IMG/VR virus record: IMGVR_UViG_3300024264_000039
Span: 1 to 57,680 of that record
Length of the DNA stretch: 57,680 nt
Reading direction: 5' to 3' (one strand)
From: a virus
Taxonomy: Duplodnaviria; Caudoviricetes
Below the pieces are notes generated by a model. The model worked only from the letters and a program-made list of their open reading frames with translations. It was not told where the DNA came from and ran no database searches. How positions within the stretch are numbered: position 1 is the stretch's first letter; every line of letters begins with the position of its first letter. Both the position numbers and the translations under genes were made by a program. Positions 1 to 57,680 of this stretch are shown one piece after another.

Positions 1-126
1 CACCTGATCCATCTTTTCCTCTGTCTTTCCACTCGACATACTCGAGTTTGTAGTAACACGGAATCACTGGGACCCCTTGTTCACCATTGAAGAGTTCACC
101 TGTTACTGAGTTATAAATCATTCCAG
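1..126. repeat. Terminal direct repeat / assembly circularisation overlap (left copy)
   Basis: Bases 1-126 are identical to 57554-57679; base 127 (G) differs from 57680 (A). The repeat lies inside a CDS that reads through the junction. Confidence 0.95.
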
Positions 127-313
127 GTTCTGCACCTTCAACATACTTACCGTCTCTCTTGTTTACTTCAGGAGATAACTGCCCAAGTATTTTAAGGAAA
201 GGTAATGCAAGATCATCTTGTCCTACCGTTCCAGTTTGCACATTTGCGTCTGCTTCAAACACTACGTTTGTAGCCAACGCATTTTGTTTCTTTATTGTTG
301 GTTCTTTGTTCAT
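1..313 (-). CDS. N-terminal part of a putative ssDNA-binding/replication protein that continues across the circular junction to 57084
   Basis: ATG at 313 gives MNKEPTIKKQNALATNVVFEADANVQTGTVGQDDLALPFLKILGQLSPEVNKRDGKYVEGAEPG, which continues in frame into MIYNSVTGELF of ORF 57084..57674. Joined length is 260 aa. Function is inferred from position and an acidic tail. Confidence 0.7.
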   Translation of the reverse strand, partial: MNKEPTIKKQNALATNVVFEADANVQTGTVGQDDLALPFLKILGQLSPEVNKRDGKYVEGAEPGMIYNSVTGELFNGEQGVPVIPCYYKLEYVEWKDRGKDGSG

Positions 314-317
314 GTTT

Positions 318-866
318 CTATTTCCTTGTTATTTTGGTTCTGTTTCCTGCGAACACATTAAATAGATCCGTGGGCATATCATCACCCTTTTCGATACGCT
401 CACGAACCAATGCTTTAAGTGTCATAGGCTCAACCTTTAACTTCTGGGTGGGTTGATATCCATGACCTTGTGCAAGGACAGCATAATCTGCAGCCTTGTT
501 ATCCTCGTTACGACCAAAGGAAACGGTAATCTCATTTTTAATAAGATCCCCTAAGCCATTATTACGAAGCCAGTTAAATGCTTCTTCCTGTTTTGCTTTA
601 GGAATTGAAGCACCATAGACGGGTTTGACTTCTACGCCAGCACCATCTGATAAACTAAATTTTGATATATTCATTTCTGTCATCATCGTAGGTATAACCT
701 CACCAGATAAAACGTCCATATCATTTTTTAGTTTTTTTAATTCTTCTTCTTTTGCAGCGAACTTATCTTCTAAGGTTCTTAATTTAATAACCTGTTCTGA
801 TAGTTCTTTCATGTCATTCGTGTTTGCTAACGAATCGACTTTGTCTTCTTCTAAGTTTATACTCAT
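318..866 (-). CDS. Hypothetical phage protein (coiled-coil N-terminus), replication module
   Basis: 182-aa ORF with AAAGG upstream, co-oriented with the SSB-like gene. Confidence 0.8.
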   Translation of the reverse strand: MSINLEEDKVDSLANTNDMKELSEQVIKLRTLEDKFAAKEEELKKLKNDMDVLSGEVIPTMMTEMNISKFSLSDGAGVEVKPVYGASIPKAKQEEAFNWLRNNGLGDLIKNEITVSFGRNEDNKAADYAVLAQGHGYQPTQKLKVEPMTLKALVRERIEKGDDMPTDLFNVFAGNRTKITRK

Positions 867-902
867 GTCTTTTTACCTTTCGTAGTAGTTAATGATGCTG
901 TT

Positions 903-930
903 AATATAATGTCATAATATCCTATGTCAA
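903..930 (-). promoter_or_regulatory. Sigma70-like promoter with TAGGATAT box in the spacer
   Basis: Minus strand TTGACA-TAGGATATTATGACAT-TATATT (16-nt spacer) upstream of 318..866. Confidence 0.5.
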
Positions 931-932
931 GT

Positions 933-1325
933 TTATTCTTCAATCTTTCCTTGTTCATATAAATTTATTTCTATTGGGTAATAAGTTTTTTCTTGTCTGT
1001 CCCATTTTAGTAAATTAAATTTTCCACCTGTTTTATCTGCCACAATTGAGCAAGCTACCCCTATTATTGCAGGATCACCTGTAAGTAGTAAATAATCAGT
1101 AGGTGTATATTTATCTAATAGTTTTCTTAATTTAAAAATTAAAGGCCCTGGAGATAATATAATTTGTGAATGTTCGGGTAATAAAGTTTTTAATGTACCA
1201 AATTTTTGAGCTCCCATAATATTAAATTTAGGTGTACCTATTTTGGTTCCTGGTAATTCTTGAATAATATATACAACCGGTTGATTGTTGTTTGTTGGTA
1301 TTGTGTTTAATGTTGTTAATCCCAT
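933..1325 (-). CDS. Hypothetical phage protein
   Basis: 130-aa ORF with AGGA RBS; LLLTGDP motif; no family recognised. Confidence 0.75.
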   Translation of the reverse strand: MGLTTLNTIPTNNNQPVVYIIQELPGTKIGTPKFNIMGAQKFGTLKTLLPEHSQIILSPGPLIFKLRKLLDKYTPTDYLLLTGDPAIIGVACSIVADKTGGKFNLLKWDRQEKTYYPIEINLYEQGKIEE

Positions 1326-1334
1326 ATAACTTTC

Positions 1335-1376
1335 CTATTGACATCTATTATAAGGTTATGGTATCACTGTCAATAG
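1335..1376. promoter_or_regulatory. Overlapping divergent sigma70 promoters
   Basis: Inverted CTATTGACA...TGTCAATAG gives a TTGACA on each strand between the divergent genes 933..1325 and the SNF2 helicase. Confidence 0.5.
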
Positions 1377-1390
1377 AAAGAAGAAATATT

Positions 1391-2821
1391 ATGGACTATA
1401 AGTTTAAAACAAAGCCTTATGATCATCAATTATCTGCGTTAAAAAAATCGTGGAACAAAGAAAACTTTGCTTATTTTATGGAAATGGGTACGGGTAAATC
1501 TAAAGTATTAATAGATAATGTATCTATGCTTTATGACAAAGGTAAAATTAATGGACTACTTTTAATAGCACCTAAAGGTGTTTATAAAAACTGGTTCGAC
1601 TCAGAAATACCTACCCATATGGTAGACCACATAGATAAAAAAATGGTGTTGTGGCAAGCCAATATAAATAAAGGTCAACAATTAAAGTTAGATACTTTAT
1701 TTGAAACTGGTGAAGATCTACATATTTTAATTATGAATGTAGATGCTTTCAGTACAGAAAAAGGTGTGGAGTTTGCAGCTAAATTTTTACGTTGTCATAG
1801 AACATTGATGGCTATTGATGAGTCCACAACTATAAAAAATCCTGACGCTAAAAGATCTAGAAATATTTGTTCATTAGGTAGACATGCAAAGTATAGAAGA
1901 ATCTTAACTGGATCTCCTATTACAAAGTCTCCATTAGATTTATATAAACAATGTGAATTTTTAGATGAGGGGTTATTAGATTTTACTTCTTATCTTGCAT
2001 TTAGAACAAGATACGCAATCATGAGTACCATGAGACTACCTACACACAATGCACAGATAGTAGTTGGTTATAAAAATTTAGCTGAACTATCAGAAAAAAT
2101 AACTACGTTTTCAGATCGTGTATTAAAAGAAGATTGTTTAGATCTTCCTGATTACACTTATCAAAAAAGAATTATTCAATTAAGTAAAGAACAACAAAAA
2201 CTTTATGATCAAATGAAACAAGTAGCGCTTGCTCAAATGGATGGTAAATTAATGACTACTTCTACTGCATTAGTGCAGCTAATGAGACTCCAACAAATTA
2301 CTTGTGGTCACTTCAAAGCAGACGATGGTACTTTAAAAATAATTAAGAATGAAAGAATTCCTGCTTTGATGAACATATTAGAAGAAGTAGAAGGTAAAGC
2401 TATTATCTGGGCCCACTGGAGACATGATATAGACTCGATCGTGAAAGCAATTGAGAAAGTATATCCGGGTTCCGTGATGACTTATTATGGATCTACCTCT
2501 ACTGAAGACAGAGCCAAAGCTATTAAAGAAATACAGAACCCAGAATCTAAAGTTAGGTTCTTAGTAGGTACTCCTCAAACGGGTGGTTATGGTATTACAC
2601 TTACTGAAGCTAACGTTATGATTTATTATTCTAATGGTTATGATCTTGAGAAAAGAACACAATCAGAGGCTAGAATAAATCGTATTGGTCAAAAAAGAAA
2701 GATGACTTATATTGATATTATAGCTGAGAAAACTGTAGATGAACGTATTGTAAAAGCATTACGTAAAAAAATAAATATTGCATCTGAAGTTATGGGAGAG
2801 GAGTTAAAAGAATGGATCTAA
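1391..2821 (+). CDS. SNF2-like (SF2) DNA helicase
   Basis: MEMGTGKS Walker A, DES Walker B, LTGSP motif III, QSEARINRIGQ motif VI. Start moved to the ATG at 1391 (MDYKFKTKPY). Confidence 0.92.
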   Translation: MDYKFKTKPYDHQLSALKKSWNKENFAYFMEMGTGKSKVLIDNVSMLYDKGKINGLLLIAPKGVYKNWFDSEIPTHMVDHIDKKMVLWQANINKGQQLKLDTLFETGEDLHILIMNVDAFSTEKGVEFAAKFLRCHRTLMAIDESTTIKNPDAKRSRNICSLGRHAKYRRILTGSPITKSPLDLYKQCEFLDEGLLDFTSYLAFRTRYAIMSTMRLPTHNAQIVVGYKNLAELSEKITTFSDRVLKEDCLDLPDYTYQKRIIQLSKEQQKLYDQMKQVALAQMDGKLMTTSTALVQLMRLQQITCGHFKADDGTLKIIKNERIPALMNILEEVEGKAIIWAHWRHDIDSIVKAIEKVYPGSVMTYYGSTSTEDRAKAIKEIQNPESKVRFLVGTPQTGGYGITLTEANVMIYYSNGYDLEKRTQSEARINRIGQKRKMTYIDIIAEKTVDERIVKALRKKINIASEVMGEELKEWI

Positions 2822-3015
2822 TTATTTTTAATGATGGTGTATATCAATTAATACCTGTCACAAAAGAAATATTAAATGGAATAGTATTAACTAGTGAGGT
2901 TAGCTGCATAGATCTTTGTAATATATTAAGAGAAAAATTATCTGGTTACACAAATACTTTAAATTTACATATTATGAAGGATGGTAGTGGAAATTTTATT
3001 GGTTGTGTTTGTTAG
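2812..3015 (+). CDS. Hypothetical protein
   Basis: 67-aa ORF overlapping the helicase stop, GAGGAG RBS. Confidence 0.6.
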   Translation: MDLIIFNDGVYQLIPVTKEILNGIVLTSEVSCIDLCNILREKLSGYTNTLNLHIMKDGSGNFIGCVC

Positions 3016-3188
3016 TTCGACATATCCATAAGTAAAGTTATAAGCACTGCACCCATACCACCAACAATCCAATACTCTAATCTTTTAATTCTTTCCTGCA
3101 TTTCTTTTATCTGTTCAAACGTTTGCTTCTGCATAATTCTGCAAAGCTTTTCATGAGACTCTATTTTTTGTAAAGCTGATTTTCTCAT
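3012..3188 (-). CDS. Small coiled-coil plus C-terminal TM protein (XhlA/holin-like), not in the ORF track
   Basis: MRKSALQKIESHEKLCRIMQKQTFEQIKEMQERIKRLEYWIVGGMGAVLITLLMDMSN (58 aa); TAATG coupling with the upstream gene. Confidence 0.65.
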   Translation of the reverse strand: MRKSALQKIESHEKLCRIMQKQTFEQIKEMQERIKRLEYWIVGGMGAVLITLLMDMSN

Positions 3189-3883
3189 TAAAAACTACCC
3201 ATTGCATCTGAACCACCTGGTCCCGCTGATCCTGGAGAAGCTTCACCACCTCCAGCAGAACCTATTCCACCATTTCCTCCAAAATAATCTGATGTCCCTA
3301 TGTTTTCAGGTTGTGGACCAAAAGGATTTTCTTTATCCCGTATTGAATCCCTAACTTGATCAAAGGTTAATCCATACGTATCTTGATAAAAATTATTTGC
3401 AGTATCTTGATCTAAACCACGCAATCCTTCTAATGCTGCAGATCTAAAAGAACTAGATCCTGGTTGCATGTAGTTGTCCATAAGACTTACGGTATTGTAT
3501 CCAAATTTATCTTGTTTTCCAGACAGTCCATAACCACCATACATATTTATAAGATTGTCGTCGTAAGGTTTAGAACCAAGATTGTTTGTTAAAAAACCTA
3601 AACCCGGTATACCTGTGGCTAAACTCATTATACCTCCCATAACCGGAGCACCATATTTATTAAAAAAAGATCCAATAGGTTGAGTAAGTCTTTGAAGACC
3701 AGCATAAAAAGGATCTACATTATCACTATAAGGTGTTATGCTTCCTGCATAAGTATCTGATCCAAGGTCCGTGTTGGGAGATACCGTATTAATAGAAGAA
3801 TCATATACTTGTTCTCCTACAGTTCTACCTGGAGCTATTTGTTGTACACCTGACGCTTCTAAAAGTTCTCTTAATGTTATCAT
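3188..3883 (-). CDS. Putative internal virion protein
   Basis: 231 aa, Gly-rich C-terminus, at the end of the ejection-protein operon. Confidence 0.6.
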   Translation of the reverse strand: MITLRELLEASGVQQIAPGRTVGEQVYDSSINTVSPNTDLGSDTYAGSITPYSDNVDPFYAGLQRLTQPIGSFFNKYGAPVMGGIMSLATGIPGLGFLTNNLGSKPYDDNLINMYGGYGLSGKQDKFGYNTVSLMDNYMQPGSSSFRSAALEGLRGLDQDTANNFYQDTYGLTFDQVRDSIRDKENPFGPQPENIGTSDYFGGNGGIGSAGGGEASPGSAGPGGSDAMGSF

Positions 3884-3886
3884 GAT

Positions 3887-6800
3887 TTATCCTAAAGGAA
3901 ACAGTTTATCAAACTTTGCTGCATTTGGTAGCAAATTAAACTGTGTTCCTGCGTTTGTATTGTTTGCAAATAAAGAAGCATTTACTCCTGTTCCAATTTG
4001 AATTGGTGCGGGTAACTCTACATTAGGTAGTTGTGCTATACCGGATACTGGTACTGTTCCTTCAGTAGATACATCAGGTGGGTTCAAAGTAAAATTAATA
4101 AACTCTTCAAAAGATCCCACACCTTCGCCTAGTTCTATCGATTCTAAATCAAATCTTAAATCTTCAAATATATCTAAAGCTTCATCAAATTGTTCTTCAA
4201 CTTCTACTGCTTTTAAAGGATTTTCATCATATAATTTTTCAATTAATCCTGTTAGTCTAGCATCACTTATATTTGGAGCTCTATATTCTCCTTCCATTAA
4301 GGCAGCTAATCGTTTTTTATTTTTTAATCTTGTACCAATTTTATCTTCAATGTCACTTATGTCCGCTCCCATTTCTTCCATGTCTTTAATTACTCTAAAC
4401 ATTCTACTTTGAGCATCATAGTTATCTTTTAAATATTCTGCCATGTAACCTATTCTTCCATTAAGATCTAGGTTAGGACTATAAATATTAGATGAAAATT
4501 TGTTTTGTATGTTGCTTAAATCTTTTGCATATGAAGTTACAATAAAAGGTAAACTGTCCATAGGTTTTGCTTCTTCAACACGAAGTCCTGACATCAACGC
4601 AACTATTTCTGTTGCACTGTCATAAGTAGTTCCATAATCTGTAAAAGTTTCTGTTACTCCCTTCCAAACTCTTCTAGCACTTCTAGAAGCACCTGGCTCT
4701 AGTTGAGCCAATAAATGACCCAATGATGCATCAATAACTTCCATAGCATTATCTTGTTCGTAATAAATAGTTCGACCTTCTTTTGTTTTACCATTTCTAA
4801 TTGTTAAATCTGCTATCGCTCCTGCACCAATTGATTCACTTATAAAAGGATCAAAAAATTCAGTAAAAGCTCCTGGCGTTTCTGTCAATGAATCGTAAAT
4901 TAAAGCATTGTAAACAATCTGACTTACATTTTGATTAGTCAAACTTCCATTTCCAAATGCATTAAGCACTGCATTAATAGGTCTAATCATAGAATCGTAT
5001 GGGTTAGTGTATGAAAAGTTAAAGTATTTAAAATTACCTTTGTCATCAGATTCAGTTAATGGAATTAGTGTTGAGTTTTTTTGATAGCTTGGTGCAACCG
5101 ATCTTTGAAAAGCTTCCATCTTATCTGAAGTAACTCCTGTTATTTTTTCTGCAACTTCTGAAATAATTGCACCTGTTCCACCAAATACTGAAGCAGCTCC
5201 TACTAATCGTCTTGCTCCCATCTGTCTTATAAATGGATTGGTGCTAGTTAATTCTCTTGCACCTATTTCAATTAAGTGTGCACTTGTTCTTAAAATTTCT
5301 GCAGGGAAAGCTACGAAGTTACCCAAAGGTAAGTTTCTAATATTTTTAATTATAGCAGGAACTTTACTGTAAGTGGGAATAGTATTTGTTACTAAATAAG
5401 CAGATATATCTTTTATATCTTTAAACTGTTGTACTAAATTTTCTTTTTGATTTAATAAAGATTGTCTGGTTGCAGGCGTAGCTGTTTTTAAAGCTTCATC
5501 TATTTGAGCAATCTTAGCATTAGATCCTACTAACTCATCCGCTACATCAGTTTGTTTACCAACAGTTCTATACCAATCAATAATATTATCTCTAATAGCT
5601 GCGTCTCCTTTTAATCCTCTAGGGCTCCATTGAAATGCTGTTTTTAATGCATCCTGATAAAAATCATCTGCATAAACTTTCCAAACGTTGTCACCTCCTT
5701 GATACAAATCAAAAGCTTTTTTAACTATTGGAGCTTCCATTAAAGCGGACAAAGTAAACTTACCATCCTTAGCTTTTTGTAAAATAGTTTTAATTTCATT
5801 GACCTCAATGTTTTGGTCTACAACACCTCTAGCTATTCTATCTTCCATTTTCTTAGCGACATCTGCAGCAGAAATATATTTGCCAGGAAAAATATCATCA
5901 GCCATTAATTTAAATGAATCAGTAAGACTTACTCTGCCGCCAATTAATCCACTAGCTAATGCAAAGAATGAAGCTGTTGATACGTTTCTAACTTGAGTCA
6001 TTGGTGAAAATACTGTTTTACCAATTTGGCCTGCAGCTTTAACTGACATTAACGCACTGTATAATGGAATGTCATACATCTTAGTTAAGTATTCTTCTGT
6101 ACCTTTAACAGCATTTGCTATTTCTGGAGTCGTGTATAAACCTCCAGACGTTCCAGCAGGAGTAGTTCCTCCGTCAAACAAAGGACTTTTTAAAAGTTTA
6201 GATTCAACCATGGCTAAATCTTTGTTAAACTCAGAAGTAATTTGTCGTAAATTGTTAGTAGGTATACCTGCTAAACGTGCTTCTTCTAAAGATCTAAAAG
6301 CATAACCATTTTTTAAAGCGCTGTCTGCAAACTTATCAAAAAATTCTTTTTGTTGTACGTTTTTAGCTGTTTGTAAAAATGTATCTGTTACGGCAGCTCT
6401 GTAATCTTTTAAAGGTTCTAAAAAAGCTTTACCTACAACTTCAGCATCTTCTGCATCTAAAACTTTTTTCATTACCGTTTGAAGATCTCCACCTGCTTGA
6501 ATAAGTTTTCCTTCTGAAGTTAGTACACTAACTTCTTTGCCTTTTTTAACTGTTTCTTTAGCAGTGTCTAATAAACTACTTTTATCTTTTATTTTAAAAG
6601 TACCTGCAATTAATCTAAATAAAGATTCTGGATTTCTATTACTTTTAATTAAAGAATTTTTTAAATCCGACATAGTAGAATCTGCTAATAAATCAATAGC
6701 TTCTTTTTGAGTAATATTTTTTTCTTTAATTATTTTTTGAATTAGTTCTGGTTGTTCATTTAAAATTTTAGGAACTGTATTTTTTTTAAAAAACTCTTTA

Positions 6801-8278
6801 GCTCCAGCTACTTTTGCAGGATCAAATTCATAAGCTTTATTTTTCATTACACTAAACACTTGTTTTAAATAAGCGCCACCATTTTCTATAATGGTTGCAC
6901 CAAAACTTTGTATAGCTTCATCTGGATTATTAAATAAAAGTTTACCGTATTTTAAACTAAGATCATTAATTCTAGTTTTTAATTCTTTAGCATTTTTCTG
7001 TGTATTTTTAGGTAGTTGATCAAAAAATTTAAGAGCTTCTGCAGAGTCCTTTAATGTATCTTTGATTCTAGGTGCTTGTATATAATCATATAATAAATCA
7101 TTATTTCTTAAATACATTTGGTCATCAATAGCAGTAATAGGTTGAGGATATTTTAAAGATTTAGTTTTTAAATATTTAGGTAATTCTAATATGTCAGCTC
7201 CTTTAGCTATTTCTTTAAATTGATTATCAATCTGATTCATTATTTTAACCAAACCTTTTTCACTAGCTTGAACAGTATTTTCCCATGCTCTTAAATCTTC
7301 AGCTTGACTGGCAGATATTGGACCATCTGATTTTAATGCATTCTTTGCATTATCTATTTTTTTTAAAAGTTTTTCTTTAAGAGTTGCATTGGCCTCTGTG
7401 CCATAAAATTTCCAAAGTTTAGGATCAGGTAATCCAGAAGCTTTTCTTAACTTAGTAGTAGTGTTATTTAAAAATTCTCCTATACCTCGAGCACCTTTAC
7501 CTACAGCTTCTGTGGCTCCAAGTTTACCAATCGGTTGAAAGACAGCAAAGTTTAAAGGTCTGATGACTACATTCTTTGCAACGGCTGCACCACCTTTTAA
7601 ACCCATTAGTCCATACTTAGCACCTAGTGTTCCAGCAACAGGTAAGGCTGCAGTTAAACCACCACCTAGTACAGTTCCTTCCGCACCAAATTTTAATTTT
7701 TCTTTAAAGTATTCTGCAGCTTTAGCAGAACCTTTTAATTCATCTCCTTTGTAAGCTTCTCCAAAACCTAAAGTTGAACTAAGACTGTTAAGATCTCCAG
7801 GAGTAGATACTGCAAAATCAGTTACTCCACCTAAAGCTCCCCAGTAACCTGCTCTTTTTGCTAGTTCACCACCAGCTCCTAAGTAATCATAAGTATCATC
7901 CGCTCTTCTAAAATTATTTAATTTTACAATTTGACTTGCTTTATTTAATTTTAAAACACCATTAGCAATCTTCGATGCAACACCTAATGGTACACCAAAC
8001 TGTGTTACTACCGAAGTTACATCACCAACAATTGTATCTGTCTCTGGTGTAATGTTATCAAAAAGATTATCGATTGCTGTTATTAAATTTGTATTGGCTA
8101 CAAGATCTATAGGAAGAGCCCCTAGTGAAATTAAACCCTGCACTGCTTGACTAAGACCTTTTGCAATTCCGACTGGAATGTCAGTAAAATAATCTAAAGC
8201 ACCAACTGTTTCAGGTTCAACAGGAGCTTCACTTGATCCAAATAGTGAGTCTGAAAATAAACCTTTGTCCTCGGCCAT
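3887..8278 (-). CDS. Large internal virion / ejection protein
   Basis: 1463 aa, with Gly/Ala-rich hydrophobic N-terminal segments; size and position typical of podovirus ejection proteins. Confidence 0.7.
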   Translation of the reverse strand: MAEDKGLFSDSLFGSSEAPVEPETVGALDYFTDIPVGIAKGLSQAVQGLISLGALPIDLVANTNLITAIDNLFDNITPETDTIVGDVTSVVTQFGVPLGVASKIANGVLKLNKASQIVKLNNFRRADDTYDYLGAGGELAKRAGYWGALGGVTDFAVSTPGDLNSLSSTLGFGEAYKGDELKGSAKAAEYFKEKLKFGAEGTVLGGGLTAALPVAGTLGAKYGLMGLKGGAAVAKNVVIRPLNFAVFQPIGKLGATEAVGKGARGIGEFLNNTTTKLRKASGLPDPKLWKFYGTEANATLKEKLLKKIDNAKNALKSDGPISASQAEDLRAWENTVQASEKGLVKIMNQIDNQFKEIAKGADILELPKYLKTKSLKYPQPITAIDDQMYLRNNDLLYDYIQAPRIKDTLKDSAEALKFFDQLPKNTQKNAKELKTRINDLSLKYGKLLFNNPDEAIQSFGATIIENGGAYLKQVFSVMKNKAYEFDPAKVAGAKEFFKKNTVPKILNEQPELIQKIIKEKNITQKEAIDLLADSTMSDLKNSLIKSNRNPESLFRLIAGTFKIKDKSSLLDTAKETVKKGKEVSVLTSEGKLIQAGGDLQTVMKKVLDAEDAEVVGKAFLEPLKDYRAAVTDTFLQTAKNVQQKEFFDKFADSALKNGYAFRSLEEARLAGIPTNNLRQITSEFNKDLAMVESKLLKSPLFDGGTTPAGTSGGLYTTPEIANAVKGTEEYLTKMYDIPLYSALMSVKAAGQIGKTVFSPMTQVRNVSTASFFALASGLIGGRVSLTDSFKLMADDIFPGKYISAADVAKKMEDRIARGVVDQNIEVNEIKTILQKAKDGKFTLSALMEAPIVKKAFDLYQGGDNVWKVYADDFYQDALKTAFQWSPRGLKGDAAIRDNIIDWYRTVGKQTDVADELVGSNAKIAQIDEALKTATPATRQSLLNQKENLVQQFKDIKDISAYLVTNTIPTYSKVPAIIKNIRNLPLGNFVAFPAEILRTSAHLIEIGARELTSTNPFIRQMGARRLVGAASVFGGTGAIISEVAEKITGVTSDKMEAFQRSVAPSYQKNSTLIPLTESDDKGNFKYFNFSYTNPYDSMIRPINAVLNAFGNGSLTNQNVSQIVYNALIYDSLTETPGAFTEFFDPFISESIGAGAIADLTIRNGKTKEGRTIYYEQDNAMEVIDASLGHLLAQLEPGASRSARRVWKGVTETFTDYGTTYDSATEIVALMSGLRVEEAKPMDSLPFIVTSYAKDLSNIQNKFSSNIYSPNLDLNGRIGYMAEYLKDNYDAQSRMFRVIKDMEEMGADISDIEDKIGTRLKNKKRLAALMEGEYRAPNISDARLTGLIEKLYDENPLKAVEVEEQFDEALDIFEDLRFDLESIELGEGVGSFEEFINFTLNPPDVSTEGTVPVSGIAQLPNVELPAPIQIGTGVNASLFANNTNAGTQFNLLPNAAKFDKLFPLG

Positions 8279-8286
8279 TGTTTCTC

Positions 8287-9891
8287 CTATGCTGTGCTTT
8301 GTGGTAATACTAAAGTAACTCCATACTTCATATTAAATTTATCTACATCACCTTGTGTTCTGATGTAAGAAAAATCTTGTAAAGCTTCGTTACTTCCTGC
8401 AATCAATCTAACCACATCGTCTGTTATTTCTTTAGGTAATCTATTTCTAATTTCTTCAAAAGATAGTTGAGCTGTTTGTGCAGTGGGTACTTGACCTTGA
8501 CCTACTTCTGCTTCTTCTGGTTTAGTACCAAACTTTAATCCTATTCTACCTCCATCTTTTTTACTTAAAACTCCTACATTTGCAGCATCTATTCTTCTTA
8601 TCGAAGCCATTAATTCTGGATAATTGCTAAAAAATTCAATTCGTGCCTTATAACTTTCTAAAGCTTCTGCATATTCAGCAGAATTTTTATCCATCTTAGC
8701 AAGTTTTTTAGCACCTTTTTCAAATTGTTTTAAATTTGCAATTGCTTTATCGGGATCTAATATTTTAGTTGTATCTGATTTACCTCCGATATATTTAATC
8801 AATTCTTTTTCCATAGATAATTCAGCTTCAGCTGCTGCTTTTTGTTCTTTAGTAAATGAACCTGTAGTATCCTTTATAATTTTACTTAACTTTTTCATTC
8901 GATTAAATTGTTTTTCACTAAAACCTTCTTTACCTGCCATGATTTTAGCTTTCTCTATTTCTTTAGTTGCAGTGTACGCTAACTTAGCAATGTCTTTTCT
9001 ATCTTTTTTCTTACCTTGCATGATGCCTAGTAGCGATTTGTTTAGGACTGCAGCTTTGTCTGCAATAGTTCCTGGTGTTCCGATCGCTTCAGATAGGGCA
9101 ATAGCTGCCATACCTTTTTGATCATCATCACCTATTAATTTTTCTATTCTAGATTTTTCTATTTCAAAGGTATCTTCAAAAGTTGGTTCTGTAGGTTGAT
9201 CGTCATCTGTTGTCTTTTCTGCAACGACTGTATCAACAATCTCTTCCATGTTAACTTCTTTAGGTCCTGCATTAGGTAAGAAGCCAGCATCAGTACCATA
9301 TAACTCTTCCTCAATTTCTCTGTCCTCTGTTCTTCCTAAAAACTTTGGATATTTTCCTGTTTCAGTATCCATAAAAATAGCATCAGTAAAACTAATCTCA
9401 TCTCCTACTTTACGAGCATCTAATCTATCCTTCATAACTTTATTATAATCTTCTGCTACACCGAATGTCTCATCCAGCATACCATAATCCTGCATTACCT
9501 TTTTCTCCGCTAAAGTTTTAGGTCTGTTCATGTAAGCCAAACCTGCAGGTAAAACAAAAGGAGCCGCCATTATTCCAGTAGTGCTAGCTGATGGAACAGC
9601 CAAATTACGAAGTTGAGTTAATAAACGTGCGCCTCTAGTTCCTTTAGTAAGACCCTTTCCAGTATTTACGTTTACTGGTTTCTTAGATAAATTAGAACCA
9701 CCTGTCAGTTCTTCTGCCATGTTTCCACTTATAATATCAAGCACAGAAAAACCTGATCTAGTTCCTAAATTAGAACCTGATATTATTCCGCCACCGATGT
9801 TTCCACCACCAGCATACATTTTTCTATTAGAACTTAATTGACCAATACCAGTTGATCCGCCTCTTCTAAATGATGGTCTTTTAAAATACAT
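8287..9891 (-). CDS. Putative internal virion protein
   Basis: 534 aa; carries the KKDGGRIGLKFG module shared with 10778..13126. Confidence 0.65.
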   Translation of the reverse strand: MYFKRPSFRRGGSTGIGQLSSNRKMYAGGGNIGGGIISGSNLGTRSGFSVLDIISGNMAEELTGGSNLSKKPVNVNTGKGLTKGTRGARLLTQLRNLAVPSASTTGIMAAPFVLPAGLAYMNRPKTLAEKKVMQDYGMLDETFGVAEDYNKVMKDRLDARKVGDEISFTDAIFMDTETGKYPKFLGRTEDREIEEELYGTDAGFLPNAGPKEVNMEEIVDTVVAEKTTDDDQPTEPTFEDTFEIEKSRIEKLIGDDDQKGMAAIALSEAIGTPGTIADKAAVLNKSLLGIMQGKKKDRKDIAKLAYTATKEIEKAKIMAGKEGFSEKQFNRMKKLSKIIKDTTGSFTKEQKAAAEAELSMEKELIKYIGGKSDTTKILDPDKAIANLKQFEKGAKKLAKMDKNSAEYAEALESYKARIEFFSNYPELMASIRRIDAANVGVLSKKDGGRIGLKFGTKPEEAEVGQGQVPTAQTAQLSFEEIRNRLPKEITDDVVRLIAGSNEALQDFSYIRTQGDVDKFNMKYGVTLVLPQSTA

Positions 9892-10778
9892 TATTTTCCT
9901 CCAAAAATACTTCCCAAACCATAAGCACTTAATCCAGCAGATAAAGCTTGTGATAAAGGTCCAACTGTTCCACCACCCATGCCTATTTGTTGTGTTGTTG
10001 TAGGTGAACCACTTGCTTGTGATGCAATTCCTGATCCAAAAGCTTGGATTCTACTTAATGGTTCATTGTATGCTAATTGATTTTGTTGTTGTAAAGCATC
10101 TAGTTGCGCTTGTTGATAAGCCAAGTTCCCTGTACCAGCTGCACCTAATTGTTGTACACCTGAAGCCGCTAAAGATGGTTGTAATGATGCTAAGTTTCTT
10201 TGTTGTTCAAAACCTTGTTGTGCTAATTGATTCGCTTGAGTGAAACCTTGACCTAATAATTGAGCTTGTAGTAATGCTCTTTTTTGTGCAGCGTCCGTTG
10301 CATATTGAGCTTGAGCCACACCTTCTCTACCACCACCGAAAGCTCCAGCGTTAATAGCATTGGCTGCAAGTTGTGGTACACCTCTAGCTGTTTGAGTATC
10401 AAACTCTGCAAGAGTCGTATCAATTACTTGTTGTTGATAAGGTGACATGAAAGATTGGAAAGCTTGTGGACCTGAATATGCTGCTGCCTGATCCAAGAAA
10501 GGTTGGTAACCTGCAACTCCTGTTCCAGCGGCTGCACCTGTTACAGCTCCATCTGCACCAAAAGTTAATTGACCAAGTCCTGCTTGAGTTGCTGCTTGTT
10601 GTTGAGCAGCTTGTGTTAAAACGTTTTGTCCTGCAATTTGTGGTCCAAGTTCCGATAACGTTGGTACACCAGTAGAGCCAGGAGCTCTACCAACTTGTTG
10701 TGTTAATAAATCTATGTATTGTTGTTGAGCTGCTTCTATTGCAGGAGATCTTCTTACCGTTTGTGTATAATCTGCCAT
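9891..10778 (-). CDS. Gln/Ala/Gly-rich DNA pilot/ejection protein
   Basis: 295 aa, Q/A/G-rich, GAFGGGR motif, hydrophobic Gly-rich C-terminus. Confidence 0.65.
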   Translation of the reverse strand: MADYTQTVRRSPAIEAAQQQYIDLLTQQVGRAPGSTGVPTLSELGPQIAGQNVLTQAAQQQAATQAGLGQLTFGADGAVTGAAAGTGVAGYQPFLDQAAAYSGPQAFQSFMSPYQQQVIDTTLAEFDTQTARGVPQLAANAINAGAFGGGREGVAQAQYATDAAQKRALLQAQLLGQGFTQANQLAQQGFEQQRNLASLQPSLAASGVQQLGAAGTGNLAYQQAQLDALQQQNQLAYNEPLSRIQAFGSGIASQASGSPTTTQQIGMGGGTVGPLSQALSAGLSAYGLGSIFGGK

Positions 10779-13126
10779 TATGCTTTACCTACTTTTTCTG
10801 CTTGTTTCATTGTGTTGTATAATTTCTTAGATCCTTCTTCAACACTGCCATTACCTATACCACGTACAGCATCAGCAGTCATTACAAATTCATTTTTAGA
10901 TAACATAGCGGGGACATCATCGGCTCTTTCTTTAATACCGACCGGTACAAAACCACCTTCATCTCTGTAGTCTCTTTCAACTACACCTGCATTATTTTTT
11001 CTCATTTGACCTGTTGGTACATCACTTATGCCACCCACTGATTTAAATGTTTTACCTGTTAGTTGAAATATCTCTGCTTCAATGTCGGATACATCTTCAC
11101 CTTTACCAACTAACTGATCTCTTAAAATTAATAGTTCTGATACCCTGTTAGCACCACCTTTGTAACCTATTCTTCCGCCTTTAGCTCTATTTTCATAATC
11201 TATTCCTAATAAAAGTTCTAAAGGATTTCTATCTTCATTAAAATCTTCTAATCTAATTTTTTTGTTATGTTCTCTCATTTTCTCGTTTATAGGGAACCTA
11301 ATTTTTCCAGGTTTTAAAAATAATTGACCTTCATCACTATTTAAAAAAGCTTCTATGTAAGCTTGTTTTTCTGGAGACAATTTATCGTAGTCACTTGAAT
11401 CACGTTTAAAAGTACCTCTGTTATCATTTTTACCATCTTTAAATTTATCTGGAGTACCAAACATTATAGGGTCCCCAAAAAAGAATTCACTTGCACCATA
11501 TCTTCCTTCTTGAGCTATTTTACTATTTAAAAGTTTTTCTATTAAACTTTCATCTGTTCCATCTTTAAGACCTATTCTTCCGCCGTCTTTTTTACCAAGA
11601 CCTGCATTGATAGTTATTTGTTTTAATATTGCTGAATCATTAGGATAAGATCCAGGACTATTTAAAATTCTGAACAATTGTGGCATTGTATAAGACCTAT
11701 CTGTTCCACCAGCACCGCCAAGTTTTTTAAACAAATATGATTTTTCTGCAGAGTTAAAAGATATACCCGCAGCCATTTCCATATCTTCTTCATCTTCGTC
11801 ATCACCTGTTTCAACGTCAATAGTCATGATACCCACTTCTGCTTCTTCTGGTTTAGAACCGAACTTTAATCCTATTCTGCCACCGTCTTTTTTACCGAAA
11901 ACAGATAAATCTATTACTTCACCCTCAAGTCCTGGCGGTATTGAATCTGCAACTATGTTTAATCCATATTTTATTGCATCAGACTTAAGCATTTTTTCTA
12001 ATTTTATTCCTTCAGGACCATAATTTTCAACTAATACTACTTCTGGTTCTCTTGTTATATCAAAATCCTCCAGAGTATATGTAGATTTATTTGCATCTGG
12101 ATCATTAGACTCATAAAATTGTTCCATGATTTCGTCTGGAGTTCCATCAGCAAATCCTATTCTGCCACCATCTTTTTTACCACCAAAGAAATTAGTTAAG
12201 TAACTTGCGTACTCTTCTTGTTTGTCTCCTTTAGCTATTTCATCATAAGTTTCTTCTGTGATATCTACTCCAGCGTCCGCTGCTAATGCTCTAGCTTCTG
12301 CGTATGATCCAGCGAAAGCTATTGCTCCCATTACTGCTGCTTTGTCAATAGAACCATCCTTATTTGTAAAAGCTGCTTTACCAAATTTTTTACCTAGCTC
12401 TAAAGCTTTATTGCCAAGTTTTGAATAATCAAAATCTTTAACTTTATCTGCTGCGGTTTTAAATAAATTAAATTCTTGTGACGCTGCTTGTTTAACATCG
12501 CCTACTAAAGACATGTCGGAAGCGTCTACTAATGCTTCTGTAGCTGTACCTGCGTAATCATTTAAATTTGTAGGTATAATTTCTGTACCTGCGTAATCAT
12601 TTAAATTTGTGGGTATAATTTCTGTAGTTGTTCCTGAGTAATCATTTAAATTTGTGGGTGTAATAGTTTCATTTACTCCTTCGACTCCTGTAGTTCCTCG
12701 GTTCGAGAAGAACTTACCAAGACCCGTCTCTGTTCCTATAGGAGAACTGAATCCACCTTTAAAACCTTGTAGTCCACCTGTGAATGCTCCACCATCTCCA
12801 AAAGGGTTACCTTGAAAACCTGCTCCACCTGCATATCTTGCTAACTGACCCCCACCGTAATTCATAGCTCCAGATTTTAAACCTGCACTAATACTTCCTG
12901 TTTGATCGAATGTACCTATTCCTGACATTGCTGCTGCAACTGCCGGGTTAAATGGTGCAACAAAGGGTGCAGCTTTAACGGCTATGTCTGCTATTTCATT
13001 AGGTATAATTTTTCTTGCAAATTTTTTAAGTTTACTTCCTAAGCCAAATTTTTCTCTAGGTGCAACTTGCATGATGCCACCATTTGCTTGTAATTGTCTG
13101 TTCATTAAAGATCTAGATATCGCCAT
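10778..13126 (-). CDS. Internal virion protein with repeated GGRIG modules
   Basis: 782 aa; four (K/R)xxGGRIG repeats, three PTNLNDY repeats, and a C-terminal DDVPAMLSKNEFV motif like that in phage tape-measure/ejection proteins. Confidence 0.65.
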   Translation of the reverse strand: MAISRSLMNRQLQANGGIMQVAPREKFGLGSKLKKFARKIIPNEIADIAVKAAPFVAPFNPAVAAAMSGIGTFDQTGSISAGLKSGAMNYGGGQLARYAGGAGFQGNPFGDGGAFTGGLQGFKGGFSSPIGTETGLGKFFSNRGTTGVEGVNETITPTNLNDYSGTTTEIIPTNLNDYAGTEIIPTNLNDYAGTATEALVDASDMSLVGDVKQAASQEFNLFKTAADKVKDFDYSKLGNKALELGKKFGKAAFTNKDGSIDKAAVMGAIAFAGSYAEARALAADAGVDITEETYDEIAKGDKQEEYASYLTNFFGGKKDGGRIGFADGTPDEIMEQFYESNDPDANKSTYTLEDFDITREPEVVLVENYGPEGIKLEKMLKSDAIKYGLNIVADSIPPGLEGEVIDLSVFGKKDGGRIGLKFGSKPEEAEVGIMTIDVETGDDEDEEDMEMAAGISFNSAEKSYLFKKLGGAGGTDRSYTMPQLFRILNSPGSYPNDSAILKQITINAGLGKKDGGRIGLKDGTDESLIEKLLNSKIAQEGRYGASEFFFGDPIMFGTPDKFKDGKNDNRGTFKRDSSDYDKLSPEKQAYIEAFLNSDEGQLFLKPGKIRFPINEKMREHNKKIRLEDFNEDRNPLELLLGIDYENRAKGGRIGYKGGANRVSELLILRDQLVGKGEDVSDIEAEIFQLTGKTFKSVGGISDVPTGQMRKNNAGVVERDYRDEGGFVPVGIKERADDVPAMLSKNEFVMTADAVRGIGNGSVEEGSKKLYNTMKQAEKVGKA
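12545..12670. repeat. Intragenic tandem repeat, 3 units of 39-45 bp
   Basis: Repeated GTAATCATTTAAATTTGT core, encoding PTNLNDY(S/A)GT three times. Confidence 0.9.
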
Positions 13127-13182
13127 AATTTAAATATATTTATACTGTTAAGCAGGCGTAGAAATCCTGTAAATATTATACT

Positions 13183-14145
13183 TTATTTGATTTTCTTGGG
13201 CTCGTCAACAGATTTGAGGGGCCTACTTCCTTGCCACAAATCATCTCTAAACCGACCACAAAATTGATACTCTCCTACGTGAGAAATGTAATCATTTATA
13301 TAAGCGTATACTTTACCACCTATATCCGCCCATCTTTGACAAAACCCAAAGTCTTCTCCAAAATAACGTTTTGTTTTAAGGTCATGTAATGTGTCAAATA
13401 AATTAAACATATTGGCTTTCTTTTCTTCTTTACCATTAATTATAGTAGGTTGATAAATTTCTAATTCTGGATACTCTTTAATCATTTTCTCCAATACTTC
13501 TCTTTTAATTAACATGCATCCAGTAGGTGCATGTGAAAGTTCTATTACACCATTTGTACTTTGAATGTTATCAGGATCTTCTACTTTAACAGGAAAGGTA
13601 AATCCAGATTTAGATAAATCATCTGCTGTTTTAATTGCATCTTCTTTTTCATTTAATCTTCTCCAAGTTTTATCCCAACTCAGCATCTTCATTGGATATG
13701 GACAAGAAATAATATCTTTGTCTAAATCTAACATTTTAAATATAGTAGACCCATTAAAATCAATATCAGAATCTATAAATAATAAATGTGTGTATTGATC
13801 AGGATGGTTAAGCATTTCGGCTACACACAAGTTTCTACCTTGTGTGACAAGAGACGATTTTAATAATGTGAAACTAACTTGTATTTTTTTAGCCCAACAT
13901 TCTTGTTGAAATTTTAAAACGGCTTGACAGTAATGCATACTTACATCACTATGACATGGAGTACACACCATAATTTTAATATCTGGGGCAACCCCTAATT
14001 TTATTTCTGTTACTTCTCCATCGACTGTATTAGTTTTTATAGTTTGATAAGTGTCTTTATTAGGAATTATGGTTTTAGTCGAAGTGTCTTTAGTAAACCA
14101 AATGGGTTCATTGTTTTGGCCCGAGGCCTTATTGCTTTTTTGCAT
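13183..14145 (-). CDS. Glycosyltransferase, GT-A (family 2-like)
   Basis: CTP, RN, LLFIDSDI (DxD), TGCMLIKR, GEDFGFC and H-x-G motifs; start moved to MQKSNK at 14145. Confidence 0.8.
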   Translation of the reverse strand: MQKSNKASGQNNEPIWFTKDTSTKTIIPNKDTYQTIKTNTVDGEVTEIKLGVAPDIKIMVCTPCHSDVSMHYCQAVLKFQQECWAKKIQVSFTLLKSSLVTQGRNLCVAEMLNHPDQYTHLLFIDSDIDFNGSTIFKMLDLDKDIISCPYPMKMLSWDKTWRRLNEKEDAIKTADDLSKSGFTFPVKVEDPDNIQSTNGVIELSHAPTGCMLIKREVLEKMIKEYPELEIYQPTIINGKEEKKANMFNLFDTLHDLKTKRYFGEDFGFCQRWADIGGKVYAYINDYISHVGEYQFCGRFRDDLWQGSRPLKSVDEPKKIK

Positions 14146-15076
14146 TAATTGCTCCTTGTAAAAATCTAGTCCACGAAGCGGCCTGTTTAGACCATCCATA
14201 ATATAAATTAGTATAGCCAGACTGTGTAGTTAAATGATTGTGAATAGTAGGTTCATGTAGAGTTTTAGCTGCTGCTTCTATGCCGTAAGCAAATTTTTCA
14301 GCTAATCTTTTATAATCTTTGTCATAAGGTATATACATTGGAAATTCAGCACCTGTTTCAAAAAGAGCTCCATAATTTGTAGTAATACAATATAACCCCG
14401 CTGCCATAGATTCTAATAAAGATATACAAGATGTTTCTTCAAAGATACTTGGATAAACGTACATGTTATAGTCTTTGATGTGTTCTCTAATATATTCATT
14501 AGATTTATAACCAATGTAATTTACATTGGGAAGTTGTTTTGCTTGTTCATACAAAGCTTTGTAATTGTGGTCGTTAGCTTCGTAAAAAGATTTTCCATAA
14601 ACTTCACAAGAAGAATATACATCTAAACTAATTAAAGGGTTCTTAACTAATTGCATTGCACCTAATAATACAGATAATCCTCTCCAAGGAGTATTTTGAT
14701 GTATAATTCTAAGAGGTTGGTCTTCTTGATAAGGTTTAGTTTTTTCTATTTTTTCAATACCGTTTTTAATGACAATACATTTGTGATCAGGTAATCCAAA
14801 CATCATTCTAAATTTTTCATGATTCCAATGTGAATTAAAAACGTACCAATCATATATGTTATGATTAGCTTTATTCTTAAACCATGGATATAAATTAGGT
14901 TGATCGTAAGAATTTTTTTGCCAAAGAATATTTACTTTATTTGGATCTATAGGTAGTTTACCAGGAATACTAGTACAAATTTGTGCTTGATCCAATAAAC
15001 TTTTATTTACATACTTAGTTAAAAATCCAAGTTGTAATTCGGTGCCGCCTTTAGGACTTTGGTTTAGTATTTTCAT
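14129..15076 (-). CDS. Glycosyltransferase, GT-B (family 4-like)
   Basis: N-terminal GGTE, RGL, YPSIFEETSCISLLESMAAG (EX7E), GAL-x-E. Confidence 0.85.
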   Translation of the reverse strand: MKILNQSPKGGTELQLGFLTKYVNKSLLDQAQICTSIPGKLPIDPNKVNILWQKNSYDQPNLYPWFKNKANHNIYDWYVFNSHWNHEKFRMMFGLPDHKCIVIKNGIEKIEKTKPYQEDQPLRIIHQNTPWRGLSVLLGAMQLVKNPLISLDVYSSCEVYGKSFYEANDHNYKALYEQAKQLPNVNYIGYKSNEYIREHIKDYNMYVYPSIFEETSCISLLESMAAGLYCITTNYGALFETGAEFPMYIPYDKDYKRLAEKFAYGIEAAAKTLHEPTIHNHLTTQSGYTNLYYGWSKQAASWTRFLQGAINAKKQ

Positions 15077-15251
15077 TTTGTTTATTCATAACTTTCTGCA
15101 TTAAATCTAATCCTTTCGGAGAAACTTGAACTGTAACATCTGACACCACATCAGCTCCTTCTAATTTTTCTGTAGAGGTTTCACCCGTTTTTGTATTTCT
15201 ATATGTTGTAATAGTTGTACAATGTATTTTTACTATATTATCCATTTTCAT
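15051..15251 (-). CDS. Hypothetical protein
   Basis: 66-aa ORF overlapping both neighbours. Confidence 0.6.
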   Translation of the reverse strand: MKMDNIVKIHCTTITTYRNTKTGETSTEKLEGADVVSDVTVQVSPKGLDLMQKVMNKQNENTKPKS

Positions 15252-15573
15252 TCTCTCTGTTTAAAAGTGCATAACTCACAACACCCGTTACTTCATTTGC
15301 TGTATCTGCTTGCATCTTTATAACATCTCCTGCTTCTAAGTTCAAGGTATTTACAATCATATTTGCAGAATTTTTATTAAGTTGCACATGACCTATTTCT
15401 ACATTACTGCCTCCAGATTTTTTTAAATATAAATCAGCATCTACATTGGATGCATCTTGATGGCTTGCTTGTACCGTTTTTACAATCGCTATAGCTGAAA
15501 TTGATATAGTCAAAACTGTAGTTAAATTAGTTGTAGTTAAATCAAATACTTCGCTTTTATAAAAAATACTCAT
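15238..15573 (-). CDS. Hypothetical virion protein
   Basis: 111 aa, beta-rich with LEAGD motif, downstream of the tail nozzle gene. Confidence 0.65.
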   Translation of the reverse strand: MSIFYKSEVFDLTTTNLTTVLTISISAIAIVKTVQASHQDASNVDADLYLKKSGGSNVEIGHVQLNKNSANMIVNTLNLEAGDVIKMQADTANEVTGVVSYALLNRENENG

Positions 15574-15734
15574 GATAAAAAATAATTAAAGGTATCTTGT
15601 TCATTTTTTAAATCTTCTTGAAAAGAAAAATTAAGTTGTTGTTTCATTGTAGTCATAGACTCAATAATTTGTCTTTGATTTTCTACATCATATTCTTGTT
15701 TGGGTTCAGGTATGTAGTTAGTTAATTTAGCCAT
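15570..15734 (-). CDS. Small tail-associated protein, not in the ORF track
   Basis: MAKLTNYIPEPKQEYDVENQRQIIESMTTMKQQLNFSFQEDLKNEQDTFNYFLS (54 aa); ATGA overlap with the next gene. Confidence 0.65.
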   Translation of the reverse strand: MAKLTNYIPEPKQEYDVENQRQIIESMTTMKQQLNFSFQEDLKNEQDTFNYFLS

Positions 15735-15749
15735 TATGCTTTATTTATT

Positions 15750-17666
15750 TTATCTCCTTCCGTCTGGTTGCGCATCCATTCTAAAACTACCATAACGCCA
15801 AGTTTCGCCTGCAGCATCATTTTCTATTTTTAATGATAGTAGTCTTCCTCTCGCTCTGGTGTCTACTTTATCAGTAGTGCTGGTTATTGTAAAGGGTCCA
15901 AGTGGCGACCCTGTTTGAGTATCTGAGGGATAATCAGATATAAATAAAGTTACTTTAGAATTACCTACTAAAAATTTATAGTCTGGCATAAATCTTTTCA
16001 TCGACATAAATAATTCTCCATCATCAATATCAAAATCCCCAGATCGTATAAATGCATCTATTGAAGTTGTACCTGAACTATTAACTTGATCATTTCCTAT
16101 TTCATGAGCATAATAAATACTAGCACCATATTTATTAGTAACACCAGATATCATAGAACACACTGGAGTAGCTGTAGTGTCATATTCAGTTGCATAAGGG
16201 TTTTCAAAAACACCTTGATCTTGATAAGTGCTACGAGCAAGAGATGAAGTAGTCCATACATTTTCTTGATAGTTATACGTTACACATCTGTCTATTTGTT
16301 CAGATCCTGATTTAGGATAAAACCAATTTACTTCTGTATATAAAGAATTAGGTGCAGAATAAATAGTAGCTGAAGATTGATAGTTAAGACCTAAATTTCC
16401 ATTTTGAACTGTGAATACAAAATCCTCAACTAAACAAGGAAGAGCCTTGACCGTACCATCATACATAAAAAAACCACCTTCATTAGACATCCAGTAAACA
16501 GCTCCATTAACATAACTTGCTGCATGCTGTGCAATACACCCGCAATTAGTTCCTACTTGTCTAACTGAAAAAGTAAAGGGAGGTCCTACAAATTGAATAA
16601 CATAAGCGGCAACATCTGTTAATACAAAAACATAATCCTTACCTTGAAGGACAGCTGTAATTTTGTTTCCAGTATCTAATCTAAATGTTCCTGCCGTATT
16701 AGTAGCTGTGGGTAAATAAGTATTTAAATCTTCTTGATTTGAAAATCTTACAAACATAGGGTCTTGGGTATTAGGTGTTCCTATGGTTGTTTCAGTTCCA
16801 AAATGAAATAAATGTCTATCTCTATCTGAGACTAAAGTAAATCTGCTAGCTGTTGGATTAGCATTCGTAGAAAAATCTGCTGTTGCTGTTGATGCTCTTA
16901 TTGTTCTAGGATTACTAGCACCTGCATTCCAAGTAAACGTTTTACCATTAAATATAGTTGCAACTAAAACTTCACCAAAATTATCTAAAGACCAATTACC
17001 TGGATCTAACGTTACGTTACTAACAGTTCTTTCACTTCCCCAAGTAGAGTCTCCCCATAAATAGGTACTCCAGCCATAACCTGTTGTTTGAAACGTGGGT
17101 CCAATTTCAACATATGGATTAATCGTTGCAGCGCCTACAGCAGTCGTATTACCGGTAGCATTGGTTCTCATTACAATATTAAAACTATTTGCATCATTAA
17201 CTTGTACTATTTCAAACGCTCCTATTTCAAAATCATCAGCCACATAGCCTGAAGTTGGGGGAGGAGTAACCGACGTAAAAGTTATATATTTTCCTAAAGT
17301 TAAATTATGCGATGTTTTATTTACTGTTACAGAAGTTGAAGAGGCGTTAGTATCGAACGTAGCTCCAGTAATCGCTGTATCTAATGGAGTAATGTCATAA
17401 AAAGCTTCTCCATAATATAAAAATAAACCTTGTGATGTTCCTATGGCCGTATATCTTTCCCCTTTTAAACTAGTAAAAGATAGTTGAGCTCTTGCTACTC
17501 CAGGTAATGTTTCATTAGAAACAGTTAATTGTTCCCATCCACCTATTTTTTCAGGTGCTGTATATCTAAAACGTACAAAATCTCCATCTACCCATTGTCC
17601 AGGAAGAGCGGAAGGTACGCTTTGTTTATTAAAACCAGGTGCAAAGTCTACTTTTTTAAGTGCCAT
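15750..17666 (-). CDS. Tail nozzle / DNA stabilisation protein (P22 gp10 / T7 tubular B-like)
   Basis: 638-aa beta-rich protein, VRF near the N-terminus, ends DAQPDGRR; position in the podovirus tail module. Confidence 0.75.
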   Translation of the reverse strand: MALKKVDFAPGFNKQSVPSALPGQWVDGDFVRFRYTAPEKIGGWEQLTVSNETLPGVARAQLSFTSLKGERYTAIGTSQGLFLYYGEAFYDITPLDTAITGATFDTNASSTSVTVNKTSHNLTLGKYITFTSVTPPPTSGYVADDFEIGAFEIVQVNDANSFNIVMRTNATGNTTAVGAATINPYVEIGPTFQTTGYGWSTYLWGDSTWGSERTVSNVTLDPGNWSLDNFGEVLVATIFNGKTFTWNAGASNPRTIRASTATADFSTNANPTASRFTLVSDRDRHLFHFGTETTIGTPNTQDPMFVRFSNQEDLNTYLPTATNTAGTFRLDTGNKITAVLQGKDYVFVLTDVAAYVIQFVGPPFTFSVRQVGTNCGCIAQHAASYVNGAVYWMSNEGGFFMYDGTVKALPCLVEDFVFTVQNGNLGLNYQSSATIYSAPNSLYTEVNWFYPKSGSEQIDRCVTYNYQENVWTTSSLARSTYQDQGVFENPYATEYDTTATPVCSMISGVTNKYGASIYYAHEIGNDQVNSSGTTSIDAFIRSGDFDIDDGELFMSMKRFMPDYKFLVGNSKVTLFISDYPSDTQTGSPLGPFTITSTTDKVDTRARGRLLSLKIENDAAGETWRYGSFRMDAQPDGRR

Positions 17667-17687
17667 AAGCTTGAATATACAAGGTTT

Positions 17688-18014
17688 TTAATTTTTTGGT
17701 AGTATTATATTCCAATCTAGCTTAGATATCAAATCTTCTAATTGTACATCTTTCACATTATTCTCTCTTAAATATTGATGTAATTCTTCTACATCCACAA
17801 TAATCCATTTATCAATAAAAAATACCATTTTATCCGCTTTAGTTTTAAAGCTGCCTATTTTAAATCCTTCTTTAGTAAGGGGTCTTGTATCAAATTTTAA
17901 TTTTTGATTTAATCTATTTTTAAGAACTCCTGATATATTCCATAATTCTTTCTGTTGTTGATTGGGAGAAGCGTAGGTAATATCTTCTAAATACTTTTTA
18001 AATTCATTTAACAT
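17688..18014 (-). CDS. Hypothetical protein
   Basis: 108-aa ORF overlapping the carbamoyltransferase stop. Confidence 0.65.
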   Translation of the reverse strand: MLNEFKKYLEDITYASPNQQQKELWNISGVLKNRLNQKLKFDTRPLTKEGFKIGSFKTKADKMVFFIDKWIIVDVEELHQYLRENNVKDVQLEDLISKLDWNIILPKN

Positions 18015-19434
18015 ATAATTTATTTATTTCAGGTAAATAGATATATTTTAATTTACTATTATTTATAAAATTCATCATATCTTCTTTAGTTTCTACTAAT
18101 ACTTCTCCTGGTAAATTTAAACTTGTATTTACTAACATAGGCACTTTAGTTACTTTATAAACTTCTTTTAACAAATCATAATAATGTTTATTTGTTTGAT
18201 CCACCGTTTGTACTCTACAAGAATCATCTACGGCGTATCCAGTGTAAATATTTTTTTTATTTTTTATCTTATATGCCTTCATCATATATGGGCTGTCTAT
18301 TTCTTTACCAAACCATTTAGAAGTTTCTTCTTTTAAACAACTTAAAGAAAACGGTCTATACCATTCTCTTTTTTTTATTTCGTTAATTTTATTAAAAGAT
18401 TGTTTACAAGTAGGACTTATCAATAAGGATCTATAACCTAACCCTCTTTGACCTTGTTCACTTCTAGATTGAAATATTGCAACAGGTTCTTTTTTTAATA
18501 TGCTGGCTACTTCATTTACTGTAGTTTTTCTTAAATTTTTAAAATTTAATTTTTGAGGTATGCCTAAATCTATATTATTTATTCTTATATTATTATTTGT
18601 GTAATAATTAGCTGCACCTAAACTTATACCAAAGTCTCCATTAAAAGGACTAAAAAAAATGTTTTTATTATTTTCTTCTAACTTAGAATTAACTAAAACA
18701 TTTTGTGCGACACCCCCTGTAAATACAATTTTATAATTTTCATAATCTTTAAAAAACCAAAGCATATCTTTTTCAGTGCAAAATTGTAAACTGTATGCTA
18801 TGTCCCTAGCAGTCTTGTTTGTTTTCTTTATTGTTTGTAGTGGTTTAATGTTTAATGATTTATTAGTATATTTTCCATATAATGAAAGTGCCATTGTTTT
18901 ACCTTCTGTAAGCCAGCAATCTCCCATAAGTGCATTACTAATCTTTTGATATCTTTTACCTATTTTTTGAAAAGTTCTTTTGTCAAATGTAAGTTCATTA
19001 TTATAATAATTATAAACACTTTCTGTTTCATGCTCCTCTGTTCCGTAATATGTTTTTTGTAAACTTCCACTACCGTCCATAACAATAATTTTACATGGAT
19101 GAAATTTGTTCCAAGTTAAAGCTTCATAAGCATGAAATAAATGGTGATCTTTATTTGCATACTGAATAACTTCAACATTTTGTAATTTATCTAACCATTT
19201 TTTACTAGTGTGAAAAATACTATTTATAATGTTAGGATAGTCCCAAAACAGACATGTAATAATTAGCTTGTCAAAAGGTATTTCATAAAAATAATCTAAA
19301 AGTTTTTTTGATATGAAAGGACAGTGTTTTATTCTGTTGTATCTATCTAACTGTGTGTGAAATATTACTTTATTATTATCTACATAGGTAGCAGAACCAT
19401 CATGATCTAAATATAAAGATAATATTTTAGTCAT
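18004..19434 (-). CDS. Carbamoyltransferase (NodU/CmcH/TobZ family)
   Basis: HDGS, HHLFHA, DGSG, EGKTMAL, GGVAQN, GDFGISLGAA, QRGLGYRS, KKREWYRPF, RVQTV and NTSLN motifs of the Kae1-like and YrdC-like domains. Confidence 0.92.
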   Translation of the reverse strand: MTKILSLYLDHDGSATYVDNNKVIFHTQLDRYNRIKHCPFISKKLLDYFYEIPFDKLIITCLFWDYPNIINSIFHTSKKWLDKLQNVEVIQYANKDHHLFHAYEALTWNKFHPCKIIVMDGSGSLQKTYYGTEEHETESVYNYYNNELTFDKRTFQKIGKRYQKISNALMGDCWLTEGKTMALSLYGKYTNKSLNIKPLQTIKKTNKTARDIAYSLQFCTEKDMLWFFKDYENYKIVFTGGVAQNVLVNSKLEENNKNIFFSPFNGDFGISLGAANYYTNNNIRINNIDLGIPQKLNFKNLRKTTVNEVASILKKEPVAIFQSRSEQGQRGLGYRSLLISPTCKQSFNKINEIKKREWYRPFSLSCLKEETSKWFGKEIDSPYMMKAYKIKNKKNIYTGYAVDDSCRVQTVDQTNKHYYDLLKEVYKVTKVPMLVNTSLNLPGEVLVETKEDMMNFINNSKLKYIYLPEINKLYVK

Positions 19435-20036
19435 TATAAATTAAAGACTAAACCTATTCTGTTTTCGTCTACAGGGTGAACAGGTACTTCATGATATAAC
19501 CAAGAAGGCCACATTAGTAAATTACCAACTACAGGTGAGTATTTTATTGTTAAACAAGTATTTAAATTTTTTTTATCTTTAACTGGCCAAGGGTCATACT
19601 CTCTTATATGAATTGGATCATTAAATACCACAGGCGCTGAGTTATCAGGAACTTTTAAATATAATATTCCAGATAATTTATAGCTATGAATATGTCTTTC
19701 TTGAAAAGAACCTTGATTTAATTCAGTAGCAAATATGTAAGGATCAAATTTTTTTGATAGTTTATCATAATCAAAACCAAGTTCTGTCACAAAAATATTA
19801 GCTATATCTTTTAAATATTTTACAAAACCTTTAAAATCTTTTTCGAGAGCTAAATTAGTATCTGTATCGTAGGTAGTTTTACCAAGATAAAATCTATCTC
19901 TATTAATTTTATTCTTATTTAAATGTTTTAATGTGGGTTTTAATAATTTATCGGACCACTCTTTAGCGTTTCCTGAATAAACAGGAGAACTAAACCATTG
20001 TTCGATAATATAATTATTCGACTCCCTGGTACTCAT
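19434..20036 (-). CDS. 2OG-Fe(II) oxygenase (TIGR02466-like)
   Basis: HIH...SGILY...WPSWLYHEV...R pattern. Confidence 0.85.
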   Translation of the reverse strand: MSTRESNNYIIEQWFSSPVYSGNAKEWSDKLLKPTLKHLNKNKINRDRFYLGKTTYDTDTNLALEKDFKGFVKYLKDIANIFVTELGFDYDKLSKKFDPYIFATELNQGSFQERHIHSYKLSGILYLKVPDNSAPVVFNDPIHIREYDPWPVKDKKNLNTCLTIKYSPVVGNLLMWPSWLYHEVPVHPVDENRIGLVFNL

Positions 20037-20640
20037 TCGGTAAACCTATATATGGTCGTCTATCGTATTTATTTTTTTCAGACCCTTTAGTTGCTACATT
20101 ATTGTAATGTAAAAATACTTGAGCACAATCTTTACCTTCAAAAGGCTCTCTCCAATGTTCTAGTATATTACCTCTATAAACCAACATATCACCTTGATTA
20201 AGATTTACTTTAACACCTTTAGTGTTTCTTTTTTTATTTTCTGCTATGTATATAGGCCAAGGATCCCCACCAAGAAACAATGTAGTAGATATTTCACAAC
20301 TAAATCTATCTTTATGTCTATGTAAGATGTCTCCATTTTTATATATCCTTGCGTAAGTGTAATTTGGATACAATTTTAATCCTGTTGCTTTTTCCATTTT
20401 AGGTTGAACAGCAAGTAGTAAAGTTTCAAAAGTTATGTCTGAATAATGAGCATACGTATTTGGAACTTGGTCATCACCAAATTTACCATGCGTTGCCTCA
20501 TGTAAATAAGGCCATTTGTTTGCATGTAAAAATTTAGATATTTCTCTTTTTAAAAGAAAATAGTTATATAAAAATCTTGCTGTAGGTTTAGTTATTATTT
20601 TTTTTACAACGGTAAAACCTTTTTTAAATTCTGGTGTCAT
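20014..20640 (-). CDS. 2OG-Fe(II) oxygenase
   Basis: HKD...CEIS...GD...HWR...QVFLHY (HxD...H triad). Confidence 0.85.
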   Translation of the reverse strand: MTPEFKKGFTVVKKIITKPTARFLYNYFLLKREISKFLHANKWPYLHEATHGKFGDDQVPNTYAHYSDITFETLLLAVQPKMEKATGLKLYPNYTYARIYKNGDILHRHKDRFSCEISTTLFLGGDPWPIYIAENKKRNTKGVKVNLNQGDMLVYRGNILEHWREPFEGKDCAQVFLHYNNVATKGSEKNKYDRRPYIGLPNEYQGVE

Positions 20641-21254
20641 AATTTTAATTCCGATCTATGGTCTTTCATACCTATTTCTCCTTTTATAAAAGAATTAAAT
20701 GCAAGAGTAATTCTTTCTTTATTATTATTGTTTACCCTAACTTGATGTCTAAGTCTAGACGGAAATAAAGCTAATGTATGTATTTTATTTTCTACAGTAT
20801 GATGTGTTGTATTTATTGGATTAACTTCTTCACAATCTAACTGAAAATAAGGAAATACTGTGTTAGCATACTCTCTATCAATATCACAAAAAGTATTTTC
20901 TTCTCCTTGAATATAAAAAGTCCCACTAATTAAACTATTTGGATGATTATGCATATGGTGGTAACTATCTTTTGGATTAAAATTAAACCACGATTGAGTA
21001 ACATATATTTTTTGTTTCTTATTTAATTTTAAAACATTATACGCTAAATTATCTAATTCTTTTTGAATAAACGATTTTATATATTTTAATTTATTGTCTT
21101 CTAAAACATGAGAAGATTTACTAATATAATTATTACCTACATTAATCCTACTTTTATCTTTGTAGGTTTTTATATAGTCTAATTGTTCTTTATTAAATTT
21201 ATAGGGATCTGATTTGTAAAAAAACAAAGGAAATATTAAATCAATATCAGGCAC
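20637..21254 (-). CDS. 2OG-Fe(II) oxygenase (TIGR02466-like)
   Basis: SW-x-N...HNHPNS-x-ISG-x-FY...FPSRLRHQV...RITLAFN; GTG start. Confidence 0.85.
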   Translation of the reverse strand: MPDIDLIFPLFFYKSDPYKFNKEQLDYIKTYKDKSRINVGNNYISKSSHVLEDNKLKYIKSFIQKELDNLAYNVLKLNKKQKIYVTQSWFNFNPKDSYHHMHNHPNSLISGTFYIQGEENTFCDIDREYANTVFPYFQLDCEEVNPINTTHHTVENKIHTLALFPSRLRHQVRVNNNNKERITLAFNSFIKGEIGMKDHRSELKL

Positions 21255-21255
21255 A

Positions 21256-21867
21256 CTATCTCCAAGGTTGTCCTAATGACCAACCTACTAAACTATATCT
21301 TGTTCCTTTTGTTACTGGTGTAACTCTATGCCATAAAAAAGAAGGAAATACAACAATAGTACCTGCTTCATTTAATTCATTTAAAGTAAGTATATTTCTA
21401 ACATCTTGATTTTCTTTTTTTTCAAAATTAATTTCTTTGTTTCTTAAATCTAATTGAAAATCGCCGCCTTTATATTTTGACCTGTCTACTAGACTTACCA
21501 CTGAAGATAACTTACGAATTTTTCCATAACTATATTTTTTTGTTTTATCTTGATAAGGTTCTGGGGCTGCATCAGTATGCCAATTATAATGTTCATTTAA
21601 GGCATATTTAGTAAATTGCAAAGGTTCTGTATGGTCCCATTCAAAATTCCAACCTGCATTTTTATTTGCTGCGTGTATATAAGGATTAATTAAATCATAT
21701 AAAAAAGATTCACTTGTAAAAATTATTTCAGAGTCTCTAATTTTTTTTACTTCTCCCTTAGTAGTTCCTTTAGAGAGATTTAATTTAGAAAATTTTTTTA
21801 TAATTTGATTACATATTTTTTTTGGTATTGCTTTTTTAAAGAAATAGTAAGAGTGTTTAATATTCAC
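21256..21867 (-). CDS. PKHD-type / prolyl-4-hydroxylase-like 2OG-Fe(II) oxygenase
   Basis: Y-x-WHTD...RKLS...GG...FPSFLWHRVTPVTKGTRYSLVGW. Confidence 0.9.
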   Translation of the reverse strand: MNIKHSYYFFKKAIPKKICNQIIKKFSKLNLSKGTTKGEVKKIRDSEIIFTSESFLYDLINPYIHAANKNAGWNFEWDHTEPLQFTKYALNEHYNWHTDAAPEPYQDKTKKYSYGKIRKLSSVVSLVDRSKYKGGDFQLDLRNKEINFEKKENQDVRNILTLNELNEAGTIVVFPSFLWHRVTPVTKGTRYSLVGWSLGQPWR

Positions 21868-21877
21868 TTTATGAAAG

Positions 21878-22435
21878 TTATCTCTTAAAACATGTCCAAG
21901 TCATACTAACTCGGTTTTCTTCGTCGTAATTTTTAGAAAGATAATAATCTATATTAGAATTAAATAAATAAAAATTACCCGTTTCAATTGGCAACCTATG
22001 AATTTTTTGTTTCATATGCTGAGTATTATAGTCAAGTATAAGTTCACCTGAATTTACTCCTGCATTAGTAATGTATATCAAAGTGTAATGAGGAGCGCCT
22101 TCAATTTTATTCAAATCTAAATTATTTCTTTTCACAGAAATTTCATTACAGCCTTCTACATTTGCCCAAGCCTCAGAGTTTTGTATAGGTAAATTGTGGT
22201 CTAAATTTATTTTTTCATTGATTAAACTAAAAACCCATGAATGTTGAGCGTGATAATTAATTTTAATATCATATGTATAATTAGGATAATCGAAAACCAT
22301 TTTTTCTAAATCTTTAGAAATGTTTTCTGTAATAAGTTTATTATCTATTTTGGAGTGTTCTGTGTTAATAGAACCATGAATGACAAATTGTTCTGATAAA
22401 GTATCTTTTAGAGAGTACATATTTTTTCCTTTCAA
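21878..22435 (-). CDS. Degenerate 2OG-oxygenase-like (DSBH) protein lacking Fe ligands
   Basis: WAN...Y...SGEL...G-x-FYLFNS...NRVS layout matches the neighbouring oxygenases, but the HxH/D and distal His are absent. Confidence 0.55.
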   Translation of the reverse strand: MKGKNMYSLKDTLSEQFVIHGSINTEHSKIDNKLITENISKDLEKMVFDYPNYTYDIKINYHAQHSWVFSLINEKINLDHNLPIQNSEAWANVEGCNEISVKRNNLDLNKIEGAPHYTLIYITNAGVNSGELILDYNTQHMKQKIHRLPIETGNFYLFNSNIDYYLSKNYDEENRVSMTWTCFKR

Positions 22436-22476
22436 TATTTTAAAAAGTATATACTTTAATTAAATAATAATCAAGA

Positions 22477-22884
22477 TTAATCTACTGCTTGCCAAGATTG
22501 GGTTTCTTCAATCCAATCATACATAACACTACTATAATCGTCAGGTCTTGCTACAGGAGGATCCCAAGTAGCTGTAGTAACATTTTTAACCCAACTCGGA
22601 TAAGTCTTTTGATGCCAAAAAATATCATTTTCTGCATCATAGCTTCCACCTATGTGAGCAAAATTTCCTCTGAAAGGAGTTCCATTCAGATCAGTATATG
22701 CATAATCACCATTTAGATAACGGGCATTTCCAACTGTGTTATAAGAAGTTTGTTTCCAATTAGTGTAACCTGTTAAATTTGTTAAAAAAGTAATACCTTC
22801 TTCTTCTGTAGCAGCATTTGAATCATCTACCACAAGTACATTTAATACTACGTTATTGTCATCTAATTTTGCAAAGTGTGCCAT
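22477..22884 (-). CDS. Tail-fibre-associated protein (MAHFA type)
   Basis: MAHFAKLD...WKQTSYN...FRGNFA...P-rich/W C-terminus; directly follows the Gly-rich gene. Confidence 0.65.
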   Translation of the reverse strand: MAHFAKLDDNNVVLNVLVVDDSNAATEEEGITFLTNLTGYTNWKQTSYNTVGNARYLNGDYAYTDLNGTPFRGNFAHIGGSYDAENDIFWHQKTYPSWVKNVTTATWDPPVARPDDYSSVMYDWIEETQSWQAVD

Positions 22885-22888
22885 AATT

Positions 22889-23788
22889 TTATTTAAATTT
22901 GTAAGTTATAATAACGATACCAGATCCTCCGCTACCGCCGTTACCGTCAGGTGGATGACCGCCGCCACCTCCGCCGCCTCCAGTGTTAGTTGATCCTGAT
23001 GCCCCAGGTGAACCACAACCTGGACCTCCTGACGAGTCGGATCCTTTACCTCCACCGCCTGCGCCGCCTACGCCACCAGTAGCTGGGTTATCACATCTTC
23101 CTGCTCCACCACCGCCTCCTGCGTAGTAATTTGGTGATCCATTAATAGCTAATTCTCTTCCAGATCCACCAAAACCATTTGGTCCCGGACTTCCAGTGCC
23201 ATTAGCTCCGCCGCCACCGCCGCCAGCTTTTTCATTTCCTGGGTAGCCACCACCTCCTGGATTTCCTTCAGGTGGAGAATAACCTCCAGAGTTTCCAGAA
23301 CCTCCAGATCCTCCTGGACCTGAACCGTATCCTCCGCCAGACCCTCCAGAGTTGGCTGGACGAGAACCGTATCCTCCTCCACCGCCACCACCTGTGGCGC
23401 TGAAACCTAATCCTGAACTTGTGCTTCCATTAGAACCTTTACCTCGGCCACCGCCGCCACCGCCACCGCCACCTATTGATATAGGATAGCTTGTTTCACT
23501 TACTGCTTGTCCGCCTTCTATTGGATTTGGGTATGAATATCTTAATCCTCCAGCTCCACCTCCGCCAGCGATAGTAGATCCTCCACCGGCTCCGCCGGCA
23601 ACAACCATATAATCAACTGTTAAACCTGGTGGTGCACTATCTACTGTAAAAGTGCCTGATGAGGTAAATGTATGAATTTTATAATCTCCGCTTTCAGTTA
23701 CAGTTCCGCCGCTTGCTTCTATGAAAGAAGCTGAACCTCTACCGAAACCTCCTTTTGCTGCAGCTCCAAATGTACCTATTAATGGCAT
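22889..23788 (-). CDS. Glycine-rich tail fibre / receptor-binding protein
   Basis: YKIHTFTSSGTF, VVAGGAGGG, long Gly runs, GGSGIVIITY C-terminus. Confidence 0.75.
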   Translation of the reverse strand: MPLIGTFGAAAKGGFGRGSASFIEASGGTVTESGDYKIHTFTSSGTFTVDSAPPGLTVDYMVVAGGAGGGSTIAGGGGAGGLRYSYPNPIEGGQAVSETSYPISIGGGGGGGGGRGKGSNGSTSSGLGFSATGGGGGGGYGSRPANSGGSGGGYGSGPGGSGGSGNSGGYSPPEGNPGGGGYPGNEKAGGGGGGANGTGSPGPNGFGGSGRELAINGSPNYYAGGGGGAGRCDNPATGGVGGAGGGGKGSDSSGGPGCGSPGASGSTNTGGGGGGGGHPPDGNGGSGGSGIVIITYKFK

Positions 23789-23809
23789 AACCTTTCTCCT
23801 CCTAATTTA

Positions 23810-24880
23810 TTACGCAAACTGTGTTTGTGATGCTAATGTTGTAAATGTAGCGTCTCCAGTTTTAATAATTGTATATGAATAAACATCTATTGAACTTGCA
23901 TTACCAGCACTTGGCGCAGATCCACCTTGCCATTCTGGAGTAACTGTCGATGAATCAATTTGAACAACGTTATTGTAATATGCAGATCCACCTTGTGGTA
24001 CTAGGTGTGCAATCGTTACTGATTCTCCTGTGTCCATTATGCTGTTTAAACTGTTAGAACCATCTCCTCTAATATTTAAGGTATAGTTTCCAGCAGCGTT
24101 TGATGTAAAATTTAATACGGCTTGTGTAAGAACATCATAGTTAATTGTTCCTGTAGCTGCCGTTGCTGAACTTGTAACTTTTTCTGCAACACTTTGAATT
24201 TTACCTTGACCATTAAAAGTTGCTCTACCAATTCCTTTTGGAGTAAGATTTAAATCAATGTTAGTGTCACCACCAGTAGTAGATATTTCAGGTGCATTAC
24301 CGGTAGCTGCGTTTGCTATTGTAAATTCATTAACAGCGGTTCCAGCTGTAGTAAATGTAATTTGCTCGTTAGAGTTTTCATCAAGAATACCATGAGCTGT
24401 GTCAACAATAATATTTTGACTGTTTGTATCTAAGTCTGCTGAAAGTTGTGGTGAGTAGTCAGACGATAATTCTGTAAATGCTGTATCAACAACATTAGTA
24501 CCATCAGAGTAAATCATTTTAGTACCTTTATCTGCCGCTGCCCAAGTTACACCTGTTCCAGAAGAAGTTTTAAAAGTTACTGTGTGAGAACCACTAGTAG
24601 CATTATCAACTATAAAAGTTTTTTCAATTGAATCAGGAATTATTACGTTAACCGCACCTGCAATTGTTCCTGTTAATTTTAATACTTGGTTTTTACCATT
24701 TGATATTGCACCATTTGTAAAAACAAGAGTTGCACCAGTTGTAATGGGAATTGCTTGATATCCACCAATTGCTTGTTCTAAAATTAATAAGTTTGTGTTT
24801 GTAATTTGTCCCCAAGTTCCTGAATTTTCTCCAGTAGCCTGAACTGTAAGTTTTAAACTTGCTGATGTTGAATTCGCCAT
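23810..24880 (-). CDS. Tail fibre protein
   Basis: TGENSGTWG N-terminal anchor motif, Thr/Ser/Asn-rich, 356 aa. Confidence 0.7.
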   Translation of the reverse strand: MANSTSASLKLTVQATGENSGTWGQITNTNLLILEQAIGGYQAIPITTGATLVFTNGAISNGKNQVLKLTGTIAGAVNVIIPDSIEKTFIVDNATSGSHTVTFKTSSGTGVTWAAADKGTKMIYSDGTNVVDTAFTELSSDYSPQLSADLDTNSQNIIVDTAHGILDENSNEQITFTTAGTAVNEFTIANAATGNAPEISTTGGDTNIDLNLTPKGIGRATFNGQGKIQSVAEKVTSSATAATGTINYDVLTQAVLNFTSNAAGNYTLNIRGDGSNSLNSIMDTGESVTIAHLVPQGGSAYYNNVVQIDSSTVTPEWQGGSAPSAGNASSIDVYSYTIIKTGDATFTTLASQTQFA

Positions 24881-24902
24881 ATTTTTATACTCCGATTTAC
24901 TT

Positions 24903-24931
24903 AATTTATTAAAATTTTGTTATAGTGTCAA
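24903..24931 (-). promoter_or_regulatory. Sigma70 promoter upstream of the tail fibre genes
   Basis: TTGACA-17 nt-TAAATT on the minus strand. Confidence 0.5.
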
Positions 24932-24938
24932 ACTATAA

Positions 24939-26015
24939 TTATGCAGCGTTAGTATCGACTTCTTGCCATCCTGGAGGATCAACTGGTGCTGTGCCAGTAT
25001 TAACTTCGTTCCAAATCAATACATTTGTAGCCGTTCCTAAGCTATTTGTCAATCCAAATCCTGTTGGGAATGTATTTGCATTTGCTGTTACTTCAGCAAC
25101 ACTGCTTAAAGTAGCTGTTAAAGGAAATCCTGTTACATCTACTGGAGTTAATGCTTCTAATTCAGCATTACCTGTAGTGATAGCCATTGATAAATTATTA
25201 GCTACATTTGTTACAGGCGCATTTGCATCTCCACTAATATTAAAAGTATTACCCGCAGCTAAAGCGGCTGCTATAGCTTGACCTGTTAGAGAAACATCCG
25301 GCTCTGGATCTACACCAGAAAAATTCTCTTGCATAGACATAGCTAGAGTTTCAGTTACTCCATTGCCCCAAGCGAAATTACCCCAGGCAGATTTGTATCC
25401 CCAATAACCAACCGAAGTGCTGGTCACCTGTGCTATTGTATTTGCATCAAGATTAGCTGTACCTTGAGACATTGTAATTGGTAAAGATGCAGGAGTTACT
25501 ATTTCAGGATCATATGACAATTGCATTGTCATTGACATTCCAGTGGGCTCAAAAACAAAATTAGCAAATGCTTCTTCCTCACCAAGAGTAGCGGTTAAAG
25601 GTAATCCTGTAAGTTCTAAATTAGAATCTCCGTCAAATGCAAGACCTGCACTTCCTTCAAAAGCTGTTATAGATAAATTTGTATTATTAATAGGAACTGT
25701 TAATCCAGAAGATCCCCATAACTCAGTTCCCCAAGTATCAGATCCCCATCCTGTATTTATTTCATTATCAATAGTTACAGAATTTAAATTCGCAGAAAGT
25801 GATTCGCTATTTGGAATTAAAGTACCATCGATACCCCATCCAGTCGTGCCCCATCCTTGTCCGGACCAACCTGAATTGATTTCACCTTCTTGAGTACCTG
25901 TACCTAAAGTAGTTGTAGCTAATAGATTAGTGTTATTAAGAGAAGTTGTTGCATCTCCTAATTCCCCCCATTTAGCGTAACCCCAGGTTACCTGGCCCCA
26001 TGCACCTGTGCTCAT
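24939..26015 (-). CDS. Virion protein with WG repeats
   Basis: Four WG-x3-4-WG clusters separated by Thr-rich segments. Confidence 0.7.
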   Translation of the reverse strand: MSTGAWGQVTWGYAKWGELGDATTSLNNTNLLATTTLGTGTQEGEINSGWSGQGWGTTGWGIDGTLIPNSESLSANLNSVTIDNEINTGWGSDTWGTELWGSSGLTVPINNTNLSITAFEGSAGLAFDGDSNLELTGLPLTATLGEEEAFANFVFEPTGMSMTMQLSYDPEIVTPASLPITMSQGTANLDANTIAQVTSTSVGYWGYKSAWGNFAWGNGVTETLAMSMQENFSGVDPEPDVSLTGQAIAAALAAGNTFNISGDANAPVTNVANNLSMAITTGNAELEALTPVDVTGFPLTATLSSVAEVTANANTFPTGFGLTNSLGTATNVLIWNEVNTGTAPVDPPGWQEVDTNAA

Positions 26016-26031
26016 AGGAGTTTACCTCCTA

Positions 26032-26472
26032 TTAACCAGAGATTCTTAGAATCGCTGCAGTTGATGTTGGCTGTGGAAACTGAATTGTAAAAGTTCCTGA
26101 TGTAGCTGTTTTATCACTTCCAAAATCTAAAATACAAACTGATGCATTAGTAGTATCAGATGATGTATTGTAAATCATTGCTCCTCTAGCAGTTAACGTT
26201 ACTCCAGTAAACGATCTGTCTCCGAAGTCTACTCTCGCCACGCCTGCTGTCATAGAAGTAGCACCATTAACAAGAGCTCCGCCACCAGAAGCATACTGAC
26301 CGCTGTTTCCAACTTCACCTGTCGCTGTGAAAGCAGTTGTTGCAGAGTTTAGAGTTGCTGTAGAAATGTAAAGAGCTAATTTGAACTTATCACCACCAGT
26401 TTGTTTGAAATTCATGTCAGCTTCTAAAAGCTGTTTCTTAAATGAATTACAAATTGCTTGTGTTATTGCCAT
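26032..26472 (-). CDS. Putative virion structural protein
   Basis: SFK...FKLALY...LDFG-x-DKT...FTIQFP pattern, 146 aa. Confidence 0.65.
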   Translation of the reverse strand: MAITQAICNSFKKQLLEADMNFKQTGGDKFKLALYISTATLNSATTAFTATGEVGNSGQYASGGGALVNGATSMTAGVARVDFGDRSFTGVTLTARGAMIYNTSSDTTNASVCILDFGSDKTATSGTFTIQFPQPTSTAAILRISG

Positions 26473-26482
26473 AATTTATCTC

Positions 26483-27136
26483 CTATTGTTTTCCTATTCG
26501 AGGAACACCTGCTTGGTATTCATCCCGTCTTCGTCTTCCCATTTGTTCAATTGAGAATCCTTTGACTGCCTCTGTGTATTTTTTATCATATAACTGGAGC
26601 ATGTCAACGGGTCCTTTTAAAAATCCGTAAGCCTCGACTAGGCAAGCATACAATAAGCCGTTGGGAAATTTTTGACTTAAGTATGTAGTAGTATTTGTAG
26701 ACGATAATCCAGCAGTTTTCAAGATATAATTTATTTGAATTGTATAGGTCGCATCAGGTGTCGGGGCAAAAACCAAAGTGTCCTCATCCCAATAGCTGTA
26801 ATATTTAGGAACCCCTGTCTCTCCTTTAGGGTTAAATTCTGCCATAAAATTAGTATCTCTATATTGAAGAAAATCTCTATTATCTGCAGAAGCCGTGCCG
26901 TCAGAATCTACGATTTGAGCAGATCTTACAATTAATAAATCTTCAGGTGTATCAATAAATCTAGTATTTAAAACTAAACTAGCTGTTGCATATTTTCTAT
27001 TATTATCAGAGTCTACTTCTCTTAAAATTCTAAGTTCAGCATCTTCAATAAAACCATTTAAAATAGTATCTGTAAAAACATTACTAGATACTTCTGTGTA
27101 GTCTATAATTTTTTGTTTTAGTTCTGCGTATGTCAT
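26483..27136 (-). CDS. Head-tail adaptor-like protein
   Basis: MTYAEL...FIEDAELRI...G-x-PKYY...PTPD...LLYACL-x-EA pattern. Confidence 0.7.
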   Translation of the reverse strand: MTYAELKQKIIDYTEVSSNVFTDTILNGFIEDAELRILREVDSDNNRKYATASLVLNTRFIDTPEDLLIVRSAQIVDSDGTASADNRDFLQYRDTNFMAEFNPKGETGVPKYYSYWDEDTLVFAPTPDATYTIQINYILKTAGLSSTNTTTYLSQKFPNGLLYACLVEAYGFLKGPVDMLQLYDKKYTEAVKGFSIEQMGRRRRDEYQAGVPRIGKQ

Positions 27137-27996
27137 TAACTTCTCCCGTCCGTTATATTAACATTTAAAGGACCAGCAAGACAACCATTTCCTCCACCAG
27201 GTCCATACACATCTATTAAAAAAGTACCTGGACTTGTAGCAGGTAAATTATAACCGTTTTGATTAGTAATTGTTGGGGGCTGACTTCCACTTGGAGAAGT
27301 TGTGGTATTTAAAGAAACAACATTTCTTGTTCCAAAAATATTGGCTCCTGAACTGTGAGCACTTGCAATAGTGTTAGCAGGAGTTTCTCCTCTAAATGGG
27401 GAATTAGTTCCTCGAACTAAACCTGATAAAGTTTTTGTACCAGAATTATATGTTGTATATTGAATTACTTCATTTTCATATAACCCACTTGTAGAATTAA
27501 TTTTTTCAATCATTATAAAGCCTCCAGTAGAAATAAAACCAAGGTCATCTGTAACAGTCAGAGTTTGAGCCGTAGCATTTATATCCGTTGCTAATGTTGT
27601 AGATAATTCTAATTCTTGAATACTTCTTTGAAGAGCAGTTGTAAGGGATAATAAAGGTTGTTGAATACTCATCAATCTTACTGCATCATTTATTTCTATT
27701 CCACTATTAGGTTGATCAATAACATAAGTTGTAAAAGTACCGCCGCTTCCAGTAGTGATAGGATTGTCTACTAAAAAATCTGGAGTAGGTGGTTCTAATC
27801 TAGCCGGTCTTGGATGTTGTAATCCTTGTGGATCAGCAGTAAAAGGTTTTGGTTCTAATTGAGGTTGTTTAGGTTCATACTCTGAAATATGTACTCTTGC
27901 ACCATTCCATTCTCTAACCATTTCAGTATATGGATATTGCAAACCACTTCGGTCTGAAATAAATAATGCGTGTTTTCCTCTTGCTGTGTTACCCAT
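27136..27996 (-). CDS. Hypothetical virion protein
   Basis: DRSG...EPKQPQL N-terminus plus an inserted E-x-I-x-Y...RG...H-x-x-GA domain. Confidence 0.6.
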   Translation of the reverse strand: MGNTARGKHALFISDRSGLQYPYTEMVREWNGARVHISEYEPKQPQLEPKPFTADPQGLQHPRPARLEPPTPDFLVDNPITTGSGGTFTTYVIDQPNSGIEINDAVRLMSIQQPLLSLTTALQRSIQELELSTTLATDINATAQTLTVTDDLGFISTGGFIMIEKINSTSGLYENEVIQYTTYNSGTKTLSGLVRGTNSPFRGETPANTIASAHSSGANIFGTRNVVSLNTTTSPSGSQPPTITNQNGYNLPATSPGTFLIDVYGPGGGNGCLAGPLNVNITDGRS

Positions 27997-27998
27997 AA

Positions 27999-28940
27999 TT
28001 ATATACTCGGAAAGTAAGTTTTAGGAGAAATGTAAACACTAGCTGAAGATCCATCCTCTTCTAGAGCTCTAGCCAATTCATCCTCATAGATTAATTTTAA
28101 TTCTTGTATTCTTGGTTGTGCATATTTCATAGCTAAATAATAACTTAAACCTGCAACCATGCAAGGTACAAATCTATATGGTACATCTGTTGCATTACTA
28201 TAAGCACCTGCATCTTGAATTCTTTTTTCATAATAAAAATTTATAACATCTCCGTTTTGAGTAGAGCTTGGAGTCAAATAAATTGTTATTAAAACATGGT
28301 CAATAAATCTTTGAACAAAATATTGTGAAGGTTGTCCTGTTGCTGTTTTATTAGATAATGCCTGGTACTGAGATCTGTTTATTTTTTCTAATGGTGAATC
28401 AACATTAGAATTATTTCTAAAAGAACATTCTAAAATTTCTGTAGCTTGATTAACAAAGTTAGTTATAGCAGCTCCATCTGCATGAGTAGCTGCAGTAGTT
28501 CCATTAACTCCTCTTGTTACTCCAGTGAGCTCTAAACTGTTAAATCCAGTGTAAGAAATGTTTTCAGATCCAACATTAATTGTTCCTGAATCAGGCATAC
28601 GATCTTTTGAAGCAATTGTAATTCCAGTGGTTGCAGTTGTAGTGGCTATGGCTGCAGTTAGGGTAGATGTAACTCCATCAGAATTACCGTCAGAGGTTGC
28701 TCTGAAAATTTTATACTCATTTTTATTTGTTTCTAACGTAATATTAGTATTAGCTACTTCCCAAAAATGAAGACCTCTGTTACCCCATTCTTGAAACATT
28801 ATGTTTAACGATCTTCGAGCAGTTTTTAGATTATAACCACTCATATCAAATTGACCGAGTCTGTTGTAAGACTCTTCAATTATCTCATCGATCGAAAACG
28901 TTTTGTCAAACGTTGTAGTGCCCGAAGTAGTGTTGGCCAT
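27999..28940 (-). CDS. Tail tubular A / adaptor-like protein
   Basis: ARRSLN...EWGNRG...G-x-PSQY...PYRF-x-PCMVAGL pattern with an inserted Thr-rich domain. Confidence 0.7.
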   Translation of the reverse strand: MANTTSGTTTFDKTFSIDEIIEESYNRLGQFDMSGYNLKTARRSLNIMFQEWGNRGLHFWEVANTNITLETNKNEYKIFRATSDGNSDGVTSTLTAAIATTTATTGITIASKDRMPDSGTINVGSENISYTGFNSLELTGVTRGVNGTTAATHADGAAITNFVNQATEILECSFRNNSNVDSPLEKINRSQYQALSNKTATGQPSQYFVQRFIDHVLITIYLTPSSTQNGDVINFYYEKRIQDAGAYSNATDVPYRFVPCMVAGLSYYLAMKYAQPRIQELKLIYEDELARALEEDGSSASVYISPKTYFPSI

Positions 28941-28948
28941 TAGTTATC

Positions 28949-29230
28949 CTATGTAAAGGTTATAGTAACACCAGGTGTGTCTGTTAAGTCTAGATAAACA
29001 CCTTCTTTAAATAAAATACCCGAACTAGGACACAGAATATTTAATCCTTCTGTTCCAAATTTATATGTGGCAATTACAGTTCCAGCTGCTCCACCGCTTT
29101 TTAAAACAACGCTAGCACTAGCAACACCTTCTGCTTGAATAGAAGTTACTCTAGCTCTTTGCGTTGTAGGAACCATTTGGCCATCTGCAGTTGCGTGTGC
29201 TACTGATTGGTCACTTGAAAATGAACTCAT
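28949..29230 (-). CDS. Hypothetical virion protein
   Basis: 93 aa, AGGAG RBS. Confidence 0.65.
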   Translation of the reverse strand: MSSFSSDQSVAHATADGQMVPTTQRARVTSIQAEGVASASVVLKSGGAAGTVIATYKFGTEGLNILCPSSGILFKEGVYLDLTDTPGVTITFT

Positions 29231-29252
29231 ATTTTTCTCCTTAAAACTAATA

Positions 29253-29272
29253 TGTGGGGCCGAAGCCCCACA
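29253..29272 (-). terminator. Hairpin with UUCG tetraloop (terminator or stabiliser)
   Basis: Minus strand TGTGGGGC-TTCG-GCCCCACA followed by TATTAGTTTT. Confidence 0.7.
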
Positions 29273-29283
29273 CTAATTATTTA

Positions 29284-29754
29284 TTATAAATCTGCTGCGT
29301 CTTGAACAGAATTATTTTGAATGTATAATACAGTAACTGTACCTACACCAGTTGTACCATCACCAGTTGTACCTGAAAAATCAGCTAAAACTTGAATGTC
29401 AGTTGTACCAACATTAGTTGCTTCTGTATCTAAAACACCGTGAGTAGTTCCTACTGCTTGAACACTTTGTGCATTAATAAATGCATCAGCGTCAGCTATT
29501 GTTCCTACTGAAACACTAGATGCTGCTCCATCGTTATTAGCTGTAGTAACATTTAAAATTACATCTACGATTTGTGAGTTTGCTGGAATTACTGCACAAA
29601 CTTGATTTAAGTGTGATGCACCAGTGATATCAACCTTTACAGACTGAGCCATAGTTACAAAACCTACGTTTGCAATGTTAGTTCCAACAGTTGTTCCTGT
29701 TGTATTTGAAATCGTTCCCGCTTTTACTGGTCCCGAAAAAGTAGTATTTGCCAT
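29284..29754 (-). CDS. Putative capsid decoration / minor virion protein
   Basis: MANTTFSGPV start, beta-rich, 156 aa, with its own promoter and downstream hairpin. Confidence 0.65.
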   Translation of the reverse strand: MANTTFSGPVKAGTISNTTGTTVGTNIANVGFVTMAQSVKVDITGASHLNQVCAVIPANSQIVDVILNVTTANNDGAASSVSVGTIADADAFINAQSVQAVGTTHGVLDTEATNVGTTDIQVLADFSGTTGDGTTGVGTVTVLYIQNNSVQDAADL

Positions 29755-29761
29755 GATTATT

Positions 29762-29819
29762 CTCCTAGTTAAATTCTACATAGTCTCTAGGCCGTCGACT
29801 ATACTGCGTCCATGCAGAA
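29762..29819 (-). ncRNA. Candidate cis-regulatory RNA in the 5' leader
   Basis: Minus strand TTCTGCATGG...CTATGTAGAA 10-bp stem (two G-U pairs); loop CCTAG is complementary to CTAGG overlapping the AGGAG RBS. Confidence 0.45.
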
Positions 29820-29844
29820 AATTAATATATTGTATAGTGTATTT

Positions 29845-29873
29845 TTTATATACTAGATTTGAGTAGAGTGCAA
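29845..29873 (-). promoter_or_regulatory. Sigma70 promoter
   Basis: TTGCAC-17 nt-TATAAA upstream of the structured leader. Confidence 0.5.
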
Positions 29874-29920
29874 GAGATCCTACAGTGTGGAGTGGAATTT
29901 TCCAACGATATAGCTTTTTA

Positions 29921-30130
29921 TTAAGTAGCTACAGAAACTTGAGGAGCAGCGCCTTCAACGCTATTCTGCCTGTGGGCAATAGCTGCTTCTTCCAGCTTGA
30001 TCTTTGTGATGACTTCTTTAACCTTGTCATCAATTCTGACCATTTCAAGAGTGTACCTATTATTATCTAGGTGCTCCTGTTCCCACTTCAACTCCAAGGA
30101 CCTTTTTGCTTTGTATAGGTCTTGTATCAT
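29921..30130 (-). CDS. Hypothetical protein
   Basis: 69-aa helical ORF with GAGG RBS. Confidence 0.65.
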   Translation of the reverse strand: MIQDLYKAKRSLELKWEQEHLDNNRYTLEMVRIDDKVKEVITKIKLEEAAIAHRQNSVEGAAPQVSVAT

Positions 30131-30320
30131 TTATAACCTCTTCAAAAGTTATTCTATTAATCCTAGAATCATAATTTTTTCCAAGATCTTCCCATTTTAT
30201 ACTATTTTCTCCTAGCTTGTCAAGTATAGCTAGTTCTACAGATTTTGCATTATCTTCAGCTAATATTTCAAATTTAGCATGATGATCGTACGCAAAGATA
30301 TTAATGAGAAGTTGTTTCAT
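30063..30320 (-). CDS. Hypothetical protein
   Basis: Start moved to MKQLL at 30320 because the longer start overlaps the terminator hairpin. Confidence 0.6.
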   Translation of the reverse strand: MKQLLINIFAYDHHAKFEILAEDNAKSVELAILDKLGENSIKWEDLGKNYDSRINRITFEEVINDTRPIQSKKVLGVEVGTGAPR

Positions 30321-30345
30321 AGGTTTTTCTTTCTTATTTAATAAA

Positions 30346-30370
30346 TGAGGCGGGATTGTGTCCCGCCTCA
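30346..30370 (-). terminator. Intrinsic terminator after the major capsid gene
   Basis: TGAGGCGGGA-5 nt-TCCCGCCTCA 10-bp stem followed by TTTATT on the minus strand. Confidence 0.75.
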
Positions 30371-30380
30371 AAATTATCTA

Positions 30381-31286
30381 TTAACTGATTCCAGGAGAAC
30401 CGAAAATTCCTCTAAAGTCAGAAACACCAAATTGGTATCTTTCTCTAGCTTTGAATCTTAAGTTTCCAGTATCGAAGTCACCTTCCATAGCTGTTTTGAT
30501 TGGTGTTCTAACGAAATGTTTCATTCCGTTTGGAACATCAGTGATAAGGAAGAACGCATTAGGATCAGTTAAGAAATTGTTCACTCTGTAACCTTGAGGA
30601 ACCATTCCCATTGATCTGATTGCGTTGATATCATTATCAGCAGTTTGAACTCTGCCTTCTGATTTCATCAATCTTTCAGCTTGGAACTGTAACGCAGAAG
30701 GGACAATCATTTTTGTCGCTTTTGCTGCAATTCTTAAACCTCTTTCATCAGTAAACGCTGCAATGTCAATTAATGACTGCTCTAATGAAGTTTCGTTTAA
30801 GTCAGCTGCTACAGTTAAAGTGTTTGACGTAGTACCAGCAATTGTCGGGTGAGCCGTGCTAAATAATGAAACACCATCACCTGAAGTGAAAGTACCGAAT
30901 CCATTAACTAACGGGTTGACCGATTTAACTTGCTTAGTATTAGCCATACTTCTAGCTAACGCTTTTGTATATCTGCTTGACAGTCTGTCATACAGGTTAT
31001 CTTCCACCGCTTCCTCAGTAATCGCGAAGGCAAGAGCCACAGTTTCCATAGTGTATCTTGCAGTGTAAGTTTCTTGAGCATTGTCAAAAACAACTCCACT
31101 TCCTTCAGGTTTTACTTGAGCATTAGCGAAACCAGATAACATAACTTCTTCTTCAAAAGCTCTGTCTGATGTTTCTGTTGCATATATCTCAGCATGTTGG
31201 TTTTCGTATCTTTTGTATTCCAGTCCGAATAGTGCATTCAGGCCTGGTTCTAGTTCTTTAACTAGTTGTCCTCGTGATATAGCCAT
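30381..31286 (-). CDS. Major capsid protein
   Basis: MAISRGQLVKELEPGLNALFG...SDRAFEEEV...GDFDTGN-x-RFKARERY pattern; follows the scaffold genes and precedes a terminator. Confidence 0.9.
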   Translation of the reverse strand: MAISRGQLVKELEPGLNALFGLEYKRYENQHAEIYATETSDRAFEEEVMLSGFANAQVKPEGSGVVFDNAQETYTARYTMETVALAFAITEEAVEDNLYDRLSSRYTKALARSMANTKQVKSVNPLVNGFGTFTSGDGVSLFSTAHPTIAGTTSNTLTVAADLNETSLEQSLIDIAAFTDERGLRIAAKATKMIVPSALQFQAERLMKSEGRVQTADNDINAIRSMGMVPQGYRVNNFLTDPNAFFLITDVPNGMKHFVRTPIKTAMEGDFDTGNLRFKARERYQFGVSDFRGIFGSPGIS

Positions 31287-31308
31287 ATTTTATCTCCTAT
31301 TCTAACTA

Positions 31309-31878
31309 TTATACGCCAGCTTGAGTTTTCAAGAAGTGTTCGTTGATCATTACAACAAAGTTAACATGCGATGCAGTTAAATCATTGTTCTTAATGTCTT
31401 TTGAAACACCAACCACTCTTAGTTGTCCAGAAGTTGAACTCAAAGTTGAGTCATCTAGCTCGACACCTGAAAGGTGATCATGTGTACTTCCTGCTGCATA
31501 AGTGATGTCATAATTCATGAAAACATCAGTTTGTGCAGAAGCTGTTGTGTTGTCTGATTGTATCTCAAATCTCTCGTAAGGATCTGAAGATACAAAGCCT
31601 ACGATATCTGTAGCAGTATTAGCTGCTAATAGATGGTTCGCAAACGTTGGTTTACTTGTATTCGCGTCAGTAAAGAAAACGCCGTTTAGAGCTCCTAGTA
31701 AAGAATCACCTGCCGCTGCTACTCCGATAGTTCCAGTGGCTAATGCCTCTACTGGATCTTGACCGAATATAGCGCCTGCTGATGCTGCAATACTAAATTC
31801 TGCTAAACCTTGGTTATCTCTATTCTGACCGATTTTTCCAATTGCTCTTAAGCCGAAAGGACTATCTTGGTTTGCCAT
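31309..31878 (-). CDS. Capsid-associated (cement / minor capsid) protein
   Basis: MANQDSPFGLR start, immediately upstream of the major capsid gene. Confidence 0.65.
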   Translation of the reverse strand: MANQDSPFGLRAIGKIGQNRDNQGLAEFSIAASAGAIFGQDPVEALATGTIGVAAAGDSLLGALNGVFFTDANTSKPTFANHLLAANTATDIVGFVSSDPYERFEIQSDNTTASAQTDVFMNYDITYAAGSTHDHLSGVELDDSTLSSTSGQLRVVGVSKDIKNNDLTASHVNFVVMINEHFLKTQAGV

Positions 31879-31930
31879 AGTTTTTCTCCATTGTTTAATT
31901 TAAATGATGAACTAGAAATTGTTAAAAAAC

Positions 31931-32389
31931 TTATTTCTTCGTACCACCAAAAGTTACACGAGTATTTCTATCAACACTGATAGGCATACTTGGATGCTCT
32001 TCCTTTAGTAGATCGTTGTCAAAGGCATTTTCGTTATCCTGCGCTTGTTTACGATAGTAATCAGCGTATTGTTTTGCGATCTCTACAGATACTCTAGCGA
32101 GCACTAGGCCACCTTGACCGATCACTCCCTTGTATTTACCGTCTTGTACTACAGCATAGTCTGTTTCATTGTATTCATCCGCTCTTACTAGTTCAAAGCC
32201 AGATCTTATTCTGCTTTGTACATTTTTAGAATCGTCGAATCCCATTGACTCAGCTCTAAGCCATCTGTGTACAAATCCTGCCGGTGCAGGGGGTGCATCT
32301 AATAAAGATGGTGGAGCCCAGACTTTTGGTCGAGATGTTTTCTCTCTAGTCTGACTCGCACGTGAAGTTTTTTTATCTTGATTTTCCAT
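31931..32389 (-). CDS. Head morphogenesis-region hypothetical protein
   Basis: W-x-PPS-x-LDAP...RW-x-R...GGLVLAR motif; between scaffold and capsid genes. Confidence 0.65.
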   Translation of the reverse strand: MENQDKKTSRASQTREKTSRPKVWAPPSLLDAPPAPAGFVHRWLRAESMGFDDSKNVQSRIRSGFELVRADEYNETDYAVVQDGKYKGVIGQGGLVLARVSVEIAKQYADYYRKQAQDNENAFDNDLLKEEHPSMPISVDRNTRVTFGGTKK

Positions 32390-32391
32390 GC

Positions 32392-33408
32392 TTATACTCC
32401 TTCCGTGATTTTTAATTGTTCCGCATAGTCTTTAAGTGGCACACCTAATTTTTTAGCAATTGCTACCTGTGAGGGTGTGAGTTTCACAATTTTGCGACCA
32501 GAAGATTTATTAACTCGCGTAGCTGAAGCTACAGTTTGAGTAGGTCTAGTCGATTCCTGAGTTACATTAGTATCAAACTTGTGCGGAAATTCAAGTCTTA
32601 TTCTTCTATCTACCTCTGAATAATATTCTTCAGCTTCGGTATTAGGATCATATCCTTCAATTTCAGTCAATTGTCTGTGTATTACTTTTGCTCCCTCAGT
32701 CATTATTGGATCTTTATTGAACCATTCGTTTTTTCTAGCCCAATCTCTTGCTCTAGAATCAACTTGTCTTGGTACATCCACTTCTTGTTGTTGAGGTTGT
32801 GGTACTGGAGTTTCAACTTTCTTTTCAGCCTGTCTAGCTTTTAAATCAGCAAGTCTTGCTTCTTCATAGCCTAGTCTTGAAATTTCTGCAGTTGCAGCAA
32901 CTTCAGCTTTAAGGTCACTTTCTTCTCTAGCTTTTGCAAGTTTTGCAACAGCCGCTTCCATACCTGATTTAATTCTATTTTCCTTTTCAGCTACAAATCC
33001 TGTATCTAATTTTGAAAGTCTAGAACTTAACGCTTCTTTTTCAGCTAAAACACTTCTTGCATAAATCGTTGCGGCTTCTTCTCTTCGCTCCGACTCACGC
33101 ATTTTTTTAGTTAGTTTAGCTATTCTTCTTTTTACTCCATCAGAGTATTCATCTAATTCTTTCTTTTTTTCTGTATTCTCTTCGCTAGCTTGAACATCAG
33201 TTGGCTCATCAGATTTCGCAATTGCGTCATCGGCGCTACCACCGTCTTCAAGTTTTGTTTCACGTTCGTTTTCATGTGATTTATCCTCCGCTGGTGTTTT
33301 ATCTTCGATAATAGTTTCTTCAATTAATTCTTCTTTAACTGAATCTAACTCTACTTCGGCACCGGGTCCAGAGGTATCAATGTTAACTGGTTTGTCTGTG
33401 TCTTGCAT
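32392..33408 (-). CDS. Scaffolding protein
   Basis: Acidic N-terminus, long coiled coil, C-terminal LTPSQVAIAKKLGVPL-x-x-YA. Confidence 0.75.
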   Translation of the reverse strand: MQDTDKPVNIDTSGPGAEVELDSVKEELIEETIIEDKTPAEDKSHENERETKLEDGGSADDAIAKSDEPTDVQASEENTEKKKELDEYSDGVKRRIAKLTKKMRESERREEAATIYARSVLAEKEALSSRLSKLDTGFVAEKENRIKSGMEAAVAKLAKAREESDLKAEVAATAEISRLGYEEARLADLKARQAEKKVETPVPQPQQQEVDVPRQVDSRARDWARKNEWFNKDPIMTEGAKVIHRQLTEIEGYDPNTEAEEYYSEVDRRIRLEFPHKFDTNVTQESTRPTQTVASATRVNKSSGRKIVKLTPSQVAIAKKLGVPLKDYAEQLKITEGV

Positions 33409-33425
33409 AGTATCTCCTATGGTTA

Positions 33426-33908
33426 TTAAAATGTATGAAGTATATCTTCGGGTTTATCGATGGTTGCTAAAACTTCATCATCATTTAGCAATCTTACTTC
33501 CCCACCATCTATTGGTAATCTTGAACCCGCATAACGAGCAAAGATAACCCAATCTCCTTTTTTGCACCAAGGACCTTCAGGAAATTTTTGTTTATCATAA
33601 CAATATGGTCCCATTGAAAGAACTAGTCCACATGTAGATGCAACTTGTTGTCTTTCAAGTGTATCTGCTCCTAAAAGCAAACCACCTTTAGTTTTCTCTG
33701 GTAGCTTAAAAGGTAAAACTAAAAGTCTCCAGCCAGTCGGCTGAGGTAATTTTGAAGTCTCTTTTGTTTTTAAACGTTCGTAACTATCAACTTCTTTTTG
33801 ATGCTGTGTTTTATTTTCTGTTTCGTACTTTTCTTCCAAAGCATTTTTATGTTTTGGGATTTCTGTCTTTTCCGATATTGACGACTTTGCCGTCTGCGTC
33901 TTTTCCAT
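33426..33908 (-). CDS. groES: GroES-like co-chaperonin
   Basis: P-x-GWRLLV...KTKGGLLL...V-x-x-x-GP...GDWVIFARYAG...LLNDDEVLA (Cpn10 motifs). Confidence 0.85.
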   Translation of the reverse strand: MEKTQTAKSSISEKTEIPKHKNALEEKYETENKTQHQKEVDSYERLKTKETSKLPQPTGWRLLVLPFKLPEKTKGGLLLGADTLERQQVASTCGLVLSMGPYCYDKQKFPEGPWCKKGDWVIFARYAGSRLPIDGGEVRLLNDDEVLATIDKPEDILHTF

Positions 33909-34098
33909 TTGTAGCTCCTTTGTTTAGCAGGTTGGATAATTCCCCTGAAATATATTGGTAGGCGTGGGCCTGTCCTAACATGTACTTGTATTTTTCCATG
34001 TTGTCAATAGTACCACCGATCATAGCGTCACCAATTTGTTGGTAACTTTCTTTTAATTGTTTTTGTAATTTAGTTATTACGTTTATTTCATCTAACAT
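33847..34098 (-). CDS. Hypothetical protein
   Basis: 83-aa ORF upstream of groES. Confidence 0.65.
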   Translation of the reverse strand: MLDEINVITKLQKQLKESYQQIGDAMIGGTIDNMEKYKYMLGQAHAYQYISGELSNLLNKGATNGKDADGKVVNIGKDRNPKT

Positions 34099-34258
34099 TT
34101 GCTTTTTTACCTTTATTTACACCTTTCTTAATTATGTAATCTTGTGTGCCATTTGCACCTGTCTCAACTTCTTTTTTAAGACTTCGAAACATGTTTTTTT
34201 GTTTTTCTTCTTTTTCTTTTTTTACTGAAAAAGCTTCCAATACTTTTGTATCTCTCAT
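34088..34258 (-). CDS. Small basic protein, not in the ORF track
   Basis: MRDTKVLEAFSVKKEKEEKQKNMFRSLKKEVETGANGTQDYIIKKGVNKGKKANVR (56 aa). Confidence 0.55.
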   Translation of the reverse strand: MRDTKVLEAFSVKKEKEEKQKNMFRSLKKEVETGANGTQDYIIKKGVNKGKKANVR

Positions 34259-34265
34259 TCCACCA

Positions 34266-34294
34266 GTTATCCACAGAAAGTATCATGTTGTCAA
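34266..34294 (-). promoter_or_regulatory. Sigma70 promoter whose -10 overlaps a DnaA box
   Basis: TTGACA-17 nt-GATAAC; TTATCCACA at 34267-34275. Confidence 0.5.
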
Positions 34295-34320
34295 TACCTT
34301 CAAAGGTTTTATAAAGAAAT

Positions 34321-34512
34321 TTATCTAACATCTTCTATTACCTTTAACTTATCTTTTGCTTCAGCAATACTTCCTAAAAGTTTATCTATTTCATCTAAAT
34401 GTTGTGGATGTTCACCTATACCTACAGAATTAGATAAGTAAATTTTTAAAGTTACTTTGGCTTCAGCTATTTGAGCTTCATATCTTTTTTTAAGTGCTTC
34501 TAACATTTCCAT
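34321..34512 (-). CDS. Small hypothetical phage protein (VGIGEHP motif)
   Basis: 63-aa helical hairpin. Confidence 0.65.
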   Translation of the reverse strand: MEMLEALKKRYEAQIAEAKVTLKIYLSNSVGIGEHPQHLDEIDKLLGSIAEAKDKLKVIEDVR

Positions 34513-34883
34513 CTTCTTCTAGCCTGACGTAGTCTAGAATTAGGATCTTTAGCAGCTTTAGGAAACTGTTTCATTTGACCGGCACTTCTTGCACAATAAG
34601 ACTTTCTACGGTTTGCAGCAGCTGAACCTTTTTTAACTTTTCCAGTTACTGCTGTTTTTAATTTAGATCCAGGGTTTGCTGCTCTATAAGCTTTGACTCC
34701 TGCTTCTGTCATTCCTGCACCTTTGTCAGTTGCACGAAAATTTTTTTTATTTCTTTTAGGCATTACATCACCGCCTCTTTTAAAGCCAGTAAGCATCTTG
34801 CCGTAATATTTTTTATAACTTTGATTTTCTCCAGGACCACCTTTTATAAAACTACCAGTATATTTGGTGTTAGGCATTTTCAT
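34500..34883 (-). CDS. Basic hypothetical protein (SYCAR motif)
   Basis: 127 aa, Lys/Arg-rich, RRKSYCARS...RRWKC. Confidence 0.7.
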   Translation of the reverse strand: MKMPNTKYTGSFIKGGPGENQSYKKYYGKMLTGFKRGGDVMPKRNKKNFRATDKGAGMTEAGVKAYRAANPGSKLKTAVTGKVKKGSAAANRRKSYCARSAGQMKQFPKAAKDPNSRLRQARRRWKC

Positions 34884-35149
34884 ATTATTCCTCCAATTGC
34901 TTTTCTATCCCGTTTAGAAAAAGTTGCAACGTTGGTTGGTTTAGGTCCAGTATTAGATGCTGCTCGTTTTCGTTTGACAGCACTCGCCTTTTGCGAACTT
35001 GACATCTGTGTGGCTTTGGCAAGTGGGACGCATTTTGGATAAGCTCTCTTGCTTCCCTTTTGTCTTCCACAAGGTTGATATTTTCCATTTTTCTTTGGAG
35101 CTCCGATATCCACCCATTTGTCGTCCAACCATTTTTTTAACCCACTCAT
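34880..35149 (-). CDS. Basic hypothetical protein
   Basis: LKKW...W...CGR...YPKCVP; ATGA coupling. Confidence 0.7.
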   Translation of the reverse strand: MSGLKKWLDDKWVDIGAPKKNGKYQPCGRQKGSKRAYPKCVPLAKATQMSSSQKASAVKRKRAASNTGPKPTNVATFSKRDRKAIGGII

Positions 35150-35334
35150 GAATTCTTTCCATAAGCGTTTCCTTTACCTTTAGTAGCTACTCTACATATT
35201 CCACCACCAGCTTTCTTAGTTCGACCTACTGTGCCTTTGCAGTATTTGCTTGCCCAGATATTTGCGTATGCACTTGGGTACACATCAAATTTTTTCTTAG
35301 CAGCAGCTTTTCCTGCAGGACAAAGTTTAGCCAT
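35146..35334 (-). CDS. Basic hypothetical protein
   Basis: YPSAYAN motif; ATGA coupling. Confidence 0.7.
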   Translation of the reverse strand: MAKLCPAGKAAAKKKFDVYPSAYANIWASKYCKGTVGRTKKAGGGICRVATKGKGNAYGKNS

Positions 35335-35447
35335 TATCTCGCTCGCATTCCTTTTTTGTAACCCATTCGTTTTGCAACTGCGGGAGCTACCTTTTTAAGT
35401 TTTCTTATGCCTTTACCTTTTTTTCCTTTCGGAATTGGTTTTTTCAT
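35334..35447 (-). CDS. Very basic peptide, not in the ORF track
   Basis: MKKPIPKGKKGKGIRKLKKVAPAVAKRMGYKKGMRAR (37 aa); TAATG coupling. Confidence 0.55.
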   Translation of the reverse strand: MKKPIPKGKKGKGIRKLKKVAPAVAKRMGYKKGMRAR

Positions 35448-35449
35448 AA

Positions 35450-35764
35450 TTAACCCTTCTTAAGTTCTCTAACTATTCTTTTCTTTTCAGCTTTAAGATT
35501 CTTCTTCCCTTTTCTAGTTCTTGCTTTTTCAGCATCAACTCTTCCAAGTTCTTCAAGTCTATTCATACGTTTAGTATTCTTTTTAACTGAACCACCTTTT
35601 TTATACATAGCTCCACCCTTCATACCCATATCGTCTTTGTAGTATCCTGAAGCCATATCTTTTCTAGCAGTAGACATTCCACCACCCATTTTCATTGCTC
35701 TTCCGCCAACTTTCATTGGTGTTCTTGAATTAGCAACTTGTTTATTAAATCTTCTATTTGGCAT
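35450..35764 (-). CDS. Basic Met/Lys/Gly-rich protein
   Basis: MKVGG, MKMGGG, MKGG and YKKGG repeats. Confidence 0.7.
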   Translation of the reverse strand: MPNRRFNKQVANSRTPMKVGGRAMKMGGGMSTARKDMASGYYKDDMGMKGGAMYKKGGSVKKNTKRMNRLEELGRVDAEKARTRKGKKNLKAEKKRIVRELKKG

Positions 35765-36153
35765 TATTTTTTTCCTCCGTGTTGTTTAAATATTTGTGTT
35801 CCCTTTATACCATAAATGCTCGCCACGACAAGGATCCACAAATTTGTAAACCATGACGGCAGTGCTGCGAAATGTTCAAAGAAAATATTTACTTTGTCCA
35901 TCGCTCCCGGATCGTCCGATACGACTGCCCAAGCCAAAATTGCTATGGGCGCCGAGAGAATTAATAAAACCGCCTCGTCCTTCCAATCTGATTGACGAGC
36001 TTCTAAAAGTTTTCCTTGGTAAGCTTCCTTACCTTCGGCCATACGAGATGCGTGCATAAGCTGTGCATCTGACATAGCTATTTTCGTCTTCTGCTTGTTA
36101 GCATAAATTTTACTTCCAGCAGAGACGGCTAATTTAATTGCCGATAACCACAT
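35764..36153 (-). CDS. Putative holin
   Basis: SDWKDE followed by two hydrophobic segments and a basic C-terminus. Confidence 0.55.
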   Translation of the reverse strand: MWLSAIKLAVSAGSKIYANKQKTKIAMSDAQLMHASRMAEGKEAYQGKLLEARQSDWKDEAVLLILSAPIAILAWAVVSDDPGAMDKVNIFFEHFAALPSWFTNLWILVVASIYGIKGTQIFKQHGGKK

Positions 36154-36154
36154 A

Positions 36155-36391
36155 TTAGAACCAAGTAGCTTTTTTACTTTTAGATTTTAACATTCTTCTA
36201 GTTCCTCTAACTTCAACTTCATCTCCAACACCTATTTTGTTGAACACTCTGTCTTGGTTAGTAAGAATAGTAGATCTTGGATCTGTTTCAGTTCTAACTT
36301 CTGGAGTTGTAATCTCTACACCGCCAGTTGCATTAGATGAAGCAACGTTTCCTTTTCTACCATAAGAAAGTTTATTTTTTAAATCTGCCAT
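36155..36391 (-). CDS. Hypothetical protein
   Basis: 78 aa, AAGGAG RBS. Confidence 0.65.
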   Translation of the reverse strand: MADLKNKLSYGRKGNVASSNATGGVEITTPEVRTETDPRSTILTNQDRVFNKIGVGDEVEVRGTRRMLKSKSKKATWF

Positions 36392-36414
36392 AATTTTCTC
36401 CTTAACTTATTATA

Positions 36415-38904
36415 TTATTTTTTTTTAAAATTTCTACCAAAATCGTGCATTTTACTTTGGTTAGCCATTTCTTGTTTAGTGATAGATGTTGCAGCACGTA
36501 ATTCTGCAAGTTCTTCGTTTTGTTCTAGTTTTTCATCTTTGTTTTGTTGGTTCATCATAGCTTTCATCTTATCAAGATTGATTTTTTCTTGAGCTTGTTG
36601 TGCAGATACAAAGTCATCTTTTGCTCTGATGTCTAATTCTCTCGCTTTTAGCTTAGCAATTGGGTCATTTCCGTATTCACCCATTAATTCAGTCTCTTCT
36701 TTAGCAAAATCTTCGAACATTTCTGCAATTAAAACTGCTTTTCTAGACTCTATCTGCATATTAACCGCCATCATCTGCTGTTGCATCTGTGGATCTTGTG
36801 CCATTGCAGGATTTGCCTGCATTTGTTGTTGCATTTGCTGCATCATTACAATTTGATCCTTAAATTCTACTTCAACTTGCTCTAATGCCATTAAACTTAT
36901 GTGTTCAAAAATATTTTTTTGCATTGAAGCGGTTACCATTGGGTTTCCTCTGGCCATCGAAGACGACATAAAGTTCATATGGGCTGTTATGTGAGCTCTA
37001 TGGTCTTGTCCTTTAAAAGCTTGGAAGGGTTGTCCACCTAAAGCTTGAATAGCTTCAATACTAGGATCCATTGGCATAGGTTTTGGAACTGGTTTTAAAA
37101 CCATATCAATATTTTTTACACCTAATGCTTCGTACATTGCACGATACGCATTATACAAATTATGCATTTGTGGATTCGATTGTGCTAACTGTAATTCAGC
37201 TTGAGCAATTGAAATTCTTTGTGTTTGAGAAAAAATGTTAGGATCAGCAACCGGAAGTATATCTATTCTATCATCAAAGTCTTGTTGTTTAATAGTTCTT
37301 TGACCACCTACCACATCATAAGGATACTCTTGTGGTAAATATGTTTTAAATACTCGAGCAAGCATTTTGAATTCATTCTTAAGACTCACATAAATTCTTT
37401 TGTGAATCGCAGACATTGTTCTGCTTCCTCGCTCCAACAAAGCCACTGTCGTTCCCACTGCTGCTTGTTGGTTCCCATCACCTACTTGAAGGTCAGCTAT
37501 CGAAGCAAATCTTTGCCCGGCTGATACAACGACACCCATAAGCTGTAATAAAGTTTGTGAAGGCTCTTTAAATGGTAATGCCATAAATGCATCTTTAATA
37601 TTTCCACCTGGAGCATCCACGTCTCTAAATTCACCTGGAGTAATAGATTGCGCGTCATCTCTAATTCTGATGCCGCGCATCTTAAACCCTGCTGGTAAAT
37701 TGGAGAGGGTACCAGCATCTAGTAGTGATCTCAAAGCTGCTGTTGCAGTTCTCGATAAACCACCTATCATATGAATTAATCCAAACCCGTAAAAACCTAG
37801 CCCAGGTAAAAATTTAAAATGTACAAAATAAGAAATTTTCTTTTTCTTCGGATCATTAATTTCGTAGTTTCTTCTAATAGATAATACTTCACGTGAAGCT
37901 TCTTCGATTGTTACAATGTAAGGTAACTTAATTCCAGTAGGTTGACCATCTTGTCCTCGGTCCTCGAATCCTTCTAAATCTAAATCGACATGAAATTCTA
38001 AAATATTATAAATATCTTCATCGTGAGTTTTTTGTATACCTTCAAGCTCTCTTTCTTTTCTCTCAAGATCAGACTCAGTATCTGCAGGAGATCCAAGGTC
38101 CACGTCTCTGTAAAAACCATTCACTTGTTGTTTTCTTAAATCATTCTCTTTGGTTTTGATCACATGGATCACGGCCGTTGCATCTTCTAAAGATGTTGCA
38201 GAATAAGGTACTACCAAATCTTCCGCAGGTACAAATTTAGAAACTGCTCTACCTAAAAGATCATCATAGTAAACTTTTTTAAAAGCAGATCCAGCAAGAG
38301 GTAGATAAAATAATAATTGATCAAACTCAGGTTCATATTCTTTCATTTGATCCATTAATTGATAGTTCATAAAATCTTTAACTCTTTTAGATTGCATTTC
38401 TTTTTCAGCAGAAGGTGCACCCATAATCTGAGTTCTGATAGGTCCATCTGCTGGAAGTAATTCTTTGTAAGCTAACGCTTGAAATTGTGTAACCGCTTCT
38501 GCAAGAACTGGGTGAGTTGCACCTGCAGCTCCATTAAAAGGTTCTGTTCTATCTTCATATTTAAATCCTAAAAGATCTAAACCTGTTATGTAAGTATGTT
38601 CCCATTCTTTACGAGACTCTTTATAGTCCATGTAGTTTTGATTTAATTCTGAACCTAGAGGACCTAATGTTTCCTCTGGTAATAACTCAGCTAAATTGTC
38701 AAAGTGGTTTTCACTTTGTGCTTGGTTAAATGCTCCAGGTTCAAAATCAATCTCTACACCGCCATCTTCAGTGGGAGTAATTTCTGCGTCACCAGCGTTT
38801 GGTATTGATTCGTTAATTTCTTCTTGAACCTCGACTTGCTCTTCGGGCCCTGCTATTTCAACCGTTTTTTTTATTTCGGTTAATGCTTTGTCTATGTCTG
38901 CCAT
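36415..38904 (-). CDS. Portal protein
   Basis: 829 aa; HPVLAEAVTQFQA, LPLAGSAFKKVY, FLPGLGFYGFGL, Gln-rich C-terminal region; follows terL. Confidence 0.9.
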   Translation of the reverse strand: MADIDKALTEIKKTVEIAGPEEQVEVQEEINESIPNAGDAEITPTEDGGVEIDFEPGAFNQAQSENHFDNLAELLPEETLGPLGSELNQNYMDYKESRKEWEHTYITGLDLLGFKYEDRTEPFNGAAGATHPVLAEAVTQFQALAYKELLPADGPIRTQIMGAPSAEKEMQSKRVKDFMNYQLMDQMKEYEPEFDQLLFYLPLAGSAFKKVYYDDLLGRAVSKFVPAEDLVVPYSATSLEDATAVIHVIKTKENDLRKQQVNGFYRDVDLGSPADTESDLERKERELEGIQKTHDEDIYNILEFHVDLDLEGFEDRGQDGQPTGIKLPYIVTIEEASREVLSIRRNYEINDPKKKKISYFVHFKFLPGLGFYGFGLIHMIGGLSRTATAALRSLLDAGTLSNLPAGFKMRGIRIRDDAQSITPGEFRDVDAPGGNIKDAFMALPFKEPSQTLLQLMGVVVSAGQRFASIADLQVGDGNQQAAVGTTVALLERGSRTMSAIHKRIYVSLKNEFKMLARVFKTYLPQEYPYDVVGGQRTIKQQDFDDRIDILPVADPNIFSQTQRISIAQAELQLAQSNPQMHNLYNAYRAMYEALGVKNIDMVLKPVPKPMPMDPSIEAIQALGGQPFQAFKGQDHRAHITAHMNFMSSSMARGNPMVTASMQKNIFEHISLMALEQVEVEFKDQIVMMQQMQQQMQANPAMAQDPQMQQQMMAVNMQIESRKAVLIAEMFEDFAKEETELMGEYGNDPIAKLKARELDIRAKDDFVSAQQAQEKINLDKMKAMMNQQNKDEKLEQNEELAELRAATSITKQEMANQSKMHDFGRNFKKK

Positions 38905-39040
38905 TTATTTTCTCCAATTTATCTTGTTTATATGCTTTTGATTGATTAATCAAGCCTTGTGGATTGGGACCACTAAGAGGTGGTATTTGATCTCTTCTTA
39001 CATAAGGCATATTTTCAGTAAGTGTTGGGTTCTTTTTCAT
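38858..39040 (-). CDS. Hypothetical protein
   Basis: 60 aa with PP-x-SGP-x-PQGL motif; coupled to the terL stop. Confidence 0.55.
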   Translation of the reverse strand: MKKNPTLTENMPYVRRDQIPPLSGPNPQGLINQSKAYKQDKLEKINGRHRQSINRNKKNG

Positions 39041-40515
39041 TACCAGTAAAATTTCTTTTTTCTTTTAGGCTGTTGTTCTTCTTGATAATCTTCAGGGTGA
39101 TCTATAAATCCGCCTTGTCTATACCTTAACAGAGCCTGTGTTGTACTGTCAACTAAATCGTCATGATCACCGTAAGGAAACGCAGCACATTCTTCAACAA
39201 GTTCTTGAGCAAACTCTTGATCGAGAGGTGCCCAAATTTGTCCGGCTTCAAAAAGTGGAGAGACTGCATTTACTCTTGCAACTTTATCTTGACCTTTACT
39301 CGGTGTAAAATTCATTGCAGGAATTCCCATCTGTCTGAGTTCATACATCAAAGGTAGTCCTGATGCTTTTGCTTCAATGATAACTGTTTCAGGATTCCAA
39401 TACTTATATTGCTCGAGTGCTACACGACGAAGTTCTGGAAACTCTAAACGTTCCTTATAAGAATCTAATAATATTAATTGACGAGGCGAGTCTTCATTAG
39501 GACGAAAAACTCCCCAGGTAGTAATAGCAGAGTAATCTGCAGTTTCTTTTTTAAGATACGCTGTATCATAACTTTGAATTGTGTGTTCGATGTGAGGCAT
39601 ATGTTTAGACTCCCAATTTTTCCACCACTCCCTTTTAATGAGAGCTCCTTCTTCTGAAGTTGGGTTCTGCATATACTGCGCGTTCCACTTTGCAACACCA
39701 GCAGAAGCTTTGACAGATTCGAGGTCCTCGAGCTTCCAATATTCAGGCCAGACTGGTTTACCTGTAGGTAAGATCGCAGGGAACTCTACCACTTCCCATT
39801 GATCCGCGTTCTCGTTGCTTTGTGCGTTTAACAATTTTTGTGTTAAATCTTTTGTAGACCATCTTGTCATAACGACAACAATACGACCTCCAGGTTGAAG
39901 ACGTTGTCTTGGTCCTGAAGTATACCACTCGTATGCTTTATCAAATGCCGAAGGTGAACTTACGTCTTGCTCTGAATGTGGATCATCGATGATGAGTAGA
40001 TCAGCACCTCTCCCGGTCACCGCACCTTGGACACCGACTGCAAAGTATTCACCACCATCGGAGGTATTCCAACGTCCTGCAGCTTTACTATCTTCTTGGA
40101 GTCGTGTATTAAAAATTTGTTGATACTCTTCTGAGTCAATTAAATGTTTTGCTTTACGTCCAAAGTTTATAGCAAGCTCCGCTGTGTGAGTTGCTTGAAT
40201 AATTTTTAATTTAGGATTCTGCCCGATCATAAAAGCAGGGAGAAAGAACGACGCAAATTCAGATTTAGTATGCCTAGGTGGCATGTTTATAATTAGACGG
40301 GTCAATTCTCCGGTTGCCAATCTATTAAATTTATCTGCTATGGTTTGATGATGGGACCCCTCTATAAAATCTGGCCACATCTTTTTTACAAAAGATAAAA
40401 AATTAGTTTTAACTTGCTTAAGTTCTTTTCTTTGATGTCGTTGTATAATCTGTATCTTGAGCTTTCTTCGCTCAATAGGATCTTCTATTTTATTAATATC
40501 TTCAACAGTTAGCAT
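39040..40515 (-). CDS. terL: Terminase large subunit
   Basis: MPPRHTKS Walker A, LLIIDD Walker B, MTRW motif III, DTA and HDDLVD nuclease motifs; start likely MLTVED at 40515. Confidence 0.95.
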   Translation of the reverse strand: MLTVEDINKIEDPIERRKLKIQIIQRHQRKELKQVKTNFLSFVKKMWPDFIEGSHHQTIADKFNRLATGELTRLIINMPPRHTKSEFASFFLPAFMIGQNPKLKIIQATHTAELAINFGRKAKHLIDSEEYQQIFNTRLQEDSKAAGRWNTSDGGEYFAVGVQGAVTGRGADLLIIDDPHSEQDVSSPSAFDKAYEWYTSGPRQRLQPGGRIVVVMTRWSTKDLTQKLLNAQSNENADQWEVVEFPAILPTGKPVWPEYWKLEDLESVKASAGVAKWNAQYMQNPTSEEGALIKREWWKNWESKHMPHIEHTIQSYDTAYLKKETADYSAITTWGVFRPNEDSPRQLILLDSYKERLEFPELRRVALEQYKYWNPETVIIEAKASGLPLMYELRQMGIPAMNFTPSKGQDKVARVNAVSPLFEAGQIWAPLDQEFAQELVEECAAFPYGDHDDLVDSTTQALLRYRQGGFIDHPEDYQEEQQPKRKKKFYW

Positions 40516-40699
40516 ACATTTAAATATGGGTGGTAAAGTATTATACATGATTAACAATGCAAATCAAACTATATAGGGTAGGTCTGGGACCCCTATAATT
40601 TTAGGGGGTATTCGCGTAAACATAAGAAGTTCGAATTTGGATATAGTTCCTTTAGGGTCCCCTTTGGGTGGGTCCCGCCCACATGCTCTTCTCTATGAG

Positions 40700-40755
40700 C
40701 TATGCAGTTTGTGCATAGGACAATGTAGGATAGGCCATGCAAATACTGCATGGCC
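40700..40755. promoter_or_regulatory. Two ATGCA-N5-TGCAT palindromes
   Basis: CTATGCA-gtttg-TGCATAG (40700-40718) and GGCCATGCA-aatac-TGCATGGCC (40733-40755). Confidence 0.5.
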
Positions 40756-40772
40756 ATTCTTCCTTAACGAAG

Positions 40773-41132
40773 CTAGTCTTTTATCTTATTCAAGATACCT
40801 CTTTCAATATTCTTTAACTGATTAACCATGAACTTATGTCGAGTCTTCACATTAACAATACCTCGGTTCGTGATTACTATTCTTAAACCCAAATGATTTT
40901 TGAATAGCTGTCGAAGAGCAGAGTCACTTGGATCTTGGTTAAAGTAAGCTTTGCCCCAAACAAAATCTAAAAACCTAGTTCTGAAAATAATTTCCTCGAC
41001 AGTTTTTTCTGTGATTTCATTTACTCCGATTGCCATCATCAACCAACCTAGAGTGTCCGCTTGTTTTCTTTCATCTGTAGTGAAAGTCATCGTGTTGTAC
41101 TTGTTCATCGCGTTGTAGTGTACTTCTAACAT
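40773..41132 (-). CDS. Hypothetical (probably early) protein
   Basis: 119 aa, GAAAGGA RBS. Confidence 0.7.
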   Translation of the reverse strand: MLEVHYNAMNKYNTMTFTTDERKQADTLGWLMMAIGVNEITEKTVEEIIFRTRFLDFVWGKAYFNQDPSDSALRQLFKNHLGLRIVITNRGIVNVKTRHKFMVNQLKNIERGILNKIKD

Positions 41133-41210
41133 TGTATTCCTTTCGTTAAGTTAATTTTAATTTAGCAGAATATCCTATATTGTAAATAATTAATTTGGCA
41201 CTTTAGTGCC

Positions 41211-41219
41211 TGTGGATAA
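41211..41219 (-). promoter_or_regulatory. DnaA box
   Basis: TGTGGATAA is the reverse complement of the consensus TTATCCACA; intergenic. Confidence 0.5.
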
Positions 41220-41224
41220 CTTTG

Positions 41225-41240
41225 GCACAAGATGTAGTGC
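41225..41240. promoter_or_regulatory. NrdR-box-like site
   Basis: GCACAAGATGTAGTGC; 12 of 14 core positions match CACWATATATWGTG. Confidence 0.45.
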
Positions 41241-41301
41241 TGCCTTTTTTCTTTTTTTAGGGTGGGCCCCGCCCACATGCTCTTATCTATTTTTTTCTAG
41301 T

Positions 41302-41328
41302 GTGGCGTGTGTGTTAATCACACGCCAC
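41302..41328. terminator. Hairpin / terminator
   Basis: GTGGCGTGTG-7 nt-CACACGCCAC; T-rich tail on the plus strand; just downstream of minus-strand ORF 41339..41569. Confidence 0.6.
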
Positions 41329-41338
41329 GTTTATTTAT

Positions 41339-41569
41339 TTACTTATCAAAATCAAACTCCATTTGTTTTTTATTTCGTTCAAAACTTTTATCAAGTCTTG
41401 AATAATTATCCTCGGTACTCGGTATTCCTGCAAACATTGAAACAACACCTGCAAAACAAATTAACAAGCCAAGTAATCTATGGTCTGCCGAGTGAATGAA
41501 AGTAATAAAACCTAACATGACAATAATAAAACCTACTAGTATCATGGTTAATCTTGCAACTACTTCCAT
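41339..41569 (-). CDS. Small two-TM membrane protein
   Basis: Two hydrophobic helices, charged C-terminus. Confidence 0.65.
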   Translation of the reverse strand: MEVVARLTMILVGFIIVMLGFITFIHSADHRLLGLLICFAGVVSMFAGIPSTEDNYSRLDKSFERNKKQMEFDFDK

Positions 41570-42165
41570 TATTTTGCTCCACTTGGTAAAGCTAACAGCG
41601 AATTAGGTAAATCTAATTGTATGTTAGCGGTTGCCATTTCTTTTTGCAACTCAACCAACGTTGGTTGAATGTGGCTTCCAGTATAAAGTATATTCAAACA
41701 CTTTTTCTTTTTACCCTCTAGTGCATGATATAATTTATGCTTTGCTCTCGCGTGGGCTTCTGCCTCTTCATAACAAGCTTTTTTAATTTTCTTGTGTATG
41801 TAATCAACTGCGTCGTGGTCATCTTTTATAGTGACATTGACCGAGGACATATCCCATTTACGTTGCTTTCTTTTATTATTAAAAATCTCTGATATTTGGT
41901 CAGCGATTTCCTGAGCATTACGTTGCAAGTCATATTCCATAGATTGTTTTTTACTTTGGAAATCTCGCAAAGCTTTTTCTCTTTTTGCCATTTCTGAAAT
42001 CAACTTTTCTAGTTTCAGTTCTTTAGCAAATTGAGATCCAACTTCCTCAACTTTATCGTAAGCTTGTTGAGATATTTCTTGCTCAACATGATTTGACGCA
42101 ATACTGAATTCATCTCTTACGAATTCTTTGTAATGGTCAACGTGGTCTTTTCTTAATGGTTGCAT
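41569..42165 (-). CDS. Coiled-coil hypothetical (probably early) protein
   Basis: 198 aa, GAAAGGA RBS, near-consensus promoter upstream. Confidence 0.75.
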   Translation of the reverse strand: MQPLRKDHVDHYKEFVRDEFSIASNHVEQEISQQAYDKVEEVGSQFAKELKLEKLISEMAKREKALRDFQSKKQSMEYDLQRNAQEIADQISEIFNNKRKQRKWDMSSVNVTIKDDHDAVDYIHKKIKKACYEEAEAHARAKHKLYHALEGKKKKCLNILYTGSHIQPTLVELQKEMATANIQLDLPNSLLALPSGAK

Positions 42166-42207
42166 AATGTATTCCTTTCTATGTTAGTTATTATTACAAC
42201 TGATTTG

Positions 42208-42236
42208 TTTATAGGTTATTATAGGATATATGTCAA
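42208..42236 (-). promoter_or_regulatory. Sigma70 promoter with ATCCTA box
   Basis: TTGACA-TATATCCTATAATAACC-TATAAA (17-nt spacer). Confidence 0.65.
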
Positions 42237-42355
42237 CCCCTAAAAAACATTTATTTTTATTTTTTTTATATGGGTGGGCCCCGCCCACATGCACTTACCA
42301 CAGCTGCAAGCTCAAAGGGTGGGTCCCGCCCACACGCTCTTCTCTGACCGCGGGT

Positions 42356-42384
42356 AGTATATAGGAAAATATAGGATATGTCAA
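42356..42384 (-). promoter_or_regulatory. Sigma70 promoter with ATCCTA/TTCCTA boxes
   Basis: TTGACA-TATCCTATATTTTCCTA-TATACT (17-nt spacer). Confidence 0.65.
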
Positions 42385-42441
42385 GAAGTTTATTTTGGCC
42401 GCTGCCCTTGCATCCTGGACATAATAGGATATATAAGATCT

Positions 42442-43056
42442 ATGAAAGAAAAAATATTAAACACGGCCCACGCTTGGCAAATAGTAGGCGGCCTTAGCAA
42501 GCCTGGAAAAATGCCTGGATGGTCAATAGGTATACCCGCTAAAGAGTGCAACACGGGCGGCAAGCTGCAGGATAAAGAAGGCAGCGTCTGCAATGATTGC
42601 TACGCTTTAAAAGGTTGTTACGTTTTTAAAGTTGTACAAGATGCACAATATAGAAGGCTAGCAGCTATTAAAGACCCGCGATGGGTCGACGCCATGACAA
42701 TGCTAATTAATTCAAAAAAGCCTAATATTTTTAGATGGCACGATTCGGGTGATGTCCAAGACCTGGAACACCTTCAAAAAATTTATGCCGTCTGTAGGTT
42801 AACGCCTACTAGAATGCATTGGATGCCAACTAAGGAAGCATGGGTCAAGAAATATTTAAAATATAAGCCTGACAATTTAACAATTAGATTGTCTTCACCA
42901 ATGGTGAACCAGGGACCAATTAGCAGCTGGCCCAATACTTCAACAGTAGTTACAACTAAAGCAACATGTCCAGCACCTGAGCAGGGCGGCAAATGTTTAG
43001 ATTGTAGAAAATGCTGGAACCCAAAAATTAAAAATATTAGTTATGGCAAGCATTAG
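42442..43056 (+). CDS. Gp88-like Cys-rich protein
   Basis: KMPG-x-S, C...CxxCYA, FRWHDSGD, CPA...CxxCRxCW pattern. Confidence 0.7.
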   Translation: MKEKILNTAHAWQIVGGLSKPGKMPGWSIGIPAKECNTGGKLQDKEGSVCNDCYALKGCYVFKVVQDAQYRRLAAIKDPRWVDAMTMLINSKKPNIFRWHDSGDVQDLEHLQKIYAVCRLTPTRMHWMPTKEAWVKKYLKYKPDNLTIRLSSPMVNQGPISSWPNTSTVVTTKATCPAPEQGGKCLDCRKCWNPKIKNISYGKH

Positions 43057-43297
43057 ATCTAAGCATAACAATCTATTAAACTATTTCATTTGCGATCACA
43101 GGCATCTATCTAAGGCCTACGTCCGCAAGTGTGAAAAATTTTTTGCTGCGGCTGGTCCGTTGGAAAATGATATACGGAAACCGAGATGTAGCCACGAGGT
43201 CGCAAAGCCTCTAGGAACCAGACTTCGGACGCAGCAGAAACAGAGGGCTGGTAGTATTCCACCAGCCCTCAAGCAACATGAAAGAAGGAAAATATGA
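43043..43297 (+). CDS. Hypothetical protein (C-terminal half overlaps the structured RNA candidate)
   Basis: 84-aa ORF overlapping both neighbours. Confidence 0.4.
   Translation: MASIRSKHNNLLNYFICDHRHLSKAYVRKCEKFFAAAGPLENDIRKPRCSHEVAKPLGTRLRTQQKQRAGSIPPALKQHERRKI
43141..43270. ncRNA. Candidate structured RNA
   Basis: TTTTGCTGCG/CGCAGCAGAA closing stem; internal CTGGT/ACCAG, CCGT/ACGG and GAGG/CCTC stems; then a GAGGGCTGGT/ACCAGCCCTC hairpin. Confidence 0.45.
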
Positions 43298-43479
43298 GAT
43301 GGGAAATAATGCTCGGCAATAAGGGTGAAATAAATGAATGCTTAGATTGTGGCCACAAGTCTAAAAATTGGGCTGAACGGGTCGCAAGCAAGGGCAATGA
43401 AAATGATGAGATGGAACCCGACGGAACCAACAAAGTATTTTGTCCAAAATGTAAATACTACCATTACTACTGTGCCTAG
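43294..43479 (+). CDS. Small zinc-ribbon protein
   Basis: CLDC...CPKC; ATGA coupling, AAGGA RBS. Confidence 0.6.
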   Translation: MRWEIMLGNKGEINECLDCGHKSKNWAERVASKGNENDEMEPDGTNKVFCPKCKYYHYYCA

Positions 43480-43572
43480 TAATGGTAGGAATAAAAAATA
43501 AGGGTGGGTCCCGCCCACAAGCACGCACCACAACCCACAAGTGTAGTCCACAGGCAACAGGCCACAGGTTCA

Positions 43573-43588
43573 TGTTTCACGTGAAACA
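43573..43588. promoter_or_regulatory. parS: parS centromere site
   Basis: Exact TGTTTCACGTGAAACA palindrome, the canonical bacterial chromosomal parS. Confidence 0.8.
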
Positions 43589-43687
43589 TTTTTTTCTTTT
43601 TTTTCCTTGGGTGGGTCCCGCCCACACGCTCTTCTCTGAGCCGCGACACTTTGGCCATTGACCTTGGACATAGGATATTGTAGGACG

Positions 43688-44059
43688 CTAAACCTTTTGT
43701 AGAAATTTAAAGATTGACATCATGCCCACGGCACAAGGTTCGGCAGAACCGATCACAAGATCACGGATCTTGGATCCTTCATAAAGTTTTATGTCTCTCT
43801 GACAGAGGCCCTTGGCCATGATGAAACTATTGTGCGGGTGCTTGATATGAAAGCCAATTTGATGTGGAGAGAAGCGAATTTTTTTAACCAAATTTAACTT
43901 TAATTCGATAGTGAAAAAGTGGCCAGAATTATTATAAACCAATAGATCAGGAGTCCCGTGTGCAGCACTATTTTCCACGCGTGTAAATGATAATTTGCAA
44001 TTATTTTTAATATTGAACGCTTTAATTTCATGCCAAAATTTAGTCTCTCCCTTAATCAT
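43688..44059 (-). CDS. PD-(D/E)XK nuclease (VRR-NUC / resolvase-like)
   Basis: E...GTPDL...IELK...Q motif. Confidence 0.75.
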   Translation of the reverse strand: MIKGETKFWHEIKAFNIKNNCKLSFTRVENSAAHGTPDLLVYNNSGHFFTIELKLNLVKKIRFSPHQIGFHIKHPHNSFIMAKGLCQRDIKLYEGSKIRDLVIGSAEPCAVGMMSIFKFLQKV

Positions 44060-44091
44060 TTTTCAAGTTAAGTCCGGAGCATAAAAGTTAA

Positions 44092-44316
44092 CTAAATTTT
44101 CTTAATTACTTCACCCATATTCCATTTAGATGTATACAAAGTTATCACCAATCTATGTGTTTCTCGGACTCCAAGTATTTTGTTTTCCATTAATTTAATG
44201 TCCTTGATGTCGTAATATTTCCCGTCGGGTAAACACACTTGTACTCTTGCCTCTTGTGCTACTGGCGATTTCATAAACTTGTCTAGGGCCTGTCTTAATA
44301 GCTTTCCGGATACCAT
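44092..44316 (-). CDS. Hypothetical protein
   Basis: Start likely MVSGKLL at 44316. Confidence 0.6.
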   Translation of the reverse strand: MVSGKLLRQALDKFMKSPVAQEARVQVCLPDGKYYDIKDIKLMENKILGVRETHRLVITLYTSKWNMGEVIKKI

Positions 44317-44319
44317 CAC

Positions 44320-44348
44320 TTGAATGTATACCAAAAATAATTTATAAT
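44320..44348 (+). promoter_or_regulatory. Sigma70 promoter giving a probable leaderless terS transcript
   Basis: TTGAAT-17 nt-TATAAT ends 6 nt before the terS ATG; no Shine-Dalgarno. Confidence 0.55.
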
Positions 44349-44354
44349 GCAAGC

Positions 44355-44834
44355 ATGGGAGTTCCTAAAAGACTTACAGAGAAACAAATTAAATTTGCTA
44401 ATCTAATCGTAACAGAAGAAGGTCGAAAGACTGATTCTGAATGTGCTATTGCTGCAGGTTATAAACCGGATGGTGCTTACGTCTGTGCAAGTAGACTTCA
44501 AAACCCATCAATGTATCCTTTGGTTGCTCAATACATTGGAAGACTCAGAGCAGAGAAGTTAAAAAAATATGACATCACTTATGAAAAGCACCTGGCAGAA
44601 TTAGGTAAAATTAGAGACGAAGCTAGAGAAAGTAAAGCCTGGAGTGCTGCAGGTAACATGGAAGTAGCTAGAGGTAAAGCTGCAGGGTTTCAAAATAATA
44701 CTAATTTACACTTACATAAAAACTTAGATAACGTGGATGAATCTGAGTTAGACAAAGAATTAGAGAAAGCATTAAAGAACTTTAAACCAATTATTGATTC
44801 TGATGCAGAAGTGATTGAAGAATCTAAAGACTAA
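44355..44834 (+). CDS. terS: Terminase small subunit
   Basis: LTEKQ-x-x-F...CAIAAGY...ASRL HTH-type N-terminus followed by helical oligomerisation region. Confidence 0.75.
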   Translation: MGVPKRLTEKQIKFANLIVTEEGRKTDSECAIAAGYKPDGAYVCASRLQNPSMYPLVAQYIGRLRAEKLKKYDITYEKHLAELGKIRDEARESKAWSAAGNMEVARGKAAGFQNNTNLHLHKNLDNVDESELDKELEKALKNFKPIIDSDAEVIEESKD

Positions 44835-45123
44835 CTTTCTCCATTTTAGTTACAATTGATTTAGGAAATACATTACGATCAGAAAAGACTGCAGACTCAG
44901 TATCATAAGAAGCAAATGTCCAAACATGTTTATTATCTTTATCAAAGACATAAGCTTGAGTCATCATCTTTGCAGGTTTTAAATCTTTCACATCAGCCGC
45001 TTCAGCATGGCCGGAATCTCCGCAAGGATCAATCCACTCAATAGAATAAAAATAATATTTCTGTTTACCTATTACTGCATGTTTATATTTTGACTTTTTT
45101 CTTTTCATACCTCTGTATAGCAC
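44824..45123 (-). CDS. Hypothetical protein
   Basis: IEWID...ASYD...FP pattern; start may be MKRKK. Confidence 0.6.
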   Translation of the reverse strand: MLYRGMKRKKSKYKHAVIGKQKYYFYSIEWIDPCGDSGHAEAADVKDLKPAKMMTQAYVFDKDNKHVWTFASYDTESAVFSDRNVFPKSIVTKMEKVSL

Positions 45124-45190
45124 CTATAGGTTTTTTCTCTAGGCACATTTTTTTTCAAAAACTTTTTCTTATGCGCGCGTACGGGTTTGC

Positions 45191-45334
45191 TAGAAGTGTT
45201 AATATAAGCCACTTATTGTAAATTGTAACAGCTGTAACACCATTGTAACAGCGTTTTGTTACAAAAATATCGTCTAGAAGTGTTGGTATATGCGAATAAT
45301 AGCACTTTGAAAGCCATTGTAACCATTGTAACAC
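45191..45334. repeat. Iteron-like TGTAAC cluster in a non-coding gap
   Basis: TGTAAC at 45224, 45233, 45244, 45318 and 45327, inverted GTTACA at 45258; TAGAAGTGTT at 45191 and 45275. Confidence 0.75.
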
Positions 45335-45445
45335 TGTTTTGGAAATTGAAAAACAAAAAAACTTTTCTGGCAAAAAAAGTCTATAGGTAGAAACTTGCCT
45401 TATTCTTGCCATAAGTGTTGTAAATATACAACAAATTGTGGCTTT

Positions 45446-45643
45446 TTAGACACAATCTGCGCAATATCTAGGATCCTTGGCGCTAGTCCAACCATACAAA
45501 ACGTTGTTACAATCTTTTGCTTTACAAATTGTGGTGCCTTTGCCATCATTTTTTGGTTTGTTACCAAATATTTCATCAAAATTTTTTCGGTACAAATCAC
45601 TTGAAGGTCTAGATTTACCATCATTAGGAAATCTTTTTTTCAT
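45446..45643 (-). CDS. Small Cys-containing protein
   Basis: 65 aa, AAGGAG RBS, C-x4-C...CxxC. Confidence 0.6.
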   Translation of the reverse strand: MKKRFPNDGKSRPSSDLYRKNFDEIFGNKPKNDGKGTTICKAKDCNNVLYGWTSAKDPRYCADCV

Positions 45644-45654
45644 GATACTCCTTT

Positions 45655-45900
45655 CTATGTTGTTGGTATTGTTGGTAATTCAGTAATATTAGTTGCAATA
45701 GAACCTCCATCATTACCTTCATCATCTTGCGTTGGCACTAGCAACACACCATTTGAAAGTGTTATCTCAATTGGTTTTTTAGACCAACCCTGCCTACCAC
45801 TTTCTTTTTCTGACATATATTTAATTTTAACTATTTTTTGATTGAGTAAATGTTTCTCAATTTTCTTTTCCCAATTTATTTTCATATTTATTCCTTTCAT
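45655..45900 (-). CDS. Hypothetical protein
   Basis: DDEGNDGG motif; start probably at the second Met after AAAGGA. Confidence 0.65.
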   Translation of the reverse strand: MKGINMKINWEKKIEKHLLNQKIVKIKYMSEKESGRQGWSKKPIEITLSNGVLLVPTQDDEGNDGGSIATNITELPTIPTT

Positions 45901-45918
45901 ATAATATCCTATATTATA

Positions 45919-46635
45919 CTAAAAACCATTTCTGTCAACTATTACTTCTAATTCTTTTTTCTGTTGGTAATATTGTGCTACTTTTTTCCACCATTCGTTC
46001 GCGTAATGTTTGAATTCTTCGCCTGATACGGGAAACTCTTGAAATAATAAATCTTTACTACACATTAGAATGATTCCAAACTGTATATTAGTTCCATATA
46101 TTTGATTGTGAGCAATAGCATATCCTGCTAGTTGAAGATAATAATCCTCGATCCATTCTTTTCGTTTCGGTTTATTTGTTTGTTTAAAATCTATTATGGC
46201 CTCTTTACCCTCGTACATTCCAACACCATCGGTTGCACCTGCATACATTTCTGGATAAAATAATACACACTCTGTGGCCCATAACTCATCGAGTCTACCC
46301 TTTAATCCCTGGTCCGCGATTATCTGTGCCATCTTCGTGGCATGTCTTCCTTCGGGTGTTAGATCCACGATAGGTTTGTCTAACATATACCCCTCAAGAA
46401 TCGAGTGCATAAGAGTCCCCCTCGATGCAGCAGTTTCAGTAATTTTTTTAGCCTCAGTTTCACCAACCCTATCTCTCCATCTTTGTAAAGACTCAGATTT
46501 TTCCTTACTTTCACAGGCCTTTAATATACTTGTAACAGAAGGTAACTTTTCGTCACCCACCAGGTAATGTCTTTTACCATCTATAATTTTCCGAGTCGAA
46601 GTCGGGTAGTAAAATCTTTTATTTATTTTTATCAT
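45919..46635 (-). CDS. PD-(D/E)XK exonuclease
   Basis: PSVTSIL, RGT-x-x-H, E, YAG-x-x-D, IIDFK, Q-x-x-x-Y motifs. Confidence 0.88.
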   Translation of the reverse strand: MIKINKRFYYPTSTRKIIDGKRHYLVGDEKLPSVTSILKACESKEKSESLQRWRDRVGETEAKKITETAASRGTLMHSILEGYMLDKPIVDLTPEGRHATKMAQIIADQGLKGRLDELWATECVLFYPEMYAGATDGVGMYEGKEAIIDFKQTNKPKRKEWIEDYYLQLAGYAIAHNQIYGTNIQFGIILMCSKDLLFQEFPVSGEEFKHYANEWWKKVAQYYQQKKELEVIVDRNGF

Positions 46636-46738
46636 TATTTCCTTTCAAGGCTTGTTTTAAAACTGTTGTCCATGGGTTTAAATCTAAGTCCTTAGCACAT
46701 CCACTTAACAACAATAATATAATTAAAATTTTAATCAT
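46619..46738 (-). CDS. Small lipoprotein, not in the ORF track
   Basis: MIKILIILLLLSGCAKDLDLNPWTTVLKQALKGNNDKNK (39 aa) with lipobox LSGC. Confidence 0.6.
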   Translation of the reverse strand: MIKILIILLLLSGCAKDLDLNPWTTVLKQALKGNNDKNK

Positions 46739-47216
46739 TTATAAATTCTTCTCCAACCCTTAGATAATTTTTCCAATCATCCGGGTTACTGTCTCTTTTT
46801 TTATCATTACAAGCAACACAACAAAATATAATATTATCAGTGCGATACGTCAATCTTGGGTCATACCTATCTATACTAAAATTAGTTTTTGTTTGTCCTT
46901 GTCTGCCCTGGTATCCTTTACCTCTAGTTCCAAGTTTAGATTTAAATGTAAAAGGTTGTTCACAATATCTACAAATACGACCATCCGATTCTGGAAATTT
47001 TTCTTTCATAAGAATGATATGATTCATATACAATCTCCAAAATTCTTTCTTGTCCATTGATGGATCGGGTCTATGGCCACCATATTTTTCTATACTAGGT
47101 TTAAACTTTCTTGCAATGCAGGCCATTATATATCCACGTTCCGAGTTCATGTATGCAAAGTCCATCTCTGCTCTTTTCTGTAATACGTCAGGATGAGTAG
47201 GATCTTTGTAAGCCAC
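46731..47216 (-). CDS. HNH-like endonuclease
   Basis: CRYC...SIDR...N...CVACN zinc and beta-beta-alpha-metal motifs. Confidence 0.7.
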   Translation of the reverse strand: MAYKDPTHPDVLQKRAEMDFAYMNSERGYIMACIARKFKPSIEKYGGHRPDPSMDKKEFWRLYMNHIILMKEKFPESDGRICRYCEQPFTFKSKLGTRGKGYQGRQGQTKTNFSIDRYDPRLTYRTDNIIFCCVACNDKKRDSNPDDWKNYLRVGEEFIND

Positions 47217-47773
47217 TATATTTTTTTCTCTAGGCAGATTTTATTTTTTCCTTGGTCCAAGATATCAAAGTCGTAATACTTTAATATATCCCTAATTAGC
47301 TGCATATTATATTTAGGATAGTCATCAAAAATATAACGAGTCTTAGGTGCTGCACGATTCGCAAACCAAATACACTCAGTAATTACATCACGAGTCATGT
47401 GAGGACCATCGAAGTGTACCAATGCAAATCTCGAGTCCTGGTGGGCCCTGTCACTCATAAATTTAGTATCTGTATCATTATACAAAGTAAACTTACCTTG
47501 ATTACGATAAGGTTTAAAATCATGAAGCATAGTGTCTCTCATTTGATCTGTATAATCACAAGTATATTTACCCGTGTCATCGTAGTGTTGATACTCTAGA
47601 TTACCATAAGGATCGATACCAATATGAATGTAATTATTTTTTACATTATCCATAATAATTTTAGATCCCATACCTTCACGTACACCTATCTCAACTGACG
47701 CGAAACCATCACAATCAAAGTCCTTGGTCCATCGTTCTAATAACTCGTAGTCTGTGCTATCTCCTTTAATCAT
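47216..47773 (-). CDS. Class I SAM-dependent methyltransferase (Methyltransf_24-like)
   Basis: VEIGVREG-x-GS, GIDPY, VHFDGPH, DD motifs. Confidence 0.75.
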   Translation of the reverse strand: MIKGDSTDYELLERWTKDFDCDGFASVEIGVREGMGSKIIMDNVKNNYIHIGIDPYGNLEYQHYDDTGKYTCDYTDQMRDTMLHDFKPYRNQGKFTLYNDTDTKFMSDRAHQDSRFALVHFDGPHMTRDVITECIWFANRAAPKTRYIFDDYPKYNMQLIRDILKYYDFDILDQGKNKICLEKKI

Positions 47774-48195
47774 TATTCTGTTCCTTTTAATCTTTCCAAA
47801 GCTTGTTTATACGTCTCCATTATTTTTTCATGTTCACGAAAATATTTTTCAATGTCAGAATAACGCCATTGTTGTTTCTTCAAAATAACATCAAGAGATT
47901 CGATAGCTGCCTCTGAAGCATGGTTTAATACGTTATAGCTAAAGTTTGTTGCGATATCTTCCATTCTTTTAGGAAGTTGTTTCTCGGTCATACCTAAACG
48001 TAGTCCCATTAAACTTAAATTTTCTTTAACTTCATTTAATGACTTTCTACCAAAGTTAGGCATTCTAAGTAGTTCGCCTTCAGTTTTTAAGACAAGATCT
48101 CTTATTGTTGTTATATCAGGAGCATGACATAAAAAGGCGTTGTATGCTCTGACATTCATTTCTAGTTCTGTTATTTTTTGTTCTATTGGTTCCAT
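47773..48195 (-). CDS. RNA polymerase alpha-subunit C-terminal-domain protein
   Basis: [12 protein letters not shown]...[33 protein letters not shown]-x-x-MGLRLGM closely follows RpoA-CTD; followed by a helical extension of about 70 aa. Confidence 0.88.
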
Positions 48196-48413
48196 TAGTT
48201 TCCTTTCACATATAGTTTAGATCGAAGTGATCTAATTTCTTCGGTTAGTTTTTCATTATGTTTGTGTAGTTTATCATTCCTAAACTCTAGAATTTCTATT
48301 CGTTTAGTAAGATCTGCAGGACCCCGGTCATCAACCGGAGTCTTATTCTTTTTTTCCATTTCTAGTTTTTCAACTAATTCATGGTATTTTTTTATATCTT
48401 CTTCACTCATCAT
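48195..48413 (-). CDS. Hypothetical coiled-coil protein
   Basis: 72 aa, coupled to neighbours. Confidence 0.6.
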
Positions 48414-48592
48414 ATTTGGTATTTCATCAACGCATTAAATTTTTTAAGTTGATGCTCCGAAATATCTTGTAAAGCTTTGGTTTGGTTATAAATCTCACGA
48501 GCCTCTAAAAGTTTGTTCGTATTTTCTTTGTCAAAATTTTTAGCCTTGTTTTGACTTATAACCTCCAAATGTTCTTCTCTAAGTTCCGTCAC
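48410..48592 (-). CDS. Hypothetical protein
   Basis: 60 aa, GTGA and ATGA coupling. Confidence 0.55.
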   Translation of the reverse strand: MTELREEHLEVISQNKAKNFDKENTNKLLEAREIYNQTKALQDISEHQLKKFNALMKYQI

Positions 48593-48825
48593 GATGCTTT
48601 TTTTGTTTCTGCCTCATCAGTTAAGAGTAAAGGTTGTTTCGTAAAGTCAAAGGCATCATCTGCATTAATTAAAATTTGAATGCTATTATCAGAGTCTTCT
48701 GATTCTAACATTTCTGATGCTACTTTAAACTTCATAGCTTCTTCGTAACTTTCCGCTTCTTTAATTACACTTACACAATCATTTGCATGCCTAAAGTGTA
48801 TTCTTTTTACTACAGTATATTTCAT
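48589..48825 (-). CDS. Hypothetical protein
   Basis: 78 aa, AGGAG RBS. Confidence 0.65.
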   Translation of the reverse strand: MKYTVVKRIHFRHANDCVSVIKEAESYEEAMKFKVASEMLESEDSDNSIQILINADDAFDFTKQPLLLTDEAETKKAS

Positions 48826-48843
48826 ACTTTCTCCTGTATTGGT

Positions 48844-49014
48844 TTATTTAAGTTTGCCATTTAAACGTTTGGCTTCTTTGTTTACTAGAATAGTTACCAC
48901 CTGCGCTCTCGATACTTCGGGATCATCAGGTACTAACACTTTTCTAATTTTGTCAATCTTCGCATACGTCTCTTTTTTAATAGAGATGTTTTTGTATTTG
49001 CTAAAATCAGTCAT
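48844..49014 (-). CDS. Ribbon-helix-helix DNA-binding protein, not in the ORF track
   Basis: MTDFSKYKNISIKKETYAKIDKIRKVLVPDDPEVSRAQVVTILVNKEAKRLNGKLK (56 aa): strand, helix, S-capped helix; AAAGGA RBS. Confidence 0.65.
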   Translation of the reverse strand: MTDFSKYKNISIKKETYAKIDKIRKVLVPDDPEVSRAQVVTILVNKEAKRLNGKLK

Positions 49015-49046
49015 CTGTTATATCCTTTCATTTTTAATATAAGGAT

Positions 49047-49075
49047 ATCCTACAAAATATTGTTCTTTGTGTCAA
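49047..49075 (-). promoter_or_regulatory. Sigma70 promoter of the RHH operon overlapping an AGGATATCCT palindrome
   Basis: TTGACA-17 nt-TAGGAT with TG extension. Confidence 0.55.
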
Positions 49076-49083
49076 TAATTATC

Positions 49084-49302
49084 TTAAATAATTTTATCGG
49101 GTTTGCATGAAAATTTAGTATAGGCTTTTATACTATTTGTCCATTCTGGGTCAAAACTTGTGATTAGTTTATGTGAGTAATCATAGCCATAAACGATACA
49201 ACTATTATAATCTTCAAATAATACTTGAGGAGTGGGTATAATTTTACACCGATCAGCTGCAAATTCACTGCATAAAACCATCAACAAAACTACTTTAATC
49301 AC
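49084..49302 (-). CDS. Small secreted or membrane Cys-containing protein
   Basis: Hydrophobic N-terminus, four Cys. Confidence 0.55.
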   Translation of the reverse strand: MIKVVLLMVLCSEFAADRCKIIPTPQVLFEDYNSCIVYGYDYSHKLITSFDPEWTNSIKAYTKFSCKPDKII

Positions 49303-49433
49303 TACCCTTGGCCTTTGTAGCGCTTAGTATTTTTTTGACGTTTTTCATTTTTGTTTAATGATTTCTTGTGTTGACGAGGCCCTCTTTTCTTAGGCTTATC
49401 TCGAACTACAAAGTCTTTAAATTTTCTAGCCAT
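49302..49433 (-). CDS. Very basic peptide, not in the ORF track
   Basis: MARKFKDFVVRDKPRKRGPRQHKKSLNKNEKRQKNTKRYKGQG (43 aa); coupled at both ends. Confidence 0.55.
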   Translation of the reverse strand: MARKFKDFVVRDKPKKRGPRQHKKSLNKNEKRQKNTKRYKGQG

Positions 49434-49657
49434 TATTTTATATAGTTATCTTTTATCCATTTTTTATCAGACTCATCTAATTTTAAATATCTGATAGAGC
49501 CATTGATATGCTGCTTTGTATCATGACCACAATTAGTACATCTATAAAATTCTGTAACAATAGCAACTAAAATACTTTCTTCGTTACACTCTTCACAAAT
49601 ACCGCAGACAGTATCTATTTTATGAAAGACTTTAAATTTATCCAACGACTTTACCAT
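49433..49657 (-). CDS. Zinc-ribbon protein
   Basis: CEEC...CTNC; start likely MVKS at 49657. Confidence 0.6.
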   Translation of the reverse strand: MVKSLDKFKVFHKIDTVCGICEECNEESILVAIVTEFYRCTNCGHDTKQHINGSIRYLKLDESDKKWIKDNYIK

Positions 49658-50123
49658 CCTTCCATTCCATATCAGGAAGACCTTCAGTGTATTTTTTGCC
49701 GTCAAAAGTTAATACTTGTTTTCTGTTTGCACCAGATTCGTGATAGCTTATGTGGACCCACCCACCTGCAGGATCTTCGGGATCAAAATACTCCATGATG
49801 AGCTGATCAAAATCGACGTTATTTTGTAGCCAGTAAGCTGTCTGAATGTTGGGCACACCAAATATTTCTAGGTCAACCGCCTGGCCCTTCGCATGTTGCG
49901 ATGTCTTTTTGCTGCCGATTGCTTCACACAGCGCCTCGCTTCGGTAGCCGCTGGTAATCGTAACTGGCTTGTCAAAGTGTGCACGTAGCGGTTCAAGAAC
50001 TTCATAACATAAGTCACCTAAACTTTTAATCTCTCCAGCGCCTGGAGTATTGTCAATACCTTTCCGCGTCGCTGTCATCGACTTGATCATCTCTTTAAGA
50101 GTGAAGTGTTTACTCAACTGCAT
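49638..50123 (-). CDS. Peptidase M15 family protein, probable endolysin
   Basis: LSKHFTL-x-E, SGYR, SQH-x-x-GQAVD, WVHIS zinc-peptidase motifs. Confidence 0.88.
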   Translation of the reverse strand: MQLSKHFTLKEMIKSMTATRKGIDNTPGAGEIKSLGDLCYEVLEPLRAHFDKPVTITSGYRSEALCEAIGSKKTSQHAKGQAVDLEIFGVPNIQTAYWLQNNVDFDQLIMEYFDPEDPAGGWVHISYHESGANRKQVLTFDGKKYTEGLPDMEWKDGKVVG

Positions 50124-50133
50124 AATTTTTCTC

Positions 50134-50352
50134 CTATTCTAATATTAACTTTTTTATCGACAAAGATCCATCAATGTTTGACTCAAGTTCAGCCATAGAT
50201 TTTATACATTGATACTTGACATGTCCTTCAGGTTTTGTTCCACGCTTTGCAATCCTCTTACCTTTTAAACAATCAGACATAGACGGTTGTATACGTGCTT
50301 CCTTGATCTCTCCTTGTACAATCATAAGTAATGCTACCACTAACTCTGTCAT
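50134..50352 (-). CDS. Hypothetical protein
   Basis: 72 aa, CL...C motif. Confidence 0.6.
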   Translation of the reverse strand: MTELVVALLMIVQGEIKEARIQPSMSDCLKGKRIAKRGTKPEGHVKYQCIKSMAELESNIDGSLSIKKLILE

Positions 50353-50732
50353 TAATGGGCTCCATTACCATTGGCTCTTACTTTATCTTTTAAATCTTCA
50401 ATATCTTTTAATGCTTTTTCTAATTGATCTCTTAAAAATTCTATATTAACTTTGTTAGTCATGTTCATCTCTTGAGTCTCTTCCATCTTCTCTACAGACT
50501 TGTACAAATCTTCGAGTAAAAAATGTTGCTCCTGGTCCACGGGGACTTGTTCACTTTTTTTAAGTAAATCATTTTCAAACAACTCACGTGAAGTCTCTAA
50601 CGATACCAACCTCGAGGTCAGCTCCGTATATCCGAGCACGCCCATCGCGACGAGCACGATCAGCGATGCTACCGTCTTCATCGGCATCTGCACGCGTGCC
50701 TCTTCTCCGATGTTTAATGGTTTGTTGCTCAT
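50352..50732 (-). CDS. N-terminal TM plus coiled-coil protein (possibly spanin-like)
   Basis: Single TM segment then coiled coil; upstream of the M15 peptidase. Confidence 0.5.
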   Translation of the reverse strand: MSNKPLNIGEEARVQMPMKTVASLIVLVAMGVLGYTELTSRLVSLETSRELFENDLLKKSEQVPVDQEQHFLLEDLYKSVEKMEETQEMNMTNKVNIEFLRDQLEKALKDIEDLKDKVRANGNGAH

Positions 50733-50830
50733 TTAGGTACGTACCCTGGCTCTACAAAGAAAGCCATTAGAATTAATAATATAATTAATATTCCTGTAAA
50801 ATAATAATTCATTCCTTTGATGCTCCATAA

Positions 50831-50989
50831 TTATCTTGTCCAAAAAAGTAATCTTTTTAAAAATTGTTTTATTTTTTTAATTATGTTTATTTTTTCTTGT
50901 GTTATTTCCCAAACACAATCACAAAAAGAACATTGTGCAATTCCTCTATGTCTATGTCCACAATCTATACATATACCATTATTAATCAT
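50831..50989 (-). CDS. Small Cys-rich protein, not in the ORF track
   Basis: MINNGICIDCGHRHRGIAQCSFCDCVWEITQEKINIIKKIKQFLKRLLFWTR (52 aa), GAGGAG RBS. Confidence 0.5.
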   Translation of the reverse strand: MINNGICIDCGHRHRGIAQCSFCDCVWEITQEKINIIKKIKQFLKRLLFWTR

Positions 50990-51638
50990 TTTTTTTCTCC
51001 TCAATCTCATAAAAGAAATTGTCTGTGTCTTCTGTTTTCCATTTACCCGTGTCCTCTACGTTCCATTCGTTCGTTTGAACTTTCCAATCAGGAATGTTGT
51101 CCTTAACTGTAAATGAAGGTAGGTCCCAAATACATCTATTGTTTGGTTGGGCTGCATAGTTGCCATCGTCTAAAGCAATTATGTGAGCGCACTTATGTTC
51201 GTGCGGTATTTCCGAATGATCGGTATCAACTATATTACTATCTGGGTGAGCCCAGTCAATAGTAAATAAATAACTACCGTGGTGCCATTTTTTATCTTTA
51301 CCAATGTACTTTCCTGAAGCTGCGCTTAAAATAGACCAATGAGTAACAGCAGGATAATAACTAAAAGAATTCCAAAGTTCCAATTCATCAAGTCTCGGGG
51401 ATGGAACAGACTCGGGTTCATAACCACGTTGAATAAAAGCCGTAATTGGGAGACGATAAAAGATTGCACCATTTTCCATAAGCGCATGCCATAAGATAGC
51501 ACGACCTCCCATAGAGGTAATACCAAAGATAATACAGTCTTCAACTTCTCCGTGATGTTTTTTACAGTCATATAAATACTCCCTTCGTATTTGTGCATAT
51601 GTTGGTGGTATGTTTGCATTTAAATAAGCCATAATCAA
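50982..51638 (-). CDS. Hypothetical phage protein
   Basis: 218 aa; YLFTIDW, EHKC-x-H, QPNNR motifs; directly after polA. Confidence 0.75.
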   Translation of the reverse strand: MIMAYLNANIPPTYAQIRREYLYDCKKHHGEVEDCIIFGITSMGGRAILWHALMENGAIFYRLPITAFIQRGYEPESVPSPRLDELELWNSFSYYPAVTHWSILSAASGKYIGKDKKWHHGSYLFTIDWAHPDSNIVDTDHSEIPHEHKCAHIIALDDGNYAAQPNNRCIWDLPSFTVKDNIPDWKVQTNEWNVEDTGKWKTEDTDNFFYEIEEKKND

Positions 51639-53491
51639 CCATTAATATCCCCCCAAGTGTTTGCTAATTCGCAGTCTACTTTGTTGGGGACTTCTAAAGT
51701 AACTGCATCCTGCATGATCTCAACAATTTTATCTGCTTGTTCTTGATCCTTTACAGAAATACAAAGTTCATCATGAATTTGTACGTGGGCTACTATACCA
51801 TTTTTATATAAATCTAACATTGCCTTTTTTGTCATATCAGCTGCACTACCTTGAATTAATTTATTTAAAGATTTGTAAGTAAATGCTCTTCTAATCCCTG
51901 GTCCATGTTCCTGTAATGCATCTTCATGAGGTAATGCTTTATGCATACCGAATTGATTGGGCTCCCATAAATGAAACCTACACAATCGTCCCAAGAGAGT
52001 TCGAATTTGACCACGCTCTTGGGCACGATTGGAAGCACTATTCATTAACTGCTTAACGAAGGGAACTTTAGCGTGGTATTGATCGAACAATTCTGCTGCT
52101 TTGTCTTTTGATACACCAAGTTCGGCCTGAAGTTTCGCTTTACCCATACCATAAAATAATCCAAGGTTAATTACCTTGGCCTGTGATCTTGGAATCTTTG
52201 CCATGTCTGCTACAACCTGGTGAAAGTCTGTTGAAGTATCATTTTCATAATTATCTATTACATCATTAACTGATGGAAATTTATGTAAAGCTGCATAATG
52301 CACTACCAACCTAGGCTCTTGCTGAGAATAGTCAAAACTACCCCATCTATGGCCTTTCTCGGGTATAAATATGGACCTAATTAAAGGTCCAAGATCCTTA
52401 TTTCTAGCTGGAAGCTGCTGTAAATTCGGGTTTGAATAACTGAATCTGCCTGTTACAGTTCCGCCTTGATCGGATCGTATTTGATTTATATCAGCATGGA
52501 TACGACCTTTATGTTCATGTTTAATTATGGTATCTATAAACGTAGTATGAGCCTTATTAGTTTCCCTAGCCTTAGCAATCATTCTAACCACAGGATGTTC
52601 ATGATTAGAAATAAAATTTTTAGTAAAGGATGGTGCCTGTGATTTTGCAGTTCTTTCGTATGGTAAACCAAGTTTATCAAAAACTTTGGCAACACTTCTT
52701 GCAGCCATTAATTGAACATCTATTCCTGTTTCTTTTTTTATTTGGTGGAGTAATGTTTCTTCTTGTGATGTTAATTGTTGCTTCAATTTATGAGCTCTTT
52801 CAACGTCCACTCTCACCCCAAGAAATCTCATGTCTACCAGACAAGGAAACAGATCTGTCTCGAGTTCAAAAATAGATTCAACATCTTGGTGTAGTAATTC
52901 TTTTTTAAATATTTGCCAAAGCTCTAATGTAAGCTCTGCATCTTTTTCCGCGTAAGATCCAACATACATTGCTGGCAGTTGCCACATATCTGCTTTAGGA
53001 TCTAATCCTCTAGACTTTGCTTCTTCATTCAATGCTGATTCGTTTTTACCATGACCTAAGTAATCCCAAGACAAACTATTTAAATCAAATCTAAATCTGT
53101 TCTCATCAATCAGTGATGCTGCAATCATAGTGTCTACTATCTGTCCATTAATCTTAAGACCCATAGATCTAATCCAACAGACATCATACATTGCATTGTG
53201 AAATATTTTTATAGCATCAGACTCACAAATGTCTTTAAACCACTCTAAAGTTTTTTTACGATCCATGTTTGGCCCGGATCCGTGAGCAATTGGAAAATAA
53301 AATTTTCTACCAGGTACAGCAACCGCAATACCAACTACTTCACCATTACCAATGATAGCACCACTACCTTTAGATTTTAAATCAGGATCTCTTGTCTCTA
53401 AGTCAATTGCAATCTCGTCGTATTTTCTTAGATCCGGATACTCTTCGGGTTCATTCCATTCTGTCTGTGCTTCAAATAGAGGTACCTTCAT
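51635..53491 (-). CDS. polA: DNA polymerase family A with 3'-5' exonuclease domain
   Basis: DLET, HNAMYD and YAEKD exonuclease motifs; TGRFS, DYSQQEPR motif A, KVINLGLFYG motif B (Leu762), QIHDEL motif C. Confidence 0.96.
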   Translation of the reverse strand: MKVPLFEAQTEWNEPEEYPDLRKYDEIAIDLETRDPDLKSKGSGAIIGNGEVVGIAVAVPGRKFYFPIAHGSGPNMDRKKTLEWFKDICESDAIKIFHNAMYDVCWIRSMGLKINGQIVDTMIAASLIDENRFRFDLNSLSWDYLGHGKNESALNEEAKSRGLDPKADMWQLPAMYVGSYAEKDAELTLELWQIFKKELLHQDVESIFELETDLFPCLVDMRFLGVRVDVERAHKLKQQLTSQEETLLHQIKKETGIDVQLMAARSVAKVFDKLGLPYERTAKSQAPSFTKNFISNHEHPVVRMIAKARETNKAHTTFIDTIIKHEHKGRIHADINQIRSDQGGTVTGRFSYSNPNLQQLPARNKDLGPLIRSIFIPEKGHRWGSFDYSQQEPRLVVHYAALHKFPSVNDVIDNYENDTSTDFHQVVADMAKIPRSQAKVINLGLFYGMGKAKLQAELGVSKDKAAELFDQYHAKVPFVKQLMNSASNRAQERGQIRTLLGRLCRFHLWEPNQFGMHKALPHEDALQEHGPGIRRAFTYKSLNKLIQGSAADMTKKAMLDLYKNGIVAHVQIHDELCISVKDQEQADKIVEIMQDAVTLEVPNKVDCELANTWGDING

Positions 53492-53685
53492 TTTTTTACC
53501 TCGTATATATATTTATTTTCTACTATCTTATTTAATCTATCTTTATTACTGAATGCAAATAAAGCTGCGCTATAATCATGGGGAAATATTTCCCATCCAA
53601 TTTTATCTTTAAACCCTAGATAAATTTCTAAGTTAAACTTGTTTTTAGCAACTTCAATTGTTTTTTTGATAGTTGATTTTGCCAT
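53488..53685 (-). CDS. Hypothetical protein
   Basis: 65 aa, coupled to polA. Confidence 0.6.
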   Translation of the reverse strand: MAKSTIKKTIEVAKNKFNLEIYLGFKDKIGWEIFPHDYSAALFAFSNKDRLNKIVENKYIYEVKK

Positions 53686-53933
53686 TACTTTTTCTTTTTT
53701 AGATCATTAATTTTTAACATCTCTAACTGACAATAGTGTATTATCTTTTTAATATCTTCTATTCCACCTTTTCGTTGATAACGACAAACGTACTTAATAA
53801 CGTTGCCCTGAAAAAATGATAAATCATTTTTAGAAATAAACTCATAAGGTTGAATAAGAAACTTTGTGTAGTGATTCCCGCCTACTTGAGTGTATTGTGG
53901 AAATGATTCTTTAAATATATCTTTATCTGTCAT
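53685..53933 (-). CDS. DUF3310-like protein
   Basis: QVGGNHY...GNVIKYVCRY-x-x-KGG-x-ED-x-x-K motif; start at MTDK. Confidence 0.8.
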   Translation of the reverse strand: MTDKDIFKESFPQYTQVGGNHYTKFLIQPYEFISKNDLSFFQGNVIKYVCRYQRKGGIEDIKKIIHYCQLEMLKINDLKKKK

Positions 53934-55390
53934 AGTTGATATCCCTTTCGTTCTATTTTTGCTCTCATTAAATATAAATTTCTTTTTGCTCTCGTGCAAC
54001 CTACATACCATACTCTGTGCTCTTCGTCACGCTTTATTATACTTTTCGTTGTAGCTTCTCTTATTTTTTTAGCATTATCTAATACTAAAATTACGTTTTC
54101 ACATTCACCACCTTTTGCAGCATGAATAGTAGATACTTTGATTCGTGCTTCATCATTTAATTTTTCTTTATTTGATAGCATTAATCTTATGTAAATTTTA
54201 TCTTCTGCGGAGGCGTTGTCAAAACATTCAAACCATTTTAAATTATAATTCATTCTATCTTTTATAAGTTCTCTATTTCCTAAATATTCTATTATATCTG
54301 CCCTGGCTGTGTCAGTTATTGTTTCACCATTTAACCATTTATTGTGATTAACAATTGCTTTGTAAAGTTTAGTGTTGTAACTTTTTTGATGTCTGTTTTC
54401 ATAGTACAAACCTTTTACTTTTAAAAGATCACATACTTCTTTTGCCCTAGATAAAGTTCGAGTTAGTATTAACCAGTTGTCCTGGTGAAGATCTACATTT
54501 TCTAAACTATTGATTTTACTACACAATCCTTCTTCATCTCTCGGTAAATAATTTTTAGTTGCTCTAAGTCCTGCAATTCGTGCGGTAATAATTTCTGATA
54601 CATCTTGTACTGCTTTTGGAATTCTTCTTGATCTTGATAATACTTTTTCTGTAGCGGGTTCTTGAATGAATCTATCAACATCTGCACCTGCCCAACCGTA
54701 GATTGCTTGGTCATCATCCCCGGCTAAATAAATATTTTTTGATTTAGATTTTAATATGTCATAAAATTTCCATTGTATAGGTGATAGATCCTGCGCTTCA
54801 TCAATAAAAACCACATCAAAGTTTGGAATTTTATTTGGTTGTTGTACAATATCGTGAATCATATCTGTAAAGTCTACTAAGTTATTTATGTCTGGATGCT
54901 TGTAATGATTGTAGTTTGCTTCAATATGTTTTAACAAATCAGGTTTTACATTTGTTGAATGTTCACCAGTACAATATTCATCCCATACTGAAATATTTTT
55001 TTCTTTTGCTTTTAAAATAATTTGAAAGTATTCATTATCGCAGGTTAAGTAAGGTGAGGCATCAGCATCTTTTTTAGCATTGACCCTTATACTTAATTGT
55101 TTTCCAAGATCATTGTAATGATAGTCTTGCATAACGTTTTCTTCTCTAAGTCCTAAACTATGAAAAGCTAATGAGTGTAATGTTTGAAAGTATCTAAGTT
55201 GTTTCTTTTTATACTCAGGATTTTTCTTGAGCATTCTATCTCTTGCTTCATGAGCTGCTTTACGAGTAAATGCAAAGTAACCTATTTTGCTTACTGGAGT
55301 ACCTACTCTTATGTAAGCCATGGCTCTTCGAATTAATTTTTCTGTCTTCCCTGTACCTGGAGGGCCATATATCTTTGTAACCTTTGTCAT
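53930..55390 (-). CDS. SF1 UvrD/Rep-like helicase
   Basis: GPPGTGKT, AFT-x-x-AA, TLHS, DEAQD, GDDDQAIY, TIHAAKG-x-E, YVG-x-TRA motifs. Confidence 0.93.
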   Translation of the reverse strand: MTKVTKIYGPPGTGKTEKLIRRAMAYIRVGTPVSKIGYFAFTRKAAHEARDRMLKKNPEYKKKQLRYFQTLHSLAFHSLGLREENVMQDYHYNDLGKQLSIRVNAKKDADASPYLTCDNEYFQIILKAKEKNISVWDEYCTGEHSTNVKPDLLKHIEANYNHYKHPDINNLVDFTDMIHDIVQQPNKIPNFDVVFIDEAQDLSPIQWKFYDILKSKSKNIYLAGDDDQAIYGWAGADVDRFIQEPATEKVLSRSRRIPKAVQDVSEIITARIAGLRATKNYLPRDEEGLCSKINSLENVDLHQDNWLILTRTLSRAKEVCDLLKVKGLYYENRHQKSYNTKLYKAIVNHNKWLNGETITDTARADIIEYLGNRELIKDRMNYNLKWFECFDNASAEDKIYIRLMLSNKEKLNDEARIKVSTIHAAKGGECENVILVLDNAKKIREATTKSIIKRDEEHRVWYVGCTRAKRNLYLMRAKIERKGYQL

Positions 55391-57012
55391 CAGAGAATAT
55401 CTTTTTTACTCTTCATTGGTAGAATTTCTATTTCATTTTCTTCTTTATCAAAATATTTCATAGAAACTTTTATACATCTTACAGGGTTATTAGATTTTTT
55501 TTCAGTCGCTTTCTTAGGATATCTTTTAGGATGTCTAAGTTCTGCCTCAAAAAAATCCATTAACATTTGTCCTGTCCTGTCAATTTTAGCTTTCCATTCT
55601 TTATTTTTTAAAAAATTATAAAATGGATCAAATACAAAATAAGCAAAGCCATCAGTATCAATTAAGGTACTACCACTTCTAAATGCAGCATCACTTACTG
55701 CTGGAACACCATGAATGTAATCTTCTAAATGTTTATGTAATACTTCTTTTGGTGATGTACCTGGAGGAGCTTTTTCTGTTTTCATTCCTTGCCATAAAGT
55801 ATCTAACACCGTTTGCATATCATCACCCTTGATCCGTGGTGGTGGAATAGGTGTATGTGCTCCAATTAAACGTCTAAGTTTTTCTTGGTCCATGATGTAA
55901 TTAATATCTCTAGCGATTATTTGCTGCGTAGTTTCACCTTCTACTTTGTCATTGTAGTGTACCGTAAATCTAAACTCTGGATCTGGTGAGTAGTCTATTT
56001 TAATTAATGCAGATAGTGTTGGAAACTTTTTAACTTTATCGGAAGCGACTCCAAACTTTCTTTTAAGACATTCTGATTTAACACACATACTATTAATAGG
56101 TTCTTCTGAACAAGTATGTCCTGCAGTATCTTTTTTATAGGCTTTGATTTTTTGTTTTACTTTTTCATCACCCCATATGTTATCGTAAACAATATAATTT
56201 CTAGCACCTTCTAAAAGTTTTTCTTCCCAGTTGTCAGGGTATTTCTTTTTAGCAAACACCATGTAGTTATAAATAAATCTGTCTCTGTAATCATCTAGTT
56301 TAGATTTTGATAATCTTTGCAAACATACAGGACCATCTATGAATTCATCTGCACCACCTGTAAGTTCGAGTCTTATTAATTCATCAGCAAACTCTTCTAG
56401 ATCTTCTTTTGTCTTTGTGTTAGCCTCGACGACTTTTATAAATTGCTCAAAGGTAAACTCACTACCATCTAAATTTACACCTACTCTTTCATTACGATTG
56501 TAATAAGGTAGATTAATAAAATTACCGTTGATTGGTTTTTGATCTGAGCCTATACCTAACTGTGTTTGTTTTGGAAATATTTCTGTTGATGCTTTTAAAT
56601 CAAATGTAAATAATAACTTATCTAAAAAATTTCTTACAAAACTTGCTTTGACTGGTTCTTTAAAAAATACATAAATATGTAGTCCACCACTTTTAGATTT
56701 AACAGGTACGACTGGAATGTTTTTCTTATCAATAATTTCTAAATACTTTCGAAGATCAAAGTTATCATACTCATCAGAGTCTATATCAATTGCTCCAAAT
56801 TTTGCGAGTCCTTCATCATTACATGGTTGAATACCAATAGATTTTTTACCTGTAAGATGATCTAAATAATCAGACTCTAATAATTCTTTAGCTGCCCAGC
56901 CATATTTTAATTTTAATTTACCTGTAGCAGGGTCTTTGTAAGCAGAGTTTATATCAGCGTAGCCATAGTCTCTTTTAAGACCAGTAAATATTTCTATAAA
57001 TTTATTTTCCAT
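55390..57012 (-). CDS. Primase-polymerase (AEP-like)
   Basis: HL-x-G-x-x-x-IG, AIDID (DxD), SKSGGLH, EIFPKQ, GNFINLPY motifs and Cys cluster; start at MENK. Confidence 0.8.
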   Translation of the reverse strand: MENKFIEIFTGLKRDYGYADINSAYKDPATGKLKLKYGWAAKELLESDYLDHLTGKKSIGIQPCNDEGLAKFGAIDIDSDEYDNFDLRKYLEIIDKKNIPVVPVKSKSGGLHIYVFFKEPVKASFVRNFLDKLLFTFDLKASTEIFPKQTQLGIGSDQKPINGNFINLPYYNRNERVGVNLDGSEFTFEQFIKVVEANTKTKEDLEEFADELIRLELTGGADEFIDGPVCLQRLSKSKLDDYRDRFIYNYMVFAKKKYPDNWEEKLLEGARNYIVYDNIWGDEKVKQKIKAYKKDTAGHTCSEEPINSMCVKSECLKRKFGVASDKVKKFPTLSALIKIDYSPDPEFRFTVHYNDKVEGETTQQIIARDINYIMDQEKLRRLIGAHTPIPPPRIKGDDMQTVLDTLWQGMKTEKAPPGTSPKEVLHKHLEDYIHGVPAVSDAAFRSGSTLIDTDGFAYFVFDPFYNFLKNKEWKAKIDRTGQMLMDFFEAELRHPKRYPKKATEKKSNNPVRCIKVSMKYFDKEENEIEILPMKSKKDIL

Positions 57013-57026
57013 CTTTATATTTTTTT

Positions 57027-57056
57027 GGGGTGGGTCCACTCTCGCTTCGCCACCCC
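57027..57056. terminator. GC-rich hairpin between the SSB-like and primase genes
   Basis: GGGGTGG...CCACCCC inverted repeat. Confidence 0.45.
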
Positions 57057-57083
57057 TGTTGCAACTATTCCCATAAAGGAATC

Positions 57084-57680
57084 TTACATAATGTGAGCCG
57101 CTCCACCCGTAGACTTAGCAGTATCTTCTTCACCATGTTTAACTTGAACATCCCCTTTGGAAATGCTTTCAGAAAACTTTCTGGCTTGTTGATACGTGTT
57201 AGCGTCTTCGATTGGACCTATTTTGCTCACTTCCCAACCAAACCATGTACCTTTGTCGTTAGACTGTTGTACAGTTTTTAGCTGATAAAGATGGCTAAAA
57301 GATGCTGGTGTGAACATACCGTTCTTACCTTGCAACTTTATACTTTGCATCATGCTATTCCATTTTCTACTAATTTTTAATTGAGTAGATTTCATAGCAA
57401 TCAACGCAGTGGTTGGTGAAGCACTATTAACTACAACAAAATGTTGAGCAGTCTTTTCAATATAGTTACCGTTTGGAAGTCTATCTTTAAAGTCTGCACC
57501 TCTAGTTGTTTTAGTCATGATGTCACTAGACGAAGGATAGATATTGACCGGAGCACCTGATCCATCTTTTCCTCTGTCTTTCCACTCGACATACTCGAGT
57601 TTGTAGTAACACGGAATCACTGGGACCCCTTGTTCACCATTGAAGAGTTCACCTGTTACTGAGTTATAAATCATTCCAGA
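57084..57680 (-). CDS. C-terminal part of the putative ssDNA-binding protein (N-terminus at 1..313)
   Basis: In frame with 1..313 through the terminal overlap; aromatic beta-rich core and acidic tail. Confidence 0.65.
   Translation of the reverse strand, partial: SGMIYNSVTGELFNGEQGVPVIPCYYKLEYVEWKDRGKDGSGAPVNIYPSSSDIMTKTTRGADFKDRLPNGNYIEKTAQHFVVVNSASPTTALIAMKSTQLKISRKWNSMMQSIKLQGKNGMFTPASFSHLYQLKTVQQSNDKGTWFGWEVSKIGPIEDANTYQQARKFSESISKGDVQVKHGEEDTAKSTGGAAHIM
57554..57679. repeat. Terminal direct repeat / assembly overlap (right copy)
   Basis: Identical to 1-126. Confidence 0.95.

Follow-up and report, generated by a model that had tools for sequence, protein, structure and literature searches.

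A putative cassette region between terL and terS of an HTVC023P-type pelagiphage, with PeSL-like stem-loop elements and host-type parS and DnaA sites

Described systems and the terL-terS interval

In phage T5, the first-step-transfer/injection-stop region carries many DnaA boxes in the terminal repeat, and in B. subtilis a plasmid is reportedly stabilised by a single chromosomal parS. The PeSLs of T4-type phages are described as composite elements, in which a stem-loop with G and C tracts is accompanied by an AT-rich tract and a sigma70 promoter (PMC2839356, Arbiol et al., 2010; PMC4122927, Comeau et al., 2014). SGI1 is described as using the ParABS of an IncC plasmid (PMC10954446), and in the account of alphaproteobacterial ParB, which gives tGTTtCAcGTGAAAca as the 16-bp consensus, Hyphomonas and Caulobacter are listed with a chromosomal parS that is the same 16-mer as the one found in this study (PMC7022226).

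The stretch of DNA analysed here (57,680 bases, the window) is a single virus genome, 95% complete, and represents a near-complete HTVC023P-type pelagiphage genome, with HTVC027P, HTVC023P and 023Pt_psg01 as the nearest records. The phage group is abundant in the ocean, and the terL-terS stretch is a variable part of the genome. Cultured members are described as lytic in a 2019 preprint, in which no lysogeny genes are reported. The labels terL and terS given in an earlier note on this DNA were confirmed by PHROG and Pfam matches (Table 1), and terL is the first gene in a long - strand late block. Most of what that note had seen in the interval was recovered as well, namely the GC-rich repeat, parS, the DnaA box, the ATGCA pair and the promoters, but not the NrdR-like box and the resolvase. 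With a probability of about one in two, we read the stretch as a hyperplastic region of cassettes, in which stem-loops and promoters resemble PeSLs and host-type sites (parS, and often a DnaA box) are maintained by selection.

Similar to PeSLs, the interval has a short conserved composite element, in which an AT-rich tract and a sigma70-like promoter accompany a stem-loop of G and then C tracts, although not all copies have an adjoining promoter. The elements likewise recur between the small ORFans that crowd a hyperplastic region, and indel or replacement joints between relatives lie at them. A full PeSL would in addition terminate transcription at its stem-loop, have an active promoter and form mini-circles. 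In contrast to PeSLs, they occur in a podovirus of SAR11, so that both host and phage family differ, and their sequence is a different one. Further, all copies lie on one strand while the flanking genes lie on both, where the orientation of a PeSL would follow its flanking transcription units, and the gaps also hold host-type parS and DnaA sites.

Table 1. Features of the terL-terS interval and its borders (window coordinates).
Feature	Position	Strand	Remarks
terL (large terminase)	39040..40557	-	PHROG 38, E 1.7e-108; Pfam Terminase_6C and Terminase_6N
GC-rich stem-loop repeat, copy 1	40666..40696	+	fold: 7-bp stem, 3-nt loop
Two hairpins with ATGCA-N5-TGCAT tops (40702-40716, 40737-40751)	40700..40755	+	second (40733-40755): 9-bp stem, terminator-like on +
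119-aa ORF, exchangeable cassette	40773..41132	-	no family match
Palindrome GGCACTTTAGTGCC; DnaA box (41211-41219, -); second GGCAC...GTGC palindrome ('NrdR-like'); then T-run	41197..41244		
GC-rich stem-loop repeat, copy 2	41260..41290	+	
13-bp hairpin, T-rich tail	41299..41331	+	terminator-like on +
76-aa and 198-aa ORFs	41339..42165	-	no family match
sigma70-like promoter TTGACA-17-TATAAA for 198-aa gene	42208..42236	-	contains ATAGGATAT motif
GC-rich stem-loop repeat, copies 3 and 4	42272-42302, 42317-42347	+	
sigma70-like promoter TTGACA-17-TATACT	42384->42356	-	11/12; faces 198-aa gene
Cassette: GP88-family protein (42442-43056), small ORFs (43043-43297, 43294-43479)	42442..43479	+	
GC-rich stem-loop repeat, copy 5	43502..43532	+	left flank A-rich
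Canonical parS TGTTTCACGTGAAACA	43573..43588	palindrome	16/16 match; then T-run 43589-43608
GC-rich stem-loop repeat, copy 6	43609..43639	+	
123-aa and 86-aa ORFs, no assigned function	43688..44352	-	123-aa ORF is the 'resolvase' of the earlier note
terS (small terminase)	44355..44834	+	PHROG 51, E 2.3e-9; Pfam Terminase_2 below cut-off

The stem-loop repeat and the cassettes between its copies

Six exact copies of GGGTGGGYCCCGCCCACA were found in the window, all confined to 40666-43639, while 0 were expected (0 in 100 shuffles), which substantiated the GC-rich repeat that had been proposed for the terL-terS gaps. The conserved unit spans ~29-31 nt. Among relatives, 301 copies were detected in 74 of 80 related loci, and the consensus of 252 unique copies was conserved over 29 nt with a T-rich left flank, giving the element layout T-rich tract + GGGTGGGYCCCGCCCACA + WGCTCTTMTCT. 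The orientation of the repeat is independent of that of the flanking genes, as 6/6 copies in the window and 301/301 in relatives lie on the + strand with genes on both strands; the PeSL model leaves this strict single-strand polarity unexplained. Short CCACA/CCACAGG-type repeats follow copy 5, up to 43570. No compensatory changes were observed in the stem (0), and the rare variants disrupt the pairing, a pattern that points to sequence recognition or homogenisation by recombination more than to structure alone.

The gene content of the interval differs among relatives, and the cassettes between repeat copies are replaced; for example, the 119-aa ORF is replaced in four loci (L009, L013, L040, L070), while the 198-aa gene is kept. 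Homology between relatives ended close to the repeat about 3-fold more often than expected, as 86 of 265 internal ends fell ≤20 nt from a copy vs. 10.5% expected, with the p-value of this test inflated because the loci are related and not independent. The commonest breakpoint (29 ends) was at ~42290, within the block of copies 3 and 4, and the remaining joints were at gene ends. The GC-rich repeat is specific to the phage lineage and, as judged from the replaced cassettes and the breakpoints, behaves as a cassette-border element instead of as part of the candidate decoy or landing-pad system of the earlier note.

The interval would accordingly be pictured as a regulatory-cassette region of hyperplastic type, lying between terS and the late operon that starts at terL in one HTVC023P-type clade, where a polar, GC-rich 29-nt stem-loop stands in each gap beside sigma70-type promoters and ordinary hairpins. 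The stem-loops may serve as terminators or insulators of small transcription units, and presumably also as homology patches for the exchange of small genes between related phages, a role that PeSLs have in T4-type phages.

The strict strand polarity of the 301 copies would equally be expected of a directional DNA signal, that is, TerS (pac) sites or a Chi-like recombination/anti-exonuclease signal near the packaging start, with the mosaic joints as a by-product of recombination stimulated there. The confinement of the copies between terL and terS, the conservation of sequence without stem covariation and the enrichment of breakpoints at the copies also agree with such a signal. In addition, relatives have other GC-rich short repeats at this place, including heptamer arrays beside the terminase genes of HTVC027P, and many contigs break at the repeat, one closed contig even ending within a copy. 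However, the copies spread over 3 kb and are interleaved with genes, unlike known pac or cos, and assembly alone would break contigs at a 30-nt repeat. A Chi of the host should moreover be shared among the phages that infect it, but the motif was missing from HTVC027P and HTVC023P (0/80 loci). We therefore consider a directional signal unlikely, and retain the cassette-border reading.

The GP88-family protein (Pfam PF17338, E 3.5e-25) was the exception among the eight terL-terS ORFs, the other seven having no Pfam family at E ≤0.01; the Pfam match of the 86-aa ORF was sub-threshold and at chance level. The ORF at 43688-44059 had been called a resolvase, a label that was not upheld by searches of Pfam, PHROGs, NCBIfam and PDB sequences (0 resolvase matches). 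In cultured HTVC027P, gp33, the homologue of the GP88-family protein, is reported in an expression class of its own, and the + strand genes of the interval, gp33, gp34 and gp30, are given as the only ones in extra temporal classes (PMC12753301). An N4-like hairpin-promoter system, or a phage polymerase reading the repeated motif, was checked by searching for an RNA polymerase family, and no match was obtained among the scanned phage proteins; four large proteins (1463, 782, 534 and 295 aa), scanned against PHROGs only, had 0 matches there.

The parS and DnaA sites

The perfect parS that had been proposed at 43573 was verified and is the sole match in the genome at ≤2 mismatches. Since shuffled sequences gave 0.42 matches at ≤3 mismatches, an exact 16/16 match is expected by chance far below once per genome. 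Among complete terL-terS intervals of relatives, 12 of 14 hold exactly one parS and two have none at ≤2 mismatches; a second closed genome also carries one copy. The site occupies three alternative non-coding positions. Over 32 distinct contexts no change was seen in its bases 2-14, while the flanks averaged a major-allele frequency of 0.60-0.66. Based on the single copy and the invariant core, the scan of relatives supported parS as a selected element. No parS (≤2 mismatches) was found in HTVC023P and 023Pt_psg01. A parS-like sequence (15/16) is present in 6 of 19 loci of the HTVC027P clade, where it derives from coding FHVKH with synonymous variation free, which indicates that near-matches of parS can arise without selection.

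The site is identical to the 16-bp consensus of chromosomal ParABS, and its invariant core is what would be expected of a protein-binding site. It differs from chromosomal parS in that it lies in a lytic phage without parA/parB, as one copy that is not beside an origin, and in that its position moves among three intergenic gaps. Like the orphan-parS mobile elements, the phage is a replicon with the cis site only and the partition protein encoded elsewhere; those plasmids and islands persist in dividing cells, however, while the cultured relatives of this phage are described as lytic. No published lytic phage with an orphan host-type parS was found. The conserved gene adjacency ParA->ParB is reported for Pelagibacter genomes (preprint 10.64898/2026.04.03.716430).

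The absence of phage genes for ParB, DnaA and ribonucleotide reductase, as claimed before, was supported, because no ParB_N, Bac_DnaA, RNR large-subunit or ATP-cone match was obtained in the phage proteins. With neither ParB nor DnaA encoded by the phage, host proteins would be the readers of parS and the DnaA box. The phage DNA probably recruits the ParB of the host, which is likely to load on the genome upon infection. Such loading may position or partition the phage DNA; it may otherwise load SMC, act as a local silencer or sequester ParB. As a whole, the cassette-region reading with host ParB loading is given the same probability of about one half.

A T-run follows parS in the window, a combination that also resembles an intrinsic terminator, and at the terL-proximal position an A-run precedes the site, making it terminator-like on the - strand. 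These runs are in line with the palindrome not being a ParB site, but a bidirectional terminator hairpin that matches parS by coincidence, or else an operator for some phage protein. All gaps with the palindrome are rich in other hairpins, and the 15/16 near-match of the HTVC027P clade arises from coding sequence alone. However, a hairpin would allow compensatory changes, which the invariance of positions 2-14 speaks against, and the flanking runs are not conserved among relatives: L035 and L040 share the T-rich tail of the window, while the tail is A-rich in L009, L020 and L070. In view of the far lower than one exact match per genome by chance, and as no phage DNA-binding protein appears to co-vary with the palindrome, a site for something other than ParB is very unlikely.

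The DnaA box reported for the interval was likewise confirmed as a perfect copy of the 9-mer TTATCCACA, which we take to be the DnaA box consensus. A second perfect box is at 34267, outside the interval. At ≤1 mismatch, the window genome was not enriched (17 matches vs. 19.8 expected) and the interval held only this one box. An oriC-like DnaA-dependent origin was rejected, as it would need several boxes clustered beside an AT-rich unwinding element. In relatives, boxes were ~39-fold denser in the interval than outside (38 in 182 kb vs. 2 in 372 kb), and 28 of 54 loci have one in the same gap, 400-1200 nt from the terL start. Both orientations are represented among these boxes, which have 24 distinct contexts with several unrelated flanking sequences and would sit just upstream of a cassette promoter. 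About half of the relatives have no box, including HTVC023P, HTVC027P and 023Pt_psg01. In comparison with phage T5, the stretch is similarly non-coding, rich in repeats and palindromes and equipped with a DnaA site in a lytic phage, but the box here is single and beside a promoter. The proposed mechanism would include two host-type sites kept in the gaps by selection, one canonical parS per genome and a DnaA box in about half.

In Caulobacter, extra parS copies disturb division. The earlier note had proposed that the island recruits or titrates host replication regulators with rising phage copy number; as a decoy, it would titrate ParB, DnaA and NrdR of the host and thereby disable segregation, replication control and dNTP regulation. 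Such a role is in agreement with parS and the DnaA box being apparently selected host-type sites without phage-encoded readers, and sequestration could harm the host where ParB is essential, as it is in the alphaproteobacteria listed in PMC7022226. However, there is a single parS, at most one DnaA box and no cluster, both sites are absent from cultured HTVC023P and 023Pt_psg01, the NrdR box found no support, and most of the 'island' consists of the GC-rich repeat, a lineage-specific element with cassette-border behaviour. Two of the four proposed host-protein sites, parS and apparently also the DnaA box, behave as selected elements in relatives. The decoy island in its full form is therefore improbable; decoy action or titration is possible, and the ParABS of the host may just as well partition or position the phage DNA.

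NrdR-like sequence, hairpins and promoters

The NrdR box consensus is the 16-bp palindrome acaCwAtATaTwGtgt. The candidate at 41224-41240 was not supported, with 4 mismatches to this 16-nt consensus; no box with ≤3 mismatches was found in the interval, and the genome has a single such match, at 19217, vs. 3.2 expected. Perfect consensus copies occurred only in two relatives (L056, L057), and a tandem pair upstream of nrd genes was not seen, there being one candidate site only. The 'NrdR-like' box is a hairpin stem.

The twin ATGCA-N5-TGCAT palindromes are present as claimed, and the lower stems of their hairpins co-vary in relatives; they are hairpin stems, and a role as sites for a host protein found no support. 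The two sigma70-like promoters were also found, both on the - strand and facing the 198-aa gene; they would be ordinary promoters of this neighbouring gene instead of sites for host takeover.

parS and DnaA sites between the terminase genes

Between the terL start and terS, the phage carries an interval of small genes that the earlier note had read as a decoy or landing pad for the host ParB, DnaA and NrdR proteins. The perfect parS claimed for this interval was recovered and found to be unique in the window (see the table). When relatives were collected by a terL search of IMG/VR, 14 of the best 80 of 597 contained both the terL start and terS, and 12 of these 14 complete intervals held exactly one parS (at most one mismatch); the two without it were from the most divergent group, with terL ~76-78% identical. 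The site occupied three alternative non-coding positions, and the loci with parS upstream of terL carried none at the window-type position, where homology covers 43493-43568 and resumes at 43608. Across 32 distinct 76-nt contexts, parS positions 2-14 were invariant and changes were found at positions 1, 15 and 16 only, with a mean major-allele frequency of 0.60-0.66 in the flanks. Since the A/T runs beside parS differ among contexts, a terminator role is not the conserved property. On comparative sequence grounds, the single parS was shown to be under purifying selection, and the DnaA box that often accompanies it probably is too.

Among named phages, the window is closest to HTVC027P and HTVC023P, both phages of Pelagibacter, and to the metagenomic 023Pt_psg01, with ~67-72% nucleotide identity over terL. 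Allowing up to two mismatches, parS was absent in HTVC023P and 023Pt_psg01. HTVC027P contains a 15/16 parS match inside an unannotated 123-aa ORF, where it encodes FHVKH; it was kept in 6/19 loci of the HTVC027P clade, synonymous variants being common, and was rejected as a selected site in favor of a coding by-product. No non-coding parS was found among 80 loci of the HTVC027P clade. Because the named relatives lack parS or hold a coding by-product, a non-coding parS without a reader gene is, as far as sequence comparison goes, a trait of the window's clade, with terL at least ~86% identical. We know of no cultured member of that clade.

The DnaA box claimed by the earlier note was also present as a perfect match, and a second perfect box was found in the window. 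Among the relatives, perfect boxes numbered 38 in 182 kb of intervals vs. 2 in 372 kb outside; the window alone showed no enrichment, with 17 matches (up to one mismatch) vs. 19.8 expected. Of the 54 loci whose sequence was long enough, 28 had a box at 400-1200 nt from the start of terL. The box was found in 24 distinct contexts, in both orientations and with unrelated flanks, and invariably just upstream of the second-gap promoter-like motif, left of repeat copy 2. It was absent in HTVC027P, HTVC023P and 023Pt_psg01. An oriC-like origin was considered and rejected, as the box is single and no DnaA-box cluster was present.

The third host-type site, an NrdR-like box, was not upheld, having four mismatches to the consensus, and the interval contained no match with up to three. 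Among the related phage loci, the NrdR-box consensus (ACACAATATATTGTGT) was perfect in L056 (~3684) and L057 (~4888; both window-oriented), overlapping a TTGACA downstream of repeat copy 1; variants with two mismatches occurred in L050 and L055, and none in the window.

Features of the window and placement of parS in related loci
Feature	Location	Strand	Remark
Large terminase	39040-40557	-	
Small terminase	44355-44834	+	
parS TGTTTCACGTGAAACA	43573		
parS position 1	between two repeat copies downstream of + strand cassette		as in window
parS position 2	directly after repeat copy, divergent promoter gap		related loci L013, L032
parS position 3	64 nt upstream of terL, between two GGGWCCCC motifs		
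Perfect DnaA boxes	41211-41219; 34267		
GGGTGGGYCCCGCCCACA exact copies	40666, 41260, 42272, 42317, 43502, 43609	+	
ATAGGATAT copies	917, 41170, 42221, 42371, 42424, 43670, 45904		all in promoter-like gaps
ATGCA-N5-TGCAT palindromes	40702-40716, 40737-40751		
Sigma70-like promoter	42384->42356	-	11/12
Sigma70-like promoter	42236->42208	-	TTGACA-17-TATAAA
GGGWCCCC motifs	40586-40593, 40655-40662		
Nol-like carbamoyltransferase	18004-19434	-	PHROG 1601, E 4.6e-95
Ferredoxin (PHROG annotation)	50982-51638	-	E 1.9e-73
140-aa protein	47773-48195	-	
Large proteins in structural block	3887-8278, 8287-9891, 9891-10778, 10778-13126	-	1463, 534, 295, 782 aa

Possible use of a parS without a reader gene

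No match to ParB_N, DnaA, the RNR large subunit or the ATP-cone was obtained among the phage proteins, in agreement with the claim that the phage has no gene for ParB, DnaA, NrdR or ribonucleotide reductase. We infer a SAR11 host because the nearest named relatives are Pelagibacter phages; a scan with terL over genome contigs gave no Pelagibacter, and only three mis-binned MAG contigs (Anaerolineales, Thalassarchaeaceae and Nitrospinales). The 16-mer is listed as the parS of the Hyphomonas chromosome and, in a degenerate version, of that of Caulobacter, in which ParB is essential (PMC7022226). In Pelagibacter genomes, ParA->ParB is reported to be a conserved pair of genes (10.64898/2026.04.03.716430).

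Provided that the specificity of SAR11 ParB is the usual one, host ParB would be expected to bind the phage parS. The phage could then benefit from having its DNA partitioned or positioned by host ParABS over a long infection, or from SMC loading, from silencing of nearby promoters or from ParB sequestration. The titration model of the earlier note, in which host regulators are drawn off by the phage sites, is one possibility for the benefit that we do not favor, as each genome has one site. A bolder reading, to which we give roughly one chance in three, is that a clade keeping one parS, and often a DnaA box, in the absence of the reader genes may be a ParB-CTP-loaded client of SAR11 chromosome maintenance, being partitioned or positioned by it or sequestering ParB. 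If true, partition or positioning in slowly dividing cells would amount to a carrier-like state for a phage that is taken to be strictly lytic, and ParB sequestration would stall host segregation. From the conserved reader-less parS, host ParB is predicted to be in direct physical contact with the phage genome, which could bear on persistence, on arrest of the host cell cycle or on how DNA is organised in the long latent period, and the window's clade belongs to the ocean's most abundant phage group.

Further, the perfect parS 16-mer was found in at least 119 IMG/VR contigs. Ten long contigs, hand-picked from these, were searched for ParB_N; one scored above the cut-off, two were weak and seven gave none, five of the seven being rated at least 90% complete. 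This small hand-picked sample suggests that many viral genomes may carry a parS without its reader, and orphan parS may be a general phage strategy. In the literature searched, including the titles and abstract openings of papers listed as containing the 16-mer, no lytic phage was described as having an orphan parS of host type. The nearest precedent found there is SGI1, which is reported to use a plasmid's ParABS (PMC10954446), and we rate the orphan phage parS as a form of centromere hitch-hiking.

A polar repeat at cassette borders

The GC-rich repeat that the earlier note placed in the gaps of the interval was confirmed, with six exact copies of GGGTGGGYCCCGCCCACA vs. 0 expected and none elsewhere in the window; the repeated unit extends to ~31 nt. 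Allowing up to two mismatches, the 18-mer occurred in 74 of the loci from the best 80 of 597 relatives, in 301 copies and with a maximum of nine per locus, and all 301 were oriented alike with respect to terL, on one strand. The consensus of 252 unique copies runs from a T-rich tract through GGGTGGGYCCCGCCCACA to WGCTCTTMTCT, and the core folds into a GC stem of 6-7 bp with a loop of 3 nt. In the rare variants of the stem, which have A or C at position 2 or G at the position opposite, pairing is not restored, so that the repeat looks conserved as sequence, which could reflect protein recognition or homogenisation by recombination.

The window-type repeat was found in 0/80 loci of the HTVC027P clade, and distant relatives carried other repeats in the same gaps: GC-rich GGGGTGGGTGGGCCC-type units and GCGAGC arrays in 023Pt_psg01, CAAGC heptamer arrays in HTVC027P, and AT-rich tandem repeats instead of GC-rich ones in HTVC023P. 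These differences indicated that the window-type repeat is specific to a phage lineage, which argues against a host-factor site. In 023Pt_psg01 (locus L001, 9151-10075), the repeats include runs such as G7-A-G3-T-G3, for which G-quadruplex formation is possible, and the gap that follows the GP88-family gene has GCGAGC/AAGC arrays. Four readings were rejected by eye: a sigma32-like one of the window-type repeat (wrong spacing); a G-quadruplex (just two G-runs per element in the window's clade); KOPS/SRS-like polar motifs (matches all imperfect); and a boxB-boxA (nut/rrn-like) reading of the hairpin plus YGCTCTT (no + strand promoter found upstream of copies 1 and 2).

Aligning 40000-45200 to the relatives gave homology blocks broken by replaced segments; the 119-aa gene, for example, was replaced in L009, L013, L040 and L070. 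When internal ends of blocks of at least 150 nt were counted, 86 of 265 (32%) fell within 20 nt of a repeat copy, such windows making up 10.5% of the interval, an enrichment whose nominal p-value is overstated because the loci are related. The largest pile of ends was at ~42290, and further joints were at gene ends. A lineage-specific, strictly polar repeat was thus shown at the cassette borders of the loci compared; it marks where cassettes are exchanged and explains the fragmented assemblies of this group here. A repeat copy is the end point of many contigs, as expected if assemblers break at the repeat. G011, the contig behind locus L024 (58,681 nt, classed linear), has identical first and last 353 nt but for one early base, which indicates a closed genome of ~58.3 kb; the overlap spans parS and stops inside a repeat copy.

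We rate the repeat as an element of the promoter-early stem-loop (PeSL) type, as described for T4-type phages (Arbiol et al., PMC2839356; Comeau et al., PMC4122927). The region has the features given for PeSLs: a G/C stem-loop together with an AT-rich tract, promoters of sigma70-like type, small ORFans, and homology joints that fall at the element. Unlike what is expected of PeSLs, the window copies ignore the direction of the flanking genes. Strict polarity is also the subject of a rival reading, by which the repeat would be a packaging-related or Chi-like DNA signal. As PeSL-type elements, the copies would act as insulating stem-loops and recombination linkers.

Contigs from RNA libraries, which give no strand, ends or proof of transcription, covered 30/30 bins in two libraries and 9/30 in a third. 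From a raw-read DNA run, nine reads matched; joints from this mapping had short sides at 90% likeness and were left out of the evidence. In cultured HTVC027P, extra temporal expression classes were assigned to three genes alone, namely gp33 (the GP88-family homologue), gp34 next to it, and gp30, which adjoins terS (PMC12753301); this fits separate transcription units in the interval. The mSystems paper on uncultivated HTVC023P-type phages makes no mention of intergenic, promoter, hypervariable or parS.

Promoters, hairpins and other gene content

The two near-consensus sigma70 promoters of the earlier note were both present, upstream of the 198-aa gene. The twin ATGCA-N5-TGCAT palindromes were likewise found, and their reading as host-regulator sites was not sustained, as they are hairpin tops whose lower stems change in pairs in relatives (GGCC/GGCC to GCCC/GGGC) and in some give way to another extended stem, CCCTATGCA...TGCATAGGG. 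On the + strand, the second ATGCA hairpin, the 41299-41331 hairpin and the 'NrdR-like' palindrome each run into a T-rich tail. The phage-specific ATAGGATAT, with seven copies in the window vs. 0.95 expected, probably belongs to a family of promoters or operators. A sigma54 promoter at TGGCAC-N5-TGC was rejected by eye, its spacing being off by one, and an Rfam scan of 40300-45500 gave no match with E up to 1.

Upstream of terL, two GGGWCCCC motifs lie ~70 nt apart, and flank parS in the sister clade; a GC hairpin, ACCCCTA...TAGGGGT, is found at ~40589-40609. Just right of terS, five of the seven genomic TTGTAACA sites are clustered within 45223-45512 in both orientations, alongside more GTAACA repeats and an inverted repeat of 18 nt (45242-45259/45496-45513), making a candidate iteron or operator cluster that partially overlaps weak ORFs.

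The window is a single IMG/VR virus record with an estimated completeness of 95%, encoding a family A DNA polymerase, a UvrD-like helicase, an AEP-type primase, an SNF2 helicase, a portal and a PD-(D/E)XK nuclease-like protein that scored under the Pfam cut-off. Nearly all genes are on the - strand, and the small ORFs of the terL-terS interval are on both. The 'resolvase' label of the 123-aa ORF (43688-44059) had to be dropped, since no resolvase family matched and a search of PDB sequences gave nothing significant; nor did such a search with the GP88-like protein. The homologue of the 123-aa ORF in HTVC027P is the unannotated 123-aa ORF at 13329-13700 (-) of locus L002, where the deposited annotation is empty. 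Four large proteins in the structural block have no PHROG match, and two genes are of auxiliary type, the one for the Nol-like carbamoyltransferase and the one whose protein falls in a PHROG annotated as ferredoxin. In the 140-aa protein, which has no PHROG match, the N-terminal ~80 residues match the RNA polymerase alpha C-terminal domain (Pfam RNA_pol_A_CTD, E 4.7e-16, and NCBIfam rpoA models), and this protein may be a free-standing alpha-CTD copy for takeover of host transcription.
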